NCBI GenBank assembly: GCA_021372395.1 | Contig: JAJFUP010000085.1 | Coordinates: 1 to 42,508 of the forward strand | Origin: Deltaproteobacteria bacterium | GTDB taxonomy: Bacteria > Desulfobacterota > Desulfomonilia > UBA1062 | Reading direction: 5' to 3' | DNA: 42,508 nt | Shown: in pieces, positions 1-42,508 of the stretch | Layout of the letters: every line of letters starts with the position of its first letter | Numbering within the stretch: the first letter of the stretch is position 1 | Notes under the pieces: model-generated | Seen by the model: the letters and a program-made list of their open reading frames with translations, nothing else | Databases searched by the model: none | Told to the model about the DNA's origin: nothing | Translations under genes and position numbers: made by a program

Positions 1-198
1 CCCTACGGCGCCATCTCCATGGACAAGGAAGCCGGAACCAAACCGACCTTCGACCGGAACATCTGCTACGGTTGCGGCTGGTGCTTGGGTCATTGCCCGC
101 AGTGGGCAGTGAAGATGATCAAGGCCGAGACCGGAGAAGAGATCTGGGACGGCCGCGGAACCATCAAGGACTGGGTATCCGACAAAGAAGGTTACTGA
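1..198 (+). CDS. 3' end of a gene encoding a 4Fe-4S ferredoxin-type domain (5' part lies outside the window)
   Basis: Frame 1 is open from base 1 to the TGA at 196-198. The translation contains CYGCGWCLGHCP, a CxxCxxCxxxCP cluster motif. Confidence 0.6.
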   Translation, partial: PYGAISMDKEAGTKPTFDRNICYGCGWCLGHCPQWAVKMIKAETGEEIWDGRGTIKDWVSDKEGY

Positions 199-560
199 GT
201 TCCCCCCCCGGACAAGGAGGGACCACAACGAACAGTGTTCGCCGGTGAAAGCTTTTTTTTCTAAGGTCCATGGTTCAGGGCGGAACTTCGCTGTCACCCA
301 TGAATGTTTTGCCCTGGTGATCGGTTGTCACGGAGGGAGCGCCTCCCGGCCGCCGGGTCGGACATGCTCCTCCGGGCGCAGGAAGCCGGGGCGACATGAG
401 CGAAACCTGCATTGGAGGACGTGACGGACCTGGTGCGACCGATGTCAGACAAGGATGAAGCCCCGATTTTCCCGGAGAGCGGGGCGCGACATATTCCTTG
501 ATACGTCGGTGCATGAGATGTAGAAAGAAGGAAGAATCTTCTCACACGAAGGAGTACACC

Positions 561-1421
561 ATGTTTTCTTCACCCGAAGAGATCCGCAACGGATTTGCAG
601 AGCATAATTTCATTGTTGACCGGTCTGTGAGCACGGTGGTGTATCTGGCAATCAAACTCGGAAGGCCCCTTCTGGTGGAAGGGCCTGCGGGGGTCGGCAA
701 GACCGAGCTCGCACGGGTCCTGGCCCTGACTACGGGAAGGGAGCTGATCCGCCTTCAGTGCTACGAAGGACTCGACGAGAGCAAGTCCCTCTACGAGTGG
801 AACTACCAGAAGCAGCTCCTGCGCATCTACATGGACCAGAGCCAGCACAAGAGCTGGGAAGAGATTCAGCAGAGCATCTACACCGAGGAGTTTCTCCTCC
901 AGCGGCCGCTGCTCAAGGCACTCATGGCAGGAAACGAGTCGGTGCTTCTCATTGATGAGGTGGACAAGAGCGATGAGGAGTTCGAGAGTTTCCTGCTGGA
1001 GATCCTCTCGGATTACCAGATCAGCATACCGGAACTTGCCACGATCAAAGCCAGGCATATCCCGATGGTGGTTCTTACCAGCAATAATTTCAGAGAGTTC
1101 GGAGACGCCCTCAAGAGAAGGTGCATCCATCTCTACCTCGATTACCCCACGAGCGAACAGGAGCTCAACATCGTCCTGCTCAAGGTGCCCGGTATCCGGG
1201 AGGATCTCGCACAAAAGATCGTGGAGTTCGTCCAGGCCATCCGGCTGATCAAGCTCAAAAAGGCACCGAGTATCGCCGAGACCCTCAACTGGGCCGAAGC
1301 CCTGCTGGAGCTGAACATCACCGAACTCGACAGTGAGGTTTTCAAAGACACCGCAGGCGTGCTGCTCAAGTACAAGAGCGACATCGAGCAGGTTGCTGCA
1401 CAGGGGCCGCATCTTTCGTGA
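561..1421 (+). CDS. MoxR-family AAA+ ATPase (CoxD-like)
   Basis: Walker A is EGPAGVGKTELARVLA and Walker B is VLLIDEVDK. RLQCYEGLDESKSLYEWNY is typical of the MoxR/CoxD group. I moved the start from the ORF-track TTG at 498 to the ATG at 561, which follows GAAGGAG. Confidence 0.88.
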   Translation: MFSSPEEIRNGFAEHNFIVDRSVSTVVYLAIKLGRPLLVEGPAGVGKTELARVLALTTGRELIRLQCYEGLDESKSLYEWNYQKQLLRIYMDQSQHKSWEEIQQSIYTEEFLLQRPLLKALMAGNESVLLIDEVDKSDEEFESFLLEILSDYQISIPELATIKARHIPMVVLTSNNFREFGDALKRRCIHLYLDYPTSEQELNIVLLKVPGIREDLAQKIVEFVQAIRLIKLKKAPSIAETLNWAEALLELNITELDSEVFKDTAGVLLKYKSDIEQVAAQGPHLS

Positions 1422-1436
1422 CTGCGGGAGGAGCCC

Positions 1437-2021
1437 ATGAAGCCTCTTGAAGAGAGAATCATCGAGTTCAGCCATCGTCTGCGCAGGTTCGGCATCAATG
1501 TGAGCCATTCCCAGATCGTCGACGCCCTCAAGGCCGTTTCCCTGGTGGGGCTCACGTATGACGATTTTTACCCTGCACTGGCGTGCACCCTGATCAAGGA
1601 AAAGACAGACCTGTCCATCTTCCACAGCCTCTTCCGGATCTATTTCAATGTGAAATCCACAAAACCGCCCATGGAGGACGCGGGCGACCCCTTTGAAGAC
1701 GTGAACAACGAGGGGTACGACGGCAGGGAGAGCGGCAGGGTGGAGGCCGGTCAGTCCCCCGGTGTGGTGACCGAGCAGCGGATGAAGTCCCGGATCACGG
1801 GTGAACCCTATCTCCTGCTTATCAAGGCGGTCAAGGAAGGCGACTATGACATGCTCCAGGAGCTTGCCCACCAGGCGGTGGAGAACGTCAAGGGGATACA
1901 CCCGCAAAACCTCGAAAACGCAAGAGAGCTGGTGAAGAAGGCACAGATGTCCATCGGGTGGGAAAAGGCCATGGATGAGGTCTTCGAGGGGGTCTTATCC
2001 CCCCGGGCAGTCTTCTTCTGA
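1437..2021 (+). CDS. CoxE-like protein, N-terminal portion, ending at an in-frame TGA
   Basis: MKPLEERIIEFSHRLRRFGINVSHSQIVDALKAV resembles the CoxE-family N-terminus. It is in the same reading frame as ORF 2064-2972, and the TGA at 2019-2021 is the only stop between them. Confidence 0.6.
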   Translation: MKPLEERIIEFSHRLRRFGINVSHSQIVDALKAVSLVGLTYDDFYPALACTLIKEKTDLSIFHSLFRIYFNVKSTKPPMEDAGDPFEDVNNEGYDGRESGRVEAGQSPGVVTEQRMKSRITGEPYLLLIKAVKEGDYDMLQELAHQAVENVKGIHPQNLENARELVKKAQMSIGWEKAMDEVFEGVLSPRAVFF

Positions 2022-2063
2022 GGGGGATCTCCGCCATGTGGACAAGCCGTTGGAGGAGCAGAC

Positions 2064-2972
2064 ATGGGTTGTAAACAGTGCGAGGAGCAGAGCCGTTCCG
2101 ATCTGTTCCCCGAGTACTACAAGCGGTTCAAGTATGTCGAAGATACCATCATCAAGCTCGTCTCTGAGCTGTTCAATGAGAACCAGACCCAGGAAAAAAC
2201 CGGGGAGTTCCTGGACAACGCCGATCCCACGGAGATGAACATGTATCATCTGAGCATGGAAGACCTGAACCATCTGGAACAGGAGCAGATGAAACGGGCC
2301 ATCTCCCGACTTGCCCGGAAGCTCTCCAGCAGGTACTCGCTGCGCTACAGGAGGGCCAAGCACGGCAGCATCGATCTGCGCCGGACCATCCGGCAGGCCT
2401 TTGTCGCAACCGGAGGAGTGCCGGTCGAGTTGAAGCACAGAAAGCGCATCATCTCCCGCCCCGAGATCCTTCTGTTGTGCGACGTTTCCGAATCCGTGGC
2501 AGTCTTCAGCCAGTTCATGCTCCAGCTGGTCTATGCCATTCAGTTCCAGTTCTCCCATGTGCGGTCTTTTCTGTTCGTCGACCTGGTGGATGAGGTGACG
2601 CCGTATTTCAAGAGCCGGGATGTAGACCAGGCGATCCGGGACGCCCTGGCACAAGGAAAATACTCCAGCGGGGTCTTCTCCGACTACGGCAGGGTGTTCG
2701 ACCTCTTCGGGCGCACCTATCTCCCGACGGTTTCTGCCCGGAGCACGCTGATCATCATGGGCGATGCCCGCAACAACCACTTCCCGGATTACGGGAAACC
2801 ATTCGAAAAGATCTGCTCTCAGGTACGAAGGGTCATCTGGCTCAACCCCCAGCCGAGGACGGAGTGGAATACCAAGGACAACATCATGGACGTGTACATG
2901 CCGCACTGCCACGAGGTCTTCGAGTGCAGCACCATCAAGCAGCTGGAGAAGGTGATGGACGAGCTGGTGTGA
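2064..2972 (+). CDS. CoxE-like protein, VWA-domain portion
   Basis: RRAKHGSIDLRRTIRQAF is followed by ILLLCDVSESV (DxSxS MIDAS-like motif) and a C-terminal WLNPQP segment typical of CoxE VWA proteins. It lies directly downstream of the MoxR ATPase. Confidence 0.8.
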   Translation: MGCKQCEEQSRSDLFPEYYKRFKYVEDTIIKLVSELFNENQTQEKTGEFLDNADPTEMNMYHLSMEDLNHLEQEQMKRAISRLARKLSSRYSLRYRRAKHGSIDLRRTIRQAFVATGGVPVELKHRKRIISRPEILLLCDVSESVAVFSQFMLQLVYAIQFQFSHVRSFLFVDLVDEVTPYFKSRDVDQAIRDALAQGKYSSGVFSDYGRVFDLFGRTYLPTVSARSTLIIMGDARNNHFPDYGKPFEKICSQVRRVIWLNPQPRTEWNTKDNIMDVYMPHCHEVFECSTIKQLEKVMDELV

Positions 2973-3077
2973 AGCCCCGGGAGAGAAGGACTCCTCTGCC
3001 TACGACGGGTGCACAGCGGGATCGCGGGTGCGCCTTGGGTCAAGGAGGGGCGGGGCACTGCTCAGTGCCGGGACGGG

Positions 3078-3710
3078 TTACTCGATGAGGTGATTTTCCA
3101 CGGCATAGAACGTCAGCTGTGCGTTGTTTTTCATGTTCATCTTTTCGAGTATCCGTGCGCGGTACGTACTGATGGTCTTGACGCTCAGGTTCAATTCATT
3201 GGCCACTTCCGTCACCGTCTTGCCTGCCGCGAGCATACACATCACCTGATACTCCCGGTCCGACAAGTGCTTGTGAGGCTGCTGGGAAGAGTAGCGGTCG
3301 ATCTCGGAAGCCAGGATCTCGGCTAAAGAGAGGCTGATGTACTTGCCGCCGCTCAATACCTTGTGTATGGCATTGATGAGCTCATTCGGGGCACTCGCCT
3401 TGGTGAGGTACCCGGATGCCCCTGCCCTCAGCGCCCTGATGGCATACTGCTCTTCGGGATAGATGCTCAGGATGAGGATGCCGATGTTCGGCTGGATCTG
3501 CTTGATTTCGTCTATGACATCGAGCCCGCCCCGTTTCGGCATGGAGATATCCAGGAGCACGAGATCACAGGGATGCTTCCGCAGGAAATCCAGCACCTCC
3601 ATCCCGTTTGCCGCCTCACCCACCACCTCGATGTCCGACTCGGCTGTGATGATCTGTTTCAGGCCCGTCCTGAGAATCGGATGGTCATCAGCAATCAGTA
3701 CCTTTGGCAT
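3078..3710 (-). CDS. NarL/FixJ-family response regulator (REC + LuxR-type HTH)
   Basis: The receiver region reads KVLIADDHPILR ... DLVLLDISMP. The C-terminal HTH reads LSDREYQVMCMLAAGKTVTEVANELNLSVKTISTYR. The start is set at the ATG at 3710, with GAAGGGAG 5 nt upstream. Confidence 0.88.
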   Translation of the reverse strand: MPKVLIADDHPILRTGLKQIITAESDIEVVGEAANGMEVLDFLRKHPCDLVLLDISMPKRGGLDVIDEIKQIQPNIGILILSIYPEEQYAIRALRAGASGYLTKASAPNELINAIHKVLSGGKYISLSLAEILASEIDRYSSQQPHKHLSDREYQVMCMLAAGKTVTEVANELNLSVKTISTYRARILEKMNMKNNAQLTFYAVENHLIE

Positions 3711-4063
3711 CGCTACTCCCTTCATCAGCATGAAAAATTAACCGGGTCATTGCAAGCCCCACTGTTTTTCTATAGCATATTTCTCACCCATGAATATATT
3801 GCCTCGCAACGAAAATTTCCAGAGTAAATACGGCGGGGTTTCTCTTGTCCCGGAGAAGAGTCGTGGATGCCTGCGGAAAATGACCCGGTCTGCGGACGTT
3901 GTCCCCTTCGTTCACAGCCGGTAGAGGCCTACAGCATGTAAGAGGTAACCTTACATCAAATATGGATTCAGTCCAGTTTCCCATGAAAAAATGGTGTGCT
4001 ATGAGGTAAATAAGAGTTTTACCCCCGGCGGAAGGCCGGGAGCAGGGCAGGAGGTCACACGGT

Positions 4064-4291
4064 ATGAAGGTCTATTTCAAGTCATTTTTCTCAGCGTTCA
4101 CGAAAGGGTATGCCACGGAGAAGGAGCTCTCTTTGCCGGAAGGGACGACCATCGCAGATGTCTTGACGGAGTTCGGCATGGACCCGGAGGGGGATATCAT
4201 CATGCTGGTCAACGGGAGACCGCTGAATGAGAGGACGGTCCTTGCCGACAATGACAAGCTCACGATCATGCCCCCGGTATCAGCGGCCTGA
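4064..4291 (+). CDS. MoaD/ThiS-family beta-grasp (ubiquitin-like) protein with an Ala-Ala C-terminus
   Basis: The protein is 75 aa and ends in DKLTIMPPVSAA, where the family normally has PPVSGG. GGAGG lies upstream of the ATG. The next gene is an E1-like adenylyltransferase. Confidence 0.7.
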   Translation: MKVYFKSFFSAFTKGYATEKELSLPEGTTIADVLTEFGMDPEGDIIMLVNGRPLNERTVLADNDKLTIMPPVSAA

Positions 4292-4324
4292 CACACAGAT
4301 CATTCAAACGGGCAGGGAAGTGAC

Positions 4325-5020
4325 ATGAACAGGAGAGACATCTTTTCCCGAAGCATTGCCTTCTGGGGCGAGGAGAAGCAGGACCTCCTTGCGAAAAAGA
4401 CCATCTTCATCGCCGGGGTTGGCGCAGTGGGGTGCGTTGTTGCGGAGATCCTTCTCCGTGCCGGGATCGGAAGGCTCTACCTTGCGGACAGGGGTTTCAC
4501 AGATCCGCCTGACCTGAACAGGCAGGCCCTCTACACCGTGAACGACCTCGGAAAGCCAAAGGTCTCCACCGCGGGACAAAGGCTGAAGTCCATGACCGGC
4601 CAGACCGAGGTCATCCCCCTGGAGGTGAACATCGGCGAGGATGACATCTCGGGCGCCCTGAGCGGTTGCGAAGGGGTGGCCGACTGTTTGGATAATTTTC
4701 CCAGCCGTTTTGCGCTCGAAGAGTCGTTGACAAAGGACATGTTCATGGTCTCCGGTGCGATCCTTCGCGACTACGGTCAGGTCACCACCGTTGTCCCGGG
4801 CCGCACGGTTTCGCTCCGGGAGCTGTACGGCGGGTTCAAGCATGTACCGAAGACCGTCCCGGTCATCGCACCCATCGTCTTCTGCCTCGGGAGCCTCATG
4901 GCCCAGGAGATCCTGAACAACATCTGGGGTGAGCCGCAGCTGCAGAACACGATCCTGGTGGCCGGCCTGGCAGGGTTCTGCTTCGACCTCGTTCCCTTGA
5001 CCCCGACAGAAAATCCCTGA
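4325..5020 (+). CDS. ThiF/MoeB/HesA-family E1-like adenylyltransferase (compact, no CxxC zinc motifs)
   Basis: The nucleotide-binding loop is IFIAGVGAVGCVVAEILLRAGIG, followed by DLNRQ. The protein is 231 aa. Confidence 0.8.
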   Translation: MNRRDIFSRSIAFWGEEKQDLLAKKTIFIAGVGAVGCVVAEILLRAGIGRLYLADRGFTDPPDLNRQALYTVNDLGKPKVSTAGQRLKSMTGQTEVIPLEVNIGEDDISGALSGCEGVADCLDNFPSRFALEESLTKDMFMVSGAILRDYGQVTTVVPGRTVSLRELYGGFKHVPKTVPVIAPIVFCLGSLMAQEILNNIWGEPQLQNTILVAGLAGFCFDLVPLTPTENP

Positions 5021-5064
5021 GCCCCTTGCCGCCGTTCCCGGGATCCGGGCATCTGGGCAACAAA

Positions 5065-5099
5065 ATAGCCAGGCAACCCTCTCAAAGCCGCCTGGCTAT
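5065..5099. terminator. Stem-loop between convergent genes (10-bp perfect arms, 15-nt loop)
   Basis: ATAGCCAGGC (5065-5074) pairs with GCCTGGCTAT (5090-5099). There is no clear T tract. Confidence 0.4.
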
Positions 5100-5233
5100 A
5101 GCAATGGAACTACTGAGGTAATGGTTTCTTCGGCAGAATGTACCGACTTTATGAAACGAATATTCAACCAATCGAATAAATACGCGCAATGACATGGAAT
5201 GAACCGATTTTAAAGGCAATGCATAGACCCATG

Positions 5234-5252
5234 AAAAACAGGCCGGGCCTGT
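5234..5252 (-). terminator. Rho-independent terminator candidate for the dehydratase-like operon
   Basis: The minus strand reads ACAGGC-CCG-GCCTGT followed by TTTTT. It sits about 30 nt after the stop codon at 5285. Confidence 0.55.
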
Positions 5253-5284
5253 CTCCCGAGAGTCCCCCAGCGCAAACTCGATGA

Positions 5285-6568
5285 TCAGGCGGGAGCGATA
5301 GAGCCGGCCCTTCCGGCGTCGATCATCTCCAGCAGGGCCTCCAGCCGTGTGAAGGCGGCTTCTTCGCTGTACTTGCGCTCATCCGCATGGTCCACGTCGA
5401 TCATGACGCACGGGATGCCGAGCTCGTCGCGGACGCGGCGCATCTGGTCCATCTGCATGAGCGAGTAGACCTTGCAGCTGCGGTTGCTCGCAAAGACAAC
5501 GCCGTCGATGCCGTTGATCCCGATGACCTCTTTCATGGCATTTGCCCGAAGCCTCATGCCGTGGGGGCACACCGAGAAGTTCTGGAGGCGGGCGAGCCAG
5601 GTGAAGGGGTCGCCCCCATCGAACTCATGGAGAGCGTACTCACCCTCCTTCGAGCCGATGCAGTAGGTATAGCTCGCGCAGGTGATGTTCGCCCCGAGCT
5701 CCGACAGCCTCGAGGACATCTTTCTCAGCTGGTGCCACGGCGCGATGTTGTCCCAGAGCAGGCGGTAGCGTTCGGCAGGTACCGGGAAGATGCCGCTTTT
5801 CACCTGCTCCTCGGTCTCGTCTGCCAGCATCCGGTAGTGCTCCGCGAGGTGCCTGGTCCCCCGGGAGGTGAGGAAGGGAGCCATCTGCACGAAGGAGTCG
5901 AAGGCCGTGATCCCGGAGGGGCGCCCGGCCGCCAGGCCGATGAAGCGTTTCCACTCCCTGAGCGCATCGCACGAGAGACTCGCTGCTTCGCGTACCTTTT
6001 CGATCTCGAACCTCTGGCCGCTCATTTCCTCTATGGTGGCGATGAGGTCGGCGAACTGCGTGACAATGTAGTCGAAGTCCCGCGGTTTCTGACTTTCATA
6101 GCTGAACGGGATGTCCAGGGTGAAGTGCGGCACACCCCAGACCCGGTGGTAGATGTCGAACCACTTGACCAGCAGCGAGCAGTTGTTGGTGTTGCTCACG
6201 AGCAGGTGAGGCCTCGGCAGCCCGAACGTGGGCGAGTCTTTGCCGTTGTCAAAGGCCGTGCCGAGGTCTATGCGGGCATAGGAGCACAGGTCGGAGGAAT
6301 ACCCCATTCTCTCGGCCTTCTCGCACTGGAGCGAGCCCACGCCCTTTCCCGCGCACATGGCGGCATGGCTCTCGGGAACGCCGTACACCACGTTGGCAAA
6401 CCCGGCAAAGATCTCGGCAGGAACGATGATGGCGATCCAGACCACGAAGGCCCCTTCCGAGGCCTTCTGGTGGAGCGCCATGTAGTCCTGCACCATGAGG
6501 GAAGAGAGCCTCTTTCCCGAGGGGCTTTTCCGGAACCCTCCTCCTGGCGACTCTGTCGGCATGGTCAT
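5285..6568 (-). CDS. 2-hydroxyacyl-CoA dehydratase / benzoyl-CoA reductase family subunit (HgdA/BcrB-like)
   Basis: VVWIAIIVPAEIFAGFANVVYGVPESHAAMCAGKG and DLCSYARIDLG are typical of this family. The 527-aa ORF-track product is trimmed to the ATG at 6568 (alternative start 6562), because the upstream part overlaps the preceding gene. Confidence 0.75.
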   Translation of the reverse strand: MTMPTESPGGGFRKSPSGKRLSSLMVQDYMALHQKASEGAFVVWIAIIVPAEIFAGFANVVYGVPESHAAMCAGKGVGSLQCEKAERMGYSSDLCSYARIDLGTAFDNGKDSPTFGLPRPHLLVSNTNNCSLLVKWFDIYHRVWGVPHFTLDIPFSYESQKPRDFDYIVTQFADLIATIEEMSGQRFEIEKVREAASLSCDALREWKRFIGLAAGRPSGITAFDSFVQMAPFLTSRGTRHLAEHYRMLADETEEQVKSGIFPVPAERYRLLWDNIAPWHQLRKMSSRLSELGANITCASYTYCIGSKEGEYALHEFDGGDPFTWLARLQNFSVCPHGMRLRANAMKEVIGINGIDGVVFASNRSCKVYSLMQMDQMRRVRDELGIPCVMIDVDHADERKYSEEAAFTRLEALLEMIDAGRAGSIAPA

Positions 6569-6572
6569 CTCC

Positions 6573-7697
6573 TCACGATCCCGCTTGCCCTTTGAGCATC
6601 TCGGCAAAGGCCTCCATCCGGTTTCTCGGGGCGTCGAGGCCCTCGCCGGTCTGTCCGGTAAGCTCAAGGAAAAGGGTTTGTGTGCCCTGCGCCCTGAGCA
6701 TACCCCCGAGATGGGGGAACTCGAAATATTCGTACTCGCAGAACTTTTCACCAAAGAAGATGAGCCCTTCGGCGCTGCTGTCATGGACTGCCCGACGGAT
6801 GGTCTCGATCCTCCTGTCGCTCGATGCCAGCAGGGTTGAACAGGGGTAGTGGTTGAGGTAGAAATCACAGTAATACTCCCCCGGGTCCGCGGTGGGGGCA
6901 GGGTTGTATCCCAAGGACCGCTTCAACGATGCAATGTCGTTGGCAACCACCCTGAGCCCCGATGCCTCCATGGTCTCGATGAGCTGCCTCGGCGGCGGCA
7001 GGATGCCGCTGACCATCACGCCCGGGTGCCGGAGATCATGGGGCGGGAGATCGTCCTCTTCCGGGATCTCTGCATCGAGGAGCTCTATGTGGGCCTCCAC
7101 CGGGAGGAAATGCGCAAGCTGAAGGATCCTGACAAAGGTCGGAAACGGCACCGTGCCTCTGCATGCAGCGTCTTCTATCTCTGCACACAGCTCCCGTTGG
7201 ATACGGTAGAGATCGATGCTGGCCAGGAAGGTTTCCGGAGAGAACGGCCTTCCCGTGAATTCTTCGAGATCACAGACCATGCTCGTGATGCGGTCCTTGA
7301 GGTACGCCCGAACGCCGGTGCGTTCCTTTGCAACGGCGGGCACGTGAAGCCGGAACATGGGCAGCAGGCGTGCCCCTTCCTCTTTCAGCCCTTCTTCGAT
7401 GATCTCGGGCAGGTTCCGCAACGTGTCACATGCGTTGTACATGAAGAGCGCATCCAGCAGTGCATGTGCATCCCCCAGTACGAACTCCGTGAGGCATCGG
7501 GCCACGTGGCAGGTGTAGTTCTGCAGGTGACGATCGCTCTTCGTGAGGTCGGTCACCTCGGAGCTTAAACCCCAGAGGGTTACAGGTGTCAGCCCGAACG
7601 AGTGCAGGAGTTCCAGAGGGGGGTAGAGGGGAAAACACCCCACCAGGCGCCGTCCCTGGTTCTTCAGTTCACAGAGCGTTGCCAGGATCTCACCCAT
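6573..7697 (-). CDS. 2-hydroxyacyl-CoA dehydratase / benzoyl-CoA reductase family subunit (HgdB/BcrC-like)
   Basis: The N-terminus reads MGEILATLCELKNQGRRLVGCFPLYPPLELLHSFGLTPVTLWG. The start is set at the ATG at 7697, with GGAAGGGA upstream. Confidence 0.75.
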   Translation of the reverse strand: MGEILATLCELKNQGRRLVGCFPLYPPLELLHSFGLTPVTLWGLSSEVTDLTKSDRHLQNYTCHVARCLTEFVLGDAHALLDALFMYNACDTLRNLPEIIEEGLKEEGARLLPMFRLHVPAVAKERTGVRAYLKDRITSMVCDLEEFTGRPFSPETFLASIDLYRIQRELCAEIEDAACRGTVPFPTFVRILQLAHFLPVEAHIELLDAEIPEEDDLPPHDLRHPGVMVSGILPPPRQLIETMEASGLRVVANDIASLKRSLGYNPAPTADPGEYYCDFYLNHYPCSTLLASSDRRIETIRRAVHDSSAEGLIFFGEKFCEYEYFEFPHLGGMLRAQGTQTLFLELTGQTGEGLDAPRNRMEAFAEMLKGQAGS

Positions 7698-8066
7698 GGC
7701 TGGATCCCTTCCGGGTATTGATGTGTTCCTGCAAACAGACAGTATTATAATCTCTGTGTGCCGGCAATACAACGACAAGCCGATGTTCCATGGCATGGAG
7801 TCCCCGCCCGCGATTCTTGTCTCCCAACCTTGCATGATCTATGTCTTGGGATTACTTTTTCCTTGTGAACATCGCATGGGGAAGCCACACAGGATCGTCA
7901 GCCCGAGACAAGCATGGAGCCATGGATCTGCACCCGGGAACAGGGATGAAGGCGGCCGAAAAGAAAGAGTGGAAAAAGCCCTGAAAAAGCCCTATGAAAG
8001 GGTGACTCAGTGGAAAGAGAAAGGAAACACGACCGAGAGGAACGGAGAGTTTCCCTGGAGGATTTC

Positions 8067-9257
8067 ATGGCAGAGAAGAGAAGGATTTATCTCGATAACA
8101 ATGCGACCACGCCCCTCCACCCGGAGGTGAAAAAGACCATACTCTCGGCAATGGAGATCTACGGCAACCCCTCGAGCCTCCACTCCTTCGGGAGACAGGC
8201 GCGAAGCCACGTGGAGCAGGCGAGGGACCATGTGGCGCGCTTCATCGGTGCCTCCAGCGACGAGATCATGTTTGTCGCCAGCGGCTCCGAGGGCAACAAC
8301 ACGATCCTGTCCATCCTCAACTGCGAGTGCAGGGGCTGCGAGTTCAACTCGTGCCGGGATCGGGAGCTCGTCACCACCACCATCGAGCACCCCTGCATCA
8401 TGGAGGCGTCGAAGTGCCTCAAGGAGAGGGGCATGAAGGTGCACTACGCCGGCGTGGACGCGGACGGCAAGGTGGTCATGGACCGGTTCAAGGACCTGGT
8501 CACCGGGAATACCGGCCTGGTCTCCGTGATGATGGCGAACAACGAGATCGGGACCATTCAGGACATCAGGACCCTTTCCGGTATCGCCCATGCAAAAGGG
8601 GCCATGTTCCACACCGATGCGGTCCAGGCAGTGGGCAAGGTGCCGGTGGACGTGAATGACCTCGGCGTGGATTTCCTCACCCTCTCGGGCCACAAGATCT
8701 ACGGTCCCAAGGGGATCGGCGCGGTCTACATCAGGAAGGATTCCCCTTTCTGTCCTCTCATCAGGGGCGGCCACCAGGAACGGGGCAGGCGGGCAGGCAC
8801 CGAGAACACCATCGGCATCGTGGCGCTGGGCAAGGCTATCGAGATGCGGGCCCTCGAGATGGTTGAGGAGGAGAAACGCCTGCTGCAGATGAAGGAGGCC
8901 CTCAGGGAAGGCATCCGAACCAGCATTCCCGACATACACTTCGTGGGGCATCCCACGGACAGCCTGCCGGGAACGCTGAACGTCTCCTTCGATGGGGCCG
9001 AGGGCGAGGCCATCCTCCTCTACCTCGACCTCGAAGGTCTTGCCGTGTCCACGGGTTCGGCATGCGCCTCCGGCTCGCTGGACCCGTCGCACGTAATCCT
9101 GGCCACGGGTCTTCCCCAGGAGTGCGCCCACGGATCGATCCGCTTCAGCCTCGGCAGGGAGAACACCATGGAAGATATCGCCTACTTGCTGGATGTGCTG
9201 CCCAAGGTGATCAGGCGTATCAGAGGCATGTCGACCGCGTATGCAAGGAGGCAGTGA
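8067..9257 (+). CDS. nifS: Cysteine desulfurase, NifS type
   Basis: IYLDNNATTPLHPEV, LSGHKIYGPKGIG (PLP lysine region) and VSTGSACASGS (active-site Cys loop) are present. The start at the ATG at 8067 follows GGAGG. Confidence 0.9.
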   Translation: MAEKRRIYLDNNATTPLHPEVKKTILSAMEIYGNPSSLHSFGRQARSHVEQARDHVARFIGASSDEIMFVASGSEGNNTILSILNCECRGCEFNSCRDRELVTTTIEHPCIMEASKCLKERGMKVHYAGVDADGKVVMDRFKDLVTGNTGLVSVMMANNEIGTIQDIRTLSGIAHAKGAMFHTDAVQAVGKVPVDVNDLGVDFLTLSGHKIYGPKGIGAVYIRKDSPFCPLIRGGHQERGRRAGTENTIGIVALGKAIEMRALEMVEEEKRLLQMKEALREGIRTSIPDIHFVGHPTDSLPGTLNVSFDGAEGEAILLYLDLEGLAVSTGSACASGSLDPSHVILATGLPQECAHGSIRFSLGRENTMEDIAYLLDVLPKVIRRIRGMSTAYARRQ

Positions 9258-9898
9258 TGGAACTGACGAACTGGGCTTATACCGACAAGGTACTCGATCA
9301 CTTCATGCACCCGAAGAACATCCTCGAGGACGAGAAGGCTTACAAGGAAGACGGCAGGGGGATCACCGGAAACATCAAATGCGGCGACCAGATGCTCGTG
9401 GTCATCCAGGTAGACAAGGCCAAGGACGTCATCACCGACTGCAAGTGGAAGACCTTCGGGTGCGCAAGCGCCATCGCCAGCACCTCGGTGCTCTCGGAGA
9501 TGGTCAGGGGCATGAAGATCGAAGACGCCTACAAGCTCTCGCCCAAGGACATCACCAAGGAGCTGGGCGGCCTGCCCGAGCACAAGATCCACTGCTCGGT
9601 GCTGGGCGACAAGGCGCTTCGGGCCGCCATCAACGACTACTATCTCCGCAATGGCATGGAAGATAAAGTGCGCACCGAGGAGGCGCGCATCGTGTGCAGC
9701 TGCATGAACATCACCGACCACGAGATCGAGGAGGCCGTGCTCGAAGGCGCCAGGACCTTCTACGAGCTCCAGGAGAAGACCAAGGTGGGCACGGTGTGCG
9801 GCGAGTGCAAGGACGATGTGCTGAGGCTGCTGGAGTTCTACAAGAACAAGCACTTCTGCAACATCGAAGAGGCCATGCCGGCGAAGACGCCGGCCTAG
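9257..9898 (+). CDS. nifU: NifU-like Fe-S scaffold (IscU-like domain + BFD-like 2Fe-2S domain, no C-terminal Nfu domain)
   Basis: [16 protein letters not shown] and HCSVL form the scaffold cysteines. [12 protein letters not shown]...CGECKDD is the BFD-like motif. The ATG at 9257 overlaps the nifS TGA. Confidence 0.88.
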
Positions 9899-9944
9899 GA
9901 CCCCACCGCGTGATGGAACGAAAGAGGAGAGGAGGTTCACTGCG

Positions 9945-10874
<930 letters not shown>

Positions 10875-10956
10875 GAGAAGACACAAGAGTCCCTGGGCGG
10901 AGCTGTCCGGGAGCAGGACTCCCAATGGGAGGCATCGATATGGGCGGAGGTCCACG

Positions 10957-11901
10957 ATGATCAAGGAGATACCAGGCATTGTCCCCAACGGGAATATCAT
11001 CCGCACGGTGGTGGAGGAGCTCTGCAGGCCCGAGTCGTACGACGCGGTGTATCACCGGCCGACCCTGGAGGCCTTCATGCCGTCTCTCGATGCCCTCACG
11101 GAGGTCGTGGAGAGGCTGAGGATGCTCCTCTTCCCCGCCTATTTCAGCGACTCGGAGATGACGCTCGAGTCCATGCCCTACATCGTCGGAAACCACCTGG
11201 AGAAGGTTGAGCGCCTCCTCTCGGAGCAGATCAAAAGGGGTTACGGCTTTTCCTGCGAGATGACCGACCCCCTGGTCTGCATCGACTGCGCCGAGCGCTC
11301 GCTCGGGCTTTCGCGAAAGTTCATCTCCACGATCCCCGAGGTCAGGAGGATGCTCGTCACCGACGTGGAGGCAGCCTACGAGGGCGACCCTGCTGCCAAG
11401 AGCATCGGTGAGACGATCTTCTGCTACCCGAGCATCAAGGCCATGACCAACTACCGCATTGCACACGAGCTGTACCTGCTCGGCGTGGAGATCATCCCGC
11501 GGATCATCACCGAGATGGCCCATTCGGTCACCGGCATCGACATCCACCCCGGCGCCACCATCGGCGAGCGGTTCTTCATCGACCACGGCACCGGTACCGT
11601 GATCGGCGAGACCTGTAACATCGGCAGGAACGTGCGCCTCTACCAGGGGGTGACGCTGGGGGCCAAGAGCTTCCCCAAGGACGATGTCGGCCGGCTTGTC
11701 AAGGGCACACCGCGCCATCCCATCGTGGAGGACGACGTGACCGTCTACGCCGGCACCACCATCCTCGGCAGGATACGCATCGGAAAGGGCTCCGTCATCG
11801 GAGGCAACGTGTGGCTCGACCACGACGTGGCACCTGGTGCCATGGTGATCCAGGGACATAATGCCGAGCCGGTCATCCTGAGCATGTGTGACGGGATCTG
11901 A
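10957..11901 (+). CDS. cysE: Serine O-acetyltransferase (long form)
   Basis: The hexapeptide-repeat region reads IDIHPGATIGERFFIDHGTGTVIGETCNIGRNVRLYQGVTLG. Confidence 0.88.
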   Translation: MIKEIPGIVPNGNIIRTVVEELCRPESYDAVYHRPTLEAFMPSLDALTEVVERLRMLLFPAYFSDSEMTLESMPYIVGNHLEKVERLLSEQIKRGYGFSCEMTDPLVCIDCAERSLGLSRKFISTIPEVRRMLVTDVEAAYEGDPAAKSIGETIFCYPSIKAMTNYRIAHELYLLGVEIIPRIITEMAHSVTGIDIHPGATIGERFFIDHGTGTVIGETCNIGRNVRLYQGVTLGAKSFPKDDVGRLVKGTPRHPIVEDDVTVYAGTTILGRIRIGKGSVIGGNVWLDHDVAPGAMVIQGHNAEPVILSMCDGI

Positions 11902-12838
11902 GGCAGTGCCGGGTCTGTCGTTCCACTCCAGGACGAAGATACGCATCCGGGCACTGGGCACGCTGCTCCTGTTGACACTCCTCGTTGCCCTCCCCACCGG
12001 CGCGGGGGCTGTTCAGGCCGATCAGGCAAAACCGACGCACGTGTTCCTGTGGTCGGTGAAAGGCAAGGGATGCACGGCGTTTCTGCTGGGTTCACTCCAT
12101 GCATCCACCAGGGGACTCTATCCGCTCGATGTCCGCATCCTGAAGGCCTATGCTTTCTGCCCCAGGGGGGTGTTCGAGGCGGACATAAACGAGGCCGGCT
12201 CAGCGAAGGCCAGAGAGATGATGCTTGAGCGCGGCACCTACCCCAAAGGGCAGACCCTGCAGCAGAACGTCTCGGTAAAGACCTACCGCATGCTCCAGGA
12301 GCGTCTCAAGCTCCTTGGCCTGGAAGAGGGCAGGTTCGCGCAGATGAGGCCGTGGCTCGTGTCGGTGACTTTGGCCGGCCTCGAGCTCAAGAGGCTCGGG
12401 TTTGACGCCGGAAACGGCATCGATGCCCACTTTCTCCGTAAGGCCCGCACGGATGGCAAAAAGGTGGTCTTTTTTGAGACGGCCGGCCAGCAGATCGATA
12501 TGCTCGCCCGGGCACTGTCCGACAGGCAGGAAGACCTTTTGAGGCAGACCATGGAAGAGCTCGACGTGATCAGACAGAGCTCAACCGATTTGGAGAGCGC
12601 CTGGAAAAGGGGAGATGCCGCTCGGATCGAAGCCCTCACCAGGAAAAGCCTCAAGGGATACCCGGCCATTGAAAAGAAGCTTTTCGTGGAGCGCAACACT
12701 GCCTGGACAGGGAAGATCGAGAAGCTCCTGGCGCAGGAGGGCGACGTGCTCGTTGTCGTGGGGGCAGCACACCTCGTGGGGGAAAACGGGCTCATCGAGC
12801 TGCTGAAGCGAAAGGGCTACGAGCCGGTGCAGGAATGA
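11888..12838 (+). CDS. TraB/GumN-family protein with N-terminal signal peptide
   Basis: Motifs are FLWSVKGKGCTAFLLGSLH and VVVGAAHLVGENGLIELLKRKGY. A hydrophobic leader reads LGTLLLLTLLVALPTGAGAVQA. The GTG start overlaps the cysE end, and its exact position is uncertain. Confidence 0.7.
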   Translation: MTGSEAVPGLSFHSRTKIRIRALGTLLLLTLLVALPTGAGAVQADQAKPTHVFLWSVKGKGCTAFLLGSLHASTRGLYPLDVRILKAYAFCPRGVFEADINEAGSAKAREMMLERGTYPKGQTLQQNVSVKTYRMLQERLKLLGLEEGRFAQMRPWLVSVTLAGLELKRLGFDAGNGIDAHFLRKARTDGKKVVFFETAGQQIDMLARALSDRQEDLLRQTMEELDVIRQSSTDLESAWKRGDAARIEALTRKSLKGYPAIEKKLFVERNTAWTGKIEKLLAQEGDVLVVVGAAHLVGENGLIELLKRKGYEPVQE

Positions 12839-13379
12839 CGGGCGACCGGGTGCGTATGACCGTCTGCAGGTGAAGGGTAGGGGAAGAAAACGTGGGACAC
12901 CCCATGCTCCACAGGTTATCCTTGTCGGTAAGTTCGTTTTGATATGCACCCCTTTCCCCATGTCGTTGAAAAACAGTATCAGTGTGGTTTTTGTGCTGCC
13001 CCTGTTTCTTGCTGGAAATAGTTGGGCCCCGATATCCCCATTTAACCCCAAAAGAATTTGAATTATAATCCGTTGATAGTTCTGCTTAACAATGTTTTTA
13101 TCCAGATATGTCGAATTTTTGATCAGGCCTCCGGGAGCGTGGTGGATGTCACCTGCCTGGGTTTGATCTGCCTGATATTTCCATAAGCAACCAAGAAGAT
13201 GAACTTTCCGAGAACAATGCGTGCAGCCTCTGCTCTTGTCGGGAGATCAATGTATAGGAAAATGTCCTACGCAATAGATTAGCATCCTACAAAACAATCG
13301 TTTTTAAGCCGATGGACACCCTTCATTGACATGCTTATTATGCGCAACGAAGCATAAATATCTTACACAGGAGGAAAGC

Positions 13380-14255
13380 ATGTTCAGAACCTTAAAGCCT
13401 TTTGAATACCTCGAGCCCAAAAGTCTCGAGGAGGCAACAGGTGCTCTGTCCAAATGCGGGACAGAGGCAAAAGTGTATGCTGCCGGCGTAGATCTGGTGC
13501 CTCGGATGCGCAAACGCATCATCGCTCCGAAATGCATCGTCAATCTCCAGCGCATCGATGAAATGGATGATGTGATTGCAAGCAATAAAGACGGTGCGAG
13601 GATCGGTGCCCTGGCGAGTCTCCGTTCCATCGAGCTTTCGGCGCTGATCAAGGAAAGGTACTTCGTGCTCCATGAGGCCATCGCCAGCATCGCATCGATC
13701 CAGGTAAAGACACAGGGTACTGCCGTGGGCAACCTGTGCGTGGCAACCCCTGCCTCTGATGTGGCTCCTGCCCTTTTCGTTCTGGATGCCAAGATCAAGG
13801 CGGTCGGACCCTCCGGCGAAAGATTGATCCCCATTGATGAATTCTACCTTGGAGTGGGAAAGACCGTCCTGGGACCGAACGAAATAATCACGGAAATCCT
13901 GCTTCCCAAAGCCCCGGCCAATACCGGAGGGGGATTTGCAAAGCTGGTGAGAACTGTATCCGACATCGCCAAGGTGAACGCGGCGGCAGAGCTGACCATG
14001 GAAAAAGGTGTCTGCAAGGAAGTCAGGATAGCCGTCGGCTCGGTGGCCCCCACCGTGTTGAGAATGAAGAAGGCCGAGGATGTGTTGAGGGGGAATAAGA
14101 TCGATCAGAACCTGATCGAAAAGGCTGCCAGCGCTGCTGCGGATGCGGTGAAGCCGATAACAGACATCCGTTCTACGGCGGAATACAGGAAAGATACGAC
14201 CAAGGTGCTGGTGAAGCGCGTCTTAGAGAAAGCGCTGGAAAGAACGAAGGCATAG
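13380..14255 (+). CDS. Molybdenum hydroxylase FAD-binding medium subunit (CoxM/XdhB-like)
   Basis: MFRTLKPFEYLEPKSLEEA, AGGVDLVP and TAVGNLC are typical of the FAD_binding_5 / CO_deh_flav_C family. GGAGGA lies upstream of the ATG at 13380. Confidence 0.85.
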   Translation: MFRTLKPFEYLEPKSLEEATGALSKCGTEAKVYAAGVDLVPRMRKRIIAPKCIVNLQRIDEMDDVIASNKDGARIGALASLRSIELSALIKERYFVLHEAIASIASIQVKTQGTAVGNLCVATPASDVAPALFVLDAKIKAVGPSGERLIPIDEFYLGVGKTVLGPNEIITEILLPKAPANTGGGFAKLVRTVSDIAKVNAAAELTMEKGVCKEVRIAVGSVAPTVLRMKKAEDVLRGNKIDQNLIEKAASAAADAVKPITDIRSTAEYRKDTTKVLVKRVLEKALERTKA

Positions 14256-14270
14256 TCAAGGAGACGACTC

Positions 14271-14735
14271 ATGAAGAAAGAGATCCTGAATTTCAAAGTA
14301 AATGGCACTCCCTACGAGATAGAGGTGGAGCCCCAGATGACTCTGAATGAGGTCCTGAGGGAACAGCTCAACCTCACCGGTACGAAGATCAGCTGTGCAG
14401 AAGGTGAGTGTGGCGCCTGTACCGTCCTGGTCGACGGCAAGCCCGAGCTCTCCTGCAGCATGCTGGCACTGGCTGCCAGGGACAAGGACATTACGACCAT
14501 CGAAGGACTCGCCAAGGATGGAGAGCTTCACAAAATTCAGAAGGGCTTCATCGAAAAGGGCGCCATCCAGTGCGGCTTCTGCTCGCCCGGCATGATGCTT
14601 ATGATCAAGGCCCTCTTGGACGAAAACCCCAATCCCACCAAGGAAGAGATCACGGCATACATAGCCGGCAACCTGTGTAGGTGTACAGGCTATGTGAAGA
14701 TAATCGACGCTGCGAAGGCTGCAGCTGAGGCATAA
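14271..14735 (+). CDS. Molybdenum hydroxylase 2Fe-2S small subunit (CoxS/XdhC-iron-sulfur-like)
   Basis: CAEGECGACTV is the plant-type cluster motif. QCGFCSPGM ... CRCTGY is the second cluster motif. Confidence 0.9.
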   Translation: MKKEILNFKVNGTPYEIEVEPQMTLNEVLREQLNLTGTKISCAEGECGACTVLVDGKPELSCSMLALAARDKDITTIEGLAKDGELHKIQKGFIEKGAIQCGFCSPGMMLMIKALLDENPNPTKEEITAYIAGNLCRCTGYVKIIDAAKAAAEA

Positions 14736-14737
14736 CC

Positions 14738-17065
14738 ATGGAGGTGAATGATATGAATAAGGAATTCACTGCTGTAGGGAAGCGAATTACACAGAAGGAT
14801 GTGGTGCTGAAAGCCACGGGAGAAGCAATATTCGTACCCGACGTAAAGCTTCAGGGGCAGCTCTGGGGAAAGATTCTGCACAGCAAATATGCACATGCCA
14901 AGTTCACAATCGACAAAACCAGGGCCTTGGCACTCCCCGGCGTGGTCTGCGTGATCACCTATGAAGACACGCCCAAGATACCGTATTGCCGTTCATTCCG
15001 CGATATGCCCATGACTGCGAGCGGACAGCTACAACATTCCGATGAGTTCATCCTGGCCGACAAGGCACGTTTCGTGGGTGACCCGATCGCTGCAGTGGCT
15101 GCCGTGGATGAGAAGACTGCAGAGGCAGCCATCGAGTTGCTCGAAGCCGATGTGAAATACGAGGTGCTGCCGTTCGTCATCGACCCGCGCGACGCCCTGA
15201 AACCTGGTGCCCCGGTGATCCACGATTATTCGCCGAACAACAACCCGGTGAACTCAACCCCTCCTCCATGGCTGGCTATAGGAGATCTGGAGAAAGGCTT
15301 TGCCGAGTCCGATCTCGTGGTCGAGGATAATTTCTATTGCTCGAGGCAGATACAGAGCCACCTGGAAACGCAGTCATGTTGCGCCACCGTGGACTCTAAC
15401 AACAAAATTACCGTCTACAGCCCGAATCAGCTGGCACATCCGTTCAGACGCGAGTTGGGGAAGATGTTCAACCATCCTGTGGGCAAGATCAACGTAGTCA
15501 CCCCCTATGTGGGAGGGAGCTTCGGCTGCAGGCTGAGCTGCCACACCGAGCCCATTTGTGTCATGCTGGCACTCAAAACCCGCAAGCCGGTGAAGCTCGT
15601 AAACTCAAAGGAAGAGGATTTCACGACCATCGACGCAAGAACGCCGCATTATCTCCATGCCAAGCTGGGCTTGAAGAAAGACGGCACTCTCCATGCCATG
15701 GAGCTCAATGTCACGACATGGGGCGGAGGATACGTGAGCCGTGCCATGCTCGCAGGCGGAATCATGCTTATCTGGGGCCTGGGACACTACCGTTGTCCCA
15801 ACATGAACGGGTCATGTAAACTTGCCTACACCAACACCCCATTAGGAGGAGCCATGCGCGGCTTCGGCAACCCCGAGGTCATGTGGGGCATCGATCAGTT
15901 GATGGACAGGGCATGCGTGGAGCTCGGGCTCGATCCGGTTGAGATGACCTTGAAGAACACCAAGCATGCGGGCGAAACGTGCAACACGGGTCTCCCCATC
16001 GAGAGCACCTACATCGATGACTGCATCAACGAAGGCGCCAAGGCCATCGGCTGGAAAGAGAAGCGCGGCAAGAACAAGGGCGGGACCAAGACACTGAAAC
16101 GGGGTGTGGGCATGTCCACCATGACGCACTGCAGCGGTGCATGGCCCCTGTTGCTGGAGCACTCCGGCGCCATAATAAAATTCAACGAGGACGGTTCGGC
16201 AAATCTCATCATCAACCCCGGCTCACCCGGTACGCACATCTATGGCTCTCTCTCTCAGGTAGCGGCAGAGGTGCTCGGGATTTCGGTAGACGACATCTAT
16301 GTGGTTGCCGGAGAGACAGAGAAGACCCTCTTCGACCTCGGGTCCCATGCCAGCCGGTCAATGTATGTCACAGGTCATGCGGTTAGAATAGCGGCAGAAG
16401 AGGCAAGGAAAGAACTACTGGCTTATGCAGCCAAGATGTTGGCCGAAACGCCGGACGATCTTGATATCAAGGACGGGCAGGTCTTCGTGAAGGCGAACCC
16501 CGGCAAGAAAATCTCCGTTGCCAAGGTAAGCGCTACCGCCATCTACGGTGCACGGGGTGACGGTCATACGATATCCGGTAAGGGTTGCTTTGTCCCCCAC
16601 CACAACTCACCTCCTACAGCAGCCTACTTTGCCGAGGTTGAAGTGGATACAGAGACCGGTGTCACAAAGGTATTGAACTTTGTTTCAGCGGTAGACTGCG
16701 GAAAGGCCATCAACCCGATGACCGTGGAAGGACAGTGCGAAGGCGGCGTACAGCAGGGACTTGGATACGGCCTCACCGAGGACTATGTCTTTAACCCGGC
16801 TACCGGCGCTACTGCGACCGGCAACTTTACCACGTACAAGATTCCCGGTGCTCCGGACATGCCATTGGAAACCAAGATAATCATCATAGACAAACCCGAT
16901 CCCAAAGGTCCCTTCGGAGCCAAAGGTGTCGGCGAGCCCGGCCTGGTTGGAATTGCACCGGCGATCATGAACGCCATCCACGATGCCGTCGGGGTGAGGG
17001 TCACAGATCTTCCGATAAAACCAGAGGCGATCTTGAAGGCACTCAAGGAGAAGGCATCCAAGTAA
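14738..17065 (+). CDS. Molybdenum hydroxylase large molybdopterin-binding subunit (xanthine dehydrogenase / aldehyde oxidoreductase family)
   Basis: The protein is 775 aa. It has GGSFGCR, GAMRGFG and a C-terminal KGVGEPG carrying the catalytic Glu. An alternative start at the ATG at 14753 follows GGAGGTG. Confidence 0.88.
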   Translation: MEVNDMNKEFTAVGKRITQKDVVLKATGEAIFVPDVKLQGQLWGKILHSKYAHAKFTIDKTRALALPGVVCVITYEDTPKIPYCRSFRDMPMTASGQLQHSDEFILADKARFVGDPIAAVAAVDEKTAEAAIELLEADVKYEVLPFVIDPRDALKPGAPVIHDYSPNNNPVNSTPPPWLAIGDLEKGFAESDLVVEDNFYCSRQIQSHLETQSCCATVDSNNKITVYSPNQLAHPFRRELGKMFNHPVGKINVVTPYVGGSFGCRLSCHTEPICVMLALKTRKPVKLVNSKEEDFTTIDARTPHYLHAKLGLKKDGTLHAMELNVTTWGGGYVSRAMLAGGIMLIWGLGHYRCPNMNGSCKLAYTNTPLGGAMRGFGNPEVMWGIDQLMDRACVELGLDPVEMTLKNTKHAGETCNTGLPIESTYIDDCINEGAKAIGWKEKRGKNKGGTKTLKRGVGMSTMTHCSGAWPLLLEHSGAIIKFNEDGSANLIINPGSPGTHIYGSLSQVAAEVLGISVDDIYVVAGETEKTLFDLGSHASRSMYVTGHAVRIAAEEARKELLAYAAKMLAETPDDLDIKDGQVFVKANPGKKISVAKVSATAIYGARGDGHTISGKGCFVPHHNSPPTAAYFAEVEVDTETGVTKVLNFVSAVDCGKAINPMTVEGQCEGGVQQGLGYGLTEDYVFNPATGATATGNFTTYKIPGAPDMPLETKIIIIDKPDPKGPFGAKGVGEPGLVGIAPAIMNAIHDAVGVRVTDLPIKPEAILKALKEKASK

Positions 17066-17151
17066 TGCAGGCAGGAACTGCGACAGAAGAGATTGCGGCC
17101 CAAAGTTCCGCCGTAACCATTCGAATCTCTTCTTTTATATAAACAGGTGGC

Positions 17152-17206
17152 CATGCGAAGGGCTGGAACGGAATTCATGTGATCATTGAATCCAGCCCTT
17201 CGCATG
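17152..17206. repeat. Perfect 16-bp inverted repeat with 23-nt spacer (strong hairpin or palindromic site)
   Basis: CATGCGAAGGGCTGGA (17152-17167) is the exact reverse complement of TCCAGCCCTTCGCATG (17191-17206). The loop has additional TTCA/TGAA pairing. Confidence 0.6.
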
Positions 17207-17357
17207 CACCCACCAGACAGTTGCCGGATGGTCCGGCAGGACAAAAAGGGAAGGGGAAGTGATCATGGCGGCATGGCAAGCATGGACGAACATGAACGGA
17301 ACCCGGTTTCCCCTGGATACCCTGCCGTGGCACTGGAGAGGGTAAATTTTTTTCGAA

Positions 17358-17380
17358 GAGTATTCCGGATTGGAATACTC
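17358..17380. promoter_or_regulatory. Perfect 9-5-9 inverted repeat, candidate PadR operator
   Basis: The sequence is GAGTATTCC-ggatt-GGAATACTC. It lies 30 nt upstream of the preferred padR start. Confidence 0.4.
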
Positions 17381-17409
17381 CGATGTGGAAGGCCAACTGG
17401 AGCAGGGAG

Positions 17410-17949
17410 ATGAGAAATCAGGAGACAACGGAATACGTGGTGCTGGGAGTCCTGATGACAGGCGCGATGCATGGGTACGAGATCAACAGATTCATGTCCG
17501 AAACCCTGGAAGGCATCTGGCATATCAGCACCAGTCAGCTGTACGCCCTGATTCATAAACTCGAGGAAAAGGCAATGGTGAAGGGTCGCATCTCCTCCCG
17601 GGAGAATCTGCTCCCCAAAAAAGTTCTTACCCTCACGCCGGAAGGGAAAAGAAAATTCCTTGACTGGGTGATGAGCCCCACCTTGCATGTTCGGGATCTG
17701 CGAATGGAGTTCCTGACAAAACTTTTTTTCATCCGGGACCTGAAGCTCCAGGGAGGGGATCGGCTCGTCGATGCACAGATGGATCTGCTCAAGGATTTAC
17801 GAGAAAAGGTGGAGAATGCATGGAGCCTGGAGAAGGATGTGTACAGAAAGGTCGTCCTGGGGTTCAAACGGTCCCAGATAGAAGTCTGTGTGAGCTGGCT
17901 GAATTCGGATGTAGTCCATTTCATCGAAATCCTGGGAGAGCAGGGATGA
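17410..17949 (+). CDS. PadR-family transcriptional regulator
   Basis: The winged HTH reads YVVLGVLMTGAMHGYEINRFMSE...STSQLYALIHKLEEKAMV. The ATG at 17410 is preceded by GGAG. The ORF-track start at 17383 is also possible. Confidence 0.8.
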   Translation: MRNQETTEYVVLGVLMTGAMHGYEINRFMSETLEGIWHISTSQLYALIHKLEEKAMVKGRISSRENLLPKKVLTLTPEGKRKFLDWVMSPTLHVRDLRMEFLTKLFFIRDLKLQGGDRLVDAQMDLLKDLREKVENAWSLEKDVYRKVVLGFKRSQIEVCVSWLNSDVVHFIEILGEQG

Positions 17950-18004
17950 TAATGAGCGAGGTTGGATCCTTTTCCAGGTTTTGCACGGAGGTATGAGGAA
18001 GGGC

Positions 18005-18643
18005 ATGTCGGAGAACAATCCTATGAAGGCCCGGATAAGCGGCATAGTCCTTGCCGCAGGCCATGCCAGCCGCATAGGCATGACTAAGCAATTGCTCGAG
18101 TTTCGTCAGACCACACTCCTGGGCCAGGTGGTCACGAACGCCAGGAGATCCCTGCTGGATGAGATTATCGTGGTGCTGGGCCATGATGCTGCTGTCATCC
18201 AGCGCCGGATTGATTTCGAGGGTGTCCGGGTGGTGGTGAACAGGGACTATCTACAGGGGCAGAGCACCTCTCTGAAGACAGGCCTGAGTCATGTATCCTC
18301 ACGATCCAATGCAGCGATGTTTCTGCTGGGTGACCAGCCTCTGGTAGATGAGAGCTTCATCGACACGCTGATCAGGGCCTTCGAAGAATCTTCACAGCCT
18401 CTGGTCATGCCGGTTTTCGGAGGCAGGCGGGGCAATCCGGTGATCATCGGACGGGATCTGTTCGGAGAGCTCGCAGCCGGTGTCCAGGGTGATGTCGGGG
18501 CCCGGGTTTTATTCAAGCGCCACGTGGACAGTACCCATGAGGTGGAGGTGGACAGCCGCTGTATCCATGTGGACGTGGATACCCTTGAAGACTATCGCAA
18601 CCTGCTGGCCATGGATCAGGGTCATGGGAAGCCATTAAGATAA
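18005..18643 (+). CDS. mocA: Molybdenum cofactor cytidylyltransferase-like NTP transferase (MocA-like)
   Basis: GIVLAAGHASRIG, LLGDQPLV, GGRRGNPV and GDVGARVL match the MocA / NTP_transf_3 pattern. The start is taken as the third in-frame ATG (18005), after GAGGAAGGG. Confidence 0.75.
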   Translation: MSENNPMKARISGIVLAAGHASRIGMTKQLLEFRQTTLLGQVVTNARRSLLDEIIVVLGHDAAVIQRRIDFEGVRVVVNRDYLQGQSTSLKTGLSHVSSRSNAAMFLLGDQPLVDESFIDTLIRAFEESSQPLVMPVFGGRRGNPVIIGRDLFGELAAGVQGDVGARVLFKRHVDSTHEVEVDSRCIHVDVDTLEDYRNLLAMDQGHGKPLR

Positions 18644-18669
18644 ATCCTGAGAAGAAAGGTACCTACAAG

Positions 18670-19443
18670 ATGATGACAGAAACTCGGCAGGATATCATAG
18701 AAGCATCAAAAGAGCGTTTTCGTGAGATTGTCAGGGATAACAGCTTACAGAGCAGTTCAGTTACGATCCAGACAAAGATTCTTACGCCCGAACAGGCGAT
18801 CGGCAACCCCAGCAGGCGAGACTACCCCATTATCGAGGGTAAGGAACGCGTGGTCGAGGCGCATTTTCTCGGTTCGCGGGGTCATGCCTTTACCGACATA
18901 CCCATGAACTTTGTGGGGTTTCTGGAGGACGTGCTGGATCTTCCGACCGATTCGAATCAGAACCGGGCGATCTACCTGGCAACCCTCAATGCGGTCCTCA
19001 GGCACCTCGATCTGATTCACGGCACGGTCCACTGCAAGAATGATGACCCGGAGAGGTGCGCTCTGCATATCGTCGGGCATATCCGGGACACGTGGGGGAA
19101 CGTGGTTATCGGGCTGATCGGGTTGAATCCGGCCTTAGCCGAGATACTGGTGAAGAACTTCGGAAGTGATAAGGTGCATATAACCGATCTTGACCGCAGG
19201 AATATTGGCACGAAGAAGTATGGCGTGACGGTCCGGGATGGACGCACCCGTACCGAAGAGCTCATCAGAGAATCCGATGTGGTGCTTGCAACCGGGACTA
19301 CTTTGGGGAACGGATCCTTCGATACGATCTGGGATCTTTTACAGCAGTACCAAAAGCCCCACCTGTTCTACGGCGTGACCATTGCCGGGATAAGCAGACT
19401 CATGGAGATTGAGCGGATCTGTCCGCACGGAACTGATGGCTGA
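18670..19443 (+). CDS. DUF364-like Rossmann-domain protein (putative heavy-metal chelation family), paralogue 1
   Basis: The C-terminal half reads VIGLIGLNPALAEILVKNF...VHITDLD...SDVVLATGTTLGNGSFDTI. This parallels the DUF364 core of ORF 25765-26511. The N-terminal half is divergent. Confidence 0.55.
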   Translation: MMTETRQDIIEASKERFREIVRDNSLQSSSVTIQTKILTPEQAIGNPSRRDYPIIEGKERVVEAHFLGSRGHAFTDIPMNFVGFLEDVLDLPTDSNQNRAIYLATLNAVLRHLDLIHGTVHCKNDDPERCALHIVGHIRDTWGNVVIGLIGLNPALAEILVKNFGSDKVHITDLDRRNIGTKKYGVTVRDGRTRTEELIRESDVVLATGTTLGNGSFDTIWDLLQQYQKPHLFYGVTIAGISRLMEIERICPHGTDG

Positions 19444-19486
19444 TTGTCTCTTCCGGCAGAGGTGTGCAGAGCGAAAGGATGACAAC

Positions 19487-20506
19487 ATGAAAGAGATCAA
19501 CGTGGAGGATGCAGTAGGAACCGTCCTGGCCCATGATATGACCCGAATTATCCCCGGGAAATTCAAAGGAGTGGGGTTCAAGAGAGGGCATGTCATCACG
19601 GAGGCGGACATTCCCGAGCTGCTGAAGATCGGGAAGAAACACCTGTACGTCATGGACATTGCTGAAGATCAACTTCATGAGGATGATGCAGCCTTGAGGA
19701 TTGCCCATGCCCTGTGCGGGGATAGCCTGAGGTGGACCGAGCCGCATGAAGGCAAGGTGACGATCATCAGTAAGATCAAAGGACTGATCAAGATTGATGT
19801 CGGGGCACTGTTGAAGATCAATTCCCTCGGAGAAATCATTGTGGCGACCCACAAGACGGGAATGCCGTGCAAGAAGGATCAGATCATCGCAGAAACAAGG
19901 ATCATTCCGTTGCTGATAGCCCGGAGCAGGATCGAGGAGTTGGAGCTAATTACCGGCGTAGACGGGCCCGTAATCCAGATCCTGCCGTATACAAAGAGGC
20001 TGGTGGGCCTCGTGGTGACCGGGTCCGAGGTGTACGAGGGACTGATCGAGGATGAGTCAGATCGGTTCATTGTTTCCAAGCTGCAGGGGTATGACTGTGA
20101 GCTCGTGCAGAAGATCGTGGTGACGGATGACCCCGGGATGATCGCCCGGGCCATAAGGCAACTGCGGGATTCTGGCTGTGAGGTGATCCTGACCACCGGT
20201 GGTCTTTCCGTGGACCCCGACGATGTGACACGCATGGGCGTTCGGGAGTCCGGTGCCGAGATCATTTCCTACGCCGGGCCTGTGCTTCCGGGGGCCATGT
20301 TCCTGAATGCCCGGCTGGGGGGTGTCCCCATTCTCGGCCTTCCGGCCTGTGTGTTCTACAATCCCCGCACCATATACGATCTCATGCTCCCACGGATACT
20401 GGCCGGGGAGCAGCCCAGCTCCGGCGATATCGCAGCCATGGGACACGGAGGCCTGTGTCTACACTGTGAGGCCTGTCACTTCCCTGCCTGTTCTTTCGGG
20501 AGATGA
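19487..20506 (+). CDS. MoeA-related molybdopterin-binding (MoCF_biosynth domain) protein with Cys-rich C-terminal tail
   Basis: VEDAVGTVLAHDMT is a MoeA-N-like opening. ILTTGGLSVDPDDVT is the MoCF signature. The tail reads CLHCEACHFPAC. The start is set at the ATG at 19487. Confidence 0.65.
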   Translation: MKEINVEDAVGTVLAHDMTRIIPGKFKGVGFKRGHVITEADIPELLKIGKKHLYVMDIAEDQLHEDDAALRIAHALCGDSLRWTEPHEGKVTIISKIKGLIKIDVGALLKINSLGEIIVATHKTGMPCKKDQIIAETRIIPLLIARSRIEELELITGVDGPVIQILPYTKRLVGLVVTGSEVYEGLIEDESDRFIVSKLQGYDCELVQKIVVTDDPGMIARAIRQLRDSGCEVILTTGGLSVDPDDVTRMGVRESGAEIISYAGPVLPGAMFLNARLGGVPILGLPACVFYNPRTIYDLMLPRILAGEQPSSGDIAAMGHGGLCLHCEACHFPACSFGR

Positions 20507-20521
20507 GAGAGGTGTTTTGAG

Positions 20522-21211
20522 GTGCAGGTTTCCTGTTTGACACCGCTGCTCATTACCCTGAAGGTCGCCGGGACGGCCACCGTGTTCTCTCTCTGCCTGG
20601 GGTGCGCGCTGGGGATCCTCTTTGCCCGAAGACAGTTTCCGGGCAAAGACATCCTCGATACGCTGATTACCCTTCCATTGGTGTTCCCTCCAACGGTCGT
20701 GGGATACTATCTCATGGTCTTGATCGGCAGGCACGGCTGGCTGGGGCAGTGGCTCTATGAAACCTTCGGTATCCGGCTGATCTTCACCTGCACGGGAGCG
20801 GTGATAGCGGCCGTGGCAGTATCCGTGCCGATAGTGTACAAATCGGCCAGGGCTTCCTTCGAAGCTGTGGAGAGGGATTTCGAGGACGCGGCCCGAACCC
20901 TGGGCAAGCCTGAAACCGGGGTGTTCCTGCGCATCACCTTGCCCCTTTCCTGGCGGGGCATCCTTGCCGGGACCATGATAGCCTTTGCGCGCTCCATGGG
21001 AGAGTTCGGTGCTACCCTCATGGTCGCAGGCAATTTACCGGGGCGCACCCAGACGCTGTCCATGGCCATTTACGATGCCGTGCAGGCAGGAGAATCCATG
21101 AGGGCGAATATCCTGGTGCTGGTCACAACGATAGCCTGCGGGTTCATTCTTTTCAGCTCGCAGACCTTACTGAAACGTGCTCACTGGAGCGCAGGAGGAG
21201 GAATAGAATGA
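20522..21211 (+). CDS. modB: Molybdate ABC transporter permease
   Basis: It has multiple TM segments and the EAA-like loop FEDAARTLGKPETGVFLRITLPL. The start is GTG. The stop overlaps the modA ATG. Confidence 0.85.
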   Translation: MQVSCLTPLLITLKVAGTATVFSLCLGCALGILFARRQFPGKDILDTLITLPLVFPPTVVGYYLMVLIGRHGWLGQWLYETFGIRLIFTCTGAVIAAVAVSVPIVYKSARASFEAVERDFEDAARTLGKPETGVFLRITLPLSWRGILAGTMIAFARSMGEFGATLMVAGNLPGRTQTLSMAIYDAVQAGESMRANILVLVTTIACGFILFSSQTLLKRAHWSAGGGIE

Positions 21212-21993
21212 AGAGAATCATGGGAATCAGAAGAATAGTTGTCGTGTTATGTGTTGTATGCATGGGTATACTCCCCGGTGCCAGGGCCTGGGGAGAGGAC
21301 CTCATCGTTTCCGCCGGTGCGGGTATGGCCAAAGCCATGACCGCCGTGGGCCAGGCTTACGAGAAGAACCACCCTGGTGTTAAGGTGATCTTTAATTTTG
21401 CCGCAAGCGGAACCCTGTTGCAGCAGATGGTTCAGGGGGCGCCGGTGGACGTATTCGCTTCCGCTGATCAGATTACCATGGACAAGGCCGCCGGACAGGG
21501 GCTGATTCTCAAGGGATCGCGTACAGACTTTGCGCGCAATGCGCTCGTGCTTGCAGTTCCTGCCGGCTCACCCCTCGGGCTGCGTGGCGTCCGTGATCTT
21601 ACCCGGAAAGAGGTGAAAACCATTGCCATTGGAAACCCCGAGGTGGTTCCGGCAGGACGCTATGCACGTCAGTCGTTTGTCGCTGAAGGTCTCTGGGACA
21701 AGCTTTTGGATAAGTTTGTGTACGCGAATACCGTGAGCCAGGTGCTGGATTATCTGAAACGAGGCGAGGTTGACGCAGGGCTTATCTATGGCACGGATGC
21801 CCTGCAGGGAGACGGGAAGATACGTGTGGTGGCCGAGGTCAAAGGGCATGAGCCCATTGTTTTTCCCATTGCCGTAATCTCCTCCTCCCGCAGACAGCAG
21901 GCCGGAGATTTCATCCGGTTCGTCTGCAGCTCGGAAATGCGTGCCGTGTTCGGCTCGTACGGGTTCCTTCCCGTGAAAGGAAATGATAAATGA
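21208..21993 (+). CDS. modA: Molybdate ABC transporter periplasmic binding protein
   Basis: It has a signal peptide. NFAASGTLLQQMVQGAPVDVFASAD and GNPEVVPAGRYA are typical ModA motifs. Confidence 0.85.
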   Translation: MKRIMGIRRIVVVLCVVCMGILPGARAWGEDLIVSAGAGMAKAMTAVGQAYEKNHPGVKVIFNFAASGTLLQQMVQGAPVDVFASADQITMDKAAGQGLILKGSRTDFARNALVLAVPAGSPLGLRGVRDLTRKEVKTIAIGNPEVVPAGRYARQSFVAEGLWDKLLDKFVYANTVSQVLDYLKRGEVDAGLIYGTDALQGDGKIRVVAEVKGHEPIVFPIAVISSSRRQQAGDFIRFVCSSEMRAVFGSYGFLPVKGNDK

Positions 21994-22796
21994 AGGTCGC
22001 ACAATTTTCGGAGAGGATCGAAATCCGCGTGAGCAAAAGGTTCGGCTCGAGGGCAATAGGGTTTTCCCTCGACGTCGTCTTTGCCTCTAAGGATAAATTC
22101 ATCGTCTTGTTCGGACCATCGGGATCGGGCAAAACTCTCACCGTGAAATCCGTTGCCGGCCTGGTAACACCTGACAGGGGGCGTATTGCGGTCGGGTCAA
22201 AGGTGCTGTTCGATTCCGATGAACATGTAAACCTGAGCCCCAGAGATCGCAAGATCGGTTATGTGTTCCAGGATTATGCCCTGTTCCCCCACCTGAGCCT
22301 TCGGGAGAATATCGAGTTCGGCATGAAGAAGAGCCGGTGCAGACGGTGCGAAGAACACCGGCAGCGGGTGCATGAGATCATGGAGATGCTGGAGATAGAT
22401 GCCCTTGCCGGGCATTACCCCCATGAGATCTCCGGGGGCCAGAAACAGCGGGTGGCAATCGCACGGGCGCTGGCGAGCAACCCGAACCTGCTGATTCTTG
22501 ATGAGCCCTTTTCTGCACTCGATGTCCTTCTCAAGGAGAGGATGCGGGCTGAATTGATACAGGCTCTCGGCAGATTCGACATACCCGTGATCATGATCAC
22601 CCATGATCCAAGGGATGTGGAGATGTTCGCCCAGACTCTCGTAATCTACAAGACCGGGCGAGTAGAGGAGATCTGTCGGGAGGATGGAGCCATCAGTGGG
22701 TATCTCCAGGGTCTCATGGCGGAAACCAGGCCCCATCGCCAGGAGCGGACAGAGCCCGCCGGCACTCGAAAAGTGTGCTGCGCCGTTGCTGGCTGA
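21990..22796 (+). CDS. modC: ABC transporter ATP-binding protein (ModC-like, no C-terminal Mop/TOBE domain evident)
   Basis: Walker A is GPSGSGKT, the signature is ISGGQKQRVAIARAL, and Walker B is LLILDEPFSALD. The ATG overlaps the modA stop (ATGA). Confidence 0.8.
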   Translation: MKVAQFSERIEIRVSKRFGSRAIGFSLDVVFASKDKFIVLFGPSGSGKTLTVKSVAGLVTPDRGRIAVGSKVLFDSDEHVNLSPRDRKIGYVFQDYALFPHLSLRENIEFGMKKSRCRRCEEHRQRVHEIMEMLEIDALAGHYPHEISGGQKQRVAIARALASNPNLLILDEPFSALDVLLKERMRAELIQALGRFDIPVIMITHDPRDVEMFAQTLVIYKTGRVEEICREDGAISGYLQGLMAETRPHRQERTEPAGTRKVCCAVAG

Positions 22797-22928
22797 CCCC
22801 CGGGTATCGCAGGCAAGGGGCCTGTGAGCGCAACGGATCGTCGGTGAGGCCCCGAGGCAGGGAAGCGAACGCAGCGGATTTTATGCATCAGACACCCCGA
22901 GCAAGGGGTGGAGACAGGAGAGATCGCC

Positions 22929-23936
22929 ATGAAATTTCAAGACAATATGTATGGCAAGGCCCTTGAATGGGTAAAAGAGGGACGGGAGGTGGCGCTCGCC
23001 ACCGTGATATCCACATGGGGGTCCTCACCGAGGCCAGTGGGGAGCCAGCTTGTCATCGACGGGCAGGGGAACTTCGAAGGATCCGTGTCCGGGGGCTGCA
23101 TCGAGGGCGCTGTTATCACCGAGGCCCGGGAGGTGATGAGGGATGGGAAGCCTCGGCGGCTCGTCTTCGGAGTCAGCCAGGATAAGGCCTGGGAGGTTGG
23201 GCTCACCTGCGGGGGAGAGATCGAGATCTTTGTGGAGAAGGCCCCATCGAGGCAGATGCTGGAGGACCTGGCATCCCTGGAGATGGCGAACCGGGGTGTT
23301 TGTCTTGCAACAGATCTTGAAACCGGAGAAAAGACGCTGATCCCGCTGGATGAAGGCACGGGCGTCCTTACGCTTCCTGAAGGGTTCAGAGAGGCTGCGG
23401 GGAAGAACAGGGAAACGGACAGGAATTTCAGCCTTGACAAGGAGGGACACAGGTATTTTTTCCACGGAGTGCACCCGGCACCTGAGCTGATCATCTTCGG
23501 AGCAGTGCACATAGCGCAACCGCTGGCACATATTGCCCGGTTTGCCGGCTATGATGTCGTGGTTGTCGACCCACGGGAAGCCTTTGCGAACAAAGGCCGG
23601 TTCCCGGACGTTCCCTTGATCGTCGAGTGGCCGGACGTGGCACTCAAGGGCCGGCTGCACACAAAGACGGCACTTGTCACGATGACGCACGATCCCAAGC
23701 TGGATGACCCGGCGCTGGTGGAGGGGCTGAAGTCCGATGCGTTCTACATCGGTGCCCTGGGGAGCAGGAAGACGCATGCGGCAAGACTGGAGCGCCTTTG
23801 CGCGGCTGGGTTTCCCCCGGAAAGCCTTGCGAGGATCCACGGTCCTGTGGGGCTGTCCATCGGGGCTCTCAGCCAGGAGGAGATTGCCATAGCCATCATG
23901 GCGCAGATCACGCAAAGAAGACGTCTTGGAGGCTGA
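22929..23936 (+). CDS. xdhC: XdhC/CoxI-family molybdenum hydroxylase accessory protein
   Basis: ALATVISTWGSSPRPVGSQLVIDGQG..GSVSGGCIE is the XdhC_CoxI N-domain. The Rossmann C-domain reads LIIFGAVHIAQPLAHIA...YIGALGSRKTH. Confidence 0.85.
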   Translation: MKFQDNMYGKALEWVKEGREVALATVISTWGSSPRPVGSQLVIDGQGNFEGSVSGGCIEGAVITEAREVMRDGKPRRLVFGVSQDKAWEVGLTCGGEIEIFVEKAPSRQMLEDLASLEMANRGVCLATDLETGEKTLIPLDEGTGVLTLPEGFREAAGKNRETDRNFSLDKEGHRYFFHGVHPAPELIIFGAVHIAQPLAHIARFAGYDVVVVDPREAFANKGRFPDVPLIVEWPDVALKGRLHTKTALVTMTHDPKLDDPALVEGLKSDAFYIGALGSRKTHAARLERLCAAGFPPESLARIHGPVGLSIGALSQEEIAIAIMAQITQRRRLGG

Positions 23937-24016
23937 CCCATGCGTGGTTCACTCTGGATTTCCCCGGGGGGAACGGGTAGGGGAGAGCATGGGCTCAGGC
24001 GTAAAAGGGAGATAAC

Positions 24017-25264
24017 ATGATGTTCGACGTAGAGCAGGTGGTGCAGAACTTCTCCATGTGCAGGCAGAAAGGAGCTTATGGCCCCCTTCACTACCTGGAC
24101 AGCGCCGCGATGGCCCAGGTGCCGGACAGTGTGATCGATGCCATGTCCGGTCATGACGGTGGATGGCGCGCCAATGTCAGGCGGGGCATCCACCGCCCGG
24201 CAGAAGACGCGACACAGGCCTATGAAGATGCCCGCTTGCAGGTGGCTCGGTACCTGGGGGCAAAGGATCCGGACGAGGTAATCTTTACGGCAGGTGCCAC
24301 GGCCGGCATCAACATCCTGGCCTGGAGCCTCGGTTCCAGCCTCCGGAAAGGCGATGAGATACTGCTTTCGGTTCTGGAGCACCACAGCAACATCGTGCCC
24401 TGGCAGATGCTCAGCGAGCGGACCGGGGTGCTGGTGAGGTATCTTCCGGTGGATGAGGAGGGAAGGCTGGACCTCACAGCATTGGATGCCTGCCTGAGTG
24501 AGCGCACGAAGCTCGTGGCCCTCACCCATGGGTCGAATGTGAGCGCCGCTATCACCGACGTGGCACTGATCGCGCAGCGTGCGCACGAGTGCGGCGCCAG
24601 AGTCATGCTCGACGGTGCCCAGATGGCACCGCATGGGCCCCTTGATCTTGCTGCGCTGGATGTGGATTTTTATGTCTTCTCCTCCCACAAGGTGTATGGG
24701 CCCACCGGGGCAGGAGTTCTGTGGGGCCGCAGGGGATGCCTTGAAGGGTTGCCCCCGGCCTTCGGCGGCGGCGAGATGATCATGGAGGTCAACCTGGAGA
24801 AGAGCTCATACATGGGGATACCGCACCGTTTCGAGGCCGGGACACCGCCGGTGACTCAGGCGATCGGGCTTGGGACTGCCCTGGATTGGGTCATGCGCCA
24901 GGACATCGATGGCATGCAGCGGCACCTGACAGGCCTCACCGACCGGATCATGGCCGGCCTCATTACCCTGGACAACGGGTCAAACCGCATCAGGATTCTC
25001 GGCCCGGCATTGGGCGAAGAGCGGCTGCCCCTGGTGTCGTTCACCATGGAGGGCGCCCACCCGCATGATATCTGCCAGGTCATGAGCGACCGGCATGGGG
25101 TGGCCCTGCGGGGCGGACATCACTGTGCCCAGCCGCTGCACACCTATTGGGGAATTCACGGCAGCACGCGGGCCTCTCTGGCAATGTACAACCGGCCGAG
25201 CGATGTGGATGCGTTCCTCAGCGGTGTCGAAGACTGCATGAACCTGCTCTGCCGGGCAGTCTGA
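24017..25264 (+). CDS. Class V aminotransferase, SufS/CsdA-like cysteine desulfurase
   Basis: The protein has LDSAAMAQVP, SSHKVYGPTGAGVLWG (PLP lysine), FEAGTPP and RGGHHCAQPL (active-site Cys). Confidence 0.85.
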   Translation: MMFDVEQVVQNFSMCRQKGAYGPLHYLDSAAMAQVPDSVIDAMSGHDGGWRANVRRGIHRPAEDATQAYEDARLQVARYLGAKDPDEVIFTAGATAGINILAWSLGSSLRKGDEILLSVLEHHSNIVPWQMLSERTGVLVRYLPVDEEGRLDLTALDACLSERTKLVALTHGSNVSAAITDVALIAQRAHECGARVMLDGAQMAPHGPLDLAALDVDFYVFSSHKVYGPTGAGVLWGRRGCLEGLPPAFGGGEMIMEVNLEKSSYMGIPHRFEAGTPPVTQAIGLGTALDWVMRQDIDGMQRHLTGLTDRIMAGLITLDNGSNRIRILGPALGEERLPLVSFTMEGAHPHDICQVMSDRHGVALRGGHHCAQPLHTYWGIHGSTRASLAMYNRPSDVDAFLSGVEDCMNLLCRAV

Positions 25265-25290
25265 CAGAATGGCTTGGAAGGATAGAGTGT

Positions 25291-25755
25291 ATGGACTATG
25301 CGTTGTACAATGATGCGATACAATCCTTGGCAAAAGACCATTCGTATGCAGGAACGATTGATTACCCGGATTGCGAGGCGACCCTCGACAACCCCCTGTG
25401 CGGTGATCGGGTAACTGTTCAGATCCGCCTCGATGGGAGCCGTATCGCAGATATTCGCTGCCAGGTGCGGGGATGCCTTTTGTGCAAGGCGTCATCTTCT
25501 CTCCTCGCCTCGTGTGTGCGAGGCCGGACCCTCGCCGGTCTCATCGAATTGCGGGACTGTCTTGCCAGGGCCCTGGCGGCACCCACTGAACAGGATGCGG
25601 AGTTCCTCCCTCTCCATGAGGTATTCAGGCCTGTCAGAAAACACAGAAGCCGGCATTCCTGCGTGCTGCTTCCCTATGATGGCGCTGTTCAGGCCCTGTC
25701 AGGCATGGGCCTTCAAACGGAAGATCCCGTGATCACCAAACACATTCAAGGATAA
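25291..25755 (+). CDS. SufU/IscU-like sulfur acceptor / Fe-S scaffold-like protein
   Basis: Three conserved cysteines lie in NPLCGD, RGCLLCKASSS and SRHSCVLLP. The gene is immediately downstream of the SufS-like gene. The start is set at the ATG at 25291. Confidence 0.75.
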   Translation: MDYALYNDAIQSLAKDHSYAGTIDYPDCEATLDNPLCGDRVTVQIRLDGSRIADIRCQVRGCLLCKASSSLLASCVRGRTLAGLIELRDCLARALAAPTEQDAEFLPLHEVFRPVRKHRSRHSCVLLPYDGAVQALSGMGLQTEDPVITKHIQG

Positions 25756-25764
25756 GGAGATTAT

Positions 25765-26511
25765 ATGCTGAAGAAATGTGCCGATACGCTTTTACCCGCT
25801 GCGCGAGATCTGAAGGTGCGCAGAGCCCTCGTCGGGCCCGGATTCATAGCCGTGCAGCTCGATGACGACTCTCTGGGGCTGTGCGTAAATATCATCCCCC
25901 CCGGGACGACCGGCTGTACGGTCTACCGGAAAGGGGGCTCTTTAGTCGGGTCGAGGGCGGAAGATCTCCTCGGGCTGTCCATTGAGTCGGATTTCATATC
26001 ACGGGCCCTGGCCCTGGCCACGGTGAATGCCCTGGCATCGAGGATATCCACTGCCGAGACAGGGGACGTCTTCAGTCATATCGAGATCCGGGAGGGAAGC
26101 CATGCGGTCATCGTGGGGCTCATCGAGCCGGTGGCCGACATGCTTGTCCGAAAAGGATGTAAGGTGAGCATCTTTGATGACGCCCCCAGGAGCCATCCGT
26201 CCATGGAGCCGTTGAACATGCTCCCGAAACGGTTGGAGAGCGCGGATCTCGTGGTTCTCACCGGGACCACGATTGTCAATGGCACGCTCACGGATATCCT
26301 CGCCCGGATCGGCCATGCCGGCGAGGTGATCGTAATGGGAACGAGCACCCCCATGATCCCTGAAGTCTTCTCGGGTACAGGTGTCACATACCTCGCAGGT
26401 GCCAGCATCAAGGATCCCGACAGGGCCTTCACCATCGTGATGGAAGGCAACGGCACCAGGGAACTGCATCGCAGCGGCGCATTGATGAAGGCGTTCATGG
26501 CTGTCCGCTAG
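25765..26511 (+). CDS. DUF4213/DUF364 protein (putative heavy-metal chelation family), paralogue 2
   Basis: The N-terminus reads ALVGPGFIAVQLDDDSLGLCVNI. The core reads AVIVGLIEPVADMLVRKGCKVSIFDD...ADLVVLTGTTIVNGTL...VIVMGTSTPMIPEVF...GVTYLAGASIKDPD. Confidence 0.7.
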   Translation: MLKKCADTLLPAARDLKVRRALVGPGFIAVQLDDDSLGLCVNIIPPGTTGCTVYRKGGSLVGSRAEDLLGLSIESDFISRALALATVNALASRISTAETGDVFSHIEIREGSHAVIVGLIEPVADMLVRKGCKVSIFDDAPRSHPSMEPLNMLPKRLESADLVVLTGTTIVNGTLTDILARIGHAGEVIVMGTSTPMIPEVFSGTGVTYLAGASIKDPDRAFTIVMEGNGTRELHRSGALMKAFMAVR

Positions 26512-26560
26512 GTGCTGGCGATAAACGACGGACGTTGAAGATTGTGCGGGAGAGACCCCC

Positions 26561-27067
26561 ATGCCGGGGTACCCTCCCGCTGCACCCCCTGCGCGGGTAG
26601 AGCGGTCTCCCTTCTCGTCGCTCATGGCATTCGGCAGTCCCCTCGGTGCCTTGATAGCTTCCTGTGTAGCTGAACGGGTCGACCGTAAGTGGGGCATCGC
26701 CGCCTTAACGGGTCTTACCGCAGTCTGCGGGCTGTTGTACGGCCTGAGCTTCAATCCAACGGCGATAGTCATCTTCGGTTTCCTGGTAATGGTGATCTCG
26801 TCGTGTTACCTGCCCCTGCTGTACTCTTACACTCCGGAGCTTTATCCTACAGAAGCCAGAGCCTCGGGGATGGGGCTCACCTATGGTATGGGCCGCCTGT
26901 CGAATATGGTGGGGCCCCTGATCGTGAGCTTCCTGTATGTAGGGTACGGGTACATCAGCGCATTCGGCTACATTGCCGGTTGCTTTGCGATAGTATCCGT
27001 GTCTGTCGCACTCTTTGGACCTCGGACGTACAAGCGTACACTGGAGCAGATCAGTGAAGGTGCTTAA
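26561..27067 (+). pseudogene. C-terminal remnant of an MFS transporter (aromatic-acid/metabolite:H+ symporter-like)
   Basis: Only about 4-5 TM segments remain, with ELYPTEARASGMGLTYGMGRLSNMVGP, a C-terminal-half MFS motif. There is no room for the N-terminal half, because the preceding gene ends at 26511. Confidence 0.6.
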
Positions 27068-27369
27068 ACCATGAGCTGATCTTCCCCCTGAGCTTGATCG
27101 ATGGGGTCAGGATCGATTTCACGTGCAGATTTTCGAGAAGCATGAAATTGAAATTGGTCTCTGCCCCCATTTTTTGGAAGGCTCAGATTGCCGGGGCCAT
27201 GGTGAAAGATCGATATTGAATGCGCAACAGCGCTGCAAAAGTAGCCGTGAGTAGTTCGTATTGCTGGCGGCAATCTCTCTTCCGGATGTATGAGGGCTGA
27301 GCCGATTTCTCAAACACGCTGGAAGCATGAGAAACGTGGAGAGAGCCTTCGACCCATTTCAGATGAGTG

Positions 27370-28233
27370 CTACCCCCTTTTGTCATCCATGAGCTTCTCG
27401 ATCTTCCCGCTGCTCACCCTGCGCTCATGGAGCGGCCTCGTGTCGCCCCTGTAGGCGTCCAGACACTCCTCGAAGGTGGGTATGCCGGAGACGATGGAGA
27501 GCACCCCGAGGGCGTAGCTGTCGGTGCGGGAGGCAACCCGGAAGGCGGCGTCCCTGTCGGCTGGGTCGTGGGAACCATCGAGATAGAAGCAGTGCTCCTT
27601 GTACCACTGGTAGGTGTTGACCCGGTTGAACGACACGCAGGGCTGGAAGATGTCCACGAGCGCGAAGCCCTTGTGGGTGATGGCCTGTTTCATGATCTCT
27701 CGGGTCTGCTCGATGTCGCCGGCAAAGGCCCTGGCAACGAACGAGGCACTGAGCCCTATGGCCATGGCGAGCGGGTTCATGGGCTCGACGCACACCCCGG
27801 AAACCTGGACGGGTGTGGTAAAGCCCCGCATGCTCGTGGGAGACGCCTGCCCCTTGGTGAGACCGTACACCATGTTGTTGTGCACGAGAACGGTGATGTC
27901 GGGGTTCCTCCTGACGGCGTGGAGGAGGTGGTTGCCCCCTTCGCCGTACATGCAGCCGTCGCCGCTTTCTGCAATGACCGTGAGCCCGGGGTTCGTCGCC
28001 TTGATGGCCGTGGCGACGGGCAGGGACCTGCCATGGAGCCCGTTGAAGAAGTTGGTCCTCACATACTGCGGGGTCTTGGCTGCCTGGCCTATGCCGGACA
28101 CGATGACGAGCGACTCAGGGTCCTTTCCCAGTTCTGCCAGCGCGGACTTGAGCGCGGCAAGGATGTGGTAGTTGCCGCACCCGGGGCACCATGCGATGTC
28201 GATGGGGTGATCGGGATCGAATCTCTCCGCCAT
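27370..28233 (-). CDS. korB: 2-oxoacid:ferredoxin oxidoreductase beta subunit (TPP-binding)
   Basis: The protein has [11 protein letters not shown] and the TPP motif [30 protein letters not shown]. The RBS is GGGAGGA. Confidence 0.88.
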
Positions 28234-28246
28234 GTGTATCCTCCCG

Positions 28247-29968
28247 CTAGAGCAGCGCCTCCAGTCTTTCCACGACCTCCTCGAGCAGGAACGGCCAACC
28301 GTCGAACTTGAGGATTGCCGCGTCGAACGCTATGCCCGTGTGCATCCTGACGAGCCGTGCGAACTGGGAGGTGGCGTTGTTCTCGATGACGATCTTCTTC
28401 TGTGCCCGGCCGATGAGCGAGGCGGCGTTGGGGTGGAGCGGGTATACCTGGGAGAAGTGCAGGAACGAGAGGTCATTGCGCCCGAGCACAGAAAGCGCCT
28501 CCCTGACCACTCCGGCGGTGGATCCCCATCCCACGACGAGATGCCGGTAGTCTTCTCCACCTGTGAGGGTGGGTTCTATGCACTCCTTCTCCAGCCCCCT
28601 GAGCTTTTGGAGCCGCTTTTCGACCATGGCAGTCCTTGTCCGGGAATCCTCCGTGATGAAGCCGGCCTCGTCGTGCTCATCGCTGTCCACGCACACGAGC
28701 CCCCGGCCGAACCCGGGTATGCCCCGGGGAGAGACGCCGCTTTCCGTAAACAGGTAGCGCCTGTACGCTGCGTCCGTCTCCACGATGAAGCTCTCGGACG
28801 AAGTGGCCGAAACATCCAGGCCTCCTACGGTGCAGGTGGACTCGAGGTAATGCTGATCCGTGAGGATGATGACCGGCACCTGGTACTTGTCTGCCATGTG
28901 GAAGGCATGGCGTGAGAGAGTGAAGCCCTCTTCGATGCTTCCCGGGGCCAGAACCAGCCGGGGAAACTCACCATGGCCCGAGTAGAGCACGTGCTCGAGG
29001 TCCGCCTGCTCGGTGCGGGTGGGCAGTCCCGTGGCAGGGCCCGGCCTCTGGGCGACATGGACCACCAGGGGAGACTCGATGCACCCGGCGAGGCTCAGGG
29101 CCTCCACCATGAGGGCGAAACCGCCCCCCGAGGTGGTCACCATGGCGCGGCCTCCGGCGTACCAGGATCCGAGTGCCATGTTGGCGGCGCTGATCTCGTC
29201 TTCCGCCTGCTCCACCACGAGCCCGAACTCGGAGGCATTCTTGGCTAAGAACACCAGGACCCCGGTGGACGGAGACATGGGGTAGGAGGAGACGAACGTG
29301 CACCCGCCCGCAAGGCAGCCCGTGCCGATGGCGTCAATGCCGTTCAAGAGGAGGTCGTTTTTCACTGCCTCCGATCTCTCGATGACGGGAAGGACCTGGC
29401 CGGGCTTGAGCAGGTGCATCCCGGAAGCGTATCCCTTCCTCGCCGCTTCGATGTTCTTGCGGGTTCGCTCCTCGCCGGCCCTGCTGAAGAACTGCCGCAC
29501 CAGGTTCTCCAGGAGGGTGAGCTCCACCCCGAGCAGGCCGGAAAACAGCCCCAGCAGGATGACGCTCATATAAATCTCGCCGCCGATCTCCCTGGCCAAC
29601 CCGGCGATGGGTACCGCGACGATCGGATAGCCTCCGTCGGTGTACCGGCGCTCGATGAACGCGGGGTCGCCCAGGATGATGGTCTCCGGGGTTATCCTGT
29701 CGTGGAACCGTTCCATGGCCCCGGTATGCAGGGGCACGAAGATGTCGATCCTCCTGGGGCAGGAGGAGATCATCCTGGCGGAGATCCGTATCTGGGTGGA
29801 GTTGTTTCCTCCCCTGATGCGCGACATGAACTCGCTGTAGGAATAGACGTGGTACCCGGAGAGCTTGAATACCCTGGTCATCAGCTGCTCCAGGGTCTGC
29901 AGACCCTGGCCTGCCTCTGCGGAGAGGACGATGGAGAGATCGTCTTTTGCGTAGGTCTTCATGGTCAC
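28247..29968 (-). CDS. korA: 2-oxoacid:ferredoxin oxidoreductase alpha subunit with fused N-terminal gamma domain
   Basis: The N-terminal [11 protein letters not shown]...[12 protein letters not shown] is a gamma-type domain. It is followed by [14 protein letters not shown], an alpha N-domain. The start is either the GTG at 29968 or the ATG at 29962. Confidence 0.85.
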
Positions 29969-30078
29969 AGTGTTAAGAAACTAATGCCCGGGACACGGCT
30001 GTCAAGATCAGGCCGGAAGATGATCACCCATGCGGGGTTGTGCCTGCGGAAAAGTACCCGTGCTTTCGGGATGATCTG

Positions 30079-30771
30079 TCATTCCTCGGCGTTCCCGAGG
30101 ACACGGTACACGACACCCCCCAGGATTCCTCCGAGGATGGGGGCCAGCCAGAAGAGCCAGAGCTGGGCCATGGCCCACCCGCCCAGGTACAGGGCCACCC
30201 CCGTGCTTCTGGCCGGGTTCACCGAGGTGTTGGTGACCGGGATGCTGATGAGGTGGATGAGCGTCAGGCACAGGCCGATGGCGATGGGGGCGAAACCCTG
30301 TGGCGCACGCTTGTCCGTGGAACCCATGACGACCATGAGGAACATGAAGGTCATGACCATCTCGCAGAGCAGCCCTGCACCAAGGGAGTACCGGCCCGGG
30401 GAATGGTCCCCGTAGCCGTTGCAGGCAAAACCGGCAGACACGTCGAAGCCCGCTGTCCCACTCGCGATGAGGTAGAGAACCCCTCCCGCCACGACCCCCC
30501 CGAGCACCTGGACGACGATGTAGGGTGCCACGTCTTTTGCGGGAAAGCGGCCACCTGCCCAGAGCCCGATGGAGATCGCCGGGTTCAGGTGGCAGCCGGA
30601 GATGTGGCCGATGGCAAAGGCCATGGTCAGGACGGTGAGACCGAAGGCCAGGGCAACGCCGAGCAGCCCGATTCCTACGTCCGGGAATTTTGCCGCCAGG
30701 ACCGCACTGCCGCAGCCTCCGAGCACCAGCCAGAACGTTCCGATAAATTCCGCCCCGAGTTTGTGCGACAT
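30079..30771 (-). CDS. aqpZ: Aquaporin Z
   Basis: The N-terminus is [21 protein letters not shown]. Two NPA boxes are present (HLNPAIS and SVNPARS). The start is trimmed to the ATG at 30771, with AAGGAGGGG upstream. Confidence 0.92.
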
Positions 30772-30921
30772 GTTTTCCCCTCCTTTTTGCAAGATAATGA
30801 AAGATCTTCCTGGGGCCGGACAGAGGTGTGTGGAGGTAAGGATACTGCTGTTGGGGGGAAATTCAACCTCGGGCAAGAAATTCTCCGAGCTCTTTCGGAT
30901 ACCCGGCCTCCCAGGGGTGCA

Positions 30922-31041
30922 TCACTTCCCTGGCTTGTTTCTCCCCTTGCCCCGACGGAGCTTGTCTTTCCGGATTTTGCTCTGTTCCTTGAGAAGCCGG
31001 GAGATGTCCTTCTGGCGCCTGGTGGATCTTTCTCTGGCCAT
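30922..31041 (-). CDS. Possible small highly basic protein (39 aa)
   Basis: The product is MARERSTRRQKDISRLLKEQSKIRKDKLRRGKGRNKPGK. Third codon positions are G/C-biased, like the neighbouring genes. It lies between the NDK-like gene and aqpZ on the same strand. I recognise no family. Confidence 0.3.
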   Translation of the reverse strand: MARERSTRRQKDISRLLKEQSKIRKDKLRRGKGRNKPGK

Positions 31042-31187
31042 GGTTGCCCCCTGTCCGGAAGGCCCGAAGGAACGGGCTCCGGGGCTTGACGAGCCGTGAC
31101 CCGCCATGCAGCAAAGACCGTAGTCTCCCTGCACGATCCCCGTGCGCGGCAAGGTGCGCGACGGCGAACCTGGCTCAGGCTTCGGTG

Positions 31188-31925
31188 TCAGCCTGCGAGG
31201 TCCTTGTTCACGAGATACTTTGCAACGATGGTATTGATCGTACAGGGGGCCTGAAGGCCCTGCTTGTGCAGGTGCAGTGAATCCAGGTCGGATTTCCAGA
31301 CCAGGTCGCCCGGGGCAAGGAAGTTGACGCTGCCGGGCTCGTAGGCGGTACGGATGCTGTCGCCCTTGAGGTAGTAATGTTCCTCGCACACCTCGGTGGC
31401 ATAGTCACGCATGAACGGCGGGATGTCGGTGGGCTTGAACCACAGCTTGATCTCCCGCTCTGAATCAGTGGCGTTCGCCGACGCGTGGATGAGGTTGTCC
31501 ACCCGATCGCCCAGCGGTTTACCGTTCTCGTCCTTGACCGGGACGACCGTGCCCAGGGCGCGGATGCATCCCGGCTTCTGCACCCGTGCGTCGTGCGGGT
31601 TCGTGGGGCCTGCAATGTCCCGTATCTTCTTGATGGCATTCGTACCCTGGTACACGAACGCGATGACCCTGCGCTTCCAGGGCTCGTCGGGGTAATGGAG
31701 CATCCCCATGATGTAGTCCAGCAGGGAAGGGTAAAAGAATTTTCCCCGGTGTTCTTCGTAGTGTTCCTCGGCAAGGACCTTGATGACGGAGACGATCTTC
31801 GTTCCTGCGAAGTGCAGCCCGGTATGGAACTCCGAGAGCTGGGAGAGGATGTATCCTGTCAGCGAGTTCTTGAGGGCATCCGGTTTGATGAGCACGAGCG
31901 TGTTTTCGCGGGTTTCCTTGTCCAT
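31188..31925 (-). CDS. Divergent, elongated nucleoside-diphosphate-kinase-like protein
   Basis: TLVLIKPDAL and EEHYEEHRGKFFYPSLLDYIM are NDK-like. The histidine region is NLIHASAN rather than N.IHGSD. The protein is 245 aa, with an unassigned C-terminal extension of about 90 aa. Confidence 0.7.
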   Translation of the reverse strand: MDKETRENTLVLIKPDALKNSLTGYILSQLSEFHTGLHFAGTKIVSVIKVLAEEHYEEHRGKFFYPSLLDYIMGMLHYPDEPWKRRVIAFVYQGTNAIKKIRDIAGPTNPHDARVQKPGCIRALGTVVPVKDENGKPLGDRVDNLIHASANATDSEREIKLWFKPTDIPPFMRDYATEVCEEHYYLKGDSIRTAYEPGSVNFLAPGDLVWKSDLDSLHLHKQGLQAPCTINTIVAKYLVNKDLAG

Positions 31926-32187
31926 GTGGGTCCTCCTTGCCTGGTTGGGTAGTCAGCCGAACGCTGTATGGTTCTTGGCGTTGATACAGGCTTCCTCGTG
32001 GCTGTGTCAAGAAAAACGTGGTCGGCGCACGTGCAGGAGAAAGGCCTTCGGAACAGGGTGATCCGCATGATTCTTTTTCCTCTTCATGCTCGGATGGGAT
32101 CAACGCAGGATGCAGGAGAATATCGCCTTAAAGATTCGCAAACTGAGATCCGAATATGAAAAATAGATGTAAACAAGGAGGTCTTTC

Positions 32188-32766
32188 ATGGAGCGCTTGA
32201 GAAATTTCCGTAAGTCGGAGCTGGGCTTTACCCTTGTCGAACTTGCACTGGTCCTGGTGATCATCGGGCTGTTGATTACCGGCGTGCTCAAGGGCGAGGC
32301 GCTCATCGAGAATGCGAAGGTCAAGAAGCTGGTCAACCAGAAGGAATCGCTCGTTGCCGCCTTTTACACCTTTTATGACAGGTTCGGCCAGTATCCGGGT
32401 GACGAGAATCTGGGAACAGCGTTGGCGCCTATCCCCACCGGAGATACCCATAACGGGAATGTCAACGGTCAGATTGCGGGAAACGAGACGTGGTGGGTCT
32501 TCCAGGACCTCGTCCTGGCACAGATCATAAATGGCAATTATACCGGTGCAGCGAACAGTTGCCCCAACAATCCCTTTGGGGGCACCATGATCATACAGCA
32601 GTACGGGGCACTGAACGCAAACTGTGTGGTAAACGATGCAATTCCGGCTGATGTGGCTCAGCAGCTCGACAGCAAGTATGACGACGGCGTCTGGAACACC
32701 GGGTCCATACGGGCCAACACCGCATACACGGCCCAGACCGCCAAGACTGTCTACTGGCGCATGTAG
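32188..32766 (+). CDS. Type IV pilin / pseudopilin with prepilin N-terminal methylation motif
   Basis: The leader is MERLRNFRKSELG, followed by FTLVELALVLVIIGLL (G-1, F+1, E+5). There is a C-terminal Cys pair. The RBS AAGGAGG is strong. Confidence 0.88.
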   Translation: MERLRNFRKSELGFTLVELALVLVIIGLLITGVLKGEALIENAKVKKLVNQKESLVAAFYTFYDRFGQYPGDENLGTALAPIPTGDTHNGNVNGQIAGNETWWVFQDLVLAQIINGNYTGAANSCPNNPFGGTMIIQQYGALNANCVVNDAIPADVAQQLDSKYDDGVWNTGSIRANTAYTAQTAKTVYWRM

Positions 32767-32953
32767 AGCCTGACCGTCGATGTACTACCCGGCGGAACCG
32801 AGCAGAACAGTCTACACGGACTGTGCCGCGAGGGTCATCCGCTCATCCCTCCCGGCTGCGCATGCCAGACCCGTGGGAATGTCTGCGGCAGGGGGCTTTT
32901 CAAGGTTGAGCGATTTCCCGGGATGAATCACAACGAAAGCAGCGAAGGACCCC

Positions 32954-34588
32954 ATGGAAAAGAGACGTATCGGCGATCTGCTCAAGGATGAAGGGATAAT
33001 CGGTGACCGGGAGATCGGCCTGGCCCTTTTGGAGCAGCGTTCCACCCGGGAACGGGTCGGTGATATCCTTTTGCGTCTCGGCCTTGTCACGCAGACCGAG
33101 CTTGCCCAGGCAATTGCGAAGCAGTGCCGGATAGAGTTCCTGGAGCTGCGCAATTTTTTTCCGCAGAAAGAAGCCCTTGCATCGCTGCCCGTTCAGTTCG
33201 CACGGGACAATTCGATGCTGCCTGTGGGGATCGAGGACGGCACCCTGATCGTCGCAACCAGTGAGCCGGACAACTCCAAGCTCATCGATCTTGCGTCGCG
33301 AATCTCCCAGAAGCGGGTCCGGTGCGTCGTCGCCTCGGCTTCGCAGATACAGAAACACATAGAAAAGGACTACTACCTCCTCGAACATCCCTTGGAAGAT
33401 GAGATCAACCAGCAGCTCGAGCATGCCAAGTACAACCCTCAGGATGTGGACACGGAAAAACTCGTGAGGCTTCTCCTCATGTCGGCCATCAACTCGCGGG
33501 CCACCGATATTCACTTCACCCCGACCAACAGAACCACCCAGATCCATTTCCGCGTCGACGGGATCCTCCACCCCTTCTATACGTTCCCCATCGACCTGCA
33601 CTCGCGGATCATCTCGAGCATAAAGATCAAGACCGAGATGGACATCTCCGAGCAGAGAAAACCCCAGGATGGAAGGCTCACCTTTGACTTTCTCAACGAA
33701 AGTTTCGACATCCGCATCTCCACATTACGGGTCACCCATGGGGAAAACATGGTCATGCGGATCCTGTCGACCTCGGAGGAGCTGTACAGCATCCGGAGCC
33801 TCGGCCTGGACCCCGATGACATCACCAGGATCGAGAGCCTCCTGCACAAGCCCTTCGGCATGTTCCTTGTGTCGGGCCCCACCGGCTCCGGCAAGACCAC
33901 GACTCTCTATGCCGCTCTGAGGGGGCTTGACTCCATCGAAAAGAATATCGTGACCGTGGAAGACCCCATCGAGTACCAGTTTCCCCTCATCCGCCAGACC
34001 CAGGTAAACGAGAAGGCGGGATACACCTTCTCAGGCGCGGTGCGGGCCTTTCTCAGGCAGGACCCGGACGTGATCCTCATCGGGGAGATACGTGATGCCG
34101 ACACGGCAAGCATGGGTCTTCGAGCAGCCCAGACAGGGCACCTCGTACTCTCGACGGTCCACGCCAACGATGCGGTGGGGGCTATCCCGAGGCTGAAGGA
34201 CCTCGGCATGAAGGACTACATGGTTTCTTCGTCGGTCGTCTGTGTCATTGCCCAGAGGCTCGTTCGCTCCCTGTGCCCCTACTGCAGGGAAGCCCATGAG
34301 TCAGGGGACGAGGAGCAGAAGGTGTTCGGGATCCAGCCGGGGACGCGCATATATACTGCTACCGGATGTCCGAGATGTCTGCGGACCGGCTACCTGGGAA
34401 GGCTCATGGTGGCTGAAGTACTCCCGGTCAGCAAGGAGATCGAGCGCTTGATCTCCAATGGGGCCCATCCCTTCGAGATCAAGGAGAAAGCCGTTGAGGA
34501 GGGCATGGTAACCCTCAGGGGAGACGGTGTCCGAAAGATCCTTTCCGGCAGGACCAGCTTCGCGGAAGTCTTGAGGGTGCTCATGTAA
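32954..34588 (+). CDS. Type IV filament assembly ATPase (GspE/PilB/MshE family) with N-terminal MshEN domain
   Basis: Walker A is GPTGSGKTTTLYA, Walker B is DPDVILIGEIRD, the His box is GHLVLSTVHAND, and the tetracysteine motif is CPYC...CPRC. Tandem RxGxxLLxxGxx...Q motifs occupy residues 5-57. Confidence 0.92.
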   Translation: MEKRRIGDLLKDEGIIGDREIGLALLEQRSTRERVGDILLRLGLVTQTELAQAIAKQCRIEFLELRNFFPQKEALASLPVQFARDNSMLPVGIEDGTLIVATSEPDNSKLIDLASRISQKRVRCVVASASQIQKHIEKDYYLLEHPLEDEINQQLEHAKYNPQDVDTEKLVRLLLMSAINSRATDIHFTPTNRTTQIHFRVDGILHPFYTFPIDLHSRIISSIKIKTEMDISEQRKPQDGRLTFDFLNESFDIRISTLRVTHGENMVMRILSTSEELYSIRSLGLDPDDITRIESLLHKPFGMFLVSGPTGSGKTTTLYAALRGLDSIEKNIVTVEDPIEYQFPLIRQTQVNEKAGYTFSGAVRAFLRQDPDVILIGEIRDADTASMGLRAAQTGHLVLSTVHANDAVGAIPRLKDLGMKDYMVSSSVVCVIAQRLVRSLCPYCREAHESGDEEQKVFGIQPGTRIYTATGCPRCLRTGYLGRLMVAEVLPVSKEIERLISNGAHPFEIKEKAVEEGMVTLRGDGVRKILSGRTSFAEVLRVLM

Positions 34589-35799
34589 TGATGCTTTCCT
34601 ACTGCGCATTGAGAAAAGACGGCTCGATGGTCAATGCAAAGGGGCAGTTCGACGGTGTCCGCGACCTGATGGATGCCCTCCTGTCTCAGGAGATGACCCT
34701 CGTCAGCTATCGCCCGTCGAAGTTGCTGTTCCTGAACCGACTGAAGCCTTTTATCCAGCCAAAGATAAAGAGGATGGAGATCGTCGAGTTCTGCGATTCG
34801 CTTGCTTCCATGACCGGCAGCGGCTTGCCGCTGTTGGACTCCATGGAGAGCATCAAGGAAACCATCAGGGTGAGCCGCCTGCGTGAGGCCATCGAGGAGG
34901 TCATCCGGGAGATCGGCCGGGGGGAATCCCTGTCAGGGGCCTTTTCCCACCAGCCGGGTGTATTTCCCGAGATGCTCGTGTTCTTCTGCAGTGTGGGGGA
35001 AGAGACCGGCACCATTCAGGATGCCCTGAGCAATACCTCGGATTACCTGAGAAAGGTAGACAGCATTGTATCCCAGGTGAAGAGGGCACTGATCTATCCC
35101 TCCTTCGTGATCGCCGCCATGAGTTCGGTCATCATATTCTGGCTCTTTTTCGTGCTTCCCCGCCTGGTGGAGACGTTCAAAGAGATCAATGTCCAGCTTC
35201 CCGATATCACCATCAGCCTGGTCCATTTTGTCGAGTTTTCCACGCGGAACTGGTTTCTGTTCCCGATTTCCATCGGGGGCCTCGCTGCGGTGATGTTCGC
35301 AATGGGGAGATTCAGACGGACACGGTTGCTGCTGAACCGTATCGCCTTCAGTATTCCCGTGGTCGGGGATCTTCTGAAATGCTCCACGCTCACCCTGATG
35401 TTCTCGAACATGTCCCTGATGCTTCACTCCGGCGTAACGCTCACGAGATCTCTCGATGTGCTGGGGGAGATCTTTCACAACGAACTGATCCGCAATGTTA
35501 TCGTCACGATCAGGGAAGAGACGAGCATGGGGAACTCGCTCCTCGAGGCCTTCAGAAAGACGTGTTTTTTTGATGCCATCACGTTGAAGATGATCAGCGT
35601 GGGTGAGAAAACCGGGGCTCTCGATCAGAGGCTCCGCTACCTTGCCGATGCCTACCAGGAGAAGACAACGCGGTTCGTGGACGTGATGGGGAAGATGATA
35701 GAGCCGGTGGCCATGGCCATGTCGGGAGGCGTTTTCATCTTTGTGATCATATCGCTGATAGGGCCGGTTTACGACCTCGTATCGAAACTGGGGGGCTAA
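34588..35799 (+). CDS. Type IV filament platform protein (GspF/PilC/MshG family)
   Basis: The 403-aa protein has two T2SSF-type repeats and three TM regions. The ATG overlaps the stop of the ATPase gene (TAATG). Confidence 0.88.
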   Translation: MMLSYCALRKDGSMVNAKGQFDGVRDLMDALLSQEMTLVSYRPSKLLFLNRLKPFIQPKIKRMEIVEFCDSLASMTGSGLPLLDSMESIKETIRVSRLREAIEEVIREIGRGESLSGAFSHQPGVFPEMLVFFCSVGEETGTIQDALSNTSDYLRKVDSIVSQVKRALIYPSFVIAAMSSVIIFWLFFVLPRLVETFKEINVQLPDITISLVHFVEFSTRNWFLFPISIGGLAAVMFAMGRFRRTRLLLNRIAFSIPVVGDLLKCSTLTLMFSNMSLMLHSGVTLTRSLDVLGEIFHNELIRNVIVTIREETSMGNSLLEAFRKTCFFDAITLKMISVGEKTGALDQRLRYLADAYQEKTTRFVDVMGKMIEPVAMAMSGGVFIFVIISLIGPVYDLVSKLGG

Positions 35800-35809
35800 G
35801 ACAGGGATC

Positions 35810-36460
35810 ATGAGTATCCATCCGGGAGACAGTGGCTCCGGCAGCAGGTCCTCTTCAGACAGGGGCTTCACCCTCATCGAGGTGGCGTTCGTGCTGGTCA
35901 TCATCGGCCTGCTCGTAGGGCTTGGGGCCGATCTTCTCCCCATGCTCGTCAAGCAGAACAAGTTCAAGGAAAACAATGCTCTCCTCCGAGAGGCCAAAAC
36001 GGCCATCGTCGGATATGCCCTGGCAACTGGCAAGCTTCCCTTCGCGAGCGGCAACACCAATGGAACAGAGACCGCAGGCAGGCTCTCCGGGTATCTGCCC
36101 TATGCAGTACTGGGGATCAATGGAAGGGACGCATACACCAAGAACCTGTACTATGCCGTAGACCCCTACCTCACCGGTACGACAACAGTAGATCAGTTCA
36201 AGACGCGGCTCGTCGAACTGATCAATGGTTCCCACCCCGGCGATCTCTTCTGCGACAGCGGTAATTTCAAGGCGGCCTTCGTGGTCCTGTCTTCCGGTGA
36301 AAACCTGAGGGCAGATCCCCCGAATGACGATAATGGGAACGGCATCGTCGACATATTCGACAACAATCAGTTCGCCCTTCCTCTTGCCCCACCCACGGGG
36401 ACCTGTGATGATATTCTCGAAGCAGTCAGTACTTCCTACCTCTCCGGAAGGTTCGAATAG
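35810..36460 (+). CDS. Second prepilin-type protein (minor pilin / pseudopilin)
   Basis: A 19-aa Ser/Gly-rich leader ends in RG and is followed by FTLIEVAFVLVIIGLLVGL. Confidence 0.8.
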   Translation: MSIHPGDSGSGSRSSSDRGFTLIEVAFVLVIIGLLVGLGADLLPMLVKQNKFKENNALLREAKTAIVGYALATGKLPFASGNTNGTETAGRLSGYLPYAVLGINGRDAYTKNLYYAVDPYLTGTTTVDQFKTRLVELINGSHPGDLFCDSGNFKAAFVVLSSGENLRADPPNDDNGNGIVDIFDNNQFALPLAPPTGTCDDILEAVSTSYLSGRFE

Positions 36461-36503
36461 TAAGATTTAAAGAATTATCTACAAAAATCCGAGAACATGG
36501 AAG

Positions 36504-37970
36504 GTGAAGAGAACATTTCTCCATTCAGATATAATCTGGCGGGCTGCCGCGTTGATGTCCCTTGTGAAAGGGAGCCCGCTCAAAAGCGTGGCGGTCTTGT
36601 TGGGGGAAGAAAAGCATGTTCTTGCGCCGTATTCAGTGTCAGGGGAAAGACCTGTTCTCGGAGAGATTTCTTCTGAGGATTCATCCGCGCTGAGAGACTT
36701 CTCGCGCCAGGCAAAAGCTCTCTCGGTCGCCTTCTCCCCCAGGGCACTGTACGCTGATGTAGGCGACTTCTCACGTGTTACCCCTGAAGCTACCCTTGCG
36801 CATATCCGTTCCGCCGTGGATAAGATAGGGCTCTTTAAGGAGGATTACTGCATCTCTTTCTGTAAATTGAGAGATGTCGACGCCCAGACGGGAAAATTTT
36901 CCTATCTTGCCATTCCTGCCAGCGAGGTCGACAAGATCGATCTCCTCGATGAGGCAGAGGCCCTTGTTGACAGGTTCTGTCCCATCGAGGCGGCTCTTGC
37001 AGCGGCGGTCGGTTCACTCGTAAAGGACATGGCTATTGTCCTTTATGAAGACAGCCGCTTTGTCCGCATTATCGCGACCAAGGGAGGAACGATCTATTAC
37101 ATTACCACCATCAACGCATCCGAGTCCTTTGACGTTGTCTCGGACACCGTGTCGGGGATTCAGGAAATGTCGTCGCTGCTGGCGAATTCTTACCGCGATC
37201 GGGTGCAGACAATCTATAAAATCGGTGATGGCGAGGTCAGCACGGATGACCTTCAGGAACAGAACATCTCCGTAGCTCGTTTCAGCCTGAGTCAGGGGGG
37301 GGATGACAGCCCCGACTCCCTGGTGCTCCTCGGCAGTGCCATGAACACCCTGTACGATTTCACTCCGGAGAAGTTTCTCCGCACGAAACGGATCGCACAG
37401 CACGCAAAGTTCTCCCTGGCCATATCGATCATCCTCCTGCTGATAACAGGGGTGCTGTTCGTCTTGGGATTGAACAATACCCGTGAGGCTCAAGGCTTTC
37501 AGGACAAGACCCATGCCGCCGTCCTGAAGAGCTCCCGGGAACTCAGGATGTTGGAAGATGATTATGCATCGCTCAGCAGGGGGCTTGACCTGTCGAAGAT
37601 AAACAACATCATCAAGACCTACCAGGATTTCGAGGCAGAACCGAAGCTGTACGCCCTTGTCGATTCCATCTCCCGGCGTGTGCCCAGCAAAGTTTTTCTC
37701 ACCCGGATCGATGTCATCAGGCCGACGTCGCAGACCGGTTCACCCCCGGCACGGGTCATCCCGAACGAAACGACGGTGTCTCGCTCATCTCATGTGGATT
37801 CCTTCGAGATCGTGATAGAGGGCATCATAAACTCGTCCTATCCCGATTCCAAGGGGGTCTTCTCGTCGCTGACCGGCGCCATGCAGGAGGTTTTTACGCT
37901 CAACAAGGCCACGTTCAGCCAGAAAGAGCAGTATGCAGGGTTCTCCCTGAAGTGCGGGACAAAACCATGA
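36504..37970 (+). CDS. MshI-like PilM-PilN fusion-type assembly protein
   Basis: A cytoplasmic region of about 300 aa is followed by a single TM (FSLAISIILLLITGVLFVLGL) and a coiled-coil/periplasmic region. Position and size match MshI of MSHA clusters. The start is ambiguous (GTG at 36504 or ATG at 36555). Confidence 0.5.
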   Translation: MKRTFLHSDIIWRAAALMSLVKGSPLKSVAVLLGEEKHVLAPYSVSGERPVLGEISSEDSSALRDFSRQAKALSVAFSPRALYADVGDFSRVTPEATLAHIRSAVDKIGLFKEDYCISFCKLRDVDAQTGKFSYLAIPASEVDKIDLLDEAEALVDRFCPIEAALAAAVGSLVKDMAIVLYEDSRFVRIIATKGGTIYYITTINASESFDVVSDTVSGIQEMSSLLANSYRDRVQTIYKIGDGEVSTDDLQEQNISVARFSLSQGGDDSPDSLVLLGSAMNTLYDFTPEKFLRTKRIAQHAKFSLAISIILLLITGVLFVLGLNNTREAQGFQDKTHAAVLKSSRELRMLEDDYASLSRGLDLSKINNIIKTYQDFEAEPKLYALVDSISRRVPSKVFLTRIDVIRPTSQTGSPPARVIPNETTVSRSSHVDSFEIVIEGIINSSYPDSKGVFSSLTGAMQEVFTLNKATFSQKEQYAGFSLKCGTKP

Positions 37971-38365
37971 GGCGCTACAGGATTGCCCTTTTCATCGGAA
38001 TCATGAGCTCGGTGCTCGTCATATCAGCCTTCTCCTATTATCGCTTCACCGCCATGCAGGTGCAGTACAACCGGACAAAGCTTGAATCGATCCTGGCCGC
38101 GAACAGGCAGCGGGAAGACTACACCCGGAAGATGGAAGCCATCAAGGCATACAGCAGCAAGCTGATCGCCATTTCCCGGGAGCGGAACACGAATGTGGAC
38201 TATGAGATCATTCTGACCGATCATGATGTCAGGACGTTGCTCTCCAAGGCCAGGTCAACCTACTCCGACGGATTGTTCTTTCTCGAAAAGGGTTCCATCG
38301 AGAGTACCCCGTCAGGGATCACCCTGACCATGAAGGGGTTCAAACTGGGGGATGGTGCAGAGTGA
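37967..38365 (+). CDS. PilO/MshJ-like single-pass membrane assembly protein
   Basis: The protein has an N-terminal TM (IALFIGIMSSVLVISAF) followed by a coiled coil. The ATG overlaps the upstream stop (ATGA). The assignment rests mainly on position and topology. Confidence 0.45.
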   Translation: MRRYRIALFIGIMSSVLVISAFSYYRFTAMQVQYNRTKLESILAANRQREDYTRKMEAIKAYSSKLIAISRERNTNVDYEIILTDHDVRTLLSKARSTYSDGLFFLEKGSIESTPSGITLTMKGFKLGDGAE

Positions 38366-38826
38366 AGGTGGACAGGAAGGTCGTGGCACTCTTCGTCTCT
38401 CCCATAATCGCAGTGGCCGTCTGCACGATCTCCTCACTGGTCCTCCCCGGCACCCGGAACTTCCATTCCGAGCAGCCCGAATTTCTTGCATATGTCGATC
38501 AGTTGAGTCTGTTCACCATCAAAGATGAAAATGGCCCGGTAATGGATGAGGTCAGGGATGTTTTCCGCCACGAGTGGATCGAACCCGTCCTGCCGGCCCC
38601 CATGAATGAGACTGTTGTGCACAATACCGGAGGTGTTCTACCGGAGCCGGTAACGGTGAGCATGATCGTCGGCGCCGACAGGGATGCATACTGTGTCATC
38701 AATGGCAGGAAGATGAGACCCGGGGATAAGACGGAAAAGTTCAAGCTCTCTTCAATCGGATCAAATTCCGTGAGCATCACCCGCACAAATGGAACCAGGG
38801 AGACACTCAATGTTAAAGCATATTAA
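38362..38826 (+). CDS. PilP/MshK-like (or GspC-like) protein
   Basis: The protein has an N-terminal TM/signal. The C-terminal YCVINGRKMRPGDKTEKFKLSSIGSNSVSITRTNG resembles the PilP/GspC beta-domain. The GTG start overlaps the upstream stop. Confidence 0.45.
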   Translation: MKVDRKVVALFVSPIIAVAVCTISSLVLPGTRNFHSEQPEFLAYVDQLSLFTIKDENGPVMDEVRDVFRHEWIEPVLPAPMNETVVHNTGGVLPEPVTVSMIVGADRDAYCVINGRKMRPGDKTEKFKLSSIGSNSVSITRTNGTRETLNVKAY

Positions 38827-40393
38827 ATATGCAGTTTTCTTTTTTGTCTGCACCGCCATGTTCCTGGGTTGCGCCACCGAGAAGCTGATCGAGAAAGAAG
38901 AATCCATCATCGAAAAAGAAAAATCCGCGGTGACACAGGCGGAGCCGGCCCGGCAGACGATGCCGCAGCCCAAAGAAACAAAGGCACAACCCAGCCCTCT
39001 CGCGGGGAAAACCATCACGCTTACCGCAGACAAGGCCTTTTTCTCCGATGTCTTCTCCGCTCTTGCCGAGAAGGCCGATCTGGACCTGGTGATAGACTCC
39101 CGCCTTGCAAACCGTGACTATGGGGAAGTCCCCAAGGAACTCTCCGATGCGGGGAAGGGCAAACCCGTGTCCCACGGTCCCGTCGTCCTTCCCCCGGTGT
39201 CCATCGCATTCAAGAACACGCCCCTGAAAGATGCCCTGGAAAATCTCACGTCATCCCTGCACATCTTCTATGAAATAAAGGGACGCACGCTCTTCATACG
39301 GGGGACCGAGTCAAGAACCTACCACCTCAACTTCCTCTCTGCGCAGAAGGAAACAAAAGTATCCGTAGGAGGGGATGTCATCGGGTATGCCCAGGGTTCT
39401 TCGCCCTCCGGGGCCAATTCTTCGGGAAGCACCCCCCTGAGCGGCGAGTTTTCCATCAGGGATACGACCCCTGTGGCGAACAGCGACATTTATGCCCAGA
39501 TCGAAGAGGTCGTCAAGACATGCCTGACAACCAACGGTACCTACTCCATGAACCGTGCCCTCGGTTTCCTCGAGGTCAACGACATGGGAGATGCCCTTGA
39601 ACGGATCGATGCACACATCAACACCATCAAGAAGTACTACAATTCGCAGATTCTCATCACGGCAAAGATCATCGATGTCTCGTTGAACGACTCGAGCCAG
39701 TACGGCATCGACTGGACAAGCATCCATGGCAATATCAGTGACTATGTCTTCAACCCCATCCAGCAGAACCTTGCGCTCTCCACGAACGGCATCACCCCTG
39801 CACTGGAGATACAGGTGCATTCGGACAAGCATGGCTTCGATGCGGCTTTAAACGCCCTCAAGGAATACGGGGATATCAAGGTCCTCTCGAATCCCCAGGT
39901 GAGGGTCACCAATGGTCAGCCGGCGCTCATCAGCGTGGGCACGAACACGTCCTACATCCAGGAAATCAAGCTCACTACAACCACCACGCAGGGCGGTACC
40001 ACGATCACTTCACCGGATGTGACCGTCGGGTCCATCTTCGACGGCATCATGCTCGGGGTTCTTCCCAACATCGACTTGGAGACGAATTCGGTGAACCTGA
40101 GCATCACCCCCATCAAGAGCCGGGTGGTGAAGCTCGATGAGCGGACCATCAGCGGCAACGTCTACACGCTACCCACCCTGGACCTCGAGGAATCCACTAC
40201 CCAGGTCAGGGTAAAAGGCGGCAACATCATTGTCCTGGGAGGGCTCATCAGCAAGAATACCACCCGGAAGACCAAGAGCATACCGGTCCTTGGTGACATC
40301 CCCCTGCTGGGATATCTTTTCAGTCAGCAGATCAAGGGCGTGGAAACCAACGAGCTGGTCATCCTCCTGGAGCCGGTCATACTCACCCCGTGA
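38810..40393 (+). CDS. Secretin (MshL/PilQ/GspD family), predicted lipoprotein
   Basis: The lipobox is AMFLGC. The secretin core reads VLSNPQVRVTNGQPALISVG ... IPVLGDIPLLGYLFS ... ELVILLEPVIL. The start is set at the ATG at 38810. Confidence 0.88.
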   Translation: MLKHIKYAVFFFVCTAMFLGCATEKLIEKEESIIEKEKSAVTQAEPARQTMPQPKETKAQPSPLAGKTITLTADKAFFSDVFSALAEKADLDLVIDSRLANRDYGEVPKELSDAGKGKPVSHGPVVLPPVSIAFKNTPLKDALENLTSSLHIFYEIKGRTLFIRGTESRTYHLNFLSAQKETKVSVGGDVIGYAQGSSPSGANSSGSTPLSGEFSIRDTTPVANSDIYAQIEEVVKTCLTTNGTYSMNRALGFLEVNDMGDALERIDAHINTIKKYYNSQILITAKIIDVSLNDSSQYGIDWTSIHGNISDYVFNPIQQNLALSTNGITPALEIQVHSDKHGFDAALNALKEYGDIKVLSNPQVRVTNGQPALISVGTNTSYIQEIKLTTTTTQGGTTITSPDVTVGSIFDGIMLGVLPNIDLETNSVNLSITPIKSRVVKLDERTISGNVYTLPTLDLEESTTQVRVKGGNIIVLGGLISKNTTRKTKSIPVLGDIPLLGYLFSQQIKGVETNELVILLEPVILTP

Positions 40394-40499
40394 TCCTCAT
40401 GCTTTGCAACGGTATCACGGAAGATCGTCGGTTTTCCCCGTGCTCCGGCAGGTGAAGCTGTTCACAACGAATTGAGCAAGGGATTGAATCGATGAATGT

Positions 40500-41405
40500 T
40501 CAGTTCCCCTGCACGCCACCCCGGTGCTGCTCTATGAGATCGTCCTTTTTCTGCCAGAGGTCGCAGACCCATGTCTGGAAGCGGTCCCTGAACACCTCGT
40601 CGTTCTGGTAGTCGCCCTTGAGGAATTCTCCGGGCACTCCGAGTTTTTTCGCCCGTACCGTGATGTGGGGGATGCGGCCGCAGAGGTAGTCCCAGAAGCT
40701 GAACCTCATGGGGGGGTAGATGATGGTGACGTCCAGGATGTTCGAGATCTTCCCGTCCATGGCTGCAAGCGTGAAGGCGAAGCCGCCCGCCTTGGGGCGG
40801 AGCAGGTGCCGGTAGGGAGACTGCTGGCTTGCGTGCTTTTCCCGGGTGAACCGGGTTCCCTCGATGAAGTTCAGGATGGAGACCGGGGTATGTCGGTAGC
40901 GCTCGCACACCTTTTTGGTGGTTTCGAGGTCCTTGCCCTTCATGTGCGGGTTCTTTTCCAGAAAACTCTTGGAGAAGCGCTCCATGAACGGGTAATCCAG
41001 TGCCCACCACGCGGTGCCGAGGATGGGCACCTTGAAAAGCTCCTTTTTCAGGAAGAACTTGAAGAAAGGGATGTGCCCGTGAAATACCCTGAACAGCACC
41101 AGGATGTCGGCCCACGTCTGGTGGTTGCAGTTGATGAAATACCACTGTTTCCTGCTCAGCCCCTCGAGGCCTTCGATCTCGTACCGGGTGGCCTGGGTGA
41201 GCCTGAGCGAGGCCAGGATGCCCCGTACCCAGCCGTTGGCAAGCATCATGATAGTACGCGCGCAGATGCGCTGCCAGGCATCGTTGCGTATCAGAATCTT
41301 GGTGAGGGCCAGCAGGTGCACAGGGGAGGCCCAGAAGAGCGTGTTCATGAACATGAGCGACAGACAGATGATCCCTCGGAGGGTGGATCCAAGCCGTAAT
41401 ATCAT
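40500..41405 (-). CDS. Lysophospholipid/glycerolipid acyltransferase (PlsC/YihG-like)
   Basis: The HX4D motif is NHQTWADILVL, and FIEGTRFT is a second acyltransferase block. There is an N-terminal TM. Confidence 0.75.
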   Translation of the reverse strand: MILRLGSTLRGIICLSLMFMNTLFWASPVHLLALTKILIRNDAWQRICARTIMMLANGWVRGILASLRLTQATRYEIEGLEGLSRKQWYFINCNHQTWADILVLFRVFHGHIPFFKFFLKKELFKVPILGTAWWALDYPFMERFSKSFLEKNPHMKGKDLETTKKVCERYRHTPVSILNFIEGTRFTREKHASQQSPYRHLLRPKAGGFAFTLAAMDGKISNILDVTIIYPPMRFSFWDYLCGRIPHITVRAKKLGVPGEFLKGDYQNDEVFRDRFQTWVCDLWQKKDDLIEQHRGGVQGN

Positions 41406-41730
41406 AGGTCAGTACAATCCTTTCTCATGCTGGTGAAGAGAGGGTCAGGTCCGTGGTGTACGAGCGTACGCGTTGCCTGACAGTATGACAATCCCTTCAT
41501 TCAAGGTCCGATTCTATGACTCTTCGGGGATAAATGCAATCGACAGGTGCCTGCAGGGTTCGGTTTTTTGCAGTATTTTCACAATGAGCTCTGCATGGAA
41601 CCCGGATGGCGGAGATACGATCGTGCGTGCAGCACCATGCAGCCTGCCGCCCGGATGCGGGAAAGAGAATGCCGTTCCTCCTCTTGGGGGAGAGAGGGCA
41701 TGTTGACAGCGGTTTTTTTAGAAGGGAGGG

Positions 41731-42258
41731 CTATTTGATGTCGAGCACTTTCACGTCAAAGAAAAGGGTCTTCCCGGCCAGGGGGTGATTGAAATCGATG
41801 GTCGCCTTGTCGCCGCTGATCTTTGTCACCGTTCCCCGCAGTGTCTGGCCGGCAGGGGTCCTGGTCTGGACCTGCGAGCCGACTTTCCATGCGTCGGGCG
41901 GAAGCTGGCTTTTGCCGGCTTCGACCACGGCTTCTTTCCGGACGGGGCCATACCCCTCTTCCGGCTTGACCGTGACATGCTTGCTCTCGCCTGTCTTCAT
42001 GCCGATCAACGCCTTGTCCAGCCCCGGGATAATCTCCTTGGCTCCCTGGACAAAAGTGAGCGGCTGCTTGCCCACATTGGTGTCGACAACCTGTTTGTCT
42101 CCGAGGGTGAGGGTATACTCGATGGAAACCTTCTTCCCCGGCGCCACGATGATGCCTTCCTTGACCTTCGGAGTGCCTGCATACACGGCATTCGCCGATA
42201 CGGCAACCAGGAGAAGGCTCGACAAAAAAACGCCCAAGGCTGTTCTGACATCAGTCAT
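41731..42258 (-). CDS. FKBP-type peptidyl-prolyl cis-trans isomerase with signal peptide (SlyD-like core)
   Basis: VSIEYTLTL, FVQGAKEIIPGLDKALIGMKTGE and HPLAGKTLFFDVKVLDI are FKBP motifs. The leader is ALGVFLSSLLLVAVSANAVYA. The start is moved from the TTG at 42276 to the ATG at 42258, after GAAGGA. Confidence 0.85.
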   Translation of the reverse strand: MTDVRTALGVFLSSLLLVAVSANAVYAGTPKVKEGIIVAPGKKVSIEYTLTLGDKQVVDTNVGKQPLTFVQGAKEIIPGLDKALIGMKTGESKHVTVKPEEGYGPVRKEAVVEAGKSQLPPDAWKVGSQVQTRTPAGQTLRGTVTKISGDKATIDFNHPLAGKTLFFDVKVLDIK

Positions 42259-42339
42259 TCGTGTCCTGTCCTTCAAAGATGTATTTATTCCTGAAAAGGG
42301 ATAAATAGTAAGGAAGCCGGGAAGCGAAGACGCGGCATA

Positions 42340-42508
42340 TCAGCGGCGGAAGTTTCTTCCGCCACCGCCACCGCCGCCACCTGTTCTGGGTTTTGGAGGG
42401 CGGGCTTCATTGACAATGATCTTGCGGTCCTGAACGGTTTTCTCATTCAGCTCTTTGATGGCGTTCTGTCCATCGCTGTTGCTTGGCATCTCGACAAAAC
42501 CGAACCCT
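42340..42508 (-). CDS. 3' part of an RRM-type RNA-binding protein with Gly-rich tail (5' part lies outside the window)
   Basis: The minus strand reads GFGFVEMPSNSDGQNAIKELNEKTVQDRKIIVNEARPPKPRTGGGGGGGRNFRR, then a stop. GFGFVEM is the RNP-1 motif. Confidence 0.8.
   Translation of the reverse strand, partial: GFGFVEMPSNSDGQNAIKELNEKTVQDRKIIVNEARPPKPRTGGGGGGGGRNFRR

Follow-up and report, generated by a model that had tools for sequence, protein, structure and literature searches.

A probable late-stage molybdenum-cofactor maturation operon beside a xanthine-oxidase-family hydroxylase

The window (the whole stretch of 42,508 nucleotides that was analysed) comes from a member of the phylum Desulfobacterota related to Syntrophales and carries a three-subunit hydroxylase of the xanthine-oxidase (XO) family, followed by a PadR regulator and then by a run of ten genes, all on the + strand. 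The features, with the domain scores on which they were assigned, are as follows.

13380-14255, + strand: FAD-binding (medium) subunit of the hydroxylase (FAD_binding_5, 148.5 bits; CO_deh_flav_C, 94.2 bits)
14271-14735, + strand: 2x[2Fe-2S] small subunit of the hydroxylase (Fer2_2, 108.7 bits; Fer2, 41.9 bits)
14738-17065, + strand: large subunit of the hydroxylase, binding molybdopterin (Ald_Xan_dh_C, MoCoBD_1, MoCoBD_2)
17383-17949, + strand: PadR-family regulator, between the hydroxylase and the maturation genes (PadR, 54.9 bits)
18005-18643, + strand: MocA-like Mo-molybdopterin cytidylyltransferase (NTP_transf_3, 124.6 bits; start as in the L001 gene call)
18670-19443, + strand: divergent DUF364 protein, here DUF364w, with the full two-domain fold (PF04016, 27.8 bits, cut-off 23)
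19487-20506, + strand: MoeA-fold protein with a Cys4 tail, here MoeAL (PF00994, MoCF_biosynth, the sole domain detected)
20522-21211, + strand: ModB molybdate ABC permease (TIGR02141, 237 bits, cut-off 182.6)
21208-21993, + strand: ModA periplasmic molybdate-binding protein (TIGR01256, 179.9 bits, cut-off 62.5)
21990-22796, + strand: ModC-like ABC ATPase, short form of 268 aa (ABC_tran, 108.8 bits)
22929-23936, + strand: XdhC-family Moco-binding and insertion chaperone (XdhC_CoxI, 90.4 bits; XdhC_C, 145.9 bits)
24017-25264, + strand: type II (SufS/CsdB-type) cysteine desulfurase (Aminotran_5, 409.7 bits)
25291-25755, + strand: SufU-like sulfur acceptor (NifU_N, 47.5 bits)
25765-26511, + strand: canonical DUF4213+DUF364 protein (PF04016, 131.4 bits; PF13938, 55.1 bits)

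A preliminary description of this DNA had named ten same-strand genes with these domains, and profile searches bear out all ten identifications, including those of the DUF364-like and MoeA-like genes. Four starts nevertheless had to be corrected from gene calls on identical contigs and homolog alignment: MocA begins at 18005 rather than 17981, MoeAL at 19487 rather than 19409, XdhC at 22929 rather than 22908 and SufU at 25291 rather than 25147. The corrected intergenic gaps are 26, 43, 15, -4, -4, 132, 80, 26 and 9 nt, and both ATGA overlaps described earlier, at 21208 (modB/modA) and 21990 (modA/modC), can be read in the sequence. Five of the proteins score somewhat under an NCBIfam equivalog or subfamily cut-off: MocA (TIGR03310, 175.1 bits, cut-off 186.45), ModC (TIGR02142, 211.3 bits, cut-off 285), XdhC (NF045664 XdhC_rel_AOR, 209 bits), SufS (TIGR01979, 461.6 bits, cut-off 475.1) and SufU (TIGR01994, 73.3 bits, cut-off 92.5). 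The ModC alignment covers profile positions 4-215 of 353 only, so that its C-terminal part is absent.

The longest open reading frame of the FAD-binding subunit begins at 13326, the ATG at 13380 being the likely start, and L005, L086, L088 and L090 carry syntenic orthologs that are 76-78% identical to it. The best solved relative of the large subunit is the alpha subunit of 4-hydroxybenzoyl-CoA reductase (1RM6, E 1.8e-102), and the subunit lies under the cut-off of every NCBIfam equivalog in the profile search. Near its C-terminus it carries the motif AKGVGEPG, which we take to hold the family's catalytic Glu; a motif check of the translation found no CODH-type CSFR loop. The PadR protein, probably the regulator of the maturation unit, keeps its position in L003, L004, L005, L008, L011 and L086-L090.

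A core of MocA-(DUF364)-MoeAL-(YqeC)-XdhC-SufS-SufU is found in about a dozen related contigs, and its recurrence on independent ones (L003, L005, L006, L011, L012, L086-L091 and L167) means that the arrangement is not due to chance. L005 and L086-L091 keep the order hydroxylase-PadR-MocA-DUF364w-MoeAL-...-XdhC-SufS-SufU, with identities of 56-78%; MocA-MoeAL-XdhC-(ABC)-SufS-SufU is found in L003, L011 and L012, and XdhC-SufS-SufU-DUF364, at 63% identity, in L167. More speculatively, this set, with DUF364w as its DUF364 member, would be the conserved core of the operon, and modBAC and the terminal DUF364 gene would be lineage-specific additions outside it.

In MoeAL the Pfam search found neither the MoeA_N nor the MoeA_C signature, and the predicted model (pLDDT 84, below 50 in the tail) has MoeA, gephyrin-E and Cnx1E as its top Foldseek matches. 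The protein ends in ...GHGGLCLHCEACHFPACSFGR, and the tail pattern GHGGxCxxCxxCxxPxC is invariant in the homolog alignment A1. A Leu stands at the position of K279, a residue of the active-site cleft in Escherichia coli MoeA, which together with the missing signatures makes true insertase activity uncertain. The family, which comprises 791 representative clusters at E<=1e-30, also includes fusions to MobB, MoaC or FmdE and, in Agrobacterium, to MocA, the fused gene adjoining XdhC and an XDH-family enzyme. MoeAL occupies the usual moeA slot in Paenibacillus (moaC-mogA-MoeAL) and in Clostridium botulinum (MoeAL-modABC-DUF364w-mogA-moaA-moaC). A hydroxylase subunit, MocA, XdhC, YqeB or YqeC is present in 67 of 80 MoeAL loci, and in 36 of the 41 that have 5 kb or more of flanking sequence on each side, in samples that consist of the best 80 matches per scan and are phylogenetically clustered, so that these and the following counts are not independent events. 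YqeB and YqeC (assigned by TIGR03309, 358 bits, and TIGR03172, 178 bits) are markers of selenium-dependent hydroxylases; YqeB occurs in 50 of the 80 loci, immediately downstream of MoeAL in 44, and in none of the five that combine XdhC with SufS. This lack of overlap suggests alternative modules for sulfur and selenium delivery, and since YqeB/YqeC follow the same MoeAL in most related genomes, XdhC-SufS-SufU may, more speculatively, be the sulfur counterpart of the selenium module.

Taken together, sequence and gene context, on which every mechanism proposed here is based, make it probable that 18005-26511 is a ten-gene, late-stage maturation operon for the adjoining hydroxylase. Molybdate would be imported by ModBAC; MoeAL, in place of MoeA, would bind the molybdopterin intermediate and insert or present Mo; and MocA, whose role is to make the MCD form of the cofactor, would add CMP. 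On XdhC, SufS would then exchange, via SufU, a terminal oxo ligand of Mo for a sulfido ligand, after which XdhC would insert the cofactor, now sulfurated, into the large subunit. With all partners in cis, this corresponds to the MoeA -> XdhC -> NifS4 -> XdhB scheme of Rhodobacter capsulatus, in which XdhC receives Moco from a MoeA-type protein and binds it for sulfuration by the cysteine desulfurase NifS4. The pathway previously read from these genes (molybdenum uptake, synthesis of MCD, then sulfuration and insertion by way of XdhC) agrees with a published scheme, and its assignment to the neighbouring enzyme agrees with the conserved synteny. As in xdhABC of R. capsulatus, the gene for the XdhC chaperone accompanies those for the enzyme; in the window, however, a SufS/SufU pair encoded in cis, immediately behind xdhC, stands in for NifS4, and a truncated paralog with a Cys tail, likewise encoded in cis, for MoeA, while the presence of MocA suggests that the cofactor is MCD. 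The eukaryotic Moco sulfurase (ABA3/MOCOS) likewise passes persulfide sulfur from a SufS-like desulfurase to a Moco-binding partner to form the sulfido ligand, but fuses the SufS-like domain to a Moco-binding MOSC domain, whereas SufS, SufU, XdhC and MoeAL are separate proteins and the window lacks MOSC, which in other genomes stands beside DUF364w.

SufS, with SufS/CsdB enzymes as its best PDB matches, carries SSHK (PLP lysine) and GHHCA (catalytic cysteine), and SufU, which matches among others the zinc-dependent sulfurtransferase 5XT5_D, shows NPLCGD, GCLLCKASS and RHSC. It is unlikely that the pair, instead of sulfurating Moco, serves to build Fe-S clusters for both [2Fe-2S] sites in the small subunit and possibly for the MoeAL Cys4 tail. 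By family name SufS-SufU is a known sulfur supply for Fe-S clusters, the hydroxylase requires such clusters and the CxxCxxCxxPxC tail resembles a cluster-binding motif, but the domain search found no SufB, SufC or SufD scaffold in the cluster, and a NifS-NifU pair already lies 4 kb upstream of the hydroxylase, in a NifS-NifU-CysK block (8010-10874) that marks SufS/SufU as an extra, dedicated pair. In the conserved clusters, moreover, SufS always comes directly after XdhC or is parted from it by a transporter only, and the mechanism established for bacteria in the literature is a desulfurase acting on XdhC-bound Moco.

The chalcogen delivered could also be selenium, since YqeC occurs in orthologous clusters and SufS-type enzymes are also selenocysteine lyases; SufS would then be such a lyase, SufU a Se carrier and the hydroxylase a selenium-dependent molybdenum hydroxylase. 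YqeC does lie between MoeAL and XdhC in L005 and L086-L091, YqeB/YqeC are the commonest partners of MoeAL, the E. coli SufS/CsdB structures were deposited under the name 'selenocysteine lyase' and the selenium-dependent locus of Enterococcus faecalis is described as including a NifS-like putative selenocysteine lyase. We nonetheless regard this as quite improbable: neither YqeB nor YqeC was found in the window, YqeB, in the literature the strictest selenium marker, accompanies the XdhC-SufS block in 0 of 80 MoeAL loci, SufU retains the Cys/Asp motifs found in SufU proteins that accept sulfur, and none of the window ORFs scanned, which were part of the total, was SelD-like. That the genes supply Moco to every molybdoenzyme of the cell, with the hydroxylase a mere neighbour, is very doubtful. 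Such a general role would suit a generic importer ModBAC, MoeAL in the general Moco operons of Paenibacillus and C. botulinum and its fusions to FmdE, MobB or MoaC in other lineages, but not the restriction of MocA and XdhC to MCD-type and XO-family enzymes, the linkage of hydroxylase, PadR and maturation genes on at least five independent contigs or the location of the early Moco genes elsewhere in the genome.

The proposed dedicated maturation operon belongs, as a variant, with the known maturation clusters and is not the new operon type that had been suggested. Nor is it a self-contained, complete assembly line, since moaA, moaC, moaD/E and mogA were not found in the cluster and the 1.4-Mb contig carries moaA at another place. 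Selenium-dependent hydroxylase clusters (yqeB, yqeC, ygfJ/mocA; Haft and Self 2008) also place MocA, XdhC and MoeAL beside XO-family subunits, for instance FAD-FeS-MoeAL-yqeC-mocA-yqeB-rSAM-xdhC in Peptoclostridium acidaminophilum; the window has SufS-SufU instead of yqeB/yqeC, the SufS and yqeB types do not overlap among the 80 loci, and yqeC is retained even in orthologs of the window cluster. The annotated cluster of C. botulinum plasmid pC2C203U28 (MoeAL-modA-modB-modC-DUF364-mogA-moaA-moaC) shares three elements with the window, namely a MoeAL with the Cys tail (43% identity), an ABC transporter for molybdate and, at 41% identity, a DUF364 protein of the divergent subfamily, but has early Moco genes, lacks XdhC, MocA and SufS/SufU and has no immediately adjoining hydroxylase. 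The moco/aqc clusters of Arthrobacter nicotinovorans pAO1, beside nicotine and ketone dehydrogenases, are an earlier example of genes for cofactor biosynthesis and holoenzyme assembly that are reserved for particular XO-family enzymes; unlike the operon described here, pAO1 includes early Moco genes, and SufS/SufU, MoeAL and DUF364 are not reported there. Presumably pAO1 also carries modABC. In cox clusters, such as CoxL-XdhC-MoxR-VWA-DUF364-XdhC/CoxI of Natronorubrum bangense, XdhC-family and DUF364 proteins likewise share an XO-family maturation cluster. At 498-2972 the window has genes for MoxR-like and CoxE-like proteins; in contrast to the cox arrangement, these MoxR and VWA genes are more than 10 kb off, beyond unrelated genes, and the hydroxylase has no Cu-site CSFR motif.

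Both DUF364 proteins had been listed as having no established role in Moco biology. An association of DUF364 with molybdate transporters was published in 2010 and 2024; the one member whose activity has been demonstrated acts in secondary metabolism, where it cyclises a derivative of SAM. DUF364w has invariant H121, C122, C130 and C251 (alignment A2), and its AlphaFold2 model (pLDDT 89.3) best matches the DUF364 structures 3NPG and 3L5O. It has 723 homologs in many phyla. DUF364w adjoins a transporter (ModABC or TauE permease), often within moaA-moaC-MOSC-mogA operons, with moaA-moaC-MOSC-mogA-(XdhC-MocA)-TauE-DUF364w as a recurrent form; in the majority of DUF364w loci (about 60% of the long ones) no Mo gene is close by. 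A paralog 55% identical to the terminal DUF4213/DUF364 protein, on the same contig, overlaps with its end the start of moaA, and the archaeal CoxL-XdhC-MoxR-VWA-DUF364-XdhC cluster also contains a DUF364 gene. More speculatively, the most likely place of action of the DUF364 proteins is where the uptake of oxyanions meets the assembly of the cofactor. The neighbourhood enrichment implied by the earlier reading as a system is thus seen for MoeAL and for both DUF364 types, and the comparison of many genomes ties these three poorly understood genes to molybdenum-cofactor operons.

The gene calls of the preliminary description stand after profile searches. Its ten plus-strand genes, with the domains it assigned to them, are borne out by these searches and by an ORF listing, and the cluster sits downstream of a three-subunit XO-family enzyme and a PadR regulator, as follows:

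13380-14255, plus strand, FAD subunit
14271-14735, plus strand, 2Fe-2S subunit
14738-17065, plus strand, Mo subunit
17383-17949, plus strand, PadR regulator

Four starts were moved on the basis of the gene calls of identical public contigs and of homolog alignment (MocA to 18005, MoeAL to 19487, XdhC to 22929 and SufU to 25291), which gives successive intergenic gaps of 26, 43, 15, -4, -4, 132, 80, 26 and 9 nt. Both of the ATGA overlaps described earlier are real on reading the sequence. The window sequence is part of a 1.4-Mb metagenomic contig and is found in identical form in the MAG GCA_039680385.1; the MAGs closest to it bear the labels Syntrophaceae, Syntrophus or Deltaproteobacteria.

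An Rfam scan of the whole window returned no match, and we therefore place no Moco riboswitch in it; promoter and terminator scans gave counts at the level of shuffled sequence and are uninformative. A unique perfect palindrome, GTATTCC-N5-GGAATAC (17360-17378), lies immediately 5′ of the padR ATG, and its candidacy as the PadR operator was dropped on its absence from the orthologous and other fetched loci. Just past the stop codon of the Mo subunit, 17152-17206 can form a hairpin whose 16-bp stem is perfect and whose loop has 23 nt; no T tract goes with it. Beyond the cluster, 26561-27067 holds a short MFS-transporter ORF (168 aa), seen solely on the two contigs that carry the identical DUF364 protein and probably a truncated remnant.

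The XO-family target is encoded together with XdhC, its FAD, 2Fe-2S and Mo subunits lying 1-5 kb upstream on the same strand in conserved synteny. The nearest solved structure to the large subunit is the alpha subunit of 4-hydroxybenzoyl-CoA reductase, and it reaches the cut-off of no named NCBIfam family. It contains the motif AKGVGEPG, which we take to include the family's catalytic Glu, and lacks the Cu-site motif of CO dehydrogenase. Further upstream, 8-13 kb from the hydroxylase, are genes for a MoxR/CoxD-like AAA+ ATPase, a VWA CoxE-like protein and a ThiF/MoeB-like protein (498-1421, 2064-2972 and 4325-5020). Since the cox cluster of a haloarchaeal plasmid (CoxL-XdhC-MoxR-VWA-DUF364-XdhC) has its MoxR, VWA, DUF364 and XdhC genes side by side, these three genes may, by analogy, also serve the hydroxylase. 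Two adjoining minus-strand genes (5285-7835) encode members of the 2-hydroxyglutaryl-CoA dehydratase D-component family; such proteins may function in the dehydratase or reductase metabolism of CoA esters. The stretch immediately preceding the hydroxylase region (8010-11901) carries NifS-like, NifU-like (NifU_N + BFD), CysK-like and hexapeptide (CysE-like) genes, which form a separate Fe-S and cysteine supply unit.

The better-known members of the cluster are recognizable, although MocA, ModC, XdhC, SufS and SufU score somewhat under their family cut-offs. ModA and ModB exceed their equivalog cut-offs (TIGR01256, 179.9 against 62.5; TIGR02141, 237 against 182.6). MocA reaches 175.1 bits against an equivalog cut-off of 186.45 for TIGR03310, by far its best family, with MobA models at about 40 bits. 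ModC is not full length: its 268 aa score 211.3 against 285 with TIGR02142 and cover only profile positions 4-215 of 353, so that this short form keeps the ATPase core and lacks the C-terminal part. Both XdhC domains are present (PF02625, 90.4 bits; PF13478, 145.9 bits). The SufS-type gene directly follows xdhC, an adjacency conserved among relatives; its product is akin to type II desulfurases, with the motifs of the PLP lysine and the catalytic cysteine in place, and SufU retains the NPLCGD, GC..C and RHSC motifs. None of the ten cluster genes matched SufB, SufC or SufD, and because the NifS-NifU-CysK block at 8010-10874 is separate, SufS and SufU constitute an additional pair. In the published bacterial route, MoeA passes Moco to XdhC, on which the desulfurase NifS4 sulfurates it before XdhC inserts it. 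All of these roles appear to be encoded in cis in the window, and the pathway logic first proposed for the cluster holds in so far as it matches this route, every mechanistic step being one that we infer from sequence.

The least conventional of these roles falls to MoeAL (19487-20506), in which Pfam finds only PF00994 (MoCF_biosynth) instead of the MoeA_N + MoCF_biosynth + MoeA_C architecture, and which scores 26 bits with the MoeA model NF007960 (cut-off 440). Its AlphaFold2 model, with a pLDDT of 84 that falls below 50 in the tail, has a MoeA-like fold: the top 38 Foldseek matches are MoeA, gephyrin-E and Cnx1E (probability 1.00), aligned over most of its length and in up to 399 columns. 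The TM score against MoeA-type structures is only about 0.33, a low value that may reflect a different domain arrangement of the model. Among the active-site-cleft residues of Escherichia coli MoeA, D228 and D259 correspond to invariant Asp residues in MoeAL, K275 is replaced by Ala and K279 by an invariant Leu. An ordinary MoeA is thus rejected on the architecture and on the K279 position. The C-terminal motif GHGGxCxxCxxCxxPxC is invariant in an alignment of 23 diverse homologs.

The family is large: of 8000 candidates scored in an indexed search, only 10 fell short of E 1e-5, and when 1.84 billion representatives were scanned in full, at least 791 clusters (50% identity) reached E≤1e-30. 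Many members stop at profile position 323 or have the Cys tail in place of domain IV. In the few examples at hand, the tail is present in Desulfobacterota and clostridial proteins and absent from those of Agrobacterium and Paenibacillus. Fusions join the family to MocA (in Agrobacterium), to FmdE with a zinc finger, to MobB and to MoaC (L173, a fetched locus, at 6989-8623; library proteins P0258, P0250, P0309 and P0360). On Agrobacterium plasmids, the MoeAL::MocA fusion, without a Cys tail, follows xdhC beside an XDH-family enzyme, and in Paenibacillus a likewise tailless MoeAL ends the order moaC-mogA-MoeAL. From its records, neighbourhoods and fusions, MoeAL is therefore a Moco-pathway protein, often placed where moeA would be.

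Its neighbourhoods were sampled in the best 80 loci obtained by scanning one genome per GTDB species, all of them from Desulfobacterota. A hydroxylase subunit, MocA, XdhC, YqeB or YqeC lay within the stored flank in 67 of the 80, and in 36 of the 41 flanked by 5 kb or more at each end. The commonest neighbour, which had no Pfam match, is YqeB (TIGR03309, 358 bits), and a second is YqeC (TIGR03172, 178 bits); both are described as markers of selenium-dependent molybdenum hydroxylases. YqeB occurs in 50 of the 80 loci, in 44 of them immediately downstream of MoeAL. In the window, tblastn of twelve YqeB/YqeC sequences gave a single spurious match (E 0.007), and MoeAL is followed instead by XdhC-SufS-SufU, as it is in the fetched loci L003, L005, L006, L011, L012, L086-L091 and L167. 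Within the 80-genome sample, YqeB was found in none of the five XdhC-SufS-SufU loci and in 50 of the 75 others. Because the loci are related, this split between sulfur and selenium modules is suggestive of mutual exclusion rather than statistical proof of it.

What lies between MoeAL and the sulfuration genes varies. In L005 and L086-L091, YqeC stands exactly at the position of modBAC in the window; L005 and L086 have extra ABC-transporter genes between YqeC and XdhC, including an NMT1-type binding protein in L005, and in L003 an ABC transporter of another kind separates XdhC from SufS. In L005, L009, L010 and L086, modBAC is replaced by genes for an NMT1/THI5-type substrate-binding protein, a permease and an ATPase. 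The differing transporters at differing sites point to repeated insertion into a conserved core, which would be MocA-(DUF364w)-MoeAL-(YqeC)-XdhC-SufS-SufU. The idea that separate mod and suf operons came together by chance is rejected, given the conserved gene order and the differing transporter types at differing positions of the core.

DUF364w, the divergent DUF364 protein at 18670-19443, exceeds the PF04016 threshold slightly (27.8 bits against 23). A sequence search against the PDB returned no match, its relatives coming from the fold search only: the model (pLDDT 89) matches the DUF364 crystal structures 3NPG and 3L5O over about 250 columns, with an enolase-N-like and a Rossmann-like fold. 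It is 29% identical over 143 residues to the canonical DUF364 protein of the window and belongs to a subfamily of 723 detected members in many phyla, with invariant His and Cys residues of its own; the structure and this subfamily reject a chance weak Pfam match. When the MoeAL loci were re-searched for homologs by six-frame jackhmmer, DUF364w, where present, always adjoined MoeAL, upstream in the relatives of the window and downstream in Desulfobacula.

Outside Desulfobacterota, a TauE/SafE permease gene lay upstream of DUF364w and overlapped it in all three look-ups. Over these three and 80 metagenome loci, TauE occupied the upstream position in 32 of 83; a Mo-related gene was nearby in 22 of 83 and, among the 31 loci that span 9 kb or more, in 13. 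Three loci (L107, L114 and L133) share a recurrent operon, moaA-moaC-MOSC-mogA-TauE-DUF364w, and L095 has moaA-moaC-MOSC-mogA-XdhC-MocA-TauE-DUF364w facing an XDH-family enzyme. DUF364w therefore adjoins a transporter, often inside Moco operons. Since a rice TauE-family protein was recently demonstrated to transport Mo, a TauE-type molybdate importer is plausible. The TauE/SafE-DUF364w pair is a candidate for a non-ABC molybdate uptake module. In metagenomic bacteria, TauE/SafE and DUF364 pairs were seen at the ends of moaA-moaC-MOSC-mogA operons in L095, L107, L114, L116 and L133.

The canonical DUF364 protein, encoded by the last gene of the cluster (25765-26511), has both PF04016 (131.4 bits) and DUF4213 (55.1 bits). 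A protein search at a strict E of 1e-10 gave six matches, and plasmid tblastn was used besides. The XdhC-SufS-SufU-DUF364 order recurs in L167; in L166 (9001-10742), on the same 1.4-Mb contig as the window, the last 4 nt of a 55% identical DUF4213/DUF364 paralog are shared with the start of moaA; and L010 has a homolog after an ABC transporter beside MocA. The literature had earlier connected DUF364 with transporters for Mo, W, V and Fe, and also with a modABC operon that is cofit with nifH. The sole enzymatic activity demonstrated in the family, cyclisation of methylated SAM, is that of Streptomyces Orf5 only. On our sequence data, the Moco link of the two DUF364 proteins is well supported by gene context.

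The locus belongs to the known class of XO-family maturation clusters, in which it is a new variant. It had been put forward as self-contained and as no described operon type. The first term is overstated because early Moco genes lie elsewhere, and so is the second, given precedents in selenium-type clusters, the cox cluster and pAO1. Peptoclostridium acidaminophilum has FAD-FeS-MoeAL-yqeC-mocA-yqeB-rSAM-xdhC, resembling the window in MoeAL, MocA and XdhC, and Clostridium botulinum plasmids carry MoeAL-modABC-DUF364w-mogA-moaA-moaC. The distinctive features are the SufS/SufU pair in cis after XdhC, the Cys-tailed MoeA paralog shared with selenium-type clusters and the two DUF364 proteins. A joint reading of these features, which we hold to be speculative and rather unlikely, would make MoeAL the chalcogen-agnostic platform of anaerobes for the terminal ligand of the XO-family cofactor, its flexible Cys4 tail relaying S (from SufS/SufU with XdhC) or Se (from YqeB/YqeC and SelD) onto Mo; DUF364 would supply the missing molybdate-handling step from importer to insertase, and TauE-DUF364 pairs would be an unrecognised non-ABC molybdate uptake module.

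The placement of the labile S or Se ligand on the XO-family Moco is only partly understood, and for Se just the marker genes yqeB and yqeC are available. One MoeA-like protein followed by either XdhC-SufS-SufU or YqeB/YqeC offers a natural contrast, one that names concrete candidates and can be tested. Both DUF364 clades have been represented by solved structures since 2010, with no physiological role assigned; these clades and the Cys-tailed MoeA paralog can now all three be placed in Moco operons, and bacteria may, our data suggest, import molybdate through a TauE-type permease.
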